Assembly: GCA_022865275.1 (NCBI GenBank)
Contig: JALIDQ010000001.1
Location: 1 to 51,141, forward strand
Reading direction: 5' to 3'
Source of the DNA: Candidatus Nanohalarchaeota archaeon QJJ-9
GTDB lineage: Archaea > Nanohalarchaeota > Nanosalinia > Nanosalinales > Nanoanaerosalinaceae
DNA: 51,141 bases
In this document: positions 1 to 51,141 of the stretch, piece after piece
How positions within the stretch are numbered: position 1 is the first letter of the stretch
Layout: each line of letters opens with the position of its first letter
Translations under genes and position numbers: made by a program
Notes under the pieces: model-generated
The model's database searches: none
Seen by the model: only the letters and a program-made list of their open reading frames with translations
What the model was told of the DNA's origin: nothing

Positions 1-2
1 AT

Positions 3-713
3 CGTCTGCAGGTTCTTCAGGGGGATCTGCAGTTAAATGGTGACTATGAGAGGGTTGAGAATCTCAGAAATGTTAACGAAAAGTTTGTAGAGTATCTTTC
101 TGGAGAGGAGGGTGAGGAGGTTTATTCTTCTTTAAAATCTATAAAGGAGGATTTGGATGGTGGAAAGGCTCTTAAAAACTTTAAAAGCGTATATAACTGC
201 GTTTTAGGTATTTATGAGTATAAAAAGGACTTTGCCCGTATTCAGAATGCTTCCTCTCTCGATGAGCTGGAGGAATTGGGCTATGTTTCTCTGGATGAGG
301 TTCTTGAACCTTTTAAGGAGAAGGCTACTGAGTTTGACGGTCTGGATTCGGGGGAGGTTGTTGGCGACAGAGCTTTGTATCTTGTCTCCCATACTATTAT
401 GAAAAACTATAGAAGCTATGTGGAGCCTAGGGTAGATAATCCGGAACTTTACGTGGATGTCAAAGATTCTGGGCGTTATTATGTGGTCGATATTTTGAAT
501 AATGGACCAAGCCTTGAAAAGCATCCTGAGGAGATTTTCAGGCACAAGGATGGTTCTTCTGGAAGAGGTCTATATCTTGCTTCGTTTATTTCAGATTCTT
601 TCGGCGGTTCTATCTCATATTCTGAGGAGCTTTCTGAGGAGATTGAAAAGGATGGAAGGGGATTCGGTCTTCGATGGTATCTTCCAAAGCCTCCGAAAGA
701 TACAAAATACTGA
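3..713 (+). CDS. Histidine-kinase-type ATPase (HATPase_c-like) protein, 5' end outside window
   Basis: Frame stays open from nt 3; the track ORF 153-713 starts at an internal TTG. C-terminal boxes resemble HATPase_c N/G boxes: YYVVDILNNGPSL ... GSSGRGLYLASFISDSFGGSISY. Confidence 0.55.
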   Translation, partial: RLQVLQGDLQLNGDYERVENLRNVNEKFVEYLSGEEGEEVYSSLKSIKEDLDGGKALKNFKSVYNCVLGIYEYKKDFARIQNASSLDELEELGYVSLDEVLEPFKEKATEFDGLDSGEVVGDRALYLVSHTIMKNYRSYVEPRVDNPELYVDVKDSGRYYVVDILNNGPSLEKHPEEIFRHKDGSSGRGLYLASFISDSFGGSISYSEELSEEIEKDGRGFGLRWYLPKPPKDTKY

Positions 714-731
714 GGAGGTTATTTTTCTGCG

Positions 732-1355
732 ATGAGGGAGAACGACTTTCCTGGAGTTTTTATCGTTGTAGAAGGGATAGATGGGGCTGGGACTACTACT
801 CAGACTAGAAAGCTTGCTGATTATCTGGACGCGTATAGGACGCATGAGAACTGTAACCAGACCTCGGATTACAGCTACTGGAACAGGGTTGGAGAAAAAG
901 TCGAGGAGATGATTTCTGATGGAGGTTATTCGCCTGAAGCTGTGGCTTTGGGATTTGCTTCTGATAGGCTGATTCATTTAGAGGAAGATGTGGTTCCTAG
1001 GCTTGAGGAGGGGAGGATGGTTGTCTCTGACCGCTACTATTATTCCTCTCTTGCCTACCAGACTACGATGGGTGCGGATTTTGGTTGGGTTAAGAGGATT
1101 AACAGTAGGGCTGTAAGGCCTGATCTGACTATAATACTGGATGTTTCTGCTGACGAGGGGATGGAGAGGTTGGATAGGCGTGGAGAAGAAAAAGATATCT
1201 TTGAAAACCTTGATTTCCAGGAAGAGGTCTCTCTGAGGTATAGGAACCTTAAGGATAGGTTGGATGACAATATTGTTTACGTGGACGGCTCTCAATCAAA
1301 GGGAGAGGTGTTTGAAGCGGTTAAACAGGTGGTGGAGGAGTTTTTGGAAAGATGA
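732..1355 (+). CDS. tmk: Thymidylate (dTMP) kinase
   Basis: P-loop FIVVEGIDGAGTTTQTRKLADYL and VVSDRYYYSSLAYQ motif; about 200 aa. Stop overlaps next start (ATGA at 1352-1355). Confidence 0.85.
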   Translation: MRENDFPGVFIVVEGIDGAGTTTQTRKLADYLDAYRTHENCNQTSDYSYWNRVGEKVEEMISDGGYSPEAVALGFASDRLIHLEEDVVPRLEEGRMVVSDRYYYSSLAYQTTMGADFGWVKRINSRAVRPDLTIILDVSADEGMERLDRRGEEKDIFENLDFQEEVSLRYRNLKDRLDDNIVYVDGSQSKGEVFEAVKQVVEEFLER

Positions 1356-1708
1356 AAGGTACTTATGTTCTGTTTTTAAGGCTTTACGAGGATTTGGACG
1401 TTGAGGTTGGTTCTCTAGGGCCTGCCAGGTTTGAAAAAGGTCTTTACGCTTATGTGGGAAGTGCTTTCGGTTCTGGAGGTTTTAAAAGAATTGAAAGGCA
1501 TCTGGAGGTTTCTAGGGGGTTAAACGGTTCTAGGCACTGGCATATCGATTACCTTTTAGGACGGGATTGTTCCTGTGTGGTTTCTGTTCTTAGAGTTCCT
1601 GAGAAACGGGTTGAGTGCGAGTTAAACCATAGAATCGATGGCGATAAGGTTGAAGGATTTGGCTCTTCTGACTGCGGATGTTCTTCCCACCTAACTTTTC
1701 TGGGCTAG
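1352..1708 (+). CDS. DUF123 / GIY-YIG superfamily protein
   Basis: GLYAYVGSAFGSGGFKRIERHL and SRHWHIDYLL motifs typical of DUF123 (Uri-type nuclease superfamily); translationally coupled to tmk. Confidence 0.65.
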   Translation: MKGTYVLFLRLYEDLDVEVGSLGPARFEKGLYAYVGSAFGSGGFKRIERHLEVSRGLNGSRHWHIDYLLGRDCSCVVSVLRVPEKRVECELNHRIDGDKVEGFGSSDCGCSSHLTFLG

Positions 1709-1968
1709 TCTCTTTCTTTGACTGATTTGTCCATCTCTTCTTCTAGTTTTTCTAGCTGTTCGTCTATCTCGTCTACTTTTTTCTTTGCTTTCTGGTGTTT
1801 TACCGGGTGTTCGTCTGCTTCTCCTGATTCTTCCAGGTTGTCTAGCTCTTCTTTTATCTGGTTGATTCCTTTCTGTAGTTCTTTATATGTTTCTTTGTAG
1901 CGCTCTAGGACGTTTTCTATCTCTTCTTCTCTCCGCTTTCTCTTGCTTTCTTGGTTTTGTTTTTCCAT
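1705..1968 (-). CDS. Small charged coiled-coil protein (unknown function)
   Basis: 87-aa K/E-rich ORF. The opposite-strand ORF 1718-1900 is a low-complexity Ser-rich artefact. ATG at 1968 lies 3 nt downstream of the tRNA-Val discriminator base. Confidence 0.45.
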   Translation of the reverse strand: MEKQNQESKRKRREEEIENVLERYKETYKELQKGINQIKEELDNLEESGEADEHPVKHQKAKKKVDEIDEQLEKLEEEMDKSVKERD

Positions 1969-1970
1969 AA

Positions 1971-2064
1971 TGGGCCTGAGCGGATTTGAACCGCTGATCT
2001 TCGCCTCGTGAAGGCGACGTCTTAGTCCCGAGTTCTTCGGTCTAACCAGCTAGACCACAGGCCC
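1971..2064 (-). tRNA. tRNA-Val (anticodon CAC) with a non-canonical intron of about 21 nt between D-arm and anticodon stem
   Basis: Minus-strand read: GGGCCTG-TG-GTCT-AGCTGGTT-AGAC ... G-TCGCC-TTCACGA-GGCGA-AGATC-AGCGG-TTCAAAT-CCGCT-CAGGCCC-A. The cloverleaf closes only if about 21 nt (roughly 2019-2039, CGAAGAACTCGGGACTAAGAC) are removed. The exact boundary is ambiguous because AGAC is duplicated. CCA is not encoded. Confidence 0.8.
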
Positions 2065-2104
2065 TTGTGGTTTTTCTATCTTTGAACTGTTATAAAAAAA
2101 TAGG

Positions 2105-2710
2105 CTATTTTTTGGCTAGAACTCTTACCCAGTCCTCTTTTCTGTCTTTTTCTGTGTCTTCTTTTAGGACGTTTAGACCTGCTTTTTCGACTTTTTCTCT
2201 AAGCTCTTTTTCTGTGTAGAGCGCGAAGAATCTTCTGCCTTCGCTGTAATGGTCTCGTTCGATATATTTTTCTTTTTCTCCCTTCTTCACTGAGATGTGG
2301 ACTGTTCCTCCTTCTTTGAGGACTCTGTGGAGCTCTTCAAGTGCTTTATCTGCTTCCTGTTTAGGTAGGTGGTGCAGGGAGGCGCATGCCCAGATCCCGT
2401 TGAAACTTGCGTCTCCGAATTTCAGGTATCTCATGTCCATCTTCCTGAACTCTGCCTGTGGGACTTTTTCCCTTGCGATTTCGAGGAATTTTTTAACTGG
2501 ATCGATTCCTACCACGTCTTTACCTTTCTTTGCGAAGAATTTCGCGTCTCTTCCAGGCCCGCATCCTACATCAAGAATTTTTTTACCGTCAACCTCTTCT
2601 AGAAACCTTTTCAGAGTTCCTTCTATCTCTTCTATAGAGTTATGGTAGTCGTCGTACTCTTCCGCCATGTTTTTGTAAGCTTCGATAGTCTCCTCAAGCT
2701 CTTTTTCCAT
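2105..2710 (-). CDS. Class I SAM-dependent methyltransferase
   Basis: SAM-binding motif ILDVGCGPGRDAKFFAKKGKDVVGIDP; about 200 aa, Methyltransf_11-like layout. Confidence 0.85.
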   Translation of the reverse strand: MEKELEETIEAYKNMAEEYDDYHNSIEEIEGTLKRFLEEVDGKKILDVGCGPGRDAKFFAKKGKDVVGIDPVKKFLEIAREKVPQAEFRKMDMRYLKFGDASFNGIWACASLHHLPKQEADKALEELHRVLKEGGTVHISVKKGEKEKYIERDHYSEGRRFFALYTEKELREKVEKAGLNVLKEDTEKDRKEDWVRVLAKK

Positions 2711-2857
2711 AACTTAACTTTACCTCTTTCTGTTTAAGTGAGTTTGTAGAGTTCTATGTTTGGGTTTTCTTGGTAATCAATTTTCTGACTTCTTGTAATC
2801 TCTGCATTTTTACGGGAAGAATCTACAAAGCTATGTTCTAAATTTCTCCCAAGAAAA

Positions 2858-2910
2858 TGGACTCGCGGGGATTTGAACCCTGAGATTCTCGCCAGAGAAT
2901 CGAGGTTATG
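2858..2910 (-). repeat. Orphan copy of the tRNA-Ala 3' end (T-loop to discriminator) preceded by a GATTCTC-TGGC-GAGAATC hairpin
   Basis: 23-nt exact direct repeat tggactcgcggggatttgaaccc at 2858-2880 and 2947-2969 (the latter inside tRNA-Ala). The orphan has a mismatched T-stem 5' strand (CAGGG vs CCCCG) and no acceptor 5' strand nearby. Confidence 0.6.
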
Positions 2911-2946
2911 AAATCCTTTGGAGCGAAGAAACGGAGCGTAGCGAAG

Positions 2947-3109
2947 TGGACTCGCGGGGATTTGAACCCCGGGCCTCTTCCAATTTGGCTCTTGGTTCGG
3001 ACACGAACCTCGTGTCGAAGATCAAAGATCTTCTCCAACCGTTTTCCCTCAAAGATTCGGAAAAACGGTGTTGCCAAGGAAGCGTTCTGCCAAGCTGAAC
3101 TACGAGCCC
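2947..3109 (-). tRNA. tRNA-Ala (anticodon GGC) with 89-nt intron
   Basis: GGGCTCG-TA-GTTC-AGCTTGGCA-GAAC-G-CTTCC-TTGGCAA [intron 2982-3070] GGAAG-AGGCC-CGGGG-TTCAAAT-CCCCG-CGAGTCC-A. The G3:U70 alanine identity pair is present. Mature length 74 nt. Confidence 0.85.
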
Positions 3110-3248
3110 TTTTTATGACAGGGTGCTCCGACCTGAAGGTCACCTGCGGTCCACCTTCGGCGACCTCAGGTCCGAAGGTTCTACTTCACTTCGTTCAGTC
3201 CTGAGCTTTTCTCGTGTCTAAAGTTTGAGGTGATAAAGGTTTTTATTT

Positions 3249-3563
3249 CTACAGGTCTTGGTCCTTGGATTCTACAGGAGGCTTCCTAACTACAAGAAGC
3301 TCCATCTCTCCTTCTAAAGTATGGCTTTCCTCCTTCGCGTATACTACGTCTTTTTCCTCCATATCGATTATCTCATCGCCTACATGGATATGTCCGTCTC
3401 CTTCCAGGACGTAGTAAGCGATCTCCGCCTTGGATTCATTCCTATGCGTTCCATCGACCTTTAAACGACTCATTGAAAAGCTTGTACCTTCTCTGAGATA
3501 ATGTTCTATAACCGAGGACTCGTCAGGGTTGTATTCCTCAGTGTCATTTCTCCTTATCCTCAT
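3249..3563 (-). CDS. Cupin-domain protein
   Basis: YYVLEGDGHIHVGDE ... HTLEGEMELLVV pattern of a small single-domain cupin; stop/start overlap with the upstream phosphoesterase gene. Confidence 0.65.
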   Translation of the reverse strand: MRIRRNDTEEYNPDESSVIEHYLREGTSFSMSRLKVDGTHRNESKAEIAYYVLEGDGHIHVGDEIIDMEEKDVVYAKEESHTLEGEMELLVVRKPPVESKDQDL

Positions 3564-4171
3564 ACCAGTTCAACCTCCTCATAGTCCTTTACACCGTCTT
3601 CACCCAGCTCTACTGCGAAGCCTTTCCCGGTCTCTACCGCGGAGCAGTTGAATACCTCGGTATCCATCAGATGGAAGTGGCCGAAGTCTTCGTGTATATG
3701 TCCTGTAAACCATGCAGCAGGCTTTTCCTTAAGTATAAGCTTTCTGAATCCTGGCATCCCAGCCCTGTTACCGCTTCTTGTAGCGTCACCCAGCCTATCA
3801 GGAGGATAATGGGATAAAAATATAGTCTTGCGTCCATCCTCACCGCTTAGCCATTCCTGAACGTCTTTTTTATAGTCTTCAGGGAAAACTGAGCCTATGA
3901 CAACTATCCTATACTCTCCGAACTCCACTTTCATATATCTGAAAAGGTTCTCGAACTCTTCGTTCTTTGGAGGTGTAAAGTCGAAATCCCAGTTCCCCAC
4001 CGCTGCAAACATAGGGATCTCTACGTTGTTTAGAAGCTTCTCGTAGTCCTCTTCCTTTACAAAATCTCCTCCTGAGAGGAACAGGTCGTACTCTCCAGAG
4101 TTCGCTTCTTTGATCGCCGCGTCGATAAGCTCGTCTCTGCTATGGAAGTCTGAAACGCATAGAATCTTCAT
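3560..4171 (-). CDS. Metallophosphoesterase (calcineurin-like)
   Basis: MKILCVSDFHS, LSGGDF, AVGNWD and TGHIHED motifs. The track start at 4183 is an alternative; I prefer ATG 4171 (MKILCVSD). Confidence 0.8.
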   Translation of the reverse strand: MKILCVSDFHSRDELIDAAIKEANSGEYDLFLSGGDFVKEEDYEKLLNNVEIPMFAAVGNWDFDFTPPKNEEFENLFRYMKVEFGEYRIVVIGSVFPEDYKKDVQEWLSGEDGRKTIFLSHYPPDRLGDATRSGNRAGMPGFRKLILKEKPAAWFTGHIHEDFGHFHLMDTEVFNCSAVETGKGFAVELGEDGVKDYEEVELV

Positions 4172-4199
4172 TGCTAGAAACAAAGTTTAGGTTCAGGAT

Positions 4200-4601
4200 T
4201 TAAAAATAGGGAAGGTCGTATTCCAGAACTCTCTTCAAAACCTTGTCAGGGGCCAGGGTTAGGGTTATAGTTCCTGTCAGACAGGAGAAGACCAGTATGC
4301 TGATAAGGACTGAAGCACCTTTTAGGCTAAGATATGCTTGGATAGCAACGTAGGAAAACGAAGCTCCGACTATGAAAGCGACTATAGCCTTGATACGCCA
4401 GTCATCCAGCTGCTCGTTGCTGTAGTATTCTTTCCTGATAAATTCGTTGGTTCTGATCATCATGAACTTTACCATGACACTGGTAAGGAAGACTATGAAG
4501 ATGTATATGACTCCTCTAGACGTTGAACCGGACAGGCTCATTATGAAAGTACCTGCTATAAGAAGTGCTTCTAAAAATTTCAGCCTGCTGTTCTGGTCCA
4601 T
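4200..4601 (-). CDS. Small integral membrane protein
   Basis: 133 aa with about four hydrophobic segments; no recognisable family. Confidence 0.45.
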   Translation of the reverse strand: MDQNSRLKFLEALLIAGTFIMSLSGSTSRGVIYIFIVFLTSVMVKFMMIRTNEFIRKEYYSNEQLDDWRIKAIVAFIVGASFSYVAIQAYLSLKGASVLISILVFSCLTGTITLTLAPDKVLKRVLEYDLPYF

Positions 4602-4649
4602 ATTTTACAATTATAGTTTCTCTTGTAAAAACTTTGCGAAAAAAGTGAT

Positions 4650-4834
4650 TGGACCCTCCGGGGTTCGAACCCGGGACCGCCGCCTATCTCACGACTGGCG
4701 TCCCAGTCGGCAGGACGGTCGCGTTCAAGGGAACGCTCCGACGCTCCGCGGCTGGTATGTTTCGCGCCACTTCTGAGTATATGGGCGCGATGTCCGTATA
4801 AGGACGGTGCTCTAACCAACTGAGCTAAGGGTCC
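4650..4834 (-). tRNA. tRNA-Ile (anticodon UAU) with 111-nt intron at 37/38
   Basis: GGACCCT-TA-GCTC-AGTTGGTTA-GAGC-A-CCGTC-CTTATA [intron 4686-4796] A-GGCGG-CGGTC-CCGGG-TTCGAAC-CCCGG-AGGGTCC-A. Loop CTTA can pair with intron-terminal TGAG, flanked by 3-nt bulges (bulge-helix-bulge-like). Confidence 0.7.
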
Positions 4835-4953
4835 TTAACAAAATTACCTAATAGAGCATGTTTTCTCTCAATTTTTTAAAGTTTCTCGCCTCGAACAACT
4901 TCCTTTCTGCTGAATCTTTATATAGGCGCTGGACCAATTTTTAAACGATAGCA

Positions 4954-5583
4954 ATGAACACCCCGGCTTTACAGGCAGCATTCCAGCCTGTTCTCGAAGG
5001 AGCGCAACAGTACATTCCGAACATAGTCTACGCACTGATCGTGCTTGTAATAGGTTACATCATAGGTAGGATTGTGTTCTCAGTAGCCAAGAAGTTCTTC
5101 AAGCACACCAAGGTAGACGACTACTTCGAGGAAGAAGGACATCTTGAACTGAAACTCAGTGATCTGTTCCCAGTAGTATTCAAATGGGCAGTCTATCTTG
5201 TAACCTTGCAGGTTTCAGCTGAGTTCCTGGGAGTTCAGGCAGTGATAGACATCCTACAGAAAATCATAGGTTGGATTCCAGGAGTCATAGGAGCGATCGC
5301 AGTATTCCTAACTGGTTACGGAATAGCGATCTACACTAAGGATCGTATAATCGGTTCTGAGACTCTTTACTCCGACATCCTAGGAAAGCTGGTGTTCTTC
5401 TTCGTAATCTACATCTCAGTCTCGACAGCGATGCCTCTAGTAGGGATCGGCTCGGACCTACTAAACAACATCTTACTCATCCTAGTAGGAGCAGTCTCGT
5501 TCGCATTCGCTATAGCAGCAGGACTAGGACTTAGAGATGTGTTCGAGGAACAGGCGCGGAAATATGTTGAGGAGAGCCAGTAA
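4954..5583 (+). CDS. Integral membrane protein (TM-helix repeat type)
   Basis: 209 aa with several long hydrophobic helices (IVYALIVLVIGYIIGRIVF, VFFFVIYISVSTAMPLV). Resembles conserved-TM-helix repeat proteins seen at MscS N-termini; weak call. Confidence 0.5.
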   Translation: MNTPALQAAFQPVLEGAQQYIPNIVYALIVLVIGYIIGRIVFSVAKKFFKHTKVDDYFEEEGHLELKLSDLFPVVFKWAVYLVTLQVSAEFLGVQAVIDILQKIIGWIPGVIGAIAVFLTGYGIAIYTKDRIIGSETLYSDILGKLVFFFVIYISVSTAMPLVGIGSDLLNNILLILVGAVSFAFAIAAGLGLRDVFEEQARKYVEESQ

Positions 5584-5685
5584 AACCGGCTCCCTTCTTT
5601 TTCTTTTTTTATTCGATCAGGGATGGATTTAAGAATTTTAATGGTGTATACAAAATTTAGTTCTTGAAAATTCTAGGTGATTACT

Positions 5686-7359
5686 ATGGCAAATTTAGGA
5701 GGACAACCAATCTTCATAATGTCGGAAGACGCTGAGCGTCAGACCGGCAAAAATGCTCAAGAAAACAACATAAACGCTTGTAAATCAGTTGCTAACGCGA
5801 TAAGGACTACTCTAGGTCCTAAAGGGATGGACAAGATGATGGTAGATTCTGTAGGCGACCTAGTCGTAACCAATGACGGAGTCACCATCCTCGACGAGAT
5901 GGAGCTAGAGCATCCCGCCGCCAAGATGATGGTAGAGATTGCAAAGACGCAGGACGAGGAGGTAGGCGATGGAACAACTACAGCAGTAGTCCTTGCAGGA
6001 GAGCTTCTCAAGAAGTCGGAAGACCTTCTTGATCAGGACATCCACCCCACAGTTATAAGCTCCGGTTACAGGCTAGCAAAGGAAAGAGCTCTGGAGGAGC
6101 TTAATCAGATAGCGGAAGACGTGAGCTTTGATGACCGTGAAAAGCTTGAATCGGTAGCGAAGACTGCTATGACAGGCAAGTCCGCAGAAGCTTCTAAGGA
6201 TTATCTAGCTTCAATAGCTGCGGACGCTGTAACCAGCATTGCGGACAGTCTTGACGGTAGCTTCGAAATCGACCGTGATCTTATAAAGGTTGTAAAAAGC
6301 CAGGGAGGCTCTGTAGACGATACAGAGCTAGTTGAGGGAGTTGTAATAGACAAGGAAAAAGTACATCCTGACATGCCTTCGAGGAAAAGCGAAGCGGATA
6401 TAGCGCTCCTTAACACTGCGATGGAGGTACAGGAGACCGAAACCTCTGCGGAGATTCAGATAAACGATCCGAATAAGCTTCAGGAGTTCGTCGACCAGGA
6501 AGAAGAAAGTCTTAAAGAGATGGTTGAACAGGTTAAGGAATCTGGTGCGGATGTTGTTCTATGCCAGAAAGGTATAGACGATATAGCCCAGCATTACCTT
6601 GCCAAGAATGATATCATGGCTGTTAGGAGGGTCAAAAAGTCTGATATGGAGAAGCTTGCAAAGGCTACAGGTGGAAGAGTGGTAACAAGCCTTACCGACC
6701 TAAGCCAGAGCGATCTAGGAAAAGCTGGAAATGTAGGCCAGGAGAACGTTTCAGGAGATAGCATGCTTTTCGTAGAGGACATAGAAGAAGCTGAATCCGT
6801 GACTATTGTTGTAAGGGGAGGAACTGAACATGTAGTGGACGAGATAGAGCGCGCGTTTGAAGATGCATTAGGAGGAATCGCCTCTGCTATAAGAGTAGGA
6901 AAGGTAGTCGGTGGAGGAGGCGCTCCAGAAGTCGAAGTCTCAAAGGAACTTAAAAACTACGCAGATAGAGTTGGCGGAAGAGAGCAGCTTGCGATAAACG
7001 CTTTCGCGGAAGCTTTGGAAATAGTGCCGAGGACTCTCGCGGAAAACGCAGGCCTGGACCCGATTGATATCCTTGTAGATCTGAGGAACAAGCATGAAGC
7101 AGGGGACAAATGGTCAGGAATTGATGTCTTTTCAGGTGAGGCTGACGATCTTTTCGACCGGGACGTGGTTGAACCGCTCCAGATTAAGACTCAGGCGGTA
7201 CAGTCCGCGTCTGAGGCGGCTGAGTTGATCCTCAGAATTGATGATGTAATCTCTGCCTCAGGTTTCGGCGGTGGAGAAGGTGGCGGTGAACCACCTGCCC
7301 CAGGCGGTGCCCCAGGAGGAGCTGGAGGAATGCCTGGTGGGATGGGAGGAATGATGTAA
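5686..7359 (+). CDS. ths: Thermosome subunit (group II chaperonin)
   Basis: [42 protein letters not shown] and C-terminal [11 protein letters not shown] tail. ATG 5686 is preceded by AGGTGA; the track GTG 5677 is an alternative. Confidence 0.95.
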
Positions 7360-7512
7360 GGTATTTCCTCCTTTACTGTCTTTTCTTTTTTCTTCACTCC
7401 TTCTTTCCTTGACTATCTCCCTATTCGAGGCTGAAACCGAGCCAGAGGGGAAAGTTATTTATAGAGGGATGGATAGTTTGATTATGTAAGTATAAAACCA
7501 GGTGTGTTAAAA

Positions 7513-8061
7513 ATGCCAGACGAAGAAGAGGTAAAGCTATCTGCTGATAATCAGGATTCTGACGAATATGAGATAATCCCTATGGGTCCTGTGAGGAAGC
7601 TTGAAAAGAGGATTGACGAACTTGAGGAACAGAAAAGCCAGAGTATGTCCGGCAACGAGAACCTTGTCCGCGATATTCTCGATATAATGAAAGCCAATCA
7701 AAAGATTGTCAACGACATGGTGCAGTCCAACACCGAGCTCCATAACTCTATCGAGGAGCTTACCACTAAGATGGATAAGGTTATGGGCAATATGAGTGAT
7801 TTTATGGGGCTTTTGGAGGAAGCTTCTGAAGCTTCACTCGAGGAAGATGTATCCGCTAACCTCAGCGAGGATCTTGTCTCCCCTATTTCTGACAGTATGG
7901 AGAATCTCAAGCACACGAACGAAAAGATGCTTGAAGGTTTAGGAAAGATTGATGAAAGCCTAAACCAGCTTGATAAGCGGATGAAGAGGTTGTACGCTTC
8001 TCAACGGAGTTCTTCAAACCGTGGTACTACTAGACAATCGTCTAGAGGCCAGTCCCAATAA
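7513..8061 (+). CDS. Acidic coiled-coil protein immediately upstream of the pilus operon
   Basis: About 180 aa, heptad-rich and D/E-rich with a basic Ser/Arg tail. Stop is 3 nt before the first pilin ORF. No family recognised. Confidence 0.5.
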   Translation: MPDEEEVKLSADNQDSDEYEIIPMGPVRKLEKRIDELEEQKSQSMSGNENLVRDILDIMKANQKIVNDMVQSNTELHNSIEELTTKMDKVMGNMSDFMGLLEEASEASLEEDVSANLSEDLVSPISDSMENLKHTNEKMLEGLGKIDESLNQLDKRMKRLYASQRSSSNRGTTRQSSRGQSQ

Positions 8062-8082
8062 ATAATGTGGAGGAAAGATACT

Positions 8083-8628
8083 ATGTTTACGAAAAAAACT
8101 AGGAAGGGTATCACCCCAGTGATCGCTGTTGTACTACTTCTTATGATGACAGTTGGAGCGGCAGGAGCTTTCTACTCTTACTACTCCGGTATGCTTGACA
8201 AGTTTATGGGTAAGGCGACGGAGAGGCAGAACACCCAGTTCAGTATCAGTAGTCTGGAGTGTGGTACTGGAAACACCAACAATATCACAGTAGTCTTTTC
8301 CAATAACGGTCAGACAACTTTGGATCTTAGCCCTGCAAATATCTATGTCCATCAGGGAGACTCGGAAATTTACGGGCTTAGTAAGCAGGGAATTTCTCTT
8401 ATGAGCTCTAGTGTAACCGACAACGATAATATCACAACGATCAGCACCTTGGACGATGATTTTTCAACCACTAACTCGCGAGCTGGTTACAATATAGAGC
8501 TGGATCCTGACAGTACTTCGGACAACGACTTCCAGGAATATAGCTCCTATACTATAGAATTCCAGTTCCCACAGATAGCTGGGGGTAGAAGCAAGTCTGC
8601 TACATGTTCCGCTGAGTCTTTGGACTGA
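8083..8628 (+). CDS. Archaeal type IV pilin-like protein (class III signal peptide)
   Basis: N-terminus MFTKKTRKG/ITPVIAVVLLLMMTVGAAGAF matches the archaeal pilin N-terminal domain pattern (KG then hydrophobic helix). GGAGG lies 9 nt upstream of ATG 8083. Confidence 0.75.
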   Translation: MFTKKTRKGITPVIAVVLLLMMTVGAAGAFYSYYSGMLDKFMGKATERQNTQFSISSLECGTGNTNNITVVFSNNGQTTLDLSPANIYVHQGDSEIYGLSKQGISLMSSSVTDNDNITTISTLDDDFSTTNSRAGYNIELDPDSTSDNDFQEYSSYTIEFQFPQIAGGRSKSATCSAESLD

Positions 8629-8704
8629 TCGGCTCAGCCTGTTTTTTATCTTTCTCTACAAATCTTTTTATGGGAGGCTGACTATTCTAATTATAGGGAT
8701 TGTT

Positions 8705-9340
8705 ATGCTAAGTCTTACAAGAAAAGCTCAGTCACAGGTTATATCCGCTGTTATAATCGGTGGTATCCTTGTGGGAGGGATAAGTGCGGCATATGTCTGG
8801 GGTGTGCCTCTACTACAGAAAAACCGGGACGTTGCCAATATCAAAGAAACTATATCAACATTCAACGATCTTAACGATGCGATAAAGGCTGCAAAGACCA
8901 GAGGAAGCTCTGGTGAAATACCTATCTCTGTGGGCTCGGGAGAGCTTAGGATAGATCCGGATAATGGCTCTATAACCTATACAGTAAGCACGAACGCCGC
9001 CTACGTAGATTTGGAGGGATGGACTCCTATAAACGAGAACGATATGCGGGGAGTAACCGAGCCGGGCCACGGTTTCCAGGGAGATGATGAACCTGGAGTC
9101 CTTGTAGGGAAAGCTGTTGAACTTCAGAAGGACAGGTACCAGAACACTTACAAGCTTGCCTACAGGCAGATGAAGGAGTCGGACTCGGATAGGTACCATC
9201 TAATAGACCTTGAGCAGAATGGTAACCTAGATGCTTCAGGAGGGGATCATAGTATAGTTGTAAAGCCTGGAGATAAGGAAACAGTCGATATGGGAGATAA
9301 GACCCTTGTTAACCATACTGTACTAGTCAGGATAGAATGA
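8705..9340 (+). CDS. Pilin-like protein (class III signal peptide)
   Basis: N-terminus MLSLTRKA/QSQVISAVIIGGILVGGISAAYVW: short basic leader, small residue, then a hydrophobic helix. Confidence 0.6.
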   Translation: MLSLTRKAQSQVISAVIIGGILVGGISAAYVWGVPLLQKNRDVANIKETISTFNDLNDAIKAAKTRGSSGEIPISVGSGELRIDPDNGSITYTVSTNAAYVDLEGWTPINENDMRGVTEPGHGFQGDDEPGVLVGKAVELQKDRYQNTYKLAYRQMKESDSDRYHLIDLEQNGNLDASGGDHSIVVKPGDKETVDMGDKTLVNHTVLVRIE

Positions 9341-9774
9341 TTAGGATGTTTAACTCCAGAAAAGGGCAGTATTCTGTAATAGAGCAGGTGATACTTTTCG
9401 GGTTAGGCATAGCTGTCCTAACCGGATTCCTAACCACTTTCCAGAACTTTGGGGAGGAGGCTAAGCAGGAGGCTATGGACCGCCAGTCTCGACTGTTAGC
9501 GGAACTGGTCAGGATGAATATTGTTCACCTTGAATCGTTGGGAGAGAAGTCCAGTATAAGATTTTCTCTTCCAGAGAAGCTCGCAGGGGAGGGTTATAGG
9601 ATAAACCTTACAGATGACGGTGTAGCGGTCCAGGTCATAGGAACTGGTTCCAACTATCTTAAAGGGTGTGCCGGACTTGAGGATGAATACCGGTTCAATG
9701 GCTCTGTTACCAATATCTATAACAAAGGTGTATTAAAACTGGAGAACAATAAGATTGTTTTAGGGGCGCCATAA
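9337..9774 (+). CDS. Pilin-like protein (class III signal peptide)
   Basis: N-terminus MFNSRKG/QYSVIEQVILFGLGIAVLTGF, with an acidic residue early in the mature helix as in type IV pilins. Overlaps neighbouring genes at both ends. Confidence 0.6.
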   Translation: MIRMFNSRKGQYSVIEQVILFGLGIAVLTGFLTTFQNFGEEAKQEAMDRQSRLLAELVRMNIVHLESLGEKSSIRFSLPEKLAGEGYRINLTDDGVAVQVIGTGSNYLKGCAGLEDEYRFNGSVTNIYNKGVLKLENNKIVLGAP

Positions 9775-11561
9775 TGTCGTTTGATTTTTCCAACCTAGTA
9801 AAGAGAGTAAAGAAAGCAAAGAAGAGGAAGAAGGAGGTGGAGAAAAAGAAGGCTGAGAAGATTGAGATAGAGAGCGGCCCCGCTAAGCTAGAGAGCGATA
9901 TATCACGTGGAAGACCTGCAGAAGATGTTTCAGAGCCTGAAGAGGAAGAAGGCTACCAGGAGACTAAGGAGAAGGTAAGCCTTACACCTACTGTTAAGGG
10001 ACCGGGTGAGTGGATAGAGAAGGATAAGGATGAGGACAAGGTTTCTGATGAGGCTAAAAAGGACATAGATGTGGAATACCCTCTTATTCCTGAGGAACCT
10101 GCTGAAGATGAGAGGTTGATGGCTAAGGCGCATATTTTCTATGATGAATCATCACAGGAGCTTATGTATCATCTATACGAGCCTGAGAGGAATGAGAAGG
10201 TAGAAAAAGCTCTGAAGAGGATAAAGAAGGAGCTTAAGGATAGTATAGACGTTGACTTCGCCCAGCTAAAGAAGGAGGAGGCGAAGAACTATCTCCAGGA
10301 GAAGGTCGAGGACATGCTGGAGCGGCAGAACTTTGGATTAAGCGAGGAGGAACGGGATGTAATCCAGTACTACGCCTACAGGGACTTTGTAGGGCTGGGT
10401 AAGATAGAGCCTCTTATGCACGATACTGAGATAGAGGATATATCATGCGATGGAACAGGCATTCCTATCTATATCTACCATAGAAACCCTAAGATAGGTT
10501 CTGTAAAGAGTAATATAGTGTTTGAAGGAGACGAGAACCTGGACAAGTTTGTAAGAAAGCTTGCACAGAGGTGTGGAAGAAGCATATCTATGGCTGAGCC
10601 TTTGCTTGACGGTTCTCTACCTGATGGCTCACGTGTACAGGCTACTTTGTCCACAGATATAGCTAGGCGTGGGACTAACTTTACTATAAGAAGATTTACA
10701 GAGGAACCTCTTACACCTATTCACCTGATGGATTATGGTTCTATAAGTGCTGATATGCTAGCCTATCTCTGGGTATGTATTGAGAACGGTAAGTCAGTGC
10801 TTATTCCTGGAGCAACCGCTGCAGGTAAAACTACACTCCTCAATGCTCTCAGTCTTTTCATCAGACCTGAGCTGAAGATTGTGTCTATCGAGGACACTCC
10901 TGAGCTAAGACTTCCGCATCCTAACTGGGTTCCGGAGGTTGCAAGAGAAGGTTTCGGGTTTGGAGAGCAGGATACTGGTCAGGTAACGATGGACGATTTG
11001 CTTAAGGAATCCTTGAGACAGCGTCCTGACTATATTATAGTGGGTGAGGTACGAGGAGAGGAAGCTTATATTCTGTTCCAGCAGATGGCTACGGGCCATC
11101 CTGGAATGTCTACTATCCACGCTTCCAGTCTGTCAAAAGTAATGGACCGCCTTACAACTAAGCCTATAGATTTGCCCCCATCTCTTATAAGCAATATAGA
11201 TATGTTGGTATTTACTAAGAGGGTAAAGACACAGGAAACAACTCTAAGGCGTGTAGGCTCGGTTCACGAATTCCGAGAGTATGATAAGGATCAGGACAAG
11301 CCGATAGTAAATAATATATTTCAGTGGGATGCTTCAGAGGACGAATTCGACAATATAAATGATTCATTCCTTATCTCGGAGATTGCGGAGGAACATGGGA
11401 GGGATGTTGAGGATATACAGGAGGAGATAGAGAGGAGGAAGAAGATTCTGAACTGGATGCTTGAGAAGGATATAAAGCATTACGAAGAAGTGGGAAGGAT
11501 AATTTCAACCTACTACCAGAACCCTGACCAGATAGTCAGAAGAGTTAAAGAGGAGATATAG
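9774..11561 (+). CDS. Type IV pilus/archaellum-family assembly ATPase (FlaI/PilB, T2SSE family)
   Basis: Walker A IPGATAAGKTTLLNAL, Walker B/Asp box RPDYIIVGEVRGEEAY and His box ATGHPGMSTIHASS. Carries a K/E-rich N-terminal extension of about 110 aa. Confidence 0.9.
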   Translation: MSFDFSNLVKRVKKAKKRKKEVEKKKAEKIEIESGPAKLESDISRGRPAEDVSEPEEEEGYQETKEKVSLTPTVKGPGEWIEKDKDEDKVSDEAKKDIDVEYPLIPEEPAEDERLMAKAHIFYDESSQELMYHLYEPERNEKVEKALKRIKKELKDSIDVDFAQLKKEEAKNYLQEKVEDMLERQNFGLSEEERDVIQYYAYRDFVGLGKIEPLMHDTEIEDISCDGTGIPIYIYHRNPKIGSVKSNIVFEGDENLDKFVRKLAQRCGRSISMAEPLLDGSLPDGSRVQATLSTDIARRGTNFTIRRFTEEPLTPIHLMDYGSISADMLAYLWVCIENGKSVLIPGATAAGKTTLLNALSLFIRPELKIVSIEDTPELRLPHPNWVPEVAREGFGFGEQDTGQVTMDDLLKESLRQRPDYIIVGEVRGEEAYILFQQMATGHPGMSTIHASSLSKVMDRLTTKPIDLPPSLISNIDMLVFTKRVKTQETTLRRVGSVHEFREYDKDQDKPIVNNIFQWDASEDEFDNINDSFLISEIAEEHGRDVEDIQEEIERRKKILNWMLEKDIKHYEEVGRIISTYYQNPDQIVRRVKEEI

Positions 11562-11569
11562 GTGGTTTG

Positions 11570-12454
11570 ATGGGTGAAAAAAGCAGCTACTACCGTTTTG
11601 CGGACAAGTATCTCAACCAGTATTCCTATAATCTTTCTGAATACTTCCGGGATCTTAAAACCGACTTGAAAAAGGCTAATATACCTTATACACTTTCCGA
11701 ATATCTAAGCGGGGCTTTAATGACCTCTATATTAGTATTTATTTTTGTAACACCTACAATATCTGTTCTGGCAGGTTTGATAGCGGGTAACTTTACAGGA
11801 ATGATAGCAGGACTTATTATGGGGCTTTTCATAGGAATATTTCTCAGTGTGGCGACTTTTATGGGATTTTATATCTATCCCCGGATACAGGTCTCGAGGC
11901 GGAGGACTAATATCAACCATAACCTCCCGTTCGCTACAATGTACCTTTCCACTGTTGCGGGCACGGGTACACCGCCTGCAGCCATGTTCAAGCTTCTGGG
12001 CCAGTTCGATGAATATGGGGAGGTTTCGGGAGAAGCGGAAAAAATTGCGAATAACGTCTACAATTTTGGTGCTGATATAAACGAGGCTATAGCATCTGCG
12101 GCAAATAATACTCCATCACCAAAGTTTAAAGAGCTATTATGGGGCATGAACTCTATTCTAAAGACTGGTGGGGATATGAAAAGCTTTTTGAGGAGCAAGA
12201 CGAAGGAGTACATGGCTGACTACCGCAGAGATCTGGACAAGTTTACTGAGACTCTTTCTTTACTTGTAGAGATGTATATTACTCTTGTAATCGTTGGCTC
12301 GGTGTTTGTTATGATTATATCTACGATAATGTCTGCTTTAGGTGGAAGCAATATGATGATACTGGCTATACAGGTTGCTACTGTGGTTTTCTTACTTCCG
12401 TTAGCCGCTATTATGTTTATTGTTATAGTTAAGGGTACTTCACCTCTTGAATAA
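11570..12454 (+). CDS. T2SSF-domain polytopic membrane protein (FlaJ/TadC-like, first half-equivalent)
   Basis: LPFATMYLSTVAGTGTPPAAMFKLL motif, a cytoplasmic T2SSF-like domain and flanking TM helices. ATG 11570 follows AGGTGG. Confidence 0.8.
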   Translation: MGEKSSYYRFADKYLNQYSYNLSEYFRDLKTDLKKANIPYTLSEYLSGALMTSILVFIFVTPTISVLAGLIAGNFTGMIAGLIMGLFIGIFLSVATFMGFYIYPRIQVSRRRTNINHNLPFATMYLSTVAGTGTPPAAMFKLLGQFDEYGEVSGEAEKIANNVYNFGADINEAIASAANNTPSPKFKELLWGMNSILKTGGDMKSFLRSKTKEYMADYRRDLDKFTETLSLLVEMYITLVIVGSVFVMIISTIMSALGGSNMMILAIQVATVVFLLPLAAIMFIVIVKGTSPLE

Positions 12455-12500
12455 CTTTTTAGTATCAGGTATGGGAAGTATAATATGAGGAGAGAATGAG

Positions 12501-13415
12501 ATGGAGTTAGAAGAAGGACTTTCAGGGAAGCAGAAGGTTGAATATCTTTCGCTTGGAGCCGGAGGTATCCTTCAATTCTTTGGAATCTCTGTCTACGTGG
12601 TTTTCAATCCTTCTCTAGGAGCTGCAATATTTATAGCAGGTCTTATAGCTGCTTTTCTACCTTACGGTCTTTATACATACTTTCACGGTAAGAAAATAAG
12701 CAAAGTAGAGCAGGAGTTCCCTAACTTCCTTAAAAACCTTTCAGAGTCCCGTAAATCTGGTATGTCTGTTTCACAGTCTTTTAGAAACGCTGCAAATTCG
12801 GACTACGGTGAGCTAGATTCTTATGTGCGAAAGGCGGCAAATCAGCTTTCCTGGGGTATAACGTTTCCTGAGGTGATGAAAAACTTCCAGAAAAGCCTTA
12901 AGGAGTCTAGTATAGTTGCAAGGTCTATTTCGGTAATACTACAGTCCTACAGGTCGGGTGGAGACGTAGCGGAAACTATGGATTCTATAGCAGAGGATGC
13001 TAACAAGATAAAATCTGCTGAGAAGGAGAGGAAGTCGGTACTGACCCAGCAGGTCTTTATAATCTATGCGATCTACTTCCTGTTTATTGGGATACTTGTA
13101 GCTCTCTACAAGATACTTGTACCGTTGCTTGAAATCGGAGGAGGAGGTTTTATGGGAACCCCTCCAAATTTCTGTAATAGTGTTATAGGCCCTGTATGCA
13201 GTCTCTGCCCTACTTTCTTTGGTACACAGGGGGGAAGCCGTTTGTGCTACTATAAGGCTATCTTCCTTGTTATGATTGTTGTAGAAGGATTTTTCAACGG
13301 TCTTGTAGCGGGAGAAGTGCGTTCAGGGGATATCGCTTCAGGGTTCAAACATATAATGATAATGTTGCCTGTAGGATTCATTTCCTATGTAGGAGCTCTC
13401 CGTATTATGGGGTGA
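12501..13415 (+). CDS. T2SSF-domain polytopic membrane protein (FlaJ/TadC-like, second half-equivalent)
   Basis: EQEFPNFLKNLSESRKSGMSVSQSF ... SGGDVAETMDSIAED T2SSF-like domain between TM helices. Confidence 0.75.
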   Translation: MELEEGLSGKQKVEYLSLGAGGILQFFGISVYVVFNPSLGAAIFIAGLIAAFLPYGLYTYFHGKKISKVEQEFPNFLKNLSESRKSGMSVSQSFRNAANSDYGELDSYVRKAANQLSWGITFPEVMKNFQKSLKESSIVARSISVILQSYRSGGDVAETMDSIAEDANKIKSAEKERKSVLTQQVFIIYAIYFLFIGILVALYKILVPLLEIGGGGFMGTPPNFCNSVIGPVCSLCPTFFGTQGGSRLCYYKAIFLVMIVVEGFFNGLVAGEVRSGDIASGFKHIMIMLPVGFISYVGALRIMG

Positions 13416-13419
13416 GAAG

Positions 13420-14259
13420 ATGCATAAGGAGGGACAGATTTCTATAGACTATGTAGGGGGAGCTATGATATTCTTTGTTTCGATAGTTTTCGTTGTGCAG
13501 GGTATCGTAGGGACTATCCCTCAGTATTCCAGCATCGCCGAATCTAACCGTGAGGAGATAGCGGCATGGGGCCTATCAACTTCTCTTGTAAGTGATACAG
13601 GGTACTGGTCTGATGTGTACGATGGCACCAACTGGGAGGACAATGTTATCACAGGAAAGGTGAAGCGGATAGGTCTAAAGTCGCCGGAGGGATCTGGGGT
13701 TTCACGTGAGAAGATAAACAAGCTACTTGGTATGGATTATAAGGAGATAAAGAAGCTATTCGAGACAGGGAAGGATTTCAGCATAGAGTTTACAGAATAT
13801 GCGGTTGTAAAGCTTTCAGGAGAGTTTTATAGAGGAGGGGATATAGACGGTATAGAGACCTATAACGGTTTTAAACCTCCCAGTGATGGTTTAGGCGGTG
13901 CGGATAGGTATATGCGGTATGGGACTATATCTATCAATGGATCGGAGAGGTATTTTCTAGCATCCTTTGATGACTCTGATTTCGATGGTCTTTATGTTTC
14001 CGACTCTATAGATTTTTCAAGCTCTGAGAAACTTGAGCAGGGAGAACTTAAGACACTCGACTTTAACGGTAGAAGGTTCAGGTTCGGTTTAGGGAGTTCA
14101 GGCCTTTCTACCAGTAACGGAAAGATTCTGCTGGTGGAGAGGGTGATGGGTAGGATAGGTAGGAGGATCCCGACATCGGAGGAAACCGTTACCCGCGTTA
14201 AAAGATATTCAAACACTCAGAAATCGATTATAATGCTTGATATGAGGGTCTGGAAATGA
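13420..14259 (+). CDS. Pilin-like secreted protein (class III signal peptide), 279 aa
   Basis: N-terminus MHKEG/QISIDYVGGAMIFFVSIVFVVQGIVG; overlaps the next gene (ATGA-type junction at 14256-14259). Confidence 0.5.
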   Translation: MHKEGQISIDYVGGAMIFFVSIVFVVQGIVGTIPQYSSIAESNREEIAAWGLSTSLVSDTGYWSDVYDGTNWEDNVITGKVKRIGLKSPEGSGVSREKINKLLGMDYKEIKKLFETGKDFSIEFTEYAVVKLSGEFYRGGDIDGIETYNGFKPPSDGLGGADRYMRYGTISINGSERYFLASFDDSDFDGLYVSDSIDFSSSEKLEQGELKTLDFNGRRFRFGLGSSGLSTSNGKILLVERVMGRIGRRIPTSEETVTRVKRYSNTQKSIIMLDMRVWK

Positions 14260-16418
14260 GGAAGGGTTATCTGCATGCGGTGGAGGGGGTTATAGCCAGC
14301 CTTTTAGCAGTGCTATACCTCGGAACGATTATATCTACCCCTCCCGCCACCGACTGGGAGAAAACCTCTCTCAACAAGCGTTCAGGCGATCTGCTTGGAG
14401 CGATGTCGGAGACAGGTGTTATCGACTATGCGGTACTGGAAGACGATTCTTCTATAGTACGGGGAACAAAGAATGTTCTTGGCTCTAATCTAGAATATTC
14501 TATGCATATCTCAGGCCTTCCGAAAAGGGATATGGAGATTTCTATGATACTGCCGCAGGAGGATGTTACTAGAGCTCCCTCCTTCAACGATTCGTATATA
14601 AACAGTAACTGGGCGGATCTAGGCCTTCCACCGTCAGAAGACGGTGCTGGATACCGTTCCGGAGAGATTATGGGTATAGATTTTGTTGTCTACGATCTTA
14701 TTGAGAACGGTGTAGCTGATTACAATGGGGTTAGCTTTGATATTAACAGAGACGGGGACTTTGGAGACACTGGGATAGACTTTGAGGAAGGTCCTTACCG
14801 TGCCAGGAAAAAGATAGACTGTCGTTCCACCTTCTGCCCTGATACTATAATAGGTTATATCGGTAAATCGCTTACTCTATACAATACCTCGGGAGAGCAG
14901 GAATACGCTCCCGGCCTTTCAGGAGTAGAGATTGGAGGTATTGATGTGGAGACCAGTATTATTCCTGAGGAGATCTACCCTGTTATCAACGTTTCCTCAA
15001 GCGATTTCTCGTATGAAGACGGTTACTGGGTAGCTGACAGGAATATGCAGGGGTTAAATGTAGATTTCAATATATCCGATTCTTCAGGTAATTCTACGCT
15101 CTATATTAATGATTCAGAGCATTTTAGAGGATCTTTTTACTCTGGAGACTCTGTGAGGGTTGCTGGAGGAATCTATTCGATAGAATCAGTTATGCCTCTA
15201 CACTTGAAACCTCAGACCCGGGTGGACTCGGATGTTCTGTTCCTAGAGAGACTGGAACCAGGTTATATAGACAACCATTCCTCTACTATTTACTCCACAC
15301 TGTCCAACGGAGGGACGATTATCGATATGTCTAACTGGACTGAGGAGGATTATCTAGGATCTTGTATGGAAAATCTTGGGATAGGTTGGAGAAACTTTCC
15401 TTACAGCTCTCCTGGAACTGGGTCGAGGTTTTATAGGGGTGAAGACTCTCCCGACTATATAAGGCAGTCTTTCAACAGTATGGGGATCGGATTGAATTCC
15501 AGCCTTTTCGAGGAGCATGGTTCGTATAGTATAGCGAACCTTACGCTTAAAGGCGAGGAGTTTTATGTCAATATAAGTTCCGGCGAGGTCTCTATTAATA
15601 GAACGAAGGAGTTTGATGAATGGTATTCACAGGGAGAAAGGTTGTTCCTTGCTGGCGAGTCTTACAGGATACAGCAGATACAGCCATATCCTTTTGTCCT
15701 GAATACAGGAGATGAATACCGTTTTAAGAATTATCCCGCATCAAACTTTACTGGTGAGACTGTATTAACGGTTGAAAAAGCGGTATGGAATGTTGAAGAG
15801 TCCAGCTACAATGCTACAGGTATGTTTGAATATTCAGGAGATGATTCAACTCTCCCTAACTCTAAATGCGGTAACCGCCGTGTAAATAAAAGCTTTAGCG
15901 TGGGAGAGAACACATTTAATGTTGTATTAACGGATAAAGAGCCTTGTGGAGATTTTGACTATGTCAATTTTGACTTTAACTCTAACGATGCCTACAACGA
16001 CTCCGAGGAGGATACTCCTGCAGGATTCGGTGCGGAAGGGATATACAGGAGGGGAGAAGAGGTGGTTATAGACGGGGAGCCGTATAGGATAGAACTGGGT
16101 AATGAAGTGGACTCTGATCCTTCCGGGGACTGGGTTTACCTTGAGAGAGAGGTGCCTAACCATGTTCCAGCTGCGGTCTGGCATTCTGGTGTGTTTAACG
16201 GTCGAGGAAACCTATTCCAAATGCCTGATGTTAAAATAGGTGATGACGGCATGTCTCTCCTAAAGTCTGTGATAGTCCGCGCGTCAGTTGAGCGTTACAG
16301 GTTTTCGCAGTCAAAGATATCTGGAGGTAACGCTATAGGACTGACCTATGCGGAGGAGCTTGACAACGAAGTCTATCTACCCTATACTATAGAATCTCTA
16401 TGGTGGTACGGTGAATAG
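14256..16418 (+). CDS. Large pilin-like/surface protein (class III signal peptide), 720 aa
   Basis: N-terminus MRKG/YLHAVEGVIASLLAVLYLGTII. Acidic, with many N-x-S/T sequons; no catalytic motifs recognised. Confidence 0.5.
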   Translation: MRKGYLHAVEGVIASLLAVLYLGTIISTPPATDWEKTSLNKRSGDLLGAMSETGVIDYAVLEDDSSIVRGTKNVLGSNLEYSMHISGLPKRDMEISMILPQEDVTRAPSFNDSYINSNWADLGLPPSEDGAGYRSGEIMGIDFVVYDLIENGVADYNGVSFDINRDGDFGDTGIDFEEGPYRARKKIDCRSTFCPDTIIGYIGKSLTLYNTSGEQEYAPGLSGVEIGGIDVETSIIPEEIYPVINVSSSDFSYEDGYWVADRNMQGLNVDFNISDSSGNSTLYINDSEHFRGSFYSGDSVRVAGGIYSIESVMPLHLKPQTRVDSDVLFLERLEPGYIDNHSSTIYSTLSNGGTIIDMSNWTEEDYLGSCMENLGIGWRNFPYSSPGTGSRFYRGEDSPDYIRQSFNSMGIGLNSSLFEEHGSYSIANLTLKGEEFYVNISSGEVSINRTKEFDEWYSQGERLFLAGESYRIQQIQPYPFVLNTGDEYRFKNYPASNFTGETVLTVEKAVWNVEESSYNATGMFEYSGDDSTLPNSKCGNRRVNKSFSVGENTFNVVLTDKEPCGDFDYVNFDFNSNDAYNDSEEDTPAGFGAEGIYRRGEEVVIDGEPYRIELGNEVDSDPSGDWVYLEREVPNHVPAAVWHSGVFNGRGNLFQMPDVKIGDDGMSLLKSVIVRASVERYRFSQSKISGGNAIGLTYAEELDNEVYLPYTIESLWWYGE

Positions 16419-18687
16419 GAGAAAAGCGCAGTTTTTCATACTTACAGCAGTTTTAGTAGCTGGATCTCTTTCGATTACGATGGAGGCTCTCGATGACTAC
16501 ACACAGATAGGCTACACGGAGATATCGGAGAGCAGTTTCCCTATGCAGGTAAGCTCTATAGCTAATACAATAGAAAAATCCTGGTACAGCGAGTCCTGGA
16601 ATTACAGAAAGACTGTAAAGGTGTTTGAGACGAGTGGTAGAGCTGTAGAAAACTTCCCTGTAAGTTTTGATATAAACAGTTCAGCCCTTATTAGCTCTGA
16701 TGGGCTGAAATCGGACTGTGGAGACCTTAGAGTGGTAGAAGACGGTGAAGAAATTCCTTACCAAATAGAGGAAGGGGAGTGTGATTCGGAAAATACTACT
16801 GTATGGTTCATGGTGTCTCTTGAGCCAGGCGAGTCGAAGGACGTCTATCTTTACTATGGAAACAAGGATATAGAAGAGCCTACTTATGGTACTGACCTCT
16901 ACATGGGCGAGGATGGGTTTGGTAACAGTCAGGTTGATTTCGTTACAGGGAGTTTTGACGGCGGTGAAGGTGTATCTGAGGTGAATGTCCAGGGCGAGGA
17001 TATTACAGGCAACGGTGGAGCGATATATGAGGGTTCTCCTAGTTTTGACGTTGTTGAGAGAGGAGAAGTCTATATGGATGTGGAGCTAGGAGGTGAGACC
17101 TACCGATTGTTCTCGGACAACCAGTTCCTCCGTTGGTTAGGGAGTAAGTCGCTTGATCCTGGATTCGAGTTCTGGTACGGTGAAAACGACGGCTTTTCGC
17201 ATTGGGAGGCTGGGAACGAGAGCAACAGCTTTCCCATAAGCAACTACTGGTCGGGAAGCTTTTCTGAAGGTAGTCTACCCTACCTTGCCGCGTATAACGC
17301 TTCCAGTGGCAACTATCTAGCCGCGGCTACCAGCATCCGACAGTCTAACGTGGATGGTTACGGATTCGAGAACAGGAGTTTAGGCCAGTATATGAACTTT
17401 AGCTCTGAAGACAATGGAGACATACCCTACATCGACTTTCTGGTTGGGAAAAACGGTATAAACCACTTCAGGACTAACTATCATACTGTAACACCTAGAG
17501 TAGAACTCTTGGATGGTTCGGAGGAGTTTGGAAAATTTAACCCTACTGATGGCTGGAATAGTAAGGTTAGAGTTTCTGTAAAGGAACGTAACGGAAGCTA
17601 TCTAGAAGAGTATCCTGTAAACTTAAGTCTTAACCTAGGAAGGATGGATACTAAGAGAGATTGCTCCGATCTGGTGGTTGTGGAGGACGGGGATATAGTT
17701 CCTCACAGATTAGCTAGTCGGTGCGACAGTCTCTCGTTTGAGGAGCCGGACAATTACTTTACCCGCTGGGATATGGATGGAGGAGAGGGCGACCGGGTAC
17801 ATAGTACGGACGGGCTTTTCTACGGCGAACTAACCGGTAGTCCACAGCCTGAATGGGATGTGGGAAGGTTTGGTCTGGGGCTAAGGTTTGACGGGGATAA
17901 CTATGTTGAGGTTCCGGATTCCCACAATATTGACCTTTACGACCTTTCTTATACTCTTTCACTCTGGTTTAGAGGGGATGTGAACGAGTTTGATTACGAT
18001 GGAGGCAAGTCCAAGCTTTTCTATTATCCTGAAGAGTCTCCTGGACTCTCTGTTGTAAATGAGACAGGGTATTATTATCTTCAGGCCTCTTTCAGAAACG
18101 AGACAGGAGATCTATCATCTATCAGGGAGGATATAAGTTCTTACGACTCCTCTGAATGGCACCATGTGTCCTATGTGTACAATAAGACTGGTTCGGAGAT
18201 TTTACTATATATTGACGGGGATCAGAAGGGCTCTCAAGATGTTAAAGGCTCTTTAGAAACAGATTCAGACTCTATAAAAATTGGAGAAGGTTTGAAGGGC
18301 TATATGGATGAGATTAAGCTCTATACTACACCGCTAGAAGCAAGGGAGATAAGAGACCAGTATGTTACAACCTCTATAGTAACCTTCAAGACTAACCTTT
18401 CTGCGGGAGAGGTTGAGAGAGATGTGGCGGTATTTGTAGGCAATAATGCGGGTTTGGATAAAGATTTCTCAGGAGAGTTTCCCGCGCCTAATCCCCTTGA
18501 TTCAGACCATAGACCGGTTGTGGTGTCTAAGAACACCTTGACCTACTCTGAAATGATAGGGAGGATTTCTAGGCATATAGAGGAGACTAGCAGCCTTGCT
18601 TCATTCCTTGATATAAGTGTAGAAGGAGGATGTGCTGTTCTAGATTTTGACGCGGGCAGTATAAAGGTAAACAAGAGAATCTGCTAG
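16411..18687 (+). CDS. Large pilin-like protein with DUF2341-like modules and a LamG (Laminin_G_3-like) domain, 758 aa
   Basis: N-terminus MNRRKA/QFFILTAVLVAGSL. DUF2341-like WNYRKTVKV...ENFPVSF...CGDLRVVEDGEEIPYQIE...VWFMVSL...VYLYYGN (aa 62-151), with a partial second copy at aa 380-440. LamG-like GLGLRFDGDNYVEVP...HHVSYVY...LLYIDGDQKG...YMDEIKLYTTPLEAREI (aa 452-648). Confidence 0.65.
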   Translation: MNRRKAQFFILTAVLVAGSLSITMEALDDYTQIGYTEISESSFPMQVSSIANTIEKSWYSESWNYRKTVKVFETSGRAVENFPVSFDINSSALISSDGLKSDCGDLRVVEDGEEIPYQIEEGECDSENTTVWFMVSLEPGESKDVYLYYGNKDIEEPTYGTDLYMGEDGFGNSQVDFVTGSFDGGEGVSEVNVQGEDITGNGGAIYEGSPSFDVVERGEVYMDVELGGETYRLFSDNQFLRWLGSKSLDPGFEFWYGENDGFSHWEAGNESNSFPISNYWSGSFSEGSLPYLAAYNASSGNYLAAATSIRQSNVDGYGFENRSLGQYMNFSSEDNGDIPYIDFLVGKNGINHFRTNYHTVTPRVELLDGSEEFGKFNPTDGWNSKVRVSVKERNGSYLEEYPVNLSLNLGRMDTKRDCSDLVVVEDGDIVPHRLASRCDSLSFEEPDNYFTRWDMDGGEGDRVHSTDGLFYGELTGSPQPEWDVGRFGLGLRFDGDNYVEVPDSHNIDLYDLSYTLSLWFRGDVNEFDYDGGKSKLFYYPEESPGLSVVNETGYYYLQASFRNETGDLSSIREDISSYDSSEWHHVSYVYNKTGSEILLYIDGDQKGSQDVKGSLETDSDSIKIGEGLKGYMDEIKLYTTPLEAREIRDQYVTTSIVTFKTNLSAGEVERDVAVFVGNNAGLDKDFSGEFPAPNPLDSDHRPVVVSKNTLTYSEMIGRISRHIEETSSLASFLDISVEGGCAVLDFDAGSIKVNKRIC

Positions 18688-19895
18688 AGTTCTTCGATAA
18701 ACTCTACCTCGTCCTCTGTAAGCTCTAGTTCTTCAGCTATACTTTTCTTCCATCCTTCTCTCTGGAAAAGTACCTGGAGGAAGGGTAGTATATCTACTGC
18801 CTTTGAGATAGAGATATGCATGTTTTCTCCTATTTTCTCTCCTATATCCTGCCTTTTCTTCCTCTGGGACTTGCTCTGTCCCATCTTTTTGATCCTTGAA
18901 GGGTAGCTGTAGCGTGTGAATCCTTTGTATTTTTCTTCCTTGCTTAGAGCTACTCCAACGGTCATAAGGCTGTACACGTATTTCAGCAGGGACCAGTTCT
19001 GGCTTTTTCTTATCCTACCGTTGAATAAGTCAGCTTTGGATATTTCCTCCATCGCTCTCGCCACATCTTCCTGCTTCTTGTATTCTTTGGGTATGTTCTC
19101 CCTTATCCACTGGAGTATCTCATCCGGTCCTTCGGAAAGATCTTCTGTCGCGTCTGAGGCGGTTTCCGCGTCCCCGGTCTTGAAGATGATTTTTAGGGCT
19201 TCGAATATATCTTTCTCGGTGTCACGATAGCCTAGCTCTTTTACTTCCTCTCTTGTAACCTTGTCATGCTTTTCTCCAAGGCTTTCGAGATCGTTTATAG
19301 CGGAGCGCATATCTCCGTCTGCATGTCTTGCTATGGACTTTAGAGCGGATTTTTCATATTCTATTCCTTCCTTTTCTGTGATTTCCTTCAGCTTTGCGTT
19401 TACTGAGTTTGTATGGACTTTTCCAAGTTCTACTACTTTGCTCTTCTTTCTTATAGACTGCATCCCGTTCGCGTATGCGTCGTTTGCGGTTAGTATTACG
19501 GGGAACTTTGACTTTTCGATTATACGGTTTATCTCGGACTTTCCTCCTCGATCCTTCGATGACATACCGTCTACTTCGTCTATCAAGATTATTTTGGTCT
19601 TCCCTGTAAGGGAGCGTTGTTTTACGGCCCTCATAACTTTTTCTTTAAGCGCTTTTTTTGTTCGTACGTCCGATGCGTTGGTCTCGTACACCTCGTAACC
19701 TAGCTCGTTCGCTACAACGTACACTAGCGCGGTCTTGCCTGAGCCTGGAGGTCCTGGCATAAGAAGTGATTGCGATTTCCTGTTGTGCCAGTTCTGTACC
19801 CAGTCTTTGACTTCCTCTACTTTCTTTGTGTTTCCCTGATATTCGTCAAGGTTTTCGGGTCTATATTTTTCTACCCATAGTTTGCTCTCTCCCAT
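18684..19895 (-). CDS. rfcL: Replication factor C large subunit
   Basis: LWVEKYRPENLDEYQGN, LLMPGPPGSGKTALV and KIILIDEVDGMSS; about 400 aa with the typical C-terminal extension. Confidence 0.9.
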   Translation of the reverse strand: MGESKLWVEKYRPENLDEYQGNTKKVEEVKDWVQNWHNRKSQSLLMPGPPGSGKTALVYVVANELGYEVYETNASDVRTKKALKEKVMRAVKQRSLTGKTKIILIDEVDGMSSKDRGGKSEINRIIEKSKFPVILTANDAYANGMQSIRKKSKVVELGKVHTNSVNAKLKEITEKEGIEYEKSALKSIARHADGDMRSAINDLESLGEKHDKVTREEVKELGYRDTEKDIFEALKIIFKTGDAETASDATEDLSEGPDEILQWIRENIPKEYKKQEDVARAMEEISKADLFNGRIRKSQNWSLLKYVYSLMTVGVALSKEEKYKGFTRYSYPSRIKKMGQSKSQRKKRQDIGEKIGENMHISISKAVDILPFLQVLFQREGWKKSIAEELELTEDEVEFIEEL

Positions 19896-19951
19896 ACTGC
19901 TAAGCTTTTCTACTCCGAACCTTTTAATTTATCTGTCCCCCTTTTCTTTGT

Positions 19952-20758
19952 ATGGGAAAGGGAATAACTCCTATAATAGCGGTTCTGATACTGACGGGTA
20001 TAGTCCTTTCTGGAGCCCTGGTAGCGCAGCAGTTTGTTCTTGATAGGCAGGAAGATATAAAAAACCACCTAGAAGAGGCTTTAAGGAATAATTTGGAAGT
20101 TGAAAGGGTATACTGTAACGGTAAGAAGCTTAGCTTTCTTTTAAACAATACTGGAGGCTATCATATCGATGAAGCGGGTGTGGATGTCTATATATACCAT
20201 GGAGCCGAGGCTAACTACTCAATGTCCCGCCGAGGTCTTACTTTTGAAGGAGGTTTTCAGGAGCCGCACAGCTCGGGCTATTTCAACGTAACTATAAACG
20301 GCTTATTCCTATCCGACCAGGTTTACTCAGTGGAGCTTGCTGGAACGGATGAACAGGCTTCTTTGAGGAAATCCTGCCGTGGAGGAAGGAGGTGGTGGGA
20401 TATCAACTGGGACTATAGAAGGCAGGTTGTTGTGGAGAACCAGGATAGCTCCGGAATAACCGATGGAATAGCTTCTGTAGAACTTAATACTTCCAGTCTT
20501 ATTGACGAGGGTAGGATGAATCCTGACTGCTCCGATCTGCGCGTGGTGGAGAAGGAAGAGGTTGTGGACTATTCGATAGATTCTTGCAACAGCCCTTCCA
20601 GTACTATAAAGTTTAGAAACTCTGTATCAGGTTATGGCCGGGCTTTCGACACGTATATCTATTATGGAAATCTTAGAGCGGAGGATGAGAGTGTTTCTAT
20701 AACTGATACTACTTCCTCGGATCTTGTTACTGACCTGAGATACGAAGAGTCTCGCTAG
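19952..20758 (+). CDS. Archaeal pilin N-terminal domain fused to a DUF2341-like domain
   Basis: MGKG/ITPIIAVLILTGIVLSGAL, then WWDINWDYRRQVVVEN...CSDLRVVEKEEVVDYSID...DTYIYYGN. Its stop codon overlaps the rfcS stop in a CTAG palindrome (20755-20758). Confidence 0.65.
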   Translation: MGKGITPIIAVLILTGIVLSGALVAQQFVLDRQEDIKNHLEEALRNNLEVERVYCNGKKLSFLLNNTGGYHIDEAGVDVYIYHGAEANYSMSRRGLTFEGGFQEPHSSGYFNVTINGLFLSDQVYSVELAGTDEQASLRKSCRGGRRWWDINWDYRRQVVVENQDSSGITDGIASVELNTSSLIDEGRMNPDCSDLRVVEKEEVVDYSIDSCNSPSSTIKFRNSVSGYGRAFDTYIYYGNLRAEDESVSITDTTSSDLVTDLRYEESR

Positions 20759-21702
20759 TCTTTTAGACTTGATATCTGAGCCAGTAAGCTTTCTATTTGG
20801 AGGTCTGGTGAGCCTCCTTCTACTATACGGAATTCGTACTCTCCCATCTGCTCGATGACTTCTAGCTTCTTTTGTTCGGATATGTCTAGGTTGTATATTT
20901 CTCTGTTGATCGCTTTTATCACGTCCAGTCCGTCCAGTCCTCTATTGACCATCAGGTCGCTTAGTTCTTTTCTCGCTTCTATAAAATCGCCTTCTAGCGC
21001 TTTGTCCAACACTTCTTTGACCTCTTCAGGCCTCAAGGAGGCGGCGACTTCGAAGACTTTCTCTTCGTCTATCTCTCCACCCTGGATTGAAGCGGCTTGG
21101 AGTACGTTTGTCGCTTTCCTTAGGTCTCCTGAAGATACTCTCTTCAGAGCGTCCATTCCTGTTTCAGTAACTTCCAGTCCTTCTCCTTCTGCTAGGTTGT
21201 CTAGGTATTTCCCTACTTCGTCGTCTTCTAGTCTATTAAAGCGGAAGATAGCGCATCTTGACTGGATTGGAGGTATGATCTTAGAGGAGTAGTTGCAGGA
21301 GAGTATGAAGCGGCAGGATTCTGAATACTTTTCCATTGTACGCCTTAAAGCTTGCTGTGCATCGTTTGTTAGGGCGTCGGACTCGTCTAGAAATATTATC
21401 TTGAAGTCCGCGTTGATTGGCTTGGATCTTGCAAAGTCCTTTATCTGGTTCCTTACCACGCCTATACCTCTATCGTCCGAGGCGTTTGTCTCCATAAAGT
21501 TCTGCTTCCATTCTTCGCCGTACAGGTCTTTGGCTAGTGCTATTGCTGAAGTGGTCTTCCCAGTACCTGCTGGACCTGCGAACATCATATGAGGGACTCT
21601 TTCTTTTTTTACAAACGCTTTAAGACGTTCTGTGATGTTTTTATGCCCTATCACTTCGTCCAGCGTATCTGGTCTGTACTTTTCTGTCCATACATCTATC
21701 AT
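20755..21702 (-). CDS. rfcS: Replication factor C small subunit
   Basis: WTEKYRPDTLDEVIGH, MMFAGPAGTGKTTSA, IIFLDESDALT and SRCAIFRF (SRC motif). Confidence 0.95.
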   Translation of the reverse strand: MIDVWTEKYRPDTLDEVIGHKNITERLKAFVKKERVPHMMFAGPAGTGKTTSAIALAKDLYGEEWKQNFMETNASDDRGIGVVRNQIKDFARSKPINADFKIIFLDESDALTNDAQQALRRTMEKYSESCRFILSCNYSSKIIPPIQSRCAIFRFNRLEDDEVGKYLDNLAEGEGLEVTETGMDALKRVSSGDLRKATNVLQAASIQGGEIDEEKVFEVAASLRPEEVKEVLDKALEGDFIEARKELSDLMVNRGLDGLDVIKAINREIYNLDISEQKKLEVIEQMGEYEFRIVEGGSPDLQIESLLAQISSLKD

Positions 21703-21823
21703 TTTATCACCGAAACCATTACTTTACTGTAAAGAATTTCTGTAACTGAGACTTTTATTGGTTGTGCAGTGTTTCTGAAAAAAAGTTGAAAAGGGTTTAA
21801 AGTTCGGGGAAAAAGTCTTTGCT

Positions 21824-22354
21824 ATGATCGTCTCTATCACAGGTACTCCTGGAACAGGCAAGAGTTCTGTTTCCGAGATCCTTGCAGAGGAGCTGGGTTT
21901 TAAGCTTTTAGATGTCAACGAGGTAGCGTTCTCCGAAGAGGTTGGGACGAGTGAGGGGGATGAACGAGATACTACTGAGGTAGATATAGATACGCTTATT
22001 CCCGCGCTGGAGGAGGAGGTTGGAGAAAACTCGGTTCTGGAAGGACATTTAAGCCACTACTTTCCTTCTGACCTGGTTGTAGTGCTGAGAACGATGCCTG
22101 AGGAGCTGAAAAAAAGGCTTGAGGAAAAGGGCTGGTCTGAGGAAAAGGTTGAGGAAAACTTGGAGTCGGAGGTCCTTGACGGAATCCTACAGGAAGCGGT
22201 TAACCAGCAGGAAGATGTTGTCGAAGTCGATACCACAGGGAAGTCGCCTGGAGAGACTGCAAAACTTGTAAAAAAACTGGTCGAGAATAAGGATAAACGC
22301 GAGGAGTACAGGCCGGGAACTGTTTCCTGGGATCTGGACAAGTATTTAGGGTGA
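21824..22354 (+). CDS. Fap7/AK6-like putative adenylate kinase
   Basis: P-loop MIVSITGTPGTGKSSVSEILA; about 175 aa, with the length and layout of archaeal Fap7-type kinases. Confidence 0.7.
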   Translation: MIVSITGTPGTGKSSVSEILAEELGFKLLDVNEVAFSEEVGTSEGDERDTTEVDIDTLIPALEEEVGENSVLEGHLSHYFPSDLVVVLRTMPEELKKRLEEKGWSEEKVEENLESEVLDGILQEAVNQQEDVVEVDTTGKSPGETAKLVKKLVENKDKREEYRPGTVSWDLDKYLG

Positions 22355-22358
22355 TACT

Positions 22359-23189
22359 ATGGGATTTTTAAGCAAGATAAGGCTTACTGCGTTGTTTGCG
22401 GTTCTGGTAGCGGTATTCGGAGCTGTAGGTCTTTACTTCGGAGGAGCTTCTGGGATGGTGCTGGGATTAATCGTCGCGGGAGCTATGAACTTTGTATCCT
22501 ACTTCTATTCCGATAAGATGGTCGTGAAGATGCATCGTGCGGAGGCTTTAAGCGAGGAAGAAGCTCCTGAAATCCATTCGATAGTGGAGAAGCTTTCAGA
22601 GAAGGCTGGTATACCTAAGCCGAAAGTCTATGCGATGGATGAATCAACTCCTAACGCTTTTGCGACGGGAAGAAAGCCGAGCAAGTCTATTGTATGCGTT
22701 ACATCAGGCTTGATTTCCAACCTTTCTAAGGATGAGGTTGAAGGGGTTCTTGCTCACGAGCTATCCCACATAAAGAACCGAGACACTTTGATTCAGACTG
22801 TTGCAGGCACTCTTGCTGGCGCGATTTCGATTATAGCGCATTTTCTATGGTTTTCTACGTTTGATAATGATAACCAGAATCCTCTTTTTCTTATAGGCGC
22901 GATTGTGCTTGCTCCGCTTGCCGCATCGATGATCAAACTAGCTATATCCCGCTCCAGAGAGTTTTCCGCGGATTCTTCGGCTTCGAAGTTAACCGAACCG
23001 GAGAAACTTGCTTCCGCGCTTGAGTCTATAGAGAGTTCGGTAAGCGCTTCTAGAAAGCCTATGAAAAGAGGTTCTGAGGGAACTTCGCATCTCTACATAG
23101 TCAACCCGTTCAGGAAGTCGGGCCTGGCGAAGCTTTTCTCTACACATCCTCCTACAGAGGAGAGAATTGAGAGGCTTAGGAGTCTGTAG
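22359..23189 (+). CDS. htpX: HtpX-type M48 zinc metalloprotease
   Basis: HELSHIKNRD zinc motif, N-terminal and central TM helices, C-terminal HPPTEERI. Confidence 0.9.
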   Translation: MGFLSKIRLTALFAVLVAVFGAVGLYFGGASGMVLGLIVAGAMNFVSYFYSDKMVVKMHRAEALSEEEAPEIHSIVEKLSEKAGIPKPKVYAMDESTPNAFATGRKPSKSIVCVTSGLISNLSKDEVEGVLAHELSHIKNRDTLIQTVAGTLAGAISIIAHFLWFSTFDNDNQNPLFLIGAIVLAPLAASMIKLAISRSREFSADSSASKLTEPEKLASALESIESSVSASRKPMKRGSEGTSHLYIVNPFRKSGLAKLFSTHPPTEERIERLRSL

Positions 23190-23394
23190 ATTTTTTCCTT
23201 TTATGAATCCTTTTCCTGTCTATTTCTATTTTTCCGAGCTTAATTCCTTTTTCTATGGCTTTTTCAATTCCCTTCTTTTGTTTTTTTCCCATCCATTTCT
23301 ATAGAATAATGTGGTAAGTGCTTTTAATGATTTAGCCCCTCTTTCGACAACCTATTTAAAAGTATGTAGGTCAAGTTTTGGCAGGGAGATAAAC

Positions 23395-23559
23395 ATGGCT
23401 GAGAGGTTCAAGGAAGCGGATGAGAGGATTTTTAAAGACGTGTATATCTGTAGGAAGTGCAATGCCAGGAACAAGGTCCACGATCCTGAAGATGCTAAAT
23501 GCAGGAAGTGCGGCTATGACGGGCTTAGACCTAAGAATAAGGAGTTTGCATCCGAGTAA
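23395..23559 (+). CDS. rpl40e: Ribosomal protein eL40
   Basis: [13 protein letters not shown]...[31 protein letters not shown] zinc-ribbon pattern of eL40. The track ORF start at 23311 is an upstream in-frame extension. Confidence 0.8.
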
Positions 23560-23608
23560 TGCCTGTTTCTTTTTCCTTCTAAAATCCAGGCTTTTTTGAG
23601 GTGAGACA

Positions 23609-25204
23609 ATGCAAAAACACTGGGCTGACCAACTTGCTGGAAAGGTGAAGGACGAGAGAGGAGACAAGGACAGTTATATATTCAACTCCGGGATGTCTAT
23701 CTCCGGTAAAATGCATATAGGAAACTTGAGAGGAGAGCTCGCGATCCCTTCCCGAGTCAAGCGTATTCTCGAGCAGGAGGGGAAGGATGTGAAGTTTTAT
23801 GGTATATACTACACCCAGGACAGGTTTAAAGCGAAAGACTCGCAGCTTGAGAAGTTTGATGATCCGGAGGAAGCGGAGAAGTATGAGGGGTGGAGGCTTG
23901 TTGATGTGCCTGATCCGGAAGGCTGTCACGAAAACTGGGTAGAGCATTTTAACTCGGAGAACCAGCCCTACCTTCCTGAATACGGTATAGAGGTTGAGCC
24001 TCTTACGACTACGGAGTTCTACAGGATGGATGAGACCAAGGAGCTCATCCGCAAGTTTCTTGAAAACAAAGAGAGGGTTAGGCAGGTCCTGAACGAGTAC
24101 AGGGACAGGCAACCGTATCCTGAAGGATGGATTCCGTTTGATCCTCGCTGTGAGAGCTGTAATAGGATAGATAAGACTGATGCGAAGGAGATAGATTTTG
24201 AAGAAGACAGGGTTAGATATGAATGTAAAGCATGCGGAGACGAGGGATGGTCTCCTATAGAGAAAGGAAAGCTTGCATGGAGGCTTGAATGGTCTGCTTT
24301 ATGGGAGGTACTAGATGTGGACTTTGAACCGTACGGAAAGGACCATGCGACTCCAGGAGGCTCCAGGGACTCTTGCGTAGCTCTTGCGGAGGAATTTGAC
24401 TTGAACTATCCTACCGGTTTCTCCTTCAACTGGGTCTACTGGAAGCGGGAAGGAGAGGTGAAGGGTGATATGACCTCTTCAGGCGATCGAGGAATAACGA
24501 CTAAGGCTTTCCTTGACTATGCGGAGCCTGAGGTTTTAACCTACCTCTATCTCTCTACTAAGCCTATGAAGGAAATCTACTTCGACCCGGACAAGCTGCC
24601 TGACTATGTAAGGCGTTTCGATCGTGCTGAGTCTATCTACTTTGGAGAGGAAGAGGCAAGAGACGAGAAGCGCGAGGAGAACATAAAGAGGAACTATGAA
24701 CTAGCGATGCTGGATTTACCTGAAAAAAGCCCGGTAAGGATTCCCTACAAGGCTGCATGTATGATATACCAGCTTGTAGAATCTGAGGACAGGCGTGTAA
24801 AGGTTGCGAAGAAGCTTGAAGATGTTCCATCACAGTTATCTGAGGAAGACAGGAAGAGAGTCCTTGAGAGGATTGAGATGGCTGGGAACTGGCTTGGAGA
24901 ATATCCTGTCGAAGACTTCAGGATAGAGGTTCAGGAGGAAGTCTCTGAGGAAGCTAGAGATGAGCTTTCCGAGGAGGAGCTTAAGGCTCTGAAGTCTCTA
25001 GGAGAGGATTTAGAGGAGGAATTGTCTGCCAAAGAGGCTCAGTCCAAGGTCTACGAGCTCAGCGATGATTTCGATATAGGTGCGGGAGAGGCCTTCCAGT
25101 CCGTATACCTTACCATCCTAGGAAAAGAGTCAGGACCGAGAGCAGGCAACCTGATAAAGGCGGTAGGCCAAGAGAAGGTCCGGGACCTGATAGACCAGCT
25201 CTGA
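23609..25204 (+). CDS. lysK: Lysyl-tRNA synthetase, class I
   Basis: N-terminal HWADQLA...NSGMSISGKMHIGNLRGE (HIGH-type motif) and about 530 aa fit archaeal class I LysRS, which is not the class II architecture. Confidence 0.9.
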   Translation: MQKHWADQLAGKVKDERGDKDSYIFNSGMSISGKMHIGNLRGELAIPSRVKRILEQEGKDVKFYGIYYTQDRFKAKDSQLEKFDDPEEAEKYEGWRLVDVPDPEGCHENWVEHFNSENQPYLPEYGIEVEPLTTTEFYRMDETKELIRKFLENKERVRQVLNEYRDRQPYPEGWIPFDPRCESCNRIDKTDAKEIDFEEDRVRYECKACGDEGWSPIEKGKLAWRLEWSALWEVLDVDFEPYGKDHATPGGSRDSCVALAEEFDLNYPTGFSFNWVYWKREGEVKGDMTSSGDRGITTKAFLDYAEPEVLTYLYLSTKPMKEIYFDPDKLPDYVRRFDRAESIYFGEEEARDEKREENIKRNYELAMLDLPEKSPVRIPYKAACMIYQLVESEDRRVKVAKKLEDVPSQLSEEDRKRVLERIEMAGNWLGEYPVEDFRIEVQEEVSEEARDELSEEELKALKSLGEDLEEELSAKEAQSKVYELSDDFDIGAGEAFQSVYLTILGKESGPRAGNLIKAVGQEKVRDLIDQL

Positions 25205-25281
25205 GCTCTTTTTCTTTTTATTCCTCTCCAGGGTTAAGAAATAAAAAGGTGTGTCCCCCTGAAACCTATGTTAGCGTCTAA

Positions 25282-25408
25282 GCCCCGTTAGCTCAGCTGG
25301 GAGAGCACGTCCTTGGTATCTCAGGACACACTCCGAACCCGATGCCAACGCGAGTTGAGTCTGAGAACAGAAAGGACGAGGTCCCGGGTTCGAATCTCGG
25401 ACGGGGCT
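25282..25408 (+). tRNA. tRNA-Thr (anticodon GGU) with 54-nt intron
   Basis: GCCCCGT-TA-GCTC-AGCTGGGA-GAGC-A-CGTCC-TTGGTA [intron 25319-25372] A-GGACG-AGGTC-CCGGG-TTCGAAT-CTCGG-ACGGGGC-T. Confidence 0.85.
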
Positions 25409-25467
25409 TCACTCTGTTTATTATTCTGTAAAAGGTTCAAAGGCCCAGGAATGAATAAAAAGAGCTG

Positions 25468-28400
25468 TTACGAAGTTACGCATGCTTTTTGTGATTTTTG
25501 GGATTCTCCTGCTTCGTTGAACGCGGCTATTCTGTAACAAGCTTTTTCTCCTTGTTCTAGGTTTTTGTCTATGAAGTTTGTGTTTCTTTGGCCTGTTCCT
25601 CCTACATTGTTTGATTGGAAGCTGTGGACTTTTTTCCAGGTGCCTGAGGAGTTGGTGTAGACGTTGAATCCGTCCTCCACAACAGAAGCATCCCTAAAGG
25701 TTAGGTTTATTCCTAGACCAACCTCGAAAGTAAAAGTATCGGAAGTATAGTTTCCTTTTCCGTCTGATACGTTTACGTACCAGTTGTAGGTTGTGTTTGC
25801 TTCTAGTCCTGTCCATGAGACGCTTGCTGAACCGCTTCCATTGATTTCTGTCTGTTTGGAGCCGATTTGCTCGTTGTTGTTTGCGTTGAAGAACCATGCG
25901 TCCATCGAATCACCGTCCGCATCCGAAACATTAACATCTAGATCTGCAACAGTCGAACCAAGAACCTTCCCGCCCGAAGGAGAAGGATTGGATACTGTAG
26001 GTAGTTTATTGACGTCATTAATCATCAACTTAAAGCTATCGATACTAGGAGAATGGGAATGTCCACTATCCGTTACAGAAAGGTTTGTTTCTATTTGGTA
26101 TCTGTAGCCGCCGGATAGATTGAAATCATTGTCCTTAAATGTGTTTAATCCGTCTGAAAGGCTTACTCCATCACTCTCTGAATGACTCCAGGATTCAATA
26201 CTCCCGTCATCATCCGTATCAACACCCAACCTAACCAAAGCCTTTTCACCATTACCTATAGAAGCATTAACCTTCAAACTGTTAACCTGCTGCTCAACAG
26301 AAGTTCCTGCATCCCAGATATTAGACCTCCAAAAACCCTTCTCAGAACCTTTGAAAAACTCAATCCTACCAGTAACCATCCTACAAGTATCCCCATTAGA
26401 AACCGTATTCCACATCCTAACCGAATCAAAACTGCTTGGAACAGTTTTAGAAGTATTTGAAGAATCAAAAACATACCACTCCTCCCCATCCGCACCAACA
26501 ACAGTCCCAACATCATCCTGAGACCAATCACTCTCCGCCCAAGCACTAGAACCCTCAGATTTATCCGTAAGAACATCAAAAGACTTAACCAAATTATCAT
26601 TCTCATCAAAGAAATCTACCGCAAGACCATCAGACTGAGCTGTATTACTATCAATCCTCAAAGGAGTAGTCCTCAAATACAACCTAAACCGTTCAGCACC
26701 CTGATAAGCCCCAGGAAAACCATATTGACCCTCAAGCCAATAACGCACACCCCTATTACTACTCCCACCATCCTGATTCCAGTAAAAAGAACCAGAACCC
26801 TCCTCAAAATAATAACTATCCGTAAAATAATCACCAGCATCCACACCATTAAGATTACGTAAATCCACCGGATAATTGGACAAACCATCCTGAGAATCAT
26901 GCGGAACAACAGTAACACGATCCAACCTCAAAGAACCCGCCTCAGTAGTAGTATTCGAAAAACTACCTAAACCCCAATCACCCCCCGAAACAACCCTCCA
27001 AACCTCCCCAGTCTCAACACGAAAACCACGCTCAGAAAGAGAAACAGTATCAGAACCATCAGAAACCACCACATACCAACTATAATCCGAAAAATCCTCC
27101 AAACCACTCCAAGTAACAGAAGCAGTACCACCAGAACTTACACCAGTAACCTTCTCAATCAACGAACCATCAGAAGCATCGTAGAACGAAACATTCATAT
27201 CCTCACCCTCCCTATGCTCCAAACTAACATTCAACTCAGGACTAGAAGTCTCCAAGACCTTACCATCCGCAGGACCATAACCCGCAACATCCAACCAACC
27301 ATCACGCGTAAACAACTCAAAACCACCAACACCCGGAGAATGAGAAAAATTACCATCAGTCACAGACAAATTAAACTCAGCCTGATAACGATAACCTGAA
27401 GAAAGATCAAAATCACCGCCTCCCAAACTATTCAAACCATCAGAAACACTTACACCACCACCCTCAGAATGACTCCAGGTATCAATACTCCCGTCATCAT
27501 CCTCATCAACACCCAAACGAACCCTAACAGACTCATTCACACCAACAGAAGCATTAACCTCCAAACCATCAACCTGCTGCTTAACAGAAGTCCCAGCATC
27601 CCAAACCCTACTACTCCAAAAACCAGAATCAATAGAACTGTTCTCAAAACTATCAGGCCTAGTACGATTATACAACTGCCCAATCTCACTCTCCGACAAA
27701 GCCCGGTCGTATATGCGGACCTCATCTATTTTGCCGTTGAAATAATCTGCCCATCCATCGCCCATACCTCCTTGGTCGTTCCCTAGTGAATCATAATAGC
27801 TTCCGGTGGAAGGACTTGAGCTGAAACTTGCCACTTCTTGACTGTTTTTGTAAATCGTAAATGTGGAACCATCTTCTACTGCTGTTAAGTGAGTCCAAGT
27901 ATCAGCTGAGATAGTAGTTAAATCGCTATGGTAGTTGCCGTTTTGCCATGTTGATATGTAACCATTTGAGTTCTCTGCAATCCAGAATGGAAGGAAGCTG
28001 GCAGAGCCCCTCAAAGCTATAACTCTCTGAGAACTAGAGACAGTATCAGGATTCAACCATAAGGACACTGTCTTAGGCGAAGGATTAGGCAATAGACTTG
28101 GAAGATCTGTATAATCATCGCTTCCATCAAAACTCAGAGCGTTCCCATACATTCCGTCTGTCCAGATGGCTCCGTTGATGGTTCCGTCGTTGTTGTTTCC
28201 TGATATGTCGTATGCTGTGGTTCCTGTTCCTTCGTCCATGGACCACCATCCGACTGCATCCTTACCTGTTAGGCTGACTTGGCTGTTGTTCGCAACAGTA
28301 CGAATGTCACGACCTAGCTCCCAGTCCAACCAATCGTTTTGAGAACTAACTGTCCAGAGTTCTTTGTTCTCGGTTCTAAAGCTTCTTGGTGATAGGTTAG

Positions 28401-29574
28401 CGGTGTTAGTTCCGTCTGTGACTTTGATGTACCATGTGTAGTTTGTAAAGTCCTGCAGGCTAGACCAGGTAATAGAAGCAGTAGATCCAGAACTTACACC
28501 CGTAACTTTCTCTATTAACGAGTCGTCGGAAGCATCGTAGAACGACACGTTCATATTTTCGCTATTGTTATGTTCTAAGGTAGCATTCAATACCGGGTTA
28601 ACAGTATCCAAGACTTTACCATCTTCTGGAGATAGTGAAATATTCGACAACCATCCTTCATGGGTTTCAAGCTCGAAAGAGCTAATAGAAGGTGTATGGG
28701 AGGTGTAACCATCAGTGATACTTAGATTATACTCTATTTTATACCGGTAGCCCGGAGGTAAACCAAAATCAGAACCATCCAACATATTCGAACCATCAGA
28801 AACACTTACTCCGTCTCCTTCTGAATGGCTCCAGGAATCTATTGTACCGTCATCATCCGTATCAACACCTAAACGAACCTTAACAGACTCATTCACACCA
28901 ACAGAAGCATTAATACGGAGATAATCTATCTTTTGAAAAGATACAGCGTCTGTATCCCAGACTGGAGAAGACCATAAACCATCAGAATAGTATGAACTGG
29001 TTCTTAAATTATCAACAGAAAAATCTATAATCTGGCCACCATAATCTGATCCAACAAATTTCCCATAAAACTTAACTGTATGTGTTCCCGAATAACTAGA
29101 AATATTTACAGATACCGGGGTTTTTGTCAGTCCGTCATTAGTAGTGACCCAGACAGTACTTCCATCAATTCTTAACTGAGCCTCATCATCGGAACCGCCA
29201 TCAAGATCCCTAACATTTATATCAAAGTAAAGAGTACCGCCATCAAGATTAAAATCCTTATACATCTCCGGCTCCGGAGTATTACCTTCATCACCTCCTA
29301 AATTTAGGGCGCCAGTACCTTCAGTATACCAAGTCGAATCATTCTGAGCCTCAGGCCCGCTCCAACCACTTTCACAGGAATCTCTAGGAACTTCCAGAGT
29401 TAGAGTAGTATTATAGTTAGTCCGGTTAAAATATCCTTCCCCCCATTCAGTTTGATTGTTAACGTTCCAGTTTGTTGCTGTTACACTTGTAGAGAAAAGA
29501 GGTAGTAGTATAAGGAAGGATAATAGAAGGAACGAACTCTTCTTGCTTCCTAACTTTTTTCTTGTGCTGGCCAA
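25468..29574 (-). CDS. Giant secreted adhesin-like protein (1368 aa): signal peptide, three tandem modules of about 205 aa, LamG domain, FN3-like C-terminal module
   Basis: TTG start with AGGTGG 6 nt upstream and signal-like LLLSFLILLPLFSTSVTA. LamG-like WWSMDEGTGTTAYDISGNNNDGTINGA...IDEVRIYDRALSESEI. Repeats carry RLGVDxDDDGxIxxWSHSE. Many N-x-S/T sequons. Confidence 0.85.
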   Translation of the reverse strand: MASTRKKLGSKKSSFLLLSFLILLPLFSTSVTATNWNVNNQTEWGEGYFNRTNYNTTLTLEVPRDSCESGWSGPEAQNDSTWYTEGTGALNLGGDEGNTPEPEMYKDFNLDGGTLYFDINVRDLDGGSDDEAQLRIDGSTVWVTTNDGLTKTPVSVNISSYSGTHTVKFYGKFVGSDYGGQIIDFSVDNLRTSSYYSDGLWSSPVWDTDAVSFQKIDYLRINASVGVNESVKVRLGVDTDDDGTIDSWSHSEGDGVSVSDGSNMLDGSDFGLPPGYRYKIEYNLSITDGYTSHTPSISSFELETHEGWLSNISLSPEDGKVLDTVNPVLNATLEHNNSENMNVSFYDASDDSLIEKVTGVSSGSTASITWSSLQDFTNYTWYIKVTDGTNTANLSPRSFRTENKELWTVSSQNDWLDWELGRDIRTVANNSQVSLTGKDAVGWWSMDEGTGTTAYDISGNNNDGTINGAIWTDGMYGNALSFDGSDDYTDLPSLLPNPSPKTVSLWLNPDTVSSSQRVIALRGSASFLPFWIAENSNGYISTWQNGNYHSDLTTISADTWTHLTAVEDGSTFTIYKNSQEVASFSSSPSTGSYYDSLGNDQGGMGDGWADYFNGKIDEVRIYDRALSESEIGQLYNRTRPDSFENSSIDSGFWSSRVWDAGTSVKQQVDGLEVNASVGVNESVRVRLGVDEDDDGSIDTWSHSEGGGVSVSDGLNSLGGGDFDLSSGYRYQAEFNLSVTDGNFSHSPGVGGFELFTRDGWLDVAGYGPADGKVLETSSPELNVSLEHREGEDMNVSFYDASDGSLIEKVTGVSSGGTASVTWSGLEDFSDYSWYVVVSDGSDTVSLSERGFRVETGEVWRVVSGGDWGLGSFSNTTTEAGSLRLDRVTVVPHDSQDGLSNYPVDLRNLNGVDAGDYFTDSYYFEEGSGSFYWNQDGGSSNRGVRYWLEGQYGFPGAYQGAERFRLYLRTTPLRIDSNTAQSDGLAVDFFDENDNLVKSFDVLTDKSEGSSAWAESDWSQDDVGTVVGADGEEWYVFDSSNTSKTVPSSFDSVRMWNTVSNGDTCRMVTGRIEFFKGSEKGFWRSNIWDAGTSVEQQVNSLKVNASIGNGEKALVRLGVDTDDDGSIESWSHSESDGVSLSDGLNTFKDNDFNLSGGYRYQIETNLSVTDSGHSHSPSIDSFKLMINDVNKLPTVSNPSPSGGKVLGSTVADLDVNVSDADGDSMDAWFFNANNNEQIGSKQTEINGSGSASVSWTGLEANTTYNWYVNVSDGKGNYTSDTFTFEVGLGINLTFRDASVVEDGFNVYTNSSGTWKKVHSFQSNNVGGTGQRNTNFIDKNLEQGEKACYRIAAFNEAGESQKSQKACVTS

Positions 29575-29722
29575 GTCTTTCCACCTTATAGTTTTTTTGT
29601 AGAGGAGCAGTTGTTATACTACAAAAATACGGAGAACTAGCTATTAAATCTTTGGAAAAGGAAGGAAAAACATCTTTCCAATTTTACTGTTTTTTAACCA
29701 AATAAGCGCGAACAGTACTTTT

Positions 29723-30049
29723 TCACTTCTCCACTATCCAGACTGCTTCTTGTTCTGTTGATTCCAGTTCTTGCTTGTCGAATCCTCCGTATACCTTCCA
29801 GTCTGAGAATCCTACAAGCTTTAAAAGTAGCTCAAACTCTCGTTTAGAAACAAGCTTAGTCTTGAAGTCGTTCTCCCATACAAGCTTTCCTTCAGGACTG
29901 TAGAGGCGGTTTTTTATTCTACGTATCTGCTCCACTTCATCCACCCATTCTACCTCTACCTCCCTGCGGTAGGTTTCTCCGTCTACTTCAACCTTCTTAA
30001 CCTCCTTAAGATAGAAATCAATATCTTCCTGATCCTCACTGTGGAACAT
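29723..30049 (-). pseudogene. C-terminal fragment of a SAM-dependent methyltransferase-like gene (N-terminal SAM-binding half absent)
   Basis: The 108-aa ORF ends like class I methyltransferase C-termini (REFELLLKLVGFSDWKVYGGFD...AVWIVEK). An in-frame TAG lies 5 codons upstream of the ATG, and no GxGxG region is upstream. Confidence 0.35.
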
Positions 30050-30173
30050 ATCATAGAACTCTGCCTATCCTGGAAAAGGATCTTCTCCAGCCATAGAATC
30101 TAATCCCTCTCCTTCCTATTTAAACATTGTCCGCTCCAAAAAGTATAAGTTGCTGGACTACTAAACTGGAAGT

Positions 30174-30650
30174 ATGAGGGAACTAGGGAAGAACGGATTT
30201 GGAAAACTCCTCGCATCCATTTTTCTGACTTTAGGCACAGGCCTTTTAGCTGGTTTTCTGACCTCCACACAGACCCAGTGGTACCAAGGCTTAGTTAAGC
30301 CTTTTTTCCAGCCGCCTGGGTGGTTGTTTGGTCCTGTATGGACTGTGCTATACGTGCTTATGGGTGTGTCGCTGTATATGGTCTGGAAGGAAGGATTTAA
30401 AGGGAACAGGAACGCGATACTGGTCTTCCTAATCCAGCTTCTTCTAAACTTCACCTGGTCCATCGTATTTTTCTCCATGCAGAACCTCGTCCTGGCTTTT
30501 GTGAATATCTTAGCGTTAATTGCTGCGATAACCTTCACTTACAGAGAGTTCAGGAAGGTTTCAAGAAGAGCTGGGCAGCTTTTATTGCCTTACCTTGCGT
30601 GGGTAAGCTTTGCAACCTTGCTTAACCTCACGCTGCTCCTCTTAAACTGA
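30174..30650 (+). CDS. tspO: TspO/MBR family tryptophan-rich membrane protein
   Basis: GWLFGPVWTVLYVLMGVSLYMVW, NFTWSIVFF and LPYLAWVSFATLLN; five TM helices in about 158 aa. Confidence 0.9.
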   Translation: MRELGKNGFGKLLASIFLTLGTGLLAGFLTSTQTQWYQGLVKPFFQPPGWLFGPVWTVLYVLMGVSLYMVWKEGFKGNRNAILVFLIQLLLNFTWSIVFFSMQNLVLAFVNILALIAAITFTYREFRKVSRRAGQLLLPYLAWVSFATLLNLTLLLLN

Positions 30651-30664
30651 AGGATATATGGATT

Positions 30665-30979
30665 CTACTCCAGCTTTACAGCTGTACCGTACGCCAGGAT
30701 CTCTGAGCCTCCATTGGCAACCTGAGATGTAACAAATCTCACGTTAACCACTGCATCAGCTCCTTTATCCTTTGCCTGCTCTTCCATCCTTTCAAGAGCT
30801 TCTTCCCTTGCTTCAGTCATCAGGTCGGAGTATCCTTTCAGCTCTCCACCGAAGAAGTTTCTTATTCCCTGTATTATATCGTTTCCGACGTTTTTAGCCC
30901 TTACAGTATTCCCTTTTACAAGCCCGAGATCCTCGACGATTTTCTCACCTTCGATCTTCTCAGTGTTAGTCGTTTGCAT
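30665..30979 (-). CDS. YbjQ/UPF0145 family protein
   Basis: GGELKGYSDLMTEAREEALERMEEQAKDKGADAVVNVRF...GTAVKL. I use ATG 30979; the track start at 31051 adds an implausible hydrophobic leader. Confidence 0.8.
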   Translation of the reverse strand: MQTTNTEKIEGEKIVEDLGLVKGNTVRAKNVGNDIIQGIRNFFGGELKGYSDLMTEAREEALERMEEQAKDKGADAVVNVRFVTSQVANGGSEILAYGTAVKLE

Positions 30980-31125
30980 AGGAGGGTTTTGGTATGGAAA
31001 AGTTATAAATACGAAGAGAAGCTTCAGAAAGCACCGGATTACATGTTCCATGAAAAGTTTCTTTACAGGTCCTGGTTAGGCAGTTGCCAAACGTTTTGGA
31101 ATGATTTATTAAACAGAACCTCCTA

Positions 31126-33075
31126 ATGTATGTTATGGCTCTGAAAAAGATAGTAGCTGCTCTGTTCATAATCGGAATCGCATCAACTGCATACTTTACA
31201 GGAACAGTCCAACTTCCTGGAGGGGAAGACGATCAAATAAACCTCCAGACTTTTGAATCAGAGGAAGATTTCATAAAGTACCTTAACGAGTCAGGAGCAG
31301 CTATAGGGGGAATGGAGTCTTATGCTGCGTCTAGTCGGCTTGAAAGTCAGTCGTCCGATATTGGTGAGACTGATACATCCGGAGATAGTTCTGTTAAGCG
31401 TTATTCCGAGACCAATGTTCAGGAACAGGGAATCCAGGAGTCTGATATATTAAAGACGGACGGCGAACATTTCTACTTCTCCCCAGAGAGGCATTTCTAC
31501 GGTATAATGCCTGTAGGCTCTCCAGCCACTTTTAGAGACCATACCAGAGAGGAAAACCTCTCAATATTCAACTCCCTTCCACCAGAAAACGTTTCGGAGA
31601 AGGCGCAGATAGAAGGAACAGGCAAGCTTCTACTCAAGGACGACACGCTCGTGGTTGTTTCGAACAGAAAAATAAAAGGAATAGACGTTTCGGACCGTTC
31701 AAATCCTAAGATCTCCTGGGAATACCAGTTAAACAGCTCTGTAGTGACTTCCAGGCTCTACGATGGAGATATCTACCTTGTATTGAGGAAAAATGTATAC
31801 AAATCCGATCCCTGCCCACTCGAGATAGCCGAGGCTAAAGGACCTGTTAAGGTTCGGTGTACAGACATCTATCATCCCTCCGAGCCCGTGGAAGTCGATA
31901 CCACGTATAACATACTTAAGATGAGTACTGGAGGTGAAATTAAGGAAAAAACTTCCTTTGTAGGCTCTACAGGCAATTCAGAGGTATATATGTCTGAGGA
32001 CTCGATATACACAACCTATCTGGAGAGAAAGAGCCGTCAAGAAATTTTCTTGGACTTTATGGTATCCGATAGAGCAAAGGATATTTTTGATTCCGAACTG
32101 CACCAGAAGATGGTAGAGATAGAATCCTCTGACATGGACTCTTGGGAAAAAATGAGAAAGATGGGAGAGGCCTTTGAAAACTATACAGAAAATATGACAC
32201 GAGAGGAAAGGCAGGAGAGGTCTGAAGAGATAGAATACGCGTTTGGAAACTATACAAAAGACCATCTGAGAGAGTTCTCGGAAACAGGTATAGTCAAAGT
32301 CTCCGCTGAAAGTCTGGAAGTCGATAGTACAGGCAAGGTTCCAGGAAAAACTCTCAACCAGTTCTCTATGGACCAGTACAATGGAGACCTCCGTATAGCT
32401 ACTACAGTAGGAGCGAATCTCTTCGGAACAGGAGGCAGTACAGAGAATGACCTGTACGTTTTAGGAGACGACTTAGATATCAAAGGTTCTGTAAAAGGGA
32501 TGGGAGTAGATGAGAGGATTTATTCGGTACGTTTCATAGACGATCAGGGCTATGTTGTCACCTTTAGAAGAATCGATCCTTTCCATGTACTAGATTTATC
32601 TGAGCCGTCCGATCCTACCCTTGAAGGAGAGCTAAAGCTTCCAGGATTCTCATCGTACCTCCATCCTCTCTCAGAGGACAGGATTCTCGGTATAGGTGAG
32701 GAGGATGGTAAGGTAAAAGCAGTAGTGTTCGACGTCTCTGATCCCACGGATCCAAAGGTGGAGGACGACAGGATAATCGATTCGTACGGTTCAGAGATAT
32801 CACAGACCCATCACGCGTTTATGATAGACAGGAAGCATAAGATATTCTTCCTCCCAGCATCCAAAGGCGGGTATATCTTCTCCTACAAGGATGGATTAGA
32901 GGAAGTCAAGCGAGTGGATATAGAAGATCCATTAAGAGCTAGGTACATCAACGATTATCTCTACATCTTCTCGAACCATGAGATAGCTGTTGTAGACGAG
33001 ACAGACTGGGAAACTGTGAATACACTCCAGTTCAGGGAGGAAGAATCAGATTATGGGGAACTCCCTGTACGCTAG
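31126..33075 (+). CDS. Membrane-anchored beta-propeller domain protein (Beta_propel family)
   Basis: N-terminal anchor IVAALFIIGIASTAYF and the family signature RYSETNVQEQGIQESDILKTDGEHFYF; about 650 aa. Confidence 0.7.
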   Translation: MYVMALKKIVAALFIIGIASTAYFTGTVQLPGGEDDQINLQTFESEEDFIKYLNESGAAIGGMESYAASSRLESQSSDIGETDTSGDSSVKRYSETNVQEQGIQESDILKTDGEHFYFSPERHFYGIMPVGSPATFRDHTREENLSIFNSLPPENVSEKAQIEGTGKLLLKDDTLVVVSNRKIKGIDVSDRSNPKISWEYQLNSSVVTSRLYDGDIYLVLRKNVYKSDPCPLEIAEAKGPVKVRCTDIYHPSEPVEVDTTYNILKMSTGGEIKEKTSFVGSTGNSEVYMSEDSIYTTYLERKSRQEIFLDFMVSDRAKDIFDSELHQKMVEIESSDMDSWEKMRKMGEAFENYTENMTREERQERSEEIEYAFGNYTKDHLREFSETGIVKVSAESLEVDSTGKVPGKTLNQFSMDQYNGDLRIATTVGANLFGTGGSTENDLYVLGDDLDIKGSVKGMGVDERIYSVRFIDDQGYVVTFRRIDPFHVLDLSEPSDPTLEGELKLPGFSSYLHPLSEDRILGIGEEDGKVKAVVFDVSDPTDPKVEDDRIIDSYGSEISQTHHAFMIDRKHKIFFLPASKGGYIFSYKDGLEEVKRVDIEDPLRARYINDYLYIFSNHEIAVVDETDWETVNTLQFREEESDYGELPVR

Positions 33076-33078
33076 CTC

Positions 33079-34230
33079 TTAGAGCTGGATTTTTTTGTCC
33101 CACATCTTTTTAGCCAGATTACCCTCGTACATCATCTTTTCGACCAGCTCGTCTCCCTTTTCCTCCTTTCTCCTCTGGTGCTCCTTTAGAAACTCTCCAA
33201 GCTTTTCCCCGAGTATCTGCTTTATCTCTCCTGTAAGCATCTCTCCGTTCTCGTACTTTCTTCCTATCTCTTCAACCCTCTCGTCGTCCTGCATGAAGAG
33301 GTTGTACAACCATTGATATGCCACATCTACCGACAAATCCGCCCCTTTCTCCCTATGCTCTTCTTTGGACTGCTTTCCGCCTGAGTAGGCTTCTTGCAGT
33401 ATCTTATCCTTGGCTTCTTCAGGAGAATCGCTAAGCATCACTGCTGTCTTAGGCTTTGAGGAGGACATCTTTCCTTCAGGTCCTGTCAAAGCGGGTACGA
33501 ACTTGTTGTGAACCTGTGCAGCTTTTTTATAGCCGAACTTAGGAGCTATATCCCTCTGGATTCTCCAGTAAGGATCCTGGTCTATTCCTGCGGGAATCAG
33601 GCACCGCTTGTCCTCGAAAAATGTAGGGAGAAGCTGTAAAGCAGGGTAGAAGTTCAGGCCTATATTGGTAGAAGAGTCGAAACCGAATACAGCGCTTGCA
33701 ACAGAGTTGTTTATCTTCTCAGCTACCTTTGAAGCGGCTTTGTACATATGACCGATGTACTCAGTATTCTTGAATACAAACGTCTTGTCGGGATCAAATC
33801 CTACCGCTGCAATATCCTTTAGATTGTCCTCTGCAAACTTTTCTATATCATCGTAGTCCACATCTCTGCTCCAGAACTTTTCATCGTCTGGGAACTGGAT
33901 GTATACGTTTACATCAAACTTCTCCTGTATCCACTGAGTCATCTGGAAAGCTATAATATGGCCTATATGCATTGGACCGGATGGACCTACTCCGGTGTAT
34001 AGGAAAAAACCTTCACCGTTTTCATAATCGTCTAAGACTTTTTCAAGATCTCTATGGGAGAATACGAAATCTCTCTTCATGTAGAGGTTCTCCTCTCCGG
34101 CATCCTTGAAAAACCGTTTCTTGAGAGAGGGATTTATCCTCTTCGTTCCAAACTTTTCGATAAGCTTCTGATAGTCCACGTTTCCCTCTACATCCCAGGG
34201 AGTTACTTCAAAGCTTTCTTCTTCTGTCAT
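33079..34230 (-). CDS. trpS: Tryptophanyl-tRNA synthetase (archaeal/eukaryotic type)
   Basis: VTPWDVEGNVDYQKLIEKFGT, GPSGPMHIGHII (HIGH) and KMSSSKP (KMSKS-like); 383 aa. Confidence 0.85.
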   Translation of the reverse strand: MTEEESFEVTPWDVEGNVDYQKLIEKFGTKRINPSLKKRFFKDAGEENLYMKRDFVFSHRDLEKVLDDYENGEGFFLYTGVGPSGPMHIGHIIAFQMTQWIQEKFDVNVYIQFPDDEKFWSRDVDYDDIEKFAEDNLKDIAAVGFDPDKTFVFKNTEYIGHMYKAASKVAEKINNSVASAVFGFDSSTNIGLNFYPALQLLPTFFEDKRCLIPAGIDQDPYWRIQRDIAPKFGYKKAAQVHNKFVPALTGPEGKMSSSKPKTAVMLSDSPEEAKDKILQEAYSGGKQSKEEHREKGADLSVDVAYQWLYNLFMQDDERVEEIGRKYENGEMLTGEIKQILGEKLGEFLKEHQRRKEEKGDELVEKMMYEGNLAKKMWDKKIQL

Positions 34231-34303
34231 TGTTTTTACCTTTATAGCCTAGTTTTTAGTTTCTTGGCTAAATTAAATAAACTTCTCCCTCGGAAGACAA
34301 ACC

Positions 34304-34540
34304 ATGGTCGAAAGATGCGAAAGCTGTGGGAGGGAGATGGTCTCCGAAGAAGACCATGCTGCGGACGACCTATCCGTACCTTACTGCAGCGAATGCGCGG
34401 ACCACAAAGGAAACCTTCTATCCAGAAAAGCGGTAGAAAACAAGCTTACAGAACGTGTAATGCAGGAAAGAGAAGTTCCAAGAGAACAGGCAAGAGAGTA
34501 TGTAAAGAGAAAGATGGACGAGATGCCTGCATGGGAGTGA
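34304..34540 (+). CDS. Small zinc-ribbon protein
   Basis: CESCG ... YCSECADHKGN: two CxxC pairs resembling the putative zinc-ribbon (Zn_ribbon_2-like) family; 78 aa. Confidence 0.55.
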   Translation: MVERCESCGREMVSEEDHAADDLSVPYCSECADHKGNLLSRKAVENKLTERVMQEREVPREQAREYVKRKMDEMPAWE

Positions 34541-34543
34541 TTT

Positions 34544-34810
34544 TCACTCGTAAGCGTTATCCCTCTTCATTACGGCAAGTACTTGTATCTCCTTACTATC
34601 CTGTTCAAGGTCTATGAACACTCGGTAGTCTCCTACTCGCAGCCTATAGACCTTCTCCGTATCTATCCACTTTAGAAAGTATTCAGGAGATATGTTCTTA
34701 GACTTCATCCTGATTTCCCTAAGCTTGTTTCTAATTCTCTTCTGAACAGATTCTTCTATACTATCCAAATCGTCTCGTGCTGTAGGAGATAAAACCACTT
34801 TCCATTGCAT
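34544..34810 (-). CDS. relE: RelE/ParE-family type II toxin
   Basis: 88 aa with YRLRVGDYRVFIDL...ILAVMKRDNAYE, a typical RelE/ParE C-terminal pattern; 4 nt downstream of the RHH gene. Confidence 0.75.
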   Translation of the reverse strand: MQWKVVLSPTARDDLDSIEESVQKRIRNKLREIRMKSKNISPEYFLKWIDTEKVYRLRVGDYRVFIDLEQDSKEIQVLAVMKRDNAYE

Positions 34811-34814
34811 TTAT

Positions 34815-35027
34815 CTAGCCTAGTTCTTCTCCCTTAGCCTTCTCTATTTCCTTCCTCGCATTCTTTATCTTTTCCTTTGCCTGCTCTGTAAGTTCTGGCT
34901 CAAGCTCTTTCCTCACAAGGTCTCTGAGCAGTTCTCCTTTGGATGTATAACCTTTCTCCTCTACAAGCTTTTCTATCATCTTCACCTGCTTTTCCGGGGC
35001 TTTGAACGATACGGTCTTGGTCGCCAT
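34815..35027 (-). CDS. Ribbon-helix-helix (CopG-like) antitoxin
   Basis: KTVSFKAPEKQVKMIEKLVEEKGYTSKGELLRDLV beta-strand/helix pattern of RHH proteins; 70 aa. Confidence 0.7.
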   Translation of the reverse strand: MATKTVSFKAPEKQVKMIEKLVEEKGYTSKGELLRDLVRKELEPELTEQAKEKIKNARKEIEKAKGEELG

Positions 35028-35213
35028 GTTTACTAAAGTAAACTATAGTCTTTTCAAGGTAAGGGTCTTTCCAGTTTTTCTAAAAGCTTCTTGTCTGCGT
35101 AGTTTATTAAACCGGTATAAGTTTCCATTGCCGCTTCAAATGGAAATAGGTCCGAGCGTTCGGACCCTCCGGAAGAGTTTTTAATCTCCCAGCTAATTCT
35201 TCCCTGTGATACC

Positions 35214-35357
35214 ATGGCTAAGATTGAGATAGAGATGGATGATGAGGGGAAGTTCAATACTAACTCAGGATTCGACCTTGCAACAACCATCCTGATCCTT
35301 GAGAAGGTAAAATCCGAGCTTGTTCAGCGCGCCCAGATTGAGAAGCAGGAGAATGAG
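35214..35357 (+). CDS. Possible small ORF (47 aa), below the track cutoff
   Basis: ATG 35214 to TGA 35355-35357: MAKIEIEMDDEGKFNTNSGFDLATTILILEKVKSELVQRAQIGEAGE. Its composition looks more protein-like than the overlapping track ORF 35054-35290(-). Confidence 0.25.
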
Positions 35358-35359
35358 GA

Positions 35360-36142
35360 TTAGGTTTCGTAGTCTGCCTGGAACTGGTTCAGCTCTGCCT
35401 GGGACTGATCTAAGGACTCGTAGGAGGGGATTACGTCTTCCATATCCACTTCTACGAACTCTAGGTTTTTCTTTTCTAGGTATTCTTTGACGTTATCCGA
35501 GCATTTTGGCGCGACTAGGATTCCTCTTATTTCTCTTCCAGGATATTCTTCTTCTATCTCGTCTACGTAACGACCTAGCTGGAGGACTGAGTTGTGGTCG
35601 GGATTTCTCTTGACTTCTATAACGACTAGTTGGTTGTCTTTGCTCCTTGCGAATACGTCTATAAATCCTGCGTCTGTCTCTTTTTCTCTTTCTACTATTT
35701 TGAGGTCTTCTTCTACTAGTTCTGGGTTTTCTTCTATTGCTTCGTGTATATCTATTTCGTGGCCTTTGATTTTGAGGTCTGACTTGTCTACTAGCTGGGT
35801 TATATGAAGCATCTCTATCTCTCCGAATCTGATTTCTACGGTTTCTTCTGGATTGTTTCTTTTTGATTCGAGGATGAGTTCTTCTTTGTCAGCTCTAAGA
35901 TTGAACTGGTCTGTATCTGGCTGCCAGTTCTTGGGCTGGTAGTTTTCTGGTCCATGGACTAGTAATGAGTTGTCCTGTTTAACTATAACTAGTCTTTCTC
36001 CTCTATCGAGCTTTGACTTGGTTCTTCCTTGGTAGTTTACTGAGCAGAGTCCTGTTAAGGTTACTGTGTAGTTCCTTCTGAGGTATTCTTCGAGTAGTTC
36101 TTTTGCTTCTGTTTTGCTGGGAGATTCTACTAGTTTTTCCAT
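35360..36142 (-). CDS. nucS: Endonuclease NucS (EndoMS)
   Basis: C-terminal RecB-like core GFIDVFARSKDNQLVVIEVKRNPDHNSVLQLGRYV and an N-terminal half-barrel region (RLVIVKQDNSLLVHGP); 260 aa. Confidence 0.85.
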   Translation of the reverse strand: MEKLVESPSKTEAKELLEEYLRRNYTVTLTGLCSVNYQGRTKSKLDRGERLVIVKQDNSLLVHGPENYQPKNWQPDTDQFNLRADKEELILESKRNNPEETVEIRFGEIEMLHITQLVDKSDLKIKGHEIDIHEAIEENPELVEEDLKIVEREKETDAGFIDVFARSKDNQLVVIEVKRNPDHNSVLQLGRYVDEIEEEYPGREIRGILVAPKCSDNVKEYLEKKNLEFVEVDMEDVIPSYESLDQSQAELNQFQADYET

Positions 36143-36166
36143 CGCTTAACTCTTTGCTTTCTGGTT

Positions 36167-36319
36167 TTAAATTTCTGTTTTCCCAGCTACCATAGCCTCT
36201 TCCATTTCTGCCAGCTTGTCTTGGAAGCATCTCTGACAGAGTTTTTGGCCTCCTCCTGCTTCTTCTGTGTTTAGGACGAGCTGTTTGTCTGTTTTTTCAC
36301 CGCATTTTTCGCATCGCAT
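36167..36319 (-). CDS. Small zinc-ribbon protein (50 aa), below the track cutoff
   Basis: MRCEKCGEKTDKQLVLNTEEAGGGQKLCQRCFQDKLAEMEEAMVAGKTEI: two CxxC pairs, with GGAGGT about 8 nt upstream of the ATG (36319). The overlapping track ORF 36003-36230 is in another frame and looks non-coding. Confidence 0.45.
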   Translation of the reverse strand: MRCEKCGEKTDKQLVLNTEEAGGGQKLCQRCFQDKLAEMEEAMVAGKTEI

Positions 36320-36321
36320 TG

Positions 36322-36635
36322 TTTAAGACCTCCGAAGCCCGCCTGCCTGGGTCGAACAGGCATCTCCGGGTTTAACTGGTGTGTTGCCTGGACGCTTGCG
36401 GGGGATTTTAGAAGTAGTAGACTGCGTCCTTTTACACTAAGGCGGGTTGAGTTAGAAGGTTTCGTCCACCTTTCCACCCACCTGGCTTATTTCCTGGCGG
36501 GTTTCGAGGAGAACTACTCCTCAGAATTATCTCCACATGATATCTGTGGAGTAGAAGTGTAGCTTTGTGACTAGGCCGATCTTTTCTCCGCTATTGTCCG
36601 AAGGCCCAGTCGCATTTATCATTTTGACCAACGCA
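36322..36635. ncRNA. Unassigned structured non-coding region (candidate RNA gene; identity and strand unresolved)
   Basis: About 310 nt without a credible ORF and visibly more GC-rich than neighbouring spacers. Several perfect hairpins (CTCCACA-N7-TGTGGAG, GAGGAG-N5-CTCCTC, GGACGC...GCGTCC). On the minus strand there is a tRNA-like T-arm plus acceptor (GCCTG-TTCGACC-CAGGC-AGGCGGG, pairing with upstream CCCGCCT). A TTTTTAAAT box sits at 36654-36662 on the minus strand. Confidence 0.3.
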
Positions 36636-36739
36636 CAACTCTGTCTCGCTGTGATTTAAAAAGTTTTCTGTTGGTGATATCTTTTTTAAGCGTTCGTTTC
36701 TAGTTTGTTTTAGAGGTTCTGAGCTGAGAGTCTGTGAAT

Positions 36740-36812
36740 GGCGGGTTGGTGTAGTGGCCTATCATCGCTGCCTTGGGCGCAGTGGACCCCGGTTCAAATC
36801 CGGGACCTGCCA
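36740..36812 (+). tRNA. tRNA-Pro (anticodon UGG), intronless
   Basis: Acceptor GGCGGGT/ACCTGCC, anticodon arm GCTGC-CTTGGGC-GCAGT, T-arm CCCGG-TTCAAAT-CCGGG, discriminator A; 73 nt. Confidence 0.85.
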
Positions 36813-36817
36813 CTATG

Positions 36818-36844
36818 CTTTTTCTTTTTAGAAAAAAGAAAAAG
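36818..36844. terminator. Perfect 12-bp A/T hairpin downstream of tRNA-Pro
   Basis: CTTTTTCTTTTT-AGA-AAAAAGAAAAAG at 36818-36844. It presents a T-run on either strand and lies between convergent tRNA-Pro and the phosphoribosyltransferase gene. Confidence 0.35.
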
Positions 36845-36971
36845 TAAAGTTTTACAAAAAGAAAAACGTATGGATTCGGTTAGCAAGCTAACCGACTTGT
36901 AGTTCTTGTAAAGAAAGATTTTCTGCGCCGCAGTTCCCTCTATTCTTAGCTTTTTATTCCTTCTCTACTCC

Positions 36972-37421
36972 TTACTCTTCCCACGGATAGACTATCCAGA
37001 TGCTGCTGTCGATGTTGCTGTATGTGAAGTCGGGCTTGTAGACGGTTCGTTCTTTGGTGTGGATTGATGCGGTTTTTATGCAGTCTACTTTTTCGTATCC
37101 TTCCAGTTTCTTCTCTACTTCTTCCATTGTCTTTCCGGTGTCTACGATATCGTCCACGAGAATCACGTCTCCTTCTACTGGTTCAAGAATCTTTCCCTGG
37201 ATTTCTACTATTTCCTGCCTCTCCTCTCCGTCGTAGTGGTTTGCGTTAACTATCCCTTGAGGGATGTTGAACCGGTGGCTTATTCTTATCCCTAGAGGAT
37301 CGCCTCCTCTGTGTATGCTTACTACAGAATCAGGTGAGAAACCGCTTTCCTCTATCTCTCTGTACAGTTCGTTGATAGCTTTTTCGAGTTCTCCGTAGGC
37401 CAGGTGTTGCTTGTTCCCCAT
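36972..37421 (-). CDS. Purine phosphoribosyltransferase (Hpt/Gpt-like)
   Basis: PRPP-binding motif DVILVDDIVDTGKTM; about 150 aa, as in archaeal hypoxanthine/guanine PRTases. Confidence 0.8.
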   Translation of the reverse strand: MGNKQHLAYGELEKAINELYREIEESGFSPDSVVSIHRGGDPLGIRISHRFNIPQGIVNANHYDGEERQEIVEIQGKILEPVEGDVILVDDIVDTGKTMEEVEKKLEGYEKVDCIKTASIHTKERTVYKPDFTYSNIDSSIWIVYPWEE

Positions 37422-37517
37422 ATTATGGATGTGGTTCTCTTCTCAAAAAAGGTTTTGGCGGATGGGCTTGGAAGAGTTTATTAAGTTTAAAAGCCAATCT
37501 TTGGGTAGGCGTCTACT

Positions 37518-38909
37518 ATGAGGAGGAAGACTTTACTTTTAGCTATGCTGGTTCTGGTTGCCTCTACTGCTTCTGCAGTTGATTCTTTCGAGGTAGATAT
37601 AACATCTGAAAACACGAGGTTAAATCCAAGCGAGGGAGAGACAGCCGCGTTTTATGTGAATGTTACAAACACAGGCGACTCGGAGGGGACTTTTGAGACA
37701 AGCTATTCCTCTGCTGCTTCTCCTGTATGGATAAATGCCAAGTCTCCTATCAATACTCTGGCTCCTGGGGAATCGGGAGTGACTGAGATTACGGTTTCTC
37801 CTGATGAAAAGGCGGTGAGCAATTCATGGGGACTGGATATAAGGGTTGTTTCGTGGGATGATGGGGAGGAGTTCCAGACTCTTGAGTCCTTTGATGTTGT
37901 ACGGGATAGGGATCTTGTTATAACTAATTTCAAGGGTGCAAGGTCTAGTTACAAACCTAACTCGCATGTAAATGTTTCTGTTGATGTTAAGAATGTTAGA
38001 GTTGATGAACTACCAGCGAACCAGTACCAGGTGGTTCTGGACGTTGAGGGGGATAATGTTACTGAACCTATTCCGTCGCTGGAGTTGGGAGAGTCTGCCT
38101 CGGTTGGTATAGATTTGAAGCTTGAGAACTATGAGGCGGGAGTTTACGACCTTGAAGCGGTTGTAAGGGAGATTCAGGGAGATGTGCACAGCACTTATGG
38201 TTCGAAGATTGAGGTTGAGCCGTTTAAAGATGTTGTAAAGGAGGAGGAGTCTACTTCCAAGTTTTTCGGTTCCCAAAGGAGCTTTAAAGTCTCTAATAAT
38301 GGGAATATAAGGGCGGAGAATGTTACTAGGACTTTCTCACTTCCATGGTATGCCTCACCTTTTGTCTCGTTCTCTGAGGAGCCTGTAAAGGAGGGGGATC
38401 AGTATACCTGGAAGGTTGAGGAGCTTGAGCCTGGAGAAGAAGCTAGTTTTACTTATTCTGTAAGCTACTGGCCTCTTGCTGCGGTCGCTGTTATCATCGC
38501 GGCGATCCTTGTTATGCTCTACTGGAGTATGCGGAAGGTTTCGATTGTTAAGTCGGTGAGGCGGGGGGAGGACTATCATAATGTCCATTTAAGGGTTAAG
38601 AATAATACTGGAAGGACTGTAGGCAAGGTTAGGGTCCAGGATTTCGTGCCTGGAATTGCTTCTCTTATCGAGAAGTTTGATTCGAGGAGTCCTGAGAGGA
38701 TTCAGAATACTGAGGAGGGCACTAAGCTTACCTGGAGGCTTGGGCAGGTTGAACCTGGTGAGGAGAGGATTATCAGCTATAGGATAAAGCCTAAGGTTCA
38801 GGTTGAGGGAACTGTGTCGATTCCTAACGCGGAGGTTTTCTACCAGGTCGATGGTAAGAACCGCGAGGCGACTTCTAATCCTACCTCTACGGCTTTTCCG
38901 GAGCAGTAG
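37518..38909 (+). CDS. Bitopic surface protein with CARDB/Ig-like repeats
   Basis: Signal peptide MRRKTLLLAMLVLVASTASA, beta-rich repeats (ITNFKGARSSYKPNSHVNVSVDVKN...), a single TM helix (WPLAAVAVIIAAILVMLYW) at about aa 318-338, then a C-terminal domain of about 125 aa. Confidence 0.5.
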   Translation: MRRKTLLLAMLVLVASTASAVDSFEVDITSENTRLNPSEGETAAFYVNVTNTGDSEGTFETSYSSAASPVWINAKSPINTLAPGESGVTEITVSPDEKAVSNSWGLDIRVVSWDDGEEFQTLESFDVVRDRDLVITNFKGARSSYKPNSHVNVSVDVKNVRVDELPANQYQVVLDVEGDNVTEPIPSLELGESASVGIDLKLENYEAGVYDLEAVVREIQGDVHSTYGSKIEVEPFKDVVKEEESTSKFFGSQRSFKVSNNGNIRAENVTRTFSLPWYASPFVSFSEEPVKEGDQYTWKVEELEPGEEASFTYSVSYWPLAAVAVIIAAILVMLYWSMRKVSIVKSVRRGEDYHNVHLRVKNNTGRTVGKVRVQDFVPGIASLIEKFDSRSPERIQNTEEGTKLTWRLGQVEPGEERIISYRIKPKVQVEGTVSIPNAEVFYQVDGKNREATSNPTSTAFPEQ

Positions 38910-38996
38910 GTTTTTCCTTGTTTTCTTTGTTTTTCTGGTCCTATTAACGAAGCCTTTATAAAGTTTTGAATATATATTCATAAGTGGTGATTGAAG

Positions 38997-39296
38997 ATGC
39001 CAAACCTAGACGGAACCGGACCAAGGGGACGAGGCCCTCTTACGGGAAGAGGTCTCGGACCTTGCGGAAGAGGAAGAGCCCGTTCAAGAGCTCCTAAACG
39101 AGGATTCGCTTTTAGAAGGGGTGGAAGATTTGGAAGAGCTCCTCTTAGAGGTAGGAACGATTACGCTTACAGAAACAAACCTCGGAATACGAGGTTTACA
39201 GAGGAAGAGGAGAAGGAGATGATCAAACAGGAACTTGAGGAGCTTAAGAAGGAACGAGAAGACCTTGAGAAACGCCTTGAGGAGCTTGGGGGCTGA
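38997..39296 (+). CDS. DUF5320-family protein
   Basis: MPNLDGTGPRGRGPLTGRGLGPCG N-terminus typical of DUF5320, followed by a coiled-coil tail. Confidence 0.65.
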   Translation: MPNLDGTGPRGRGPLTGRGLGPCGRGRARSRAPKRGFAFRRGGRFGRAPLRGRNDYAYRNKPRNTRFTEEEEKEMIKQELEELKKEREDLEKRLEELGG

Positions 39297-39329
39297 ACCC
39301 CTTTTTACTTTTTATAACGGTGTTATACA

Positions 39330-39626
39330 ATGCCAAGACCGAGGAGGAGGAGAAGGGTTAGAAGAAGACCTGCAGCGGATTTTTACAAGCCGGCAGGAAT
39401 ACCTAAACGCGAGCTTGAAGAGGTCAATCTTAAAGTAGAAGAAGTCGAGGCTCTGAGGTTGAAGGACGCGGAAGGAAGGTCTCAGGAGGATGCTGCTGAC
39501 GAGATGGATGTCTCGCAGTCTACTTTCCATAGGATTCTGACTTCTGCAAGGGAGAAGGTTGCGGAGGCTGTAACTGAAGGAATGGCTCTTAGAATAGAGG
39601 GGGGAAGCTATGAGATTGAGGAGTAG
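39330..39626 (+). CDS. DUF134 (UPF0251) putative DNA-binding protein
   Basis: MPRPRRRRRVRRRPAADFYKPAGIP N-terminus and HTH-like DEMDVSQSTFHRILTSAREKVAEA. Confidence 0.8.
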   Translation: MPRPRRRRRVRRRPAADFYKPAGIPKRELEEVNLKVEEVEALRLKDAEGRSQEDAADEMDVSQSTFHRILTSAREKVAEAVTEGMALRIEGGSYEIEE

Positions 39627-40062
39627 AATAGTTAGTATTGATTATGAAGGACTTAGAAGCTCGTTTCGCAGAGCTGCGAAGGGTTTATCTAACGCTTTAC
39701 CTATGATAGTCGGAGTCGTCTTCTTGATGGGGCTTGTGAAGAGTTTTGTACCCAAGAGTTTCTATATAGAATTTCTAGGCGGATCCTGGCTCCGATCAAG
39801 TCTTATGGGTTCTGGTGTAGGAAGCGTTCTCGCAGGTAACCCTGTTACCTCGTATATAATCGGAGGGGAGATGCTTTCTCAAGGGGTTGGTCTCTATGCG
39901 GTAACCTCGTTTATCCTTGCATGGGTTACAGTTGGAATAGTCCAGTTCCCAGCGGAATCTGAGGAGCTTGGAAGAAGGTTTGCTTTGACGAGAAATGTTT
40001 TTAGCTTTTTACTAGCTCTTGCAGGTGGTTTTGTAACCGTGGCTATCCTGGGGGTGCTATGA
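39610..40062 (+). CDS. Small polytopic membrane protein (permease half)
   Basis: 150 aa with about 4 TM helices. Overlaps both neighbours and sits within the DUF134/NifX-like cluster. Confidence 0.5.
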   Translation: MRLRSRIVSIDYEGLRSSFRRAAKGLSNALPMIVGVVFLMGLVKSFVPKSFYIEFLGGSWLRSSLMGSGVGSVLAGNPVTSYIIGGEMLSQGVGLYAVTSFILAWVTVGIVQFPAESEELGRRFALTRNVFSFLLALAGGFVTVAILGVL

Positions 40063-40580
40063 TGCTTTACAGCTATTTTAAGAGGAGCTTTAGGAAATGG
40101 GTTTTTGTAGCTATTGTAGGAGGTTTTTACGGCCTAGGATGGTTTTTAAGACCTGAAAAAGCTGTTTCAGCTTTTTACAGCTCTGTTGGAATTTTTAGAA
40201 ATATACTGCCTGTTTTTGTTCTGGTATTTGCTCTGATGGGAGTTACTAACTATTTTGTAAAGCCTAAGAAGCTTCTGAACTATTTTGGGAGTCATAGAAG
40301 TGTTAAGGGGTGGATTATAGCGTCTCTAGCAGGGATTATTTCGCATGGACCGATTTTTATGTGGTATCCGTGGCTTTCTGATCTTCAGGAGAAAGGAGTC
40401 GGCAACGGTTTTATAGCTACATTTCTATACAACCGGGCTGTGAAGGTTCCTCTGATCCCTTTTATGGCGCTCTATTTTGGGATAGACTTTGTTGCTGTAC
40501 TTACTCTTGTTATGATAGTTTTTTCCCTTTTTCAAGGAGTTTTAGTCGGCAAACTTTTAGAAAACAAAGGAGGTGATTGA
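40059..40580 (+). CDS. Small polytopic membrane protein (permease half)
   Basis: 173 aa with about 5 TM helices; ATGA overlap with the preceding gene. Confidence 0.5.
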   Translation: MMLYSYFKRSFRKWVFVAIVGGFYGLGWFLRPEKAVSAFYSSVGIFRNILPVFVLVFALMGVTNYFVKPKKLLNYFGSHRSVKGWIIASLAGIISHGPIFMWYPWLSDLQEKGVGNGFIATFLYNRAVKVPLIPFMALYFGIDFVAVLTLVMIVFSLFQGVLVGKLLENKGGD

Positions 40581-40887
40581 TTTGAAAGTTGCTGTAGCTT
40601 CTGAATCTGATTCGAGGTCTGGAAAGGTTAGCAGTAAGGCTGGAAGAGCTCCTTTCTACCTGATTTTCGAGGACGGCGAGCTTGTTGAGACATGGAAGAA
40701 CGAGTATGCTGAGGCTCGTGGGGGGGCTGGAAGAAATGTTCCTGAGGAGCTTGACAGGAAGGGCGTTGATAAGGTTTTGGCTGGAAACTTTGGAGGGAAT
40801 ATGGAGACCAAGCTCAAGCAGCTCGGTATTGCCTATAGTACGGTGGGAGCTGTTGATGTGGAAGAGACTGTTGAGCTCGGGTCTTGA
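40573..40887 (+). CDS. NifB/NifX-family (dinitrogenase FeMo-cofactor-binding fold) small protein
   Basis: About 104 aa: KVAVASE...GRAPFYLIFEDGELV...GVDKVLAGNFGGN, the pattern of stand-alone NifX/NifB C-terminal-like proteins. GTG start follows AAGGAGG. Confidence 0.6.
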   Translation: MIDLKVAVASESDSRSGKVSSKAGRAPFYLIFEDGELVETWKNEYAEARGGAGRNVPEELDRKGVDKVLAGNFGGNMETKLKQLGIAYSTVGAVDVEETVELGS

Positions 40888-40985
40888 TTGGTTTTGGTTG
40901 TTGGAGGTAGGGCTGTGGGACAAAATTTATTTAAGTATACCCGCCGCCTATTTTTTCCGAGAGTTAGGAGTTTTTGAGGTAAATT

Positions 40986-41115
40986 CCCTCCTTAGCTCAG
41001 GTCACAGATCAGAGATCTGTTCGATGACCTAACGCTGGGATTTTTTGCAAAATCCCTCCTTAGCTCAGTTGAAAACCTGGCGGTTTTCGGCTATGAGCTA
41101 ATACCGGGATCAAAA
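40986..41115 (+). repeat. Two extra copies of the tRNA-Tyr 5' end (CCCTCCTTAGCTCAG), each followed by a different hairpin spacer
   Basis: The exact 15-mer occurs at 40986-41000, 41054-41068 and 41116-41130 (the last is the start of the real tRNA). Spacer hairpins: GGTCA-CAGATC-AGA-GATCTG-TTCGA-TGACC (41000-41029) and GAAAACC-TGGC-GGTTTTC (41071-41088). Confidence 0.7.
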
Positions 41116-41220
41116 CCCTCCTTAGCTCAGCCTGGCAGAGCGTCCGCCTGTAGCACCAGCCGGATGCTATCCACTGTTTCAGCCAGCGGATCGTCCCCCG
41201 TTCAAATCGGGGAGGAGGGA
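41116..41220 (+). tRNA. tRNA-Tyr (anticodon GUA) with 31-nt intron
   Basis: CCCTCCT-TA-GCTC-AGCCTGGCA-GAGC-G-TCCGC-CTGTAG [intron 41154-41184] A-GCGGA-TCGTC-CCCCG-TTCAAAT-CGGGG-AGGAGGG-A. Has the C1:G72 pair characteristic of archaeal tRNA-Tyr. Confidence 0.9.
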
Positions 41221-41267
41221 TTTCTATTTTTTCCTTTGATTTTTTCTCGTTTTACAGGTTTTTCAGA

Positions 41268-41336
41268 GATTTGAACGACCTTGATTCTCTTCGAGAACCG
41301 TGGAGTGCAAATCGGGGAGGAGGGATTTCTATTTTT
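41268..41336 (+). repeat. Orphan copy of the tRNA-Tyr 3' end preceded by an inverted T-loop fragment and a TTCTC-TTC-GAGAA hairpin
   Basis: 29-nt exact direct repeat caaatcggggaggagggatttctattttt at 41203-41231 and 41308-41336. Upstream lie GATTTGAAC (inverted partner of GTGCAAATC) and TTCTCTTCGAGAA (41285-41297). Confidence 0.65.
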
Positions 41337-41378
41337 CTTTCCGTTAACTGTTTAAGTCCTCCGAAAGAATTTTTGGGT

Positions 41379-41948
41379 ATGGATTTCAGAGACCGTTACA
41401 GCGAGTTTTTCGAACAGCTCGACGATAAGTTCTTCGACGAGGAGAGGTTTGTTCCTGCGGAAGGAACTCTGGAAGCGGAATACATGCTTGTAGGAGAGGC
41501 TCCTGGAGCTAACGAGGTAAAAGAAAAGGAACCTTTCGTGGGAAGGGCTGGGGAGAAGATGAATGATATACTTGAGGAGATAGGCGTGGAAAGAGAGGAG
41601 CTTTACATAACCAACCTGGTAAAGGTAAGACCACCGGACAACCGAGACCCAAGAAAGAATGAGATAGAGGCTTGGAGACCTCTTCTCGACAAGGAGATTC
41701 TTGATATCGATCCTGAAGTTATTCTTACGATGGGAAACTTTGCCTCGAGGCAGTTGCTTGATACTAAAAAAGGTATAACCCAGATACATGGCAGGCTGTT
41801 TACAAGGAACGGTAGGAAGATAATGCCTGTGTATCATCCTGCTGCAACTCTGTACGATAATTCTAAAACCCCTGTGTTCAAGGAAGACCTTAAGAAAGCG
41901 TTCGGAAAGGCTGATACGGGTCAGAAAACTTTTAAGGATAGTTTCTGA
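41379..41948 (+). CDS. udg: Uracil-DNA glycosylase, family 4
   Basis: LVGEAPGANEVKEKEPFVGRAGEKM (motif A) and VYHPAATLYD (motif B). The track start at 41271 reads through the orphan tRNA fragment, so ATG 41379 is preferred. Confidence 0.85.
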   Translation: MDFRDRYSEFFEQLDDKFFDEERFVPAEGTLEAEYMLVGEAPGANEVKEKEPFVGRAGEKMNDILEEIGVEREELYITNLVKVRPPDNRDPRKNEIEAWRPLLDKEILDIDPEVILTMGNFASRQLLDTKKGITQIHGRLFTRNGRKIMPVYHPAATLYDNSKTPVFKEDLKKAFGKADTGQKTFKDSF

Positions 41949-41959
41949 GGTCTTTAGTC

Positions 41960-42310
41960 ATGGAAAGGCTAGACGGTTCTGACTGGATTGATAGAGAGAA
42001 CTACCGCAAGAAGATTGTTGCTCCAGAAGGGGAGCTTGAAGGTGAGGGAACGTTTATGCAGGTTGTTGAAGTTCCAAAGGGCAATCACGTTCCTCTCCAT
42101 AGGCACGATACTACGGAGGAGGTCTTCTACATCCTGCAGTCGGGTGGTAGGCTGGTTATCAACGGAGAGGAGCTTAGGCCTGAGGAAGGTGATGTTATTG
42201 TCTGCGAACCAGGAGACGAGCACGAGGTCTTCAACAACTCTGGCCAGACGTTCTGCATCCTTGTCTTTAAGATCAACTATGAGGAGGACGATACCGAGTG
42301 GCTGGAATAA
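41960..42310 (+). CDS. Cupin-domain protein
   Basis: HRHDTTEEVFYILQSGGRLVINGEE...GDVIVCEPGDEHEVFN two-motif cupin pattern. Confidence 0.7.
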   Translation: MERLDGSDWIDRENYRKKIVAPEGELEGEGTFMQVVEVPKGNHVPLHRHDTTEEVFYILQSGGRLVINGEELRPEEGDVIVCEPGDEHEVFNNSGQTFCILVFKINYEEDDTEWLE

Positions 42311-43182
42311 TGGAGCGGTATGAGGAGATTATACCGGACTTTGAGAGGTTCAAGGAGGTTGCTAAGACCCACCAGCCCCGAGAGGTCCGCGTAAATACTC
42401 TAAAGTCTTCTGTCTCTGAGGTAAAGAGGATGTTTGATAGGGAAGGTGTAGAATACGAGCAGCGGGACTGGAACCCTCGTTTCTTTAGGATTGATTCGTC
42501 CCCTGGGAAGCTTTTTTCTCACTGGCTGGGGAAGATTTACGGGCAGGAGTCTGTCTCAGGGATTCCTAGCCTTGCTTTGGAGCCGAAGCCTGGTGAGAAG
42601 GTGTTGGACTTGTGTGCGGCTCCTGGCTCTAAGACCACTCAGATCGCCGCGTTGATGGGTAATCAGGGCGAAATCTTTGCGAACGATAAGTCGAGTAATC
42701 GGTTGAGGAGTCTTGTGGCGAATGTCTACCGGACCGGTGCATTAAACGTTCAGACTTTTCAGAGGGATGCTAGAAACCTTCCTGAGGACTGGAAGTTTGA
42801 CAAGGTCCTTGTCGATGCTCCGTGTTCTGCTGAGGGAAATCTTCGGGAGAAGGAGGAGCTAAGACAGGGAGCTGATATTTCCCAGGTGGAAAGCCTTTCT
42901 GAGCTGCAGAAGGCTTTGCTTGGGAAGGGTTTCAGGCTTCTTAAGGAGGGAGGAACTCTGGTCTATTCTACCTGTACCTTTGCTCCTGAGGAGAATGAGG
43001 AGGTTGTTGCTGAGTTTTTGGGTGGGGCGGAACTTGTTGATCTGAGTTTTGATTTTTCTCATTCGAATGGCTTGACTTCGTGGAAAGGCGAGGCTTTTCC
43101 TTCTAAACTTGAGAACGCTGTAAGGGTCTACCCGCACCAGCTTGATTCTGGAGGGATTTTTGTTGCCAAGTTTGAGGGATGA
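42310..43182 (+). CDS. NOL1/NOP2/Sun-family RNA cytosine-C5 methyltransferase
   Basis: VLDLCAAPGSKTTQIAAL (SAM), DKVLVDAPCSAEG (motif IV PC) and LVYSTCTFAPEENE (motif VI TC). ATG 42310 overlaps the cupin stop (TAATG). Confidence 0.85.
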   Translation: MERYEEIIPDFERFKEVAKTHQPREVRVNTLKSSVSEVKRMFDREGVEYEQRDWNPRFFRIDSSPGKLFSHWLGKIYGQESVSGIPSLALEPKPGEKVLDLCAAPGSKTTQIAALMGNQGEIFANDKSSNRLRSLVANVYRTGALNVQTFQRDARNLPEDWKFDKVLVDAPCSAEGNLREKEELRQGADISQVESLSELQKALLGKGFRLLKEGGTLVYSTCTFAPEENEEVVAEFLGGAELVDLSFDFSHSNGLTSWKGEAFPSKLENAVRVYPHQLDSGGIFVAKFEG

Positions 43183-43603
43183 GCTTGTGGATTATTTCGA
43201 GGAGAGGTTTGGTGTGGAACCTTCTTTCTGGGATGACTATGCGGCGTACGAGAAGAGTGGTTCTCTGTGGGTCGTTTCTGAGGAGGTTAGTAGGAGGGAA
43301 GGTTTTGAGACTGCTGGAATCCGTGCTTTGAGAAGGCTTAGGATTGGCTTGAAGCCTACGACTTATGTTCTCCAGTTCCTTGGTGAGGAGCTGGGTAGTA
43401 ATGTGGTTGATTTGGATGAGGAGGAGTTTAGGCGCGTGGTTCTAAACAGAGAAGTTGTTAGTTCCGATTTTTCAAGAGGATATGTCGCGTTGAGGTTCCG
43501 CGGTGAGGTTGTGGGTTGCGGTCTTGTCTCTGGAGAAGGACTTGAGACCCAGGTTCCCAAGTCTCGTGCTGAGCTTCTTGAAGGGGTTTTTTCTCTGGAC
43601 TGA
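43142..43603 (+). CDS. Hypothetical protein coupled to the m5C methyltransferase (start uncertain)
   Basis: ORF overlaps the methyltransferase 3' end. Possible TTG/GTG starts lie between 43142 and 43190. No motif recognised; it may be an RNA-binding accessory domain split from the methyltransferase. Confidence 0.4.
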   Translation: MILEGFLLPSLRDELVDYFEERFGVEPSFWDDYAAYEKSGSLWVVSEEVSRREGFETAGIRALRRLRIGLKPTTYVLQFLGEELGSNVVDLDEEEFRRVVLNREVVSSDFSRGYVALRFRGEVVGCGLVSGEGLETQVPKSRAELLEGVFSLD

Positions 43604-43644
43604 TTCTGGAAGAGTTTATAAGATTAAGGTGTTTAACATTTTCT

Positions 43645-43760
43645 TGCTGGCGGCCAGAGCGAGGGGGCAACACCTGTACCCATCCCGAACACAGAAGTAA
43701 AGTCCCTCAGCGATCTGGCCGGTACTGCCGGAAGGCGGGAAAACCAGGACGCTGCCAGCC
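43645..43760 (+). rRNA. rrf: 5S ribosomal RNA (not linked to 16S/23S in this window)
   Basis: GCTGGCGGCCAGAGCGAGGGGGCAACACCTGTACCCATCCCGAACACAGAAGTAAAGTCCCTCAGCG...GGACGCTGCCAGCC. Contains the conserved GTACCCATCCCGAACAC core, a terminal helix GCTGGC/GCCAGC, and a following TTTT. Confidence 0.95.
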
Positions 43761-43776
43761 TTTTGTTACTGTTCTT

Positions 43777-44319
43777 TTATCTGACTGTTCTCTGCCAGTA
43801 TCCGAGGATTTTTTCCTGGTAGTGCTCTTCTATCTCTTCCCAGTGTTTGTCTAAGTAGTCTTCTACTTCTTTTTCGTAGAAGTTTGTCAGATGGAAGTTG
43901 TATATGTCGTCGACTGTCTTGGTCAGGTTGTAGTCTATGTCTTTCTGATATTTTTCCTGGACTGGTCTGAGAGCCAGGGATAGGTGTGTTCCTAGGAGTT
44001 GTTTGACGTCTTTTCTTAGATTGTTTTCTGTTAGGTCTAGGTTTCTTGGTTCTCTGTCTTTCTCCATTTTGTTTAGAAGTTCTACAAAGCTTGAATCTGC
44101 TCCTGTTGGCTCTTTCTGAAGTTCTAGGAGGGTTTTGTGGATGTAATGAGGGAAGTAATATTGTTTGACGTATTCTGCAGCTTTTTTTATGTCGCCGAGG
44201 TGGGTGTTATAGCCTCGTTTTTCGAGAGTCTCTGCGTATTTTTTTGTGAAGAATTCTCCTGGACTGTTTTCCATTTTTTCCTTGGCTTTTTTTATCTGGT
44301 CTTTCTCGATTTTTTCCAC
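43777..44319 (-). CDS. Hypothetical protein (180 aa)
   Basis: K/E-rich helical ORF with normal codon periodicity; no family recognised. Confidence 0.5.
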   Translation of the reverse strand: MEKIEKDQIKKAKEKMENSPGEFFTKKYAETLEKRGYNTHLGDIKKAAEYVKQYYFPHYIHKTLLELQKEPTGADSSFVELLNKMEKDREPRNLDLTENNLRKDVKQLLGTHLSLALRPVQEKYQKDIDYNLTKTVDDIYNFHLTNFYEKEVEDYLDKHWEEIEEHYQEKILGYWQRTVR

Positions 44320-44424
44320 CTCTTTGCTTGGAAGGTTTTTCTCTGGGTGGTTGTGAATGAAAGGATTTAGTTCTGGAAACCTTCTTAAAACTATTCATAC
44401 AAAGATTTGGATGCTGAAGGGTTT

Positions 44425-44499
44425 GCCGAGATGGTGTAGTCCGGCCCATCATACCAGCCTGTCACGCTGGTGACGCGGGTTCAAATCCCGCTCTCGGCG
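44425..44499 (+). tRNA. tRNA-Asp (anticodon GUC), intronless
   Basis: Acceptor GCCGAGA/TCTCGGC, GGTGTAGTCCGGCCCATCAT D-region, anticodon arm CCAGC-CTGTCAC-GCTGG, T-arm GCGGG-TTCAAAT-CCCGC, discriminator G. Confidence 0.9.
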
Positions 44500-44774
44500 T
44501 CACTTCGTTCCTTGAAGAGTTTTTCAGGGGTTACAAGCTCTACTTCTCTTTCTTTCAGTTCTTCTGTCTTCTGGAAATTATAGTTGAGTGGAAAAATCTT
44601 ATGATCAGCAGCGGTCTGTACCCGTAAAATTCCTTGTCCAGACACCCAGTTAGTCTCATCAATTTTTTCTTCAACTATATAAGCATCATCTGAGAGCAGG
44701 GTGTCCTTCCAGCTTGAGTAGGTGTTTTCCCTGGACTGACAGTAGCCTCTGTACTGTTGACATACGGTTATCAT
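44481..44774 (-). CDS. Hypothetical protein whose last codons are antisense to the tRNA-Asp 3' end
   Basis: 97-aa ORF; the stop and final 6 codons overlap tRNA-Asp (44481-44499). A truncated, start-less homologue of its C-terminus (EELKEREIDLATPEKLLKDEINAESGV) follows the second att copy at about 46146-46250. Confidence 0.4.
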   Translation of the reverse strand: MITVCQQYRGYCQSRENTYSSWKDTLLSDDAYIVEEKIDETNWVSGQGILRVQTAADHKIFPLNYNFQKTEELKEREVELVTPEKLFKERSDAESGI

Positions 44775-44819
44775 AATTTATGTGTAAACGGTTTGCAAGG
44801 TTGAAAGAGAAAGACCTGC

Positions 44820-44912
44820 GGTATAATCTATACCTCAGTTGTGGTATAAAAAATACCAGAAGGTATTTAAATTTTGGTACAAAATATACCACCAGTTTGG
44901 TATAAAATATCC
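44820..44912. promoter_or_regulatory. Array of five GGTAT-N-ATACC-type palindromic/half-palindromic repeats in a divergent intergenic region
   Basis: GGTATAATCTATACC (44820-44834), GGTATAAAAAATACC (44843-44857), GGTATTTAAATTTT (44862-), GGTACAAAATATACC (44876-44890) and GGTATAAAATATCC (44899-44912). Start-to-start spacing is 23, 19, 14 and 23 nt. Confidence 0.45.
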
Positions 44913-45074
44913 GAGTTGTCTGATTGAGAGAGGTAGAAAAAGATTACAACTATAGAAGAGCACAAAAGGAAGATAAAAGAACATCTTGATGAAATAAACG
45001 AAGCCTTAGATATAGGAATCGATAAGAGACCGACTACGATTGGACTTCACACCTCTCTTTGCTCGACAGAGCTT

Positions 45075-45374
45075 TTGGAACTTTATCTTCACTTGGAGAA
45101 CAAGATAAGTATGGGAAAACAGATAAAGCATAACTGGTTCAAGAGACCAAAGGAAGACCAGAAAAAAGACCCTTTGCCAGATAGGAAAATAGGAGCGGAA
45201 TTTCCAAATAAGGAGAGGATTTATTCTCTTCTATATAGCATAGAGGAAGAAAGAGATAATTTGGTTTACGGAAGAGCGGAAGAGGAACAGACTAAAAAAG
45301 TGCTTAAATCTTTCCAAGAGTTGAAATCCATCTTAATTGAGAGAATAGAGAAAGAAGGTGTCGAACTTGAATAA
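45075..45374 (+). CDS. Hypothetical protein (possibly 5'-truncated)
   Basis: The frame is open from 44937 (KKITTIEEHKRKIKEHLDEINEALDIG...), but the first start-type codon is TTG 45075. Overlaps the nucleotidyltransferase start by 17 nt. Confidence 0.35.
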   Translation: MELYLHLENKISMGKQIKHNWFKRPKEDQKKDPLPDRKIGAEFPNKERIYSLLYSIEEERDNLVYGRAEEEQTKKVLKSFQELKSILIERIEKEGVELE

Positions 45375-45984
45375 ATACTCTCTGATAAGTTACGCAATAG
45401 AATATATATCCTTTATGTTGAGGAGCCAGGAATTAGAAAAGGATAATATCAAGAGTGTGATCTTGTTTGGATCAGTGGCGAGAGGAGATTTTGATAAGGA
45501 TAGTGATATTGACATCTTTATTGATCTTTATGATCTGGAAGATAGGGATAAAATTAAGGAAGAGGCCGAGCGAAGGCTTAAGAACTTTTACAAGTCCGAT
45601 AGTTTCCATAAATGGGAGCTGAGAGGGATTGATAACGAGATAAATTTGAAGATTGGAGATCTGGATAACTGGAAGTTAAAAGATTCAATTATAAGCGATG
45701 GAATTTCGCTCTACGGTTCCTATAAAGAAGTTCCTGAAGGAGATAGTTTTATCCTGTTCACCTTTGAACCGATCAAGCCTGTTAAAAAACGGAACAGAGT
45801 AATCAGAAATCTATTTGGAAGAAGCGATTACCCTTCCCAAGGTCTGGTTGAAGAAATGAATGGTGAAAAACTGACTTCCAGAAGTTTTGTAGTTCCTAAG
45901 AGGAACATGGAAGAAGTAAAGAAAGTACTGGATGATAACGATGTAGATTACTCTTTATACGAATTATACTCTTCACAGTTTTAG
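45358..45984 (+). CDS. Nucleotidyltransferase-domain protein (MNT-like)
   Basis: VILFGSVARGDFDKDSDIDIFI minimal-NTase signature (GS...D.D), followed by a C-terminal region of about 130 aa of unknown family. Confidence 0.75.
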   Translation: MSNLNKYSLISYAIEYISFMLRSQELEKDNIKSVILFGSVARGDFDKDSDIDIFIDLYDLEDRDKIKEEAERRLKNFYKSDSFHKWELRGIDNEINLKIGDLDNWKLKDSIISDGISLYGSYKEVPEGDSFILFTFEPIKPVKKRNRVIRNLFGRSDYPSQGLVEEMNGEKLTSRSFVVPKRNMEEVKKVLDDNDVDYSLYELYSSQF

Positions 45985-46144
45985 AGAAGCTTGAGGAAAG
46001 GGGGTCTAGTGAGTGGAAAGGGAAGTGGTCTGGTCAGGTATTATGTAGCCAAAGAGTAGAACTATGAACCGATTCTCCCCCCCAAATGAGTCAATTCCTG
46101 AGTCAGTTCTATTACTGATGCCTTCTCTTCGAGAAGTCTTGTAT

Positions 46145-46231
46145 CAAACCCCGCTCTCGGCGTTGATTTCATCCTTGAGAAGCTTTTCAGGGGTTGCAAG
46201 GTCTATTTCTCTTTCTTTCAGTTCTTCTGTG
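46145..46231 (+). repeat. att-like copy 2: tRNA-Asp 3' end plus about 70 nt of flanking arm
   Basis: An 87-nt alignment with 44482-44568 shows 14 mismatches by hand count (about 84 percent identity). It starts with caaaccccgctctcggcg versus caaatcccgctctcggcg. Confidence 0.7.
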
Positions 46232-47718
46232 AACCTGTTTTTGGAGATGCGTTTTTATTTAACTTTTCTTTCGTTGTTTCTCCACTGCAAGACTTTACCT
46301 GCTTTTTCTCTGATAGGGGCCCCAACGGTCGGAAAGAAAGAGTGTATTTGGTTCCACTTTTTCCCCTGAATTTACTGTATCTGTTTCCAACTTATCGTAA
46401 AGTTTTTATATACAAGATTCCAATAGATTCTGTATGGGTCTGGAAGATGAGATAGTTCGGCAGAATCCTCAGTGGAGAGGTGAAAAGCTTTCCAGGGGAA
46501 GTATCTGTAGGGAAAAGGAGGAGGAGATCAGAGAGGAGTTAGATGAGGATATTGTGACCGCTATAACAGGGATGAGAAGGGTGGGGAAGACGACTTTGAT
46601 GCAGAGGATTATAGATAGTTTAGAAGAGAGAGGTGAAAGAACATTCTACTATTCTTTCGATATAGACAAGGTTGAGGTAAGAGAACTATTGGAGACTTTC
46701 TTCCAGGAGATCGAGAACGAAAGCCCGGAACAAGCCGGTAGCGTGTACATCTTCCTGGACGAGGTGCAGAAAATCGAGGGCTGGAGCGACCATGTAAAGG
46801 CCTACCACGACCGTTACGAAAATCTGAAGTTTTTCGTGACCGGCTCTTCATCCGCAAATATCAGAAAAGGCGGTGGAGAAAGCCTGGTCGGAAGGATCAG
46901 CATCTACAGTTTAACGTCTTTCACATTCAGAGAGTTCCTGAGGTACCGCGGAATCAGTATACCGGAGAAAGACTTCGAAAAACTGGCTCTGCCTGAAAAC
47001 TCGAACCGGATAAAAGCAAAGCTACCGGAGTATCTGGAGACAGGAGGCTTCCCTGAGCTGATGGATAAGGAAGAGACTGTAAGGAGGGAAAGGCTGAACG
47101 ACATACTAGACCTGACGCTTTACAGGGATATTGTGGAGCTCTTTGGAGTAGGAAGACCAGAACTGCTCGAGGCAATATTCAAGTCGATAACTGAGACCAG
47201 CGGAAACACGGTAAACTACAATAAGCTCGGTAAAAACCTGGATGCGCAGTATAAAACAGTCAGAAAGTATGTTGATGCGCTGGAACAATCATTTCTGATA
47301 GAAAAAAGCCGGAGACTACAGAACAACAAGCTACAGGAATACAAGAAAAGGCCGAAAATCTATGCGGGAGAACACAGCTTCTGCTCACTTCAAGGAACAA
47401 AGAAAGGCCTGAAAGCAGAGACAGCAGCCTACAACCACCTCAAAACAAAAGGAGAAACAGGTTACTGGCGCAAAAAACAGGACGAAGTCGATATAATCCT
47501 CAAGCAAGGTGAGAATCTGAAGGCGTTTGAGGTCAAATACAGGAACCAGGAAGGAAAAACAGAGTTCAACAGCTTTAAAAAAGAGTGCCCGGAAGCGGAA
47601 ACATTCCAGATAACCAAAAACACGCTGGACAGAGACAAAGACAAAATACCGCTCTGGCTACTACTTGTACATATCTAAAGAAACCGCTGCAGACCTCTGC
47701 AAGCCTAGATATTTATGT
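46163..47718. mobile_element. Putative integrated-element remnant 2 at tRNA-Asp (no integrase present)
   Basis: Bounded by att-like copy 2 and copy 3 (47719-47736). Cargo is the AAA_14/DUF4143-type ATPase. Confidence 0.35.
46434..47678 (+). CDS. AAA_14/DUF4143-type ATPase
   Basis: Walker A ITGMRRVGKTTLMQ, Walker B VYIFLDEVQKIEGW, and a C-terminal DUF4143-like region with a nuclease-like tail (EVDIILK...FEVKY). Confidence 0.8.
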   Translation: MGLEDEIVRQNPQWRGEKLSRGSICREKEEEIREELDEDIVTAITGMRRVGKTTLMQRIIDSLEERGERTFYYSFDIDKVEVRELLETFFQEIENESPEQAGSVYIFLDEVQKIEGWSDHVKAYHDRYENLKFFVTGSSSANIRKGGGESLVGRISIYSLTSFTFREFLRYRGISIPEKDFEKLALPENSNRIKAKLPEYLETGGFPELMDKEETVRRERLNDILDLTLYRDIVELFGVGRPELLEAIFKSITETSGNTVNYNKLGKNLDAQYKTVRKYVDALEQSFLIEKSRRLQNNKLQEYKKRPKIYAGEHSFCSLQGTKKGLKAETAAYNHLKTKGETGYWRKKQDEVDIILKQGENLKAFEVKYRNQEGKTEFNSFKKECPEAETFQITKNTLDRDKDKIPLWLLLVHI

Positions 47719-47736
47719 CAAATCCCGCTCTCAGCG
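47719..47736 (+). repeat. att-like copy 3 (18 nt of the tRNA-Asp 3' end) followed by a T-run
   Basis: caaatcccgctctcagcg versus caaatcccgctctcggcg in the tRNA (1 mismatch). It is followed by ctttttttttgggg, which looks like the original tRNA terminator flank. Confidence 0.55.
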
Positions 47737-47799
47737 CTTTTTTTTTGGGGAAAAAGATTAAATATAGGAGTTTTTCATCTTATTTTGTTTGTGATATCA

Positions 47800-49506
47800 A
47801 TGGATTTTGATATCTCTAAGATGCTTTTGGTTTCAGCGATATTAGTGTTTCTATGCTCCAGTGCAGCTGCTTTTGCAGGCGGTGACGGCTCCTCTTCTGA
47901 TCCCTATGAGATTTCTAACTGTACAGAACTCCAGGATATGCAGAACGATTTAGATGCTCATTATGAGTTGGTGGATGATGTTAACTGTTCTAATACTTCT
48001 AGTTGGAACGGTGGCTCCGGATTCAACCCTATAGGTAGTAGTGGCAGTCGGTTCTACGGTTCTTTGAATGGGCAAAACCACATCGTTGACCAGCTATATA
48101 TTAACCGCGGCCACGACCATGTTGGGCTTATTGGATACACTCAGTATTGCGAGGTTAAAAATATCGGTTTGACGAATGTAGATATTACCGGCAAAGGTGA
48201 TACAGGTGGTGCTTTGGGAGTGAATAATAGGGGCACTATTTCTAACATTTACACCACAGGCAATGTAGTCGGCGAACATCGGGTGGGTGGTTTGGTCGGA
48301 ACCATCTACGGTAGTGGTGTTTATTCTAGTTTTTCTACGGGTAGTGTTTCCGGCGACTCTAGTGTGGGTGGTTTGGTCGGACAAAACAGCGGCAGTGTTT
48401 CTGATAGTTATGCGGTGGGTAGTTTGGTTGGATACAATGATGGAGGTAGTGTTGATGGTTCTGCTTTGTCTACTTCTGAGATGCAGGGTTCGGCTGCTGA
48501 AAGTAATATGAGTAGTTTGGATTTCACCAGTAAGTGGACTACAGTTTTATCTTCTGATTCTGATGCGACTTCGGATGGTTATCCGATTCTCCAGGGCTCG
48601 GATAGGCAGAGTCAGCTTGAGGCGCAGGGTATTTATACTGTACCGGATTCTTCTTCTCCTGTTTTTTCTGGTGTTTATGATGATTCTGGTGGGTCTGTGT
48701 TTGTAGGGGCGGTTGTTAATGTTTCTGTGTATTGGGAGGATTCTGTTTCTAATCTTTCGGAAGGATTTTTCAAGCATAATGGTTCGGGTTCTTGGTCTGT
48801 CTCGGATTCTGTTTCTTTTAACGGTACGAATGAGTCTTGGTATAATGTTTCTATTAATACTTCGGATCTTGGTGGTAGGACTTTGTGTTGGGTTCAGGAG
48901 GTGAATGATACGGTTGGGAATATGGATAGTTCGATGGATGTATCTGAGAATTGTTTTGATGTTAGGGAATATGGTTCTACTATTTCGATTTTGGGTGAGG
49001 AGCCTGTTGGTGGTTCTGTTGTGGACAGCGATACAGAAATTTCTGTTGAGGTCTTTGATAGTCAGGCTTCTACTTTAGATGTGTGGTTTTTTGATGGTTC
49101 TGGGGGTTTTTTGGGTTCTGATTTGGGTGTTGTGAATGGTTCTCGAGCTTCTTGGTTTTGGGATGGTTTGGAGGGTAATTCTTCCTATAGCTGGTTTGTG
49201 AATGTTTCGAATGGTAAAGGTAATTATACTTCTGAGGTTTTTGGTTTTGAGACTGGTTTGGGGGTTGAGTTGTCTTTTGAGGATGTTTCGGATCGTGAGT
49301 CTGGTTTTAATGTGTATAGTAATGCTTCGGGTTCTTGGGAGAGGGTTCATAGTTTTGAGTCTCAGAATGTTGGTGGTACTGGGCGGAGGTCTGTTAGTTT
49401 TATTGATGAGACTTTGTCTGAGGAGAAATATGCGTGTTATAGTGTTGCTGCGTTTAATGGGGCTGGTGAGTCTGGGCGGTCGCAGGAGGCGTGTTTGAGT
49501 CCTTAA
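47800..49506 (+). CDS. Secreted GLUG-motif adhesin-like protein with a C-terminal module shared with 25468-29574
   Basis: Signal peptide MDFDISKMLLVSAILVFLCSSAAAFA. GLUG-type repeats RVGGLVGTIYG, SSVGGLVGQNSG and VGSLVGYNDG. The C-terminal 170 aa are homologous to the giant protein C-terminus. The track start at 47665 reads through the att copy and is rejected. Confidence 0.8.
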   Translation: MDFDISKMLLVSAILVFLCSSAAAFAGGDGSSSDPYEISNCTELQDMQNDLDAHYELVDDVNCSNTSSWNGGSGFNPIGSSGSRFYGSLNGQNHIVDQLYINRGHDHVGLIGYTQYCEVKNIGLTNVDITGKGDTGGALGVNNRGTISNIYTTGNVVGEHRVGGLVGTIYGSGVYSSFSTGSVSGDSSVGGLVGQNSGSVSDSYAVGSLVGYNDGGSVDGSALSTSEMQGSAAESNMSSLDFTSKWTTVLSSDSDATSDGYPILQGSDRQSQLEAQGIYTVPDSSSPVFSGVYDDSGGSVFVGAVVNVSVYWEDSVSNLSEGFFKHNGSGSWSVSDSVSFNGTNESWYNVSINTSDLGGRTLCWVQEVNDTVGNMDSSMDVSENCFDVREYGSTISILGEEPVGGSVVDSDTEISVEVFDSQASTLDVWFFDGSGGFLGSDLGVVNGSRASWFWDGLEGNSSYSWFVNVSNGKGNYTSEVFGFETGLGVELSFEDVSDRESGFNVYSNASGSWERVHSFESQNVGGTGRRSVSFIDETLSEEKYACYSVAAFNGAGESGRSQEACLSP

Positions 49507-49537
49507 CTGTCTTTTGGTGGAAGAGATCAGAGTTTTT

Positions 49538-50164
49538 CTACGGTTCTAGCAGGTTAACCACGCCTTTAAAGTGTTTGTTGCTTTCCTCTCCTTCCTGCTC
49601 TTCTAGAGGCTTCATCGCGTCTATTGCTTTGTCCAGCTGTTTTATGTAGTCTCTTACTGACGGAGAGACGTCGTACTCCCACCGCTTGTCCTTTACGATT
49701 TTCTGTCTTATCTCTGTGGAGGAGAGTGTTATCTCCCATCCTTGTTCTCTCATTTTTTTGTATGGTTTTTCGACTTCTCTGGGCTGGTATATCACGCCTA
49801 TGTCTATGCCTGAGGTTTTGTATAGCTGTTTTGCTGTTTCTGCTATGTTTTTCCATTTCTTTTCTCTTGTGAAGTAGGTGAAGCTTCCTCCCAGTCTTTT
49901 CAACGCGTCTTTCTGGAAGGGGTTGTCTGCTATGATAGGTTCTACTCGGTAGTTTTCTGTTTTGTAGTCTTTGAATGCGAGTTCTATCATTTTTTCTTTT
50001 TCTTCTCCTGTGAACGGGTTTTTGGGTGTTCTTTCGTGGTTGTCCTGTGTTATCACGTATACCTGGTCCGCGCCGTATTCCTCTGCGAAGTATTTTACCA
50101 TTGAGCCGTGCTGGTTTCCGAACGGTGCGAATCTCCCTGAGGTTGCTATTATTTTTTCTGTCAT
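49538..50164 (-). CDS. Cytidylyltransferase-fold nucleotidyltransferase (NMN adenylyltransferase-like)
   Basis: TSGRFAPFGNQHG (a degenerate GRFxPxHxGH motif) and LSSTEIRQKI (ISSTxIR-like motif). Confidence 0.55.
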   Translation of the reverse strand: MTEKIIATSGRFAPFGNQHGSMVKYFAEEYGADQVYVITQDNHERTPKNPFTGEEKEKMIELAFKDYKTENYRVEPIIADNPFQKDALKRLGGSFTYFTREKKWKNIAETAKQLYKTSGIDIGVIYQPREVEKPYKKMREQGWEITLSSTEIRQKIVKDKRWEYDVSPSVRDYIKQLDKAIDAMKPLEEQEGEESNKHFKGVVNLLEP

Positions 50165-50222
50165 TGGATGGAGTTTTGAATTGGAAATAATTAAAGTTTT
50201 AACTCCGTGAAGATAACACCTA

Positions 50223-50699
50223 TCAGATGAACATTCTTGTTTTTTCTCTGTATTTTTCGTATTTTTCTTTACCTACTTCTTCTGCTACTTCTTTTTCTTC
50301 CTTTAGGGATAGTTTGTAGTAGGTGTAGACCAGTGCTGGAAACAAGGCTGTAGTTAACAGGGTTGGCCAGCCTATGAACCATCCTGCGGCGATTAGAATG
50401 ATTCCTAGATACTGTGGATGCCTTGAGTGGCTGTATATTCCTGACCTAACAAATCCTTCTCTGTTGTAGATGGTGTACCATCCTAACGCGATTATTAACA
50501 TTCCTATCAAGGTTATTCCCGCACCTACTAGCATCCAAAGATCCATTCCAAAGTTCTGACCTAGCAAGGAAAAGTTTAAAAGGTAGTTCGGTGGTGTGGG
50601 GTTGATGGGAGAAAGTGCGGTGGAGGATAGGTAGACTGTCAACGGAATACCGTACATCTCTATGAAGAGTGAGGCGATAAATGCTGCGTAGATTCCCAT
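50223..50699 (-). CDS. ICMT/PEMT-family membrane methyltransferase
   Basis: GIYSHSRHPQYLGIILIAAGW signature and 4-5 TM helices. Confidence 0.75.
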   Translation of the reverse strand: MGIYAAFIASLFIEMYGIPLTVYLSSTALSPINPTPPNYLLNFSLLGQNFGMDLWMLVGAGITLIGMLIIALGWYTIYNREGFVRSGIYSHSRHPQYLGIILIAAGWFIGWPTLLTTALFPALVYTYYKLSLKEEKEVAEEVGKEKYEKYREKTRMFI

Positions 50700-50727
50700 G
50701 GACTCCCAGCTAACCTTTCTACGGTAG

Positions 50728-51120
50728 TTGAGCGGGATTAGGAAGGCTAGGATAACTATCTTGAAGAAGATGGGAGTTCCTGAATCCAGTATAGATAAGC
50801 GTGTAGGGCATATTCCTGGGTCGGATACTACACGGGATTATACGAGGCTGGATGACTCTGATGCAAATAATAACTATGCGGAGGCATATGGAAAGGAGAC
50901 TGAAAACGAGGTAAAGGATTTGCAGCCTTTGAAATGTACGGATTGTGGCTTGGTTAACCCAGGGTTTAGAGATCGATGTTTGGAATGTAATAGTCATTTG
51001 GATATTTCTGAGATTGAGGATGTGGATGAGAAGCGTGATGAGCTGCGTGAACTAGTTGAGGATGTGATTGAGGAGGAGGGATTGATGGATGACTTGTTAG
51101 AAAGGGTGGGGAATGCTTGA
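50728..51120 (+). CDS. Tyrosine-recombinase C-terminal remnant fused to a zinc ribbon and acidic tail
   Basis: GVPESSIDKRVGHIPGSDTTRDYTRL resembles the final HxxxxxxxxY box of phage-type integrases, but a TAG lies directly upstream of codon 1 and the rest of the catalytic domain is absent. This is followed by CTDCGLVNPGFRDRCLECNSH. ATG 50770 is an alternative start. Confidence 0.4.
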   Translation: MSGIRKARITILKKMGVPESSIDKRVGHIPGSDTTRDYTRLDDSDANNNYAEAYGKETENEVKDLQPLKCTDCGLVNPGFRDRCLECNSHLDISEIEDVDEKRDELRELVEDVIEEEGLMDDLLERVGNA

Positions 51121-51141
51121 AAGCTGTGTTTGACAGGTATA

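Follow-up and report, generated by a model that had tools for sequence, protein, structure and literature searches.

Partial duplications of tRNA gene ends with palindromic junctions in a nanohaloarchaeon, possibly relics of site-specific insertion

At the junctions left by archaeal tyrosine integrases (of the SSV, pNOB8, pT26-2 and pTN3 types), the insert lies between direct repeats of a tRNA segment, and the tRNA gene is regenerated. The block of identity runs from a dyad-symmetric loop to the end of the gene or past it, and insertions form tandem arrays (PMC8371274). Integration into the 5' half of a tRNA gene is known as well (by pTN3-like elements), and related integrases have retargeted to many tRNAs (PMC8371274). 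The units that we describe here, which are associated with the tRNA genes of a nanohaloarchaeon and its relatives, are alike in all of these respects. However, no integrase was found with them, most of their inserts are just 46-124 nt and lack cargo, and the putative crossover arm is a palindrome with an inverted copy of the core. The units are also conserved and covary across distant species. Mobile elements also leave fragments of tRNA genes in archaea (PMC9897764). As in our units, these partial genes adjoin intact ones and are ascribed to integration, but kilobases of element DNA lie between the fragment and the tRNA, and the joint is not palindromic. A model of this kind was reportedly proposed by Sugahara et al. 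in 2012 for a tRNA-Thr fragment of Caldiarchaeum.

The attC sites of integrons and the attP(+) site of CTX-phi are recombination sites that form when a single strand folds. Like our units, they are imperfect palindromes with outer inverted core sites and an inner stem, whose sequence is free while its pairing is kept. Small single-gene cassettes in tandem (as at our tRNA-Asp) and irreversible, accumulating scars are also shared. In contrast to those systems, our units show no evidence of IntI or Xer, the target is a tRNA loop, and the duplication is 15-42 nt (87 nt at tRNA-Asp) instead of 6-7 nt. Tandem inversion duplications are known from Salmonella. Along with template switching at quasi-palindromes, they give direct-inverted-direct copies with palindromic junctions that have 3-4-nt loops, and perfect Watson-Crick stems whose arms change together, as in our units (PMC8794818). 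Our units differ in their scale (tens of nucleotides), in being tied to the D- and T-loops of tRNAs, in the foreign cargo at one locus, and in a hairpin that is common to several loci. Nor are all of the inserted bases locally templated (the exceptions are the 1.6-kb cargo at tRNA-Asp and the hairpin at three loci, which is absent from the host tRNAs).

We analyzed a stretch of 51,141 nt from Candidatus Nanohalarchaeota archaeon QJJ-9 (the window) together with related loci. Read in the sense of the tRNA, a unit begins with the intact tRNA and a copy of its trailer, to which cargo may be added; the T-loop region then recurs in inverted orientation, followed by a short perfect hairpin and a duplicated 3' end (the orphan) that starts in the T-loop. 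The hairpin sits on the insert side of the duplicated tRNA end and caps a longer, imperfect palindrome; in its outer arm, the T-loop region of the same orphan is repeated in inverted orientation (GGATTTGAA). A direct repeat of a tRNA segment lies on both sides of the insert, and an intact tRNA is always regenerated. The inner boundary of the repeat is fixed in the T-loop or T-stem (or in the D-loop, for units at 5' ends), while the outer boundary is 0-18 nt past the end of the gene (66 nt at tRNA-Asp). The duplications are 15-42 nt long, or 87 nt with 15% divergence at tRNA-Asp. Almost all of the units are free of cargo and of similar small size.

In 8 of 12 units, 20-29 nt separate the inverted T-loop copy from the T-loop of the orphan that follows, and inverted copies of the T-arm are significantly associated with the inserts (P ~ 1e-8, Fisher exact test). 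More broadly, T-loop half-sites of either orientation make up a mosaic in the inserts (27 vs. 5.2 expected, P ~ 1e-11). The inverted copy is full length in none of the twelve 3' units (8-23 nt of it is present): usually it covers the T-loop only, and only in the relative L151 does it reach the T-arm and the variable region. The outer helix, GGATTTGA/TCAAATCC, is kept in 7 units. The inner stems differ in sequence between units and stay Watson-Crick paired. By direct reading (not a tool's count), we saw no G·T pairs in about 150 bp of stems; there is one A·C at tRNA-Tyr and one C·T in L152. For whole inserts, fold z-scores are modest (-0.5 to -2.9), and no Rfam family matches the inserts at a permissive threshold. 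The orphans gather mismatches and nested insertions.

The tRNA-Ala(GGC) gene (2947..3109, minus strand; 49.2 bits for Rfam tRNA, and Ala(ggc) by ARAGORN) has a 91-nt intron, which holds perfect 7-bp hairpins at 3000-3016 and 3017-3033. Next to its 3' end is an insert of 66 nt (2881..2946, minus strand) with a copy of the native trailer, an inverted T-loop (GGATTTCATAAC, 2905-2916, minus strand) and the hairpin GATTCTC-TGGC-GAGAATC (2884-2901, minus strand). The orphan 3' end extends from the T-loop to the discriminator (2858..2880, minus strand; 23/23 identical to 2947-2969) and is followed by the T-run TTTTCTT. This is the first T-run at the locus; none directly follows the real tRNA. The window, L142 and L151 have orthologous units here (16/22 identities on the orphan side), and a neighbouring protein is only 56-57% identical between these species, so the unit is old rather than a recently mobile mini-element. 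By direct reading, the arms of the hairpin covary: pairing is kept through compensatory changes between the orthologous units. The orphan of L142 is interrupted (GGGTTCAA, 54 nt, ATCCCG), so that a hairpin segment lies inside the orphan's T-loop and no long duplication accompanies it. The left arm in L151 corresponds at about 80% to positions 43-65 of tRNA-Ala in inverted orientation, and the arm GAGGACC is one base off positions 43-49 (GAGGCCC). In the window, the hairpin arms at tRNA-Tyr and tRNA-Asp have no convincing match to their own tRNAs. The strain pair L151 and L152 resembles a fresh replacement at the T-arm. This could instead be a chimeric assembly that includes a haloarchaeal tRNA-Ala, as suggested in part by our reading of the acceptor stem. 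A GC-rich ORF downstream of the L152 unit has no homologues, and no plasmid or phage matches there beyond the tRNA.

The tRNA-Tyr(GTA) gene (41116..41220, plus strand) has a 31-nt intron at 37/38. Rfam did not detect this gene, and it is also miscalled as SeC; it was identified by ARAGORN with introns allowed and by alignment to the intron-less tRNA-Tyr of relatives. The 3' insert (41221..41307, plus strand), whose first 11 nt are part of the direct repeat, has an inverted T-loop (AGATTTGAACGA, 41267-41278, plus strand; 10/12, p = 0.001) and the hairpin GATTCTC-TTC-GAGAAcC (41283-41299, plus strand). Then come the orphan 3' end and 11 nt of trailer with a T-run (41308..41336, plus strand; 29/29 identical to 41203-41231). 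A preliminary description of this DNA estimated that the real tRNA and the orphan are about 65-85 nt apart at these two loci, which agrees with our measurements of 66 nt at tRNA-Ala and 76 nt of unique sequence at tRNA-Tyr (87 nt from the end of the tRNA).

That description overlooked two orphan 5' ends of tRNA-Tyr, at 40986-41000 and 41054-41068. Unit A (40981..41048, plus strand) combines the first of these with the hairpin ACAGATC-aga-GATCTGT (41004-41020, plus strand) and an inverted copy of the orphan with its upstream flank; the palindrome is 23/30 identical (p = 0.0003). Unit B (41049..41115, plus strand) has the second orphan, the hairpin GAAAACC-tggc-GGTTTTC (41071-41088, plus strand) and the inverted copy TGAGCTAA..GGGAT; here the palindrome is 22/29 identical (p = 0.003). 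We list a second palindromic junction, GGGATTTT-ttgc-AAAATCCC (41037-41056, plus strand), with unit A. Together, the two units form direct-inverted-direct copies with two palindromic junctions, and the inverted copy takes in upstream flank that is specific to the host.

At the tRNA-Asp(GTC) gene (44425..44499, plus strand; 62.9 bits with Rfam, and also found by ARAGORN), we found an array of two cassettes with inserts of about 1.6 kb each (1.66 kb for the first). Each cassette is ended by an orphan and has one defence-candidate gene. Cassette 1 (44500..46143) encodes ORFs of 97 and 99 aa and a minimal nucleotidyltransferase (45358-45984; Pfam NTP_transf_2, 1e-10; PADLOC PDC-S09, 4e-11). The 97-aa ORF (44481-44774, minus strand) has its stop codon inside the T-loop of tRNA-Asp; it has no homologue beyond the window and no match in Pfam, PHROG, NCBIfam or PADLOC. 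The cassette's far end carries a palindrome (46116..46146, plus strand; fold z = -3.0) with the outer helix TGATGC/GTATCA and the inner hairpin CTTCTC-TTC-GAGAAG (46122-46136), and its 3' arm enters the orphan's T-loop. The first orphan 3' end, with another 66 nt, forms a repeat of 87 nt (46144..46230, plus strand; 85% identity to 44481-44567), and those 66 nt are homologous to the sequence downstream of the real tRNA-Asp. On the minus strand, this orphan encodes ..TEELKEREIDLATPEKLLKDEINAESGV and a stop codon, with the frame broken upstream. The two repeats have a conserved C-terminal peptide on that strand and differ by conservative codon changes, so they would have diverged as genes in separate elements before insertion. 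Cassette 2 (46231..47717) encodes an AAA_14/DUF4143 ATPase (46434-47678; Pfam AAA_14, 1e-32, and DUF4143, 1e-22; PADLOC PDC-S01, 1.8e-65). It ends with the nested palindrome ATATCTA..TGCAGA-cc-TCTGCA..TAGATAT, 5 nt short of the second orphan (TCAAATCCCGCTCTCAGCG, 47718..47736, plus strand; 18/19 identical), which is followed by a run of T9. This third tRNA-Asp 3' end was overlooked previously, as were the continuation of the Asp repeat past the tRNA with its conserved peptide and, at each of the three hairpins, the inverted T-loop copy that precedes it. The region of the Asp inserts has no counterpart or synteny in the relatives. Foreign cargo is present between the repeats at tRNA-Asp and absent at tRNA-Ala and tRNA-Tyr.

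The preliminary description drew attention to the hairpin TTCTC-N3/4-GAGAA, and its account of the motif held up. When we scanned the window, we found the motif at 2886, 41285 and 46123, with no fourth copy. All three copies are 5' of orphan tRNA 3' ends (Ala, Tyr and Asp), with 9-10 nt from GAGAA to CAAA. Only 0.48 copies are expected, and at least three copies were reached in 1 of 100 dinucleotide shuffles. The 13-mer TTCTCTTCGAGAA is identical at tRNA-Tyr and tRNA-Asp (46123-46135 in the latter), and ACCTYGATTCTCT..GAGAA is common to tRNA-Ala and tRNA-Tyr (p ~ 0.001 for each pair, local alignment). These results support the view that the three hairpins are related beyond chance and, judging from their sequences, would represent one recurring junction structure. 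Frequent occurrence of the motif away from tRNA fragments would have counted against its significance; all 3 copies in the window are at orphans, and 170 kb from the relatives L001-L011 contained no copy. A scan of metagenomes for ACCTYGATTCTCT-N2/3-GAGAA gave an unrelated gut repeat and chance matches, and among the matches listed, none was followed by a tRNA T-loop. Perfect hairpins are enriched 2.5-fold in the window (39 vs. 15.3).

Similar units are present in other Nanohaloarchaeota, at 7 of 9 tRNA-Tyr loci, in 5 lineages for tRNA-Ala, and also at tRNA-Ser and tRNA-Ile. No two units are near-identical. A comparison of occupied and empty sites, as had been suggested, found empty sites at both tRNA-Tyr and tRNA-Ala, in distant relatives (56-72% protein identity). 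For tRNA-Tyr, neither side of the gene is occupied in L004, and in L005 the 5' side is empty; the orphan in L007 is placed exactly where the real tRNA of L005 begins, 41 nt past a conserved upstream motif. The tRNA-Ala gene is directly followed by a T-run in L144, L146-148 and L153, and L149 and L157 are also without an orphan. At tRNA-Tyr of L008-L010, the first T-run comes after the orphan and not after the real tRNA. Some hairpin types recur across species and tRNAs (GAAAATC(C), GAAGCTC and GATTC), and L008/L009 (Tyr) and L011 (Ser) have GAGCTTCGGGTTCAAATC in common. Both the D-loop and the T-loop are targets, sometimes with similar hairpins (the GAAGC type, in L008/L009). L011 has a case comparable to the nested hairpin insertion in the orphan T-loop of L142.

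There is no integrase or recombinase gene in or near about 20 nanohaloarchaeal units. Pfam scans of the window's ORFs and of the relatives' neighbourhoods found no Phage_integrase, and in the relatives, the variable region from tRNA-Tyr to UDG contains housekeeping genes and no integrase. We looked for a full-length element with the hairpin beside an integrase, as had been proposed, and neither the window nor about 25 related loci nor IMG/VR yielded one. Scanning viral contigs for the 13-mer plus CAAA gave eight chance matches only, and none of the viral contigs scanned had the 3' ends of nanohaloarchaeal tRNA-Ala, tRNA-Tyr or tRNA-Asp.

About 70 IMG/VR contigs from one GC-rich family of bacterial proviruses contain the 3' half of a tRNA as a palindrome, one arm of which runs into the complete tRNA 3' end and the host terminator; the other arm is 57-77 nt from a Phage_integrase gene. 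One contig has two of these junctions, 25 kb apart. The junction has no match in INPHARED, and we know of no published description of palindromic tRNA-half junctions in this family. As in the window, an inverted copy of the T-arm faces the orphan 3' end over a short spacer, the orphan retains the host terminator, two junctions can be in tandem, and the arms covary with the tRNA allele. The proviruses differ in that an integrase gene is nearby and a 25-kb phage genome lies between the junctions. Also, their arms are perfect and 23 nt long, the centre is at the anticodon stem, and the spacer is found in both orientations (flip-flop).

Most likely, the units at tRNA-Ala, tRNA-Tyr and tRNA-Asp mark site-specific insertion at the T-loop, and not a new modular mini-transposon. 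The explanation that we prefer, tentatively, is that the units are relics of insertion into the T-loop or D-loop by a tyrosine-type recombinase, and that one arm of the site is palindromic. Incoming DNA would bring a replacement tRNA end, so the tRNA gene would stay intact, and the displaced original end would become the orphan. The arm on the crossover side would be a palindrome, made of an inverted copy of the core and a capping hairpin, which would give two inverted core-type sites. A mirrored version at the D-loop might have led to the 5' orphans of tRNA-Tyr. At tRNA-Asp, two tandem insertions would each have delivered a single defence-candidate gene, while at tRNA-Ala and tRNA-Tyr, the att-type arms alone would remain, or perhaps were all that was ever present. 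The units would be partly old (the Ala unit is orthologous) and decaying, with orphan T-loops struck again by nested hairpin insertions. We infer the recombinase origin, as well as which recombinase it might be and why there is so little DNA between the repeats.

Several sequence features support insertion by a recombinase: the geometry of the identity blocks, which is like that of att sites; the empty sites; the accessory cargo at tRNA-Asp; the coding divergence between the two Asp repeats; the 13-mer at tRNA-Asp and tRNA-Tyr, along with the alignment of the Tyr and Ala units; and the inverted copies with their conserved outer helix. The known archaeal cases of 5'-half integration and of retargeting are in line with it. 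By analogy, so do the integrase-bearing bacterial proviruses with the same junction architecture. Nanohaloarchaeal viruses that encode an integrase, and an integrated provirus, do exist (bioRxiv 10.1101/2025.02.15.638363). The preliminary description envisaged one family of elements, or one recombinase, with a conserved arm hairpin and interchangeable tRNA-matching cores. The related hairpins, the att-like duplications, the empty sites and the 1.66-kb cargo at tRNA-Asp fit that proposal, but no integrase was found in or near the units, and the hairpin is not a free-standing arm. The description knew of no such modular mini-element; since related archaeal integrases are documented to retarget, interchangeable cores would not be unprecedented (PMC8371274).

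Against insertion by a recombinase, about 20 units have no integrase nearby, and none of the viral contigs scanned has the hairpin or the tRNA ends. That the units are small, similar and free of cargo also counts against relics, because random decay of larger elements would not yield this. The Tyr 5' units are near-complete inverted copies, as would be expected from template switching. D-loops as well as T-loops are targeted, so a structure-driven process would be easier to accept than one sequence-specific enzyme. And the "fresh replacement" in L151/L152 may be an assembly chimera.

The chief alternative is that template switching during replication formed the units as micro-scale tandem inversion duplications, with no mobile element, although we consider this rather unlikely. 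A nascent strand would stall at the hairpin of a D-arm or T-arm, copy back on the opposite strand, and switch forward. The product would be direct-inverted-direct copies of the gene's end with palindromic junctions; deletions would trim the inverted copy, and quasi-palindrome correction would keep the stems perfect. The Tyr 5' units, which are palindromic over the whole orphan and its upstream flank and have a further junction at 41037-41056, look like such products. The mosaics of half-sites (27 vs. 5.2), the inverted tRNA-Ala sequence in L151, the stems without G·T pairs and the coordinated changes in the orthologous Ala hairpins are also as expected, as is the excess of perfect hairpins, which template switching creates and maintains (PMC8794818). 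Furthermore, the intact gene would be kept automatically and no integrase would be needed, which fits the absence of integrases. However, template switching offers no source for the 1.6 kb of foreign cargo at tRNA-Asp, and it leaves unexplained that the two Asp repeats are conserved at the protein level, that one hairpin sequence is found at three tRNA loci, and that GAGCTTCGGGTTCAAATC occurs at both tRNA-Tyr and tRNA-Ser. Nor does it fit with inverted copies that are never full length in twelve 3' units, or with a like architecture that is tied to integrase genes in the proviruses.

The units of 65-110 nt had been described as miniature non-autonomous elements or attP-only cassettes with exchangeable tRNA cores, which would still be mobilised in trans. 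One hairpin at three tRNAs of a single genome, a consistent architecture without cargo, hairpin segments within existing orphan T-loops without a long duplication (L142 and L011), and a few hairpin types that recur across species and tRNAs could be explained that way. But the Ala unit has diverged and is orthologous across species, hence ancient; no pair of units is near-identical; the hairpin has 3 copies in 51 kb and 0 in 170 kb of relatives; and most of the "arm" repeats the target in inverted form. Also, we know of no route by which a circle of 70-110 nt would be excised, replicated or transferred. Overall, such elements seem improbable.

Quite unlikely, too, is an insertion system akin to those of integrons or CTX-phi and aimed at nanohaloarchaeal tRNA genes, in which the T-loop/hairpin/T-loop module would fold as single-stranded DNA and mimic the T-arm duplex. 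With a recombinase encoded elsewhere (possibly a viral integrase or the host's XerA), small cassettes would enter T-loops, or a mirrored site in D-loops, irreversibly, and would carry single defence genes or only a replacement tRNA end. In their sequence, the units do have the hallmarks of attC-like sites (the outer helix GGATTTGA/TCAAATCC, the Watson-Crick inner stems and the spacing of 20-29 nt). If true, this would account for the constant spacing, the perfect and freely varying stems, the units without cargo, and the tandem and nested arrays.

We consider it very unlikely that the units are retained for a function in the leader or trailer of the pre-tRNA, with selection on the hairpin. A unit might serve as a structured 5' leader, as a 3' trailer with the sole T-run terminator, or to sequester the orphan strand. 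The orphan in L007 is at the original distance from the promoter, as compared to L005, and so would be transcribed as a leader; the first T-run is behind the orphan at tRNA-Ala and at tRNA-Tyr of L008-L010; the Ala hairpins have compensatory changes; and the outer helix is conserved. On the other hand, many relatives manage without the units, orphans decay, there is no Rfam family, and the folds are modest. Our direct reading found no G·U among about 150 bp of stems, which argues for a constraint on the DNA rather than on RNA. Finally, a function would account for retention and not for origin.

Several other explanations were considered and not adopted. A MITE or DDE transposon does not fit because the duplication length is not fixed (15-42 nt, or 87 nt at tRNA-Asp), the insert's ends (cttcgc.../...atctca) do not form inverted repeats, and the outer arm of the palindrome lies in the duplication. 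An element of the IS200/IS605 type does not fit the long duplications and the (mostly) single hairpin module, and there was no TnpA or TnpB among the ORFs scanned; the spacing of the hairpin, about 10 nt, and then TCAA resembles the right end of IS608. Inspection by eye argues against a split tRNA or a bulge-helix-bulge intron: the ends of the exon and the intron would be identical, not complementary, and there are T-runs between the tRNA-Tyr gene and the orphan. We set aside casposons, whose target duplications are 14-15 bp, and for a CRISPR-like duplication of repeats, the insert sizes are wrong. A chance origin of the pattern is ruled out by the shuffles, the half-site counts, the test for inverted copies and the alignment p values.

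Whatever the mechanism, tRNA genes in nanohaloarchaea are hot spots where either end can acquire structured partial duplications, which bears on the old question of how archaeal tRNA genes are disrupted, gain introns and shed fragments. Because orphans and long introns defeat the standard tools, the annotation of nanohaloarchaeal tRNAs needs care. The array at tRNA-Asp is a case of single defence-candidate genes stacked at a tRNA in a very reduced genome. If insertion by a recombinase is the right reading, then the units record insertion into tRNA genes in a DPANN phylum about whose mobile elements very little is known, and they would represent an unreported architecture for att sites, a palindromic arm with an inverted copy of the core, which is also present beside the integrases of bacterial proviruses.

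Duplicated tRNA ends (orphans) in the window do lie beside a shared hairpin, as the preliminary description had claimed. The window contains three copies of the motif TTCTC-N3/4-GAGAA and no others (0.48 expected from shuffles), all at orphan tRNA ends: at tRNA-Ala, tRNA-Tyr, and tRNA-Asp alike, it lies 9-10 nt upstream of the duplicated 3' end. The Ala orphan (2858-2880, minus strand) matches the end of the intact gene (2947-3109) at 23/23 positions. The Tyr repeat (41308-41336) agrees at 29/29 positions with 41203-41231, at the end of the gene (41116-41220), and the Asp repeat (46144-46230), compared with 44481-44567, shows 85% identity over 87 nt. The 13-mers at Tyr and Asp are identical (p ~0.001), and the reported likeness of the Ala and Tyr copies amounts to ~20 nt in common around the hairpin (p ~0.001). 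In every 3' unit (an orphan plus its hairpin module), the hairpin caps a longer, imperfect palindrome; an inverted copy of the T-loop (GGATTTGAA-like) forms one outer arm, and the T-loop of the orphan itself forms the other. Separately, perfect hairpins with stems of at least 7 bp are 2.5x enriched in the window (39 vs. 15.3 in shuffles), and a perfect 12-bp palindrome (CTTTTTCTTTTT-aga-AAAAAGAAAAAG) directly follows tRNA-Pro(TGG), at 36818-36844.

Two orphan 5' ends (CCCTCCTTAGCTCAG) accompany tRNA-Tyr as well, at 40986 and 41054. In both units, a perfect 7-bp hairpin comes after the orphan, and beyond it the orphan is repeated in inverted orientation together with its upstream flank; the resulting long palindromes are identical at 23/30 (p = 0.0003) and 22/29 positions (p = 0.003). 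Perfect 7-bp hairpins are also found within the long introns (31 to ~110 nt) of tRNA genes in the window (41116-41220, 2947-3109, 4650-4834, 25282-25408, and 36337-36446). The tRNA-Tyr gene has no Rfam match even at E ≤ 1, and ARAGORN's default output is tRNA-SeC; tRNA-Trp (36337-36446, minus strand) is called only if introns are allowed. About 2 kb (38991-41032) separates tRNA-Tyr from a CARDB-domain gene; in relatives, the two are adjacent and this segment, which encodes DUF5320, a DUF134 helix-turn-helix protein, and an ArsP-type permease (split into two ORFs), is absent. Elsewhere in the window, a 1368-aa ORF (25468-29574, minus strand) contains three diverged internal repeats of ~1.3 kb each (64-81% identity).

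The window is of nanohaloarchaeal origin. For comparison, we used the surroundings of orthologues of the window's uracil-DNA glycosylase (64-74% identical to proteins from Candidatus Nanohaloarchaea and Nanohalobium genomes) and of the phosphoesterase next to tRNA-Ala (best relatives at most 62% identical). ARAGORN found 56 tRNA genes in these loci, some of which are the same locus in several strains. At tRNA-Tyr(GTA), 7 of the 9 loci have at least one orphan: 6 have a 5' orphan, ~60 nt upstream, and 4 have a 3' orphan, 58-130 nt downstream. tRNA-Ala(GGC) has 3' units in the window, L142, L151, L152, and L156, and there is a 3' unit at tRNA-Ser (L011) and a 5' unit at tRNA-Ile (L142). The preliminary description had proposed comparing occupied and empty sites, and relatives do have empty sites: at tRNA-Tyr, in L004 (both sides) and L005 (5' side), and at tRNA-Ala(GGC), in L144, L146-148, and L153, where a T-run directly follows the tRNA. 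The tRNA-Ala(GGC) genes of L149 and L157 also lack an orphan. Measured from a conserved upstream motif, the Tyr orphan of L007 lies exactly where the intact gene of L005 has its 5' end.

The orphans match the acceptor sequence of their own species, with occasional mismatches, and in L142 and L011 the orphan's T-loop is split by a further hairpin-bearing insertion. Two statistics favor this architecture in the 3' units. In 11 inserts (the DNA between real tRNA and orphan; 924 nt in all), we counted 27 T-loop half-site 5-mers, taking both orientations together, versus 5.2 expected (P ~1e-11). Across 12 3' units, the presence of an inverted T-arm 12-mer is significant (Fisher P ~1e-8), and in 8 of the 12 it is 20-29 nt before the orphan. 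Overall, palindromic tRNA-end units are a lineage-wide phenomenon, and the finding is more general than first described: such units extend to other tRNAs, to relatives, and to both gene ends. L142, a nanohaloarchaeal 611-kb contig, has other features as well. At 7143-7278, upstream of tRNA-Ile(TAT), there is a 5' fragment that resembles a tRNA but differs in its anticodon arm (GTCGGG-TTACAC-CCCGAC) and ends in a palindrome from the 5' half of a T-arm (ACCGGGTTCG-ctc-CGAACCGG), and ~1 kb downstream of the tRNA-Ala unit is a type I CRISPR-Cas locus (12353-20612; Cas6, Cas8-like, Cas7, Cas5, Cas3, Cas4, and Cas1).

The Ala units found in the window, in L142, and in L151 are orthologous, with trailers that can be aligned, and on the orphan side the window and L151 are identical at 16/22 positions. 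The neighboring phosphoesterases are only 56-57% identical. The three hairpins differ, yet each is perfectly paired (GATTCTC/GAGAATC, GGTCCTC/GAGGACC, GAACC/GGTTC); by direct reading, three base pairs have undergone compensatory changes. In ~20 hairpins that we read, we saw no G·T pair, and the mismatches were one A·C (Tyr) and one C·T (L152); the lack of G·T pairs suggests that the stems reflect a constraint on the DNA, or a mechanism of templating, rather than selection on RNA. Within a genome, hairpins at different tRNAs are alike (GATTCTC/TTCTC in the window, GAAGCTC in L008 and L009). GAGCTTCGGGTTCAAATC is common to the Tyr units of L008 and L009 and the Ser unit of L011, and GAAAATC(C) is present in L010, L011, and L156.

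At tRNA-Asp, there is a further 3' end, the third, at 47718-47736, and it too has a nested palindrome in front of it. The order is thus tRNA, cassette 1, orphan, cassette 2, orphan. A minimal nucleotidyltransferase (PADLOC PDC-S09, 4e-11) is encoded in cassette 1 and an AAA_14/DUF4143 ATPase (PDC-S01, 1.8e-65) in cassette 2. The Asp repeat runs 66 nt past the tRNA, and its minus strand encodes the C-terminus of an ORF, with the stop codon in the T-loop; the copies at the real tRNA and the first orphan differ by conservative amino-acid changes. This ORF (44481-44774, minus strand) has no homologues and ends within the oppositely oriented tRNA-Asp gene, and the first orphan bears a truncated paralogous C-terminus (46144-46250, minus strand).

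No integrase was detected by Pfam among the ORFs scanned in the window and the relatives' neighborhoods, and the suggested full-length element with both hairpin and integrase was not found. In relatives, housekeeping genes fill the interval from tRNA-Tyr to the glycosylase gene, and the inserts have no Rfam match. The matches listed from a metagenome scan were dominated by unrelated sequences. In IMG/VR, we found neither the hairpin beside a tRNA end nor the 3' ends of nanohaloarchaeal tRNA-Ala, tRNA-Tyr, or tRNA-Asp. Scanning IMG/VR for GGATTTGAA-N14-40-GGTTCAAATCC did give 79 loci, ~70 of them from one GC-rich bacterial provirus family. There, two inverted tRNA 3' halves form a perfect palindrome with covarying 23-nt arms (CCAGAGGTCCACGGTTCAAATCC). 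One arm runs into a complete tRNA 3' end, CCA, and a host terminator, and the other is 57-77 nt from a tyrosine integrase gene (for example, palindrome 8164-8221 and integrase 8278-9117 in L160, Phage_integrase 1.5e-20; palindrome 12464-12514 and integrase 11557-12387 in L165, 3.7e-19). One contig has two such junctions, 25 kb apart. The spacer (5 or 12 nt) occurs in both orientations, which suggests flip-flop inversion beside the integrase. As in the nanohaloarchaeal 3' units, an inverted core copy and a spacer precede the orphan; here, the junctions are genuinely integrase-linked.

Tentatively, we read the units as products of site-specific insertion of the tyrosine-recombinase kind: a recombinase would insert DNA at the tRNA loop, restoring the gene and leaving a palindromic arm next to the crossover. 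This reading rests on the repeat geometry: on the inner side the repeats have a fixed boundary, in a dyad-symmetric loop, on the outer side they extend to varying points beyond the gene, and the tRNA gene is regenerated in all cases. It agrees with the empty sites, with the foreign accessory genes and protein-level repeat divergence of the Asp array, with the hairpin common to Asp and the mini-inserts, and with the provirus precedent. Archaeal integrases are known to target 5' halves and to retarget among tRNAs (PMC8371274), and integrase-encoding nanohaloarchaeal viruses exist (bioRxiv 10.1101/2025.02.15.638363). The main rival, which we consider rather unlikely, is replication template switching that yields direct-inverted-direct duplications: it accounts best for the 5' units, and would also give stems that are perfect and arms that change in concert, with no need for an integrase (PMC8794818), but leaves the Asp cargo and the hairpin common to several loci unexplained. 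The units might possibly be retained because they function as part of the leader or trailer of the pre-tRNA, which would explain retention and not origin. That they are modular mini-elements that are currently mobile, as the preliminary description proposed, is improbable given the orthology and divergence of the Ala units.

Duplication of tRNA ends at an insertion hot spot is of a known kind. In the literature we found, there is no description of a miniature palindromic architecture at tRNA ends, of its presence at both gene ends, or of its phylum-wide persistence with covarying hairpins.

One locus may extend the range of these units. L151 and L152 share 99.84% identity along 3.8 kb that ends near position 50 of tRNA-Ala; from there on, they are wholly different. 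The tRNA-Ala of L152 (3758-4214) has a nanohaloarchaeal 5' two-thirds, and its 3' third fits another tRNA-Ala allele. This looks like a fresh replacement, or natural recombinant, at the T-arm; or else L152 may be an assembly chimera with a haloarchaeal host locus, as its new 3' end (CCGGTCCA) would suit a tRNA-Ala whose acceptor is GGGCCGG and is followed by GC-rich DNA. If L152 is a chimera, then its unit is haloarchaeal, and the phenomenon extends beyond the Nanohaloarchaeota.

Follow-up and report, generated by a model that had tools for sequence, protein, structure and literature searches.

Segments of G- and T-ending codons in two paralogous surface-protein genes of a nanohalarchaeal contig

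Replication-associated asymmetry, as described for Borrelia codon usage, the vertebrate mitochondrial heavy strand and the CPR Microgenomates (PMC7143001), makes the leading strand rich in G+T. Here we describe two blocks of unusual codon usage in a 51,141-nt stretch of Candidatus Nanohalarchaeota archaeon QJJ-9 (contig JALIDQ010000001.1; the whole stretch is referred to as the window). The blocks share with replication asymmetry the axis (G+T versus A+C), C>T and A>G as the inferred changes, the strongest effect at synonymous sites and a drag on amino-acid usage. Unlike it, they occupy 1.1-1.5 kb inside two genes, change within a few codons and keep coding-strand polarity on both DNA strands, with a G+T fraction at third codon positions (K3) of 0.92-0.93 compared with 0.59 and 0.32 for the window's plus- and minus-strand genes. 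Transcription-associated asymmetry, with C>T changes on the strand that is not transcribed, and G-rich, R-loop-prone regions of the switch-like type resemble the blocks in having polarity by coding strand and a non-template strand that is G-rich and C-poor. The blocks, however, are not gene-wide, have sharp internal borders and have lost as much A as C.

Neisseria pilE/pilS, Borrelia vlsE and mosaic adhesins offer a different parallel, as they too combine paralogous surface proteins, internal repeats, sharp segments and DNA relatives elsewhere. Unlike pilE/pilS and vlsE, the window has no silent-cassette array and no near-identical donor, and its segments are marked by a codon alphabet, not just by sequence divergence. 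NucS/EndoMS repair provides a biochemical ground for a mutational axis of G,T against A,C, since the enzyme cuts G/T, G/G and T/T mismatches and not A/C, A/A or C/C, and the spectrum left on the leading strand by repair of the NucS type is T/G-enriching (PMC6159521). NucS is encoded in the window, but it acts genome-wide, unlike the blocks, and nothing ties it to them. Mutation clusters on single-stranded DNA, as in kataegis or the repeat-induced point mutation of fungi, are likewise strand-coordinated tracts with sharp ends, with repeated sequences among the targets. These are C>T-only bursts that lower G+C and strike all codon positions, whereas in the blocks G+C and the protein are kept, A>G is as strong as C>T and second positions are nearly untouched. 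Nor do the blocks show the adenine-only changes of diversity-generating retroelements, with third-position C at 0.035 and A at 0.046.

Composition and border of the block in the GLUG-type gene

The features of the first gene and its surroundings are as follows.

47,797-49,506, plus strand: gene in the ORF list for a GLUG-type secreted surface protein of 569 aa, with a signal peptide, GLUG-like beta-helix repeats, a cap region (TSEMQG...DGYPILQ) and Ig-like domains
47,797-48,393, plus strand: ordinarily coded 5' third (K3 0.61, third-position C 0.26)
48,394-49,503, plus strand: G/T-coded block of 370 codons, up to the stop codon
48,232-48,636, plus strand: segment across the block border with DNA-level relatives elsewhere (blastn, dN/dS)
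48,985-49,503, plus strand: G/T-coded C-terminal tail domain, paralogous to the tail of a 1368-aa protein
49,538-50,164, minus strand: convergent cytidylyltransferase-like gene adjoining the GLUG gene downstream

The gene likely starts at ATG 47,797 rather than at TTG 47,665; the public gene call (P0001) opens with MDFDISKM. Pfam Glug (PF07581) scored 19.0 bits on the protein (gathering cut-off 20.5), Peptidase_M26_N was likewise sub-threshold (17 vs 27.7), and a PDB search gave a weak match to IgA1 protease (7uvk/7uvl, E 0.01-0.03). Faint Glug matches are also present in close homologues. A word-indexed protein search suggested that the block was an orphan, which was overturned by a full HMMER search returning 587 homologues of the protein. 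The single-sequence AlphaFold model was uninformative (mean pLDDT 36), and no conclusion is drawn from it.

Change-point analysis placed one point in this gene, at nt 48,394 (2-lnL support interval 48,391-48,451), with the switch in codon usage completed over ~20 codons, which excludes a gradual change. K3 is 0.61 before this point and 0.92 after it (T 0.63, G 0.29, A 0.046, C 0.035), and third-position C falls from 0.26 to 0.04. The preliminary description of this locus, based on hand counts that proved exact (3 C in 48,901-48,960 against 15 C in 47,881-47,940), had proposed a stepwise C-depleted block. The step is upheld, and the block is real and reaches the stop codon, although its start had been set at 48,300, ~95 nt too early. 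"C-depleted", however, is a misnomer: adenine loss is as thorough as cytosine loss, so that wobble positions are left with essentially G and T only, while G+C is unchanged (0.43 inside, 0.45 and 0.42 outside). Position 1 reaches a G+T of 0.73, and the block has a GC skew of +0.46 and an AT skew of -0.38. In the 5' third of the gene, G/T-ending and A/C-ending codons alternate in short runs.

We held the protein fixed and sampled synonymous codons according to their frequencies in the other plus-strand genes. Under this control the block should contain 208 ± 8 C and contains 128 (z = -9.7). The deficit lies at third positions (C: 13 observed, 86 expected; A: 17 observed, 70 expected; K3 z-score +13.8), whereas C at positions 1 and 2 is not depleted (115 vs 122 expected). 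Amino-acid composition is thus excluded as the cause of the third-position bias, and the bias acts at the nucleotide level, not the amino-acid level. Neither is it a wobble-only bias with constant amino-acid usage. TTG accounts for 75% of Leu codons in the blocks vs 10% elsewhere, position-1 G+T is 0.69-0.73 vs 0.55, and replacement sites are shifted likewise (Lys, Ile and Asn down; Gly, Val and Ser up); amino-acid usage is also shifted in comparison with 14 homologues. Second codon positions are almost unaffected and keep A and C. By chance, 12-14 in-frame stops would be expected in the blocks (~12 in the GLUG block, with codon positions taken as independent), and the frame is open, indicating that the GLUG block is constrained coding sequence under continuous selection on the protein. 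Avoidance of mRNA structure was rejected as a cause because predicted folding energies per 120 nt are the same in blocks (-24 to -25 kcal/mol) and flanks (-24 to -26 kcal/mol). No flanking repeats or site-specific inversion were found at the block borders.

The minus-strand paralogue and the strand bias of the window

The preliminary description had also proposed that the pattern recurs in a paralogue on the other strand and in a different segment, which holds, and the features concerned are these.

25,468-29,574, minus strand: gene for a 1368-aa surface protein with a LamG domain, a triplicate module and a tail domain as in the GLUG protein
26,197-27,705, minus strand: G/T-coded block, codons 624-1126
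25,471-25,902, minus strand: tail with mostly A/C-ending codons, codons 1225-1368, sense K3 0.22
35,360-36,142, minus strand: NucS/EndoMS mismatch endonuclease gene (Pfam NucS_N and NucS_C), given for context only

The 1368-aa block has a sense K3 of 0.93, equivalent to 0.07 on the plus strand. Both large blocks are nearly alike in composition (T 0.63-0.64, G 0.29), with a GC skew of +0.46 to +0.51 and a density of GGG runs ~3 times that seen in the 5' part of the 1368-aa gene. The start of the 1368-aa block is fixed to within 2 codons and lies in the last conserved motif of the LamG domain; its end falls within copy 3 of the module, in the conserved motif LGVDxDDDGSI. No repeat coincides with the border at 27,705, and the border at codon ~1120-1127 sits at a 21-23 nt exact repeat common to the three modules.

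The depleted part of the GLUG gene had been equated with the homologue of the 1368-aa tail. This is correct for 48,985-49,503, but the block extends upstream to 48,394. The 1368-aa tail had been called not depleted, which is true and understates the matter, since it carries the opposite bias (A+C at 78% of sense third positions), in agreement with other minus-strand genes of the window. The two tails are identical at 88 of 172 residues, and where they share a residue their codons differ at the third position by A>G/T and C>T. The tail domain exists in two forms, one rich in Lys/Asn/Thr and the other in Gly/Val/Ser/Glu.

Both paralogues are mosaics with differing segments, as had been suggested and as both change points and runs tests now indicate. 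In runs tests of G,T against A,C third positions, the GLUG gene gave z = -7.4 and the 1368-aa gene z = -12.8; all of the remaining 36 of 38 ORFs had |z| <= 2.1, so that patchiness is limited to these two genes. Their non-block parts are patchy too (z -2.8, -5.9, -3.1), and the 1368-aa gene as a whole is a mosaic of G/T-coded and A/C-coded tracts. Its module occurs at codons ~193-415, 645-867 and 1078-1288. From module copy 1 to copy 2, A>G outnumbers G>A by 24 to 1 at position 1; the three modules cannot be polarised reliably by parsimony, as the biased copies converge. G/T-coded tracts of copies 1 and 3 are weakly closer to copy 2 (aa identity 0.69 vs 0.52, p = 0.018), and no window-level correlation was found in the modules between G/T coding and copy-2 similarity. 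Given this weak signal, intragenic conversion is not demonstrated.

Among the 36 ordinary ORFs, mean sense K3 is 0.59 for plus-strand and 0.32 for minus-strand genes (p = 3e-5); the plus strand is thus G+T rich at third positions regardless of gene orientation. Polarity follows the DNA strand in these ORFs and fails to do so in the 1368-aa block. Intergenic G+T is 0.49-0.60, intergenic DNA and unconserved ORFs together stay at 0.5-0.8, and no ordinary gene or intergenic region of the window comes near block composition. The highest value among ordinary genes is that of the cytidylyltransferase-like gene, where only 5 of 209 sense codons end in T, so that plus-strand third-position A is nearly absent and plus-strand K3 reaches 0.87 per 100 codons. 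In the other direction, no 100-codon window in the other 36 ORFs has a plus-strand K3 <0.30. In the minus-strand paralogue, too, the G/T state follows the gene's coding strand, so that the ordinary replication-type bias between the DNA strands of the window cannot explain the blocks, and as a sole cause it was rejected on the opposite-strand block, the intergenic composition and the maximum reached in other ORFs.

Relatives of the block in other genomes

In 14 tail homologues from other organisms, the G+T of positions 1 and 2 implied by the residues is 0.39-0.50; it is 0.49 for the 1368-aa tail and 0.62 for the GLUG tail, which is an amino-acid outlier within its own family. This comparison of residues shows the G/T-shifted state to be derived relative to the protein family.

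At the DNA level, a JGI contig (L026) is 73% identical over 409 nt across the GLUG block border, and a second sequence (L024, annotated Candidatus Nanohalobium sp.) is 76% identical over 271 nt (dS 0.48-0.60, dN 0.25-0.34, dN/dS 0.4-0.7). These relatives match the part upstream of the block plus the block start, in genomes of differing base composition. L026 has its own G/T-only run at codons 242-345 (K3 0.90; T 63, G 31, C 6, A 4), beginning at the position homologous to 48,394, while its neighbouring genes have a K3 of 0.50 and a third-position T (T3) of 0.14-0.20 in a genome without strand bias. Since the border is common to L026, it is an old feature of the gene family, and the junction did not arise recently in this genome. 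Relative to their neighbours, family genes of several genomes are also T3-enriched.

The rare A/C-ending codons of the window recur in these two relatives in 13 of 18 and 8 of 12 cases, compared with 2-5 of 11-14 in four distant homologues and 11 of 17 in a fifth (L028). In the 5' third, the codon-by-codon G,T/A,C pattern agrees with the L026 homologue at 0.72 vs 0.58 expected (p = 4e-7). Agreement of third bases with L024 and L026 could partly reflect convergence of two G/T-coded sequences, which leaves the shared exception codons as the sole argument for common descent. At four-fold sites, T<->G differences equal transitions (6 vs 6 and 4 vs 4).

Of the GLUG block, the closest DNA relatives span just the first ~250 nt; of the 1368-aa block they span nothing. 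For neither block did the window, or protein, viral, plasmid, phage and metagenome-pattern searches, yield a donor or near-identical paralogue, and a viral, plasmid or phage origin was rejected for want of relatives there. A degenerate DNA pattern for the conserved module retrieved two chance matches without homology from metagenomes. Aenigmarchaeota relatives, found through LysRS, showed mild strand bias only and no patchy genes.

Possible origins of the G/T-coded blocks

The reading that we favour, at a probability of roughly 0.45, is that the blocks are recombining, horizontally shared adhesin cassettes shaped by long A/C-to-G/T pressure on the coding strand under purifying selection. Each block would be a cassette that evolved separately and was joined to sequence with ordinary coding. 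Its coding strand would for a long time have received substitutions almost only from A/C to G/T (C>T and A>G, with four-fold sites going mostly to T), while purifying selection kept the protein foldable. The outcome would be that every free site is now G or T: wobble bases, the first bases of Leu codons where a change is synonymous, and replacement sites that tolerate it (Lys>Arg/Glu, Ile>Val, Asn>Asp/Ser/Gly). Such keto-coded segments are present in both window paralogues irrespective of DNA strand, and in related adhesin genes elsewhere, including at least one genome of a halophilic DPANN archaeon. We infer that the parts were joined by recombination: homologous exchange among paralogues as well as among genomes could yield the codon-sharp borders and the mosaic. 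The change points, the patchiness and the DNA relatives covering part of a gene are what sharp segments with separate histories would leave. For the pressure we can offer a guess, that is, prolonged single-strandedness of the coding strand through transcription, R-loops or a single-stranded vehicle, where G:T-type mispairs or deamination might arise and then be fixed. The preliminary description had named cassette exchange and localised mutation as candidates. The former is strengthened by 73-76% identical DNA in two genomes and by the like start of the L026 run; the latter, on present data, is indistinguishable from the inheritance or transfer of an already biased cassette.

If the blocks are mutational, nature has recorded in them an unusually pure spectrum, specific to one strand and acting on chosen segments of genes, in organisms so far beyond genetic handling; they also show how much of a protein can be re-written by mutation pressure alone. 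If they are selected, they point to a new constraint on codon choice in secreted proteins. Either way, a G/T-only codon alphabet is a simple alignment-free tracer of adhesin cassettes between paralogues and genomes, and such adhesins probably mediate host attachment in host-dependent archaea.

Ongoing mutagenesis of the coding strand in place is the strongest competitor to shared cassettes, albeit an unlikely one. Here the non-template strand would be single-stranded through heavy transcription or R-loops and would suffer deamination (C>U, A>hypoxanthine) and G oxidation; R-loops stabilised by G-rich, C-poor RNA would make the process self-reinforcing as the GC skew grows. Two blocks on opposite DNA strands with like polarity on their own coding strand and near-identical composition fit this well, as do the GC skew, the dense GGG runs and the T3 enrichment of family genes in several genomes. 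The block lengths are also within the size range of R-loops. A transcription effect, however, should span the whole gene and affect the 5' end most, whereas the first ~200 (199) codons of the GLUG gene and the first 623 of the 1368-aa gene are ordinary, with a border sharp to ~2 codons. Other genes of the window are unaffected, with no sense G+T excess after correction for DNA strand (about -0.035, estimated from K3 values). Tracts of opposite polarity, 8-25 codons long, alternate within one gene, and L026 has the matching border in another genome.

Less probable still is a segment-targeted process, hitherto undescribed, by which halophilic DPANN archaea convert A/C to G/T on the coding strand of adhesin cassettes. 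Candidates would be synthesis of one strand that is error-prone or goes unrepaired, or deamination of single strands linked with recombination. Such a process, if true, would re-code cassettes, re-shape surface chemistry (fewer Lys/Asn/Ile, more Gly/Val/Ser/Glu) and tag cassettes circulating between genomes.

We regard selection for G/U-ending codons as similarly doubtful. It could act through translation tuning of secreted beta-rich domains, where NNU/NNG codons, decoded by wobble or through separate C34 tRNAs, could make synthesis slower or adjust its pace, or through some property of G+U-rich mRNA. The retention of the pattern in three lineages at a dS of about 0.5 and in differing genomic backgrounds is compatible with it, as are the frequency of T<->G among the few four-fold differences and the use of codons rare elsewhere in the window (TTG, ATT, GGT). 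Selection at the wobble level does not predict, however, that first positions and the amino-acid sequence have also moved. Moreover, a CARDB protein, a 758-aa LamG protein and pilus-operon proteins, all secreted and beta-rich, are ordinarily coded, the homologous tail of the paralogue functions with the opposite codon set, and block mRNA has a folding energy like that of its flanks.

Ordinary leading/lagging-strand bias, made extreme in weakly constrained genes, is improbable, although it may contribute to the GLUG block. The window does have a clear DNA-strand bias, the convergent gene downstream of the GLUG block is itself at a plus-strand K3 of 0.87, and NucS-type repair could supply a T/G-enriching leading-strand spectrum (PMC6159521). 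Against it, the 1368-aa block is reversed on the DNA, intergenic DNA and unconserved ORFs are far less biased, the step sits inside a gene and not at an origin or terminus, and L026 shows a like run in a genome lacking strand bias.

We give equally little credence to a dedicated diversification system acting on adhesin genes, be it a retroelement of the diversity-generating type or a hypermutator of the deaminase type. Diversification of surface proteins by retroelements is abundant in DPANN archaea, the targets here are surface adhesins, and the dN/dS of 0.4-0.7 against L024 and L026 is high for a structural protein. Yet the 51 kb contain no reverse transcriptase, deaminase or recombinase gene (Pfam, ORFs of at least 150 aa) and no template/variable repeat pair. 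The changes are not adenine-specific, with C lost equally and a direction towards G/T, and the constant G+C is unlike C>T-only hypermutation. Synonymous sites are hit most, which suggests slow accumulation under selection and not bursts.

An assembly or sequencing artefact (a strain chimera or damaged DNA) is the least credible explanation: the window is a single metagenomic contig and the border at codon ~1120-1127 does sit at a repeat of the three modules, but the bias respects the reading frame with A and C retained at second positions, both frames, of 1368 and 569 codons, are open, no repeat lies at the 27,705 border, and L026, an independent assembly from another sample, has a like run and border.

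G/T-coded blocks in two paralogous surface-protein genes

The preliminary description had reported a C-depleted block in the 3' part of the GLUG gene, a GLUG-type surface-protein gene. Its hand counts of C were exact on recount, but A is depleted too, so that third codon positions of the block are nearly all G or T (G/T-coded). A second such block lies in a paralogue; the tails of the two proteins have 88 of 172 residues in common.

47797-49506, plus strand: GLUG gene, 569 aa; best start ATG 47797, in agreement with the public gene call; stop codon 49504-49506
48394-49503, plus strand: G/T-coded block of the GLUG gene
25468-29574, minus strand: 1368-aa gene, paralogue of the GLUG gene
26197-27705, minus strand: G/T-coded block of the 1368-aa gene, codons 624-1126

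Third positions of the GLUG gene shift from A 0.13, C 0.26, G 0.16 and T 0.45 before the block to A 0.046, C 0.035, G 0.29 and T 0.63 within it, while G+C stays at 0.43 (GC skew +0.46, AT skew -0.38). A gradual change and an effect of amino-acid composition had both been named as findings that would count against the description, and neither holds. Maximum likelihood places the change point at nt 48,394 (support 48,391-48,451). Expected counts come from sampling synonymous codons for the unchanged protein at the usage of the other plus-strand genes: the block contains 13 third-position C against 86 expected and 17 third-position A against 70 expected. Total C is 128 against 208 expected (z = -9.7), and C at positions 1 and 2 is 115 against 122 expected.

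In the 1368-aa gene, the fraction of G+T at third codon positions of the coding strand (sense K3) is 0.93 in the block, compared with 0.54 before and 0.36 after it. The block starts in the last conserved LamG motif, fixed to ±2 codons, and ends within the most conserved motif of the third copy of a module of about 220 residues (FWSSxVWD...LGVDxDDDGSI...GYRY...Ig-like repeat). The three copies are spaced 1356 and 1287 nt apart and share exact matches of 33, 23 and 21 nt; the first half of the module had no homologues in a word-indexed protein search. Relative to copy 1, the G/T-coded copy 2 shows 24 A>G and one G>A changes at first positions, and 49 A>G/T and 34 C>T changes at third positions, with four in reverse. 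The paralogous tails encode the same residues with complementary codons (GGT/GGA, TTG/CTA, AAT/AAC, GAG/GAA).

The bias thus works on nucleotides and not solely on the wobble base. Inside the blocks, Leu is encoded by TTG in 75% of cases (10% in ordinary genes), ATT replaces ATA for Ile and GGT replaces GGA for Gly, and first-position G+T reaches 0.69-0.73 versus 0.55. The amino acids follow, with Lys falling from 5.5% to 1-2%, Ile from 6.5% to 1.8%, and Gly, Val, Ser and Trp higher. The reading frame is open across the blocks where position-specific composition predicts 12-14 stops, and therefore the change built up while selection acted continuously on the protein. The G/T-only wobble alphabet in 48394-49503 also leaves long stop-free stretches in antisense and shifted frames, such as ORFs 49075-49350 (minus) and 49202-49498 (plus); these are by-products of composition and not evidence of overlapping genes.

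The blocks against the strand bias of the window

On the one contig analysed, ordinary genes have a mean sense K3 of 0.59 on the plus strand (27 genes) and 0.32 on the minus strand (9 genes; p = 3e-5); silent sites of the plus strand are therefore rich in G+T in either gene orientation. The bias is uneven along the window: 0.7-0.9 for 34-44 kb and for 48.4-51 kb, but about 0.5 for 3.5-7.3 kb and for 30-34 kb; intergenic G+T is 0.49-0.60. This DNA-strand effect fits a leading-strand bias, as well as the T/G-enriching spectrum of repair by NucS-type enzymes, which cleave only G/T, G/G and T/T mismatches (PMC6159521).

The blocks go with the coding strand or with segment history, not with the replication strand, because the background is modest and the block of the 1368-aa gene is opposite to it in sign and far out of range. 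Plus-strand K3 per 100-codon window never exceeds 0.87 or falls below 0.30 in other ORFs, whereas it is 0.07 in that block. The A/C-coded tail of the same gene (sense K3 0.22) is inside the range of other minus-strand genes. Patchiness by a runs test is confined to the GLUG gene (z = -7.4) and the 1368-aa gene (z = -12.8), with |z| ≤ 2.1 in all other ORFs, and the non-block parts of both genes are fine-scale mosaics too (z = -2.8, -5.9 and -3.1). The adjoining cytidylyltransferase-like gene (49538-50164, minus) has a pattern unlike that of the block: only 5 of 209 codons end in T (A 98, C 62, G 44), such that A, and not C, is eliminated from plus-strand third positions.

Homologues, shared history and origin of the pressure

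In a full HMMER search the GLUG block has 587 homologues. Both window tails were aligned with fourteen homologous tails of other organisms, and the G+T at codon positions 1 and 2 implied by the residues is 0.39-0.50 in these outgroups, 0.49 in the 1368-aa tail and 0.62 in the GLUG tail. Asn, Lys, Thr, Gln, Ile, His and Pro together make up 15% of the GLUG tail versus 31-46% in the outgroups. G/T coding is the derived condition. G/T coding was not seen in the distant homologues L001, L003, L025, L027 and L028 (DNA of other genomes), nor in Asgard or Thermoplasmatota proteins with the same Ig-like repeat. The distant GLUG+LamG homologue on L027 (P0100) lies in a region (1-14283) with GC3 of about 0.9, many small ORFs and a resolvase, which may be a haloarchaeal provirus or plasmid.

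In two homologous genes the similarity is high enough for synonymous sites to be informative; their DNA matches are limited to the border and the initial ~250 nt of the GLUG block. L026, a JGI metagenome contig, matches at 73% identity across 409 nt (window 48,232-48,636; dS 0.48, dN 0.34), and L024, annotated as Candidatus Nanohalobium sp., at 76% across 271 nt (dS 0.60, dN 0.25). The L026 gene has a G/T-only run at codons 242-345 (K3 0.90; T 63, G 31, C 6, A 4) compared with 0.58 in its remainder, and the run starts at the position homologous to the window border, directly after the last GLUG repeat. The G,T or A,C state agrees between the two genes at 72% of 243 codons versus 58% expected (p = 4e-7). 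The rare A/C-ending codons of the window are the same codons in L026 at 13 of 18 sites and in L024 at 8 of 12, while four of five distant homologues keep 2-5 of 11-14 and L028 keeps 11 of 17. The border at 48,394 therefore predates the split of these sequences. Genes beside the L026 homologue have K3 0.50 and GC3 0.71, and a G/T-coded cassette thus occurs in genomes differing in base composition, as horizontal exchange or active maintenance would predict. T3 is 0.44 across the L026 family gene (2-2296) and 0.14-0.20 in its neighbours (2337-6073; GC3 about 0.7). The family genes of L024 and L025 share the T-rich tendency more weakly, and thus these genes look compositionally foreign in several genomes.

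We conclude firmly that the blocks are segment-specific, that family members have inherited or share them, and that they were produced by a directional A/C>G/T process, or constraint, acting on coding-strand nucleotides and filtered by protein function. We favour cassettes of separate history joined by recombination, since the borders are codon-sharp, tracts alternate at fine scale, only two genes, paralogous adhesins rich in repeats, are affected, and DNA similarity crosses genomes. Selection for G/U-ending codons is possible, given that the state persists in three lineages, but it leaves the first-position and amino-acid shifts unexplained, other secreted proteins are ordinarily coded, and the paralogous tail functions with the opposite codon set.

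The origin of the A/C>G/T pressure is the weak part of the cassette interpretation, with three candidates. The coding strand might be single-stranded during transcription or in R-loops; the blocks are G-rich and C-poor and their G runs are dense. The segments might have resided in a vehicle replicating via single-stranded DNA. Finally, one strand might have been synthesised without NucS-type correction of dominant G:T-type mispairs, which would account for the constant G+C. Neither the window nor the searched collections yielded a donor copy, a reverse transcriptase, a deaminase or a recombinase.

We found no literature describing G/T-only codon blocks within surface-protein genes of archaea or DPANN; the nearest reports concern genome-wide strand disparity in small-genome bacteria (PMC7143001) and NucS mutation spectra (PMC6159521). 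The nearest known kinds are strand-asymmetric composition and mosaic adhesin genes, and there is a real chance that the blocks mark a new targeted process.

Genomic setting and neighbouring features

The window is ordinary chromosomal DNA from a small archaeon and encodes, among others:

thermosome
type IV pilus-like operon
RFC, both subunits
class I LysRS and a Trp/Tyr-type synthetase
NucS, family-4 UDG and RsmB
several tRNAs, probably intron-bearing
43646-43760, plus strand: stand-alone 5S rRNA gene (78 bits); the window lacks 16S and 23S rRNA genes

The LysRS is 60-63% identical to that of 'Candidatus Aenigmatarchaeota' bins from soda-lake sediment, and the annotated sources of homologues of both surface proteins are Nanohaloarchaeota archaeon QJJ-9 and Candidatus Nanohalobium sp.; a DPANN archaeon of halophilic or haloalkaliphilic habit is thus the probable organism.

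Four Rfam tRNA matches of 94-185 nt (1971-2064, 2947-3109, 4650-4834 and 25282-25408) are absent from the ARAGORN calls, probably owing to introns; one of these matches is separated by 60 nt from the 3' end of the 1368-aa gene. ARAGORN also calls a tRNA-SeC (tca) at 41143-41220, which Rfam does not report at its gathering score. A second copy of the 3' end of this tRNA (41200-41231 / 41305-41336, 32 nt, 97% identity) occurs 105 nt downstream, where the UDG gene ORF begins, and the repeat looks like an integration-site duplication.

Immediately before the GLUG gene, the two copies of an 87-nt direct repeat (85% identity; 44481-44567 / 46144-46230) flank an MNT-type nucleotidyltransferase gene (45358-45984), and the next gene, a DUF4143 AAA ATPase (46434-47678), has an atypical silent-site composition (K3 0.45). 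This region may be a recent defence or toxin-antitoxin-like insert. Two small adjoining ORFs of 88 and 70 aa at 34544-35027 (minus) resemble a RelE/ParE-type toxin and a ribbon-helix-helix antitoxin, and their silent-site composition is neutral whereas that of their neighbours is strongly biased.
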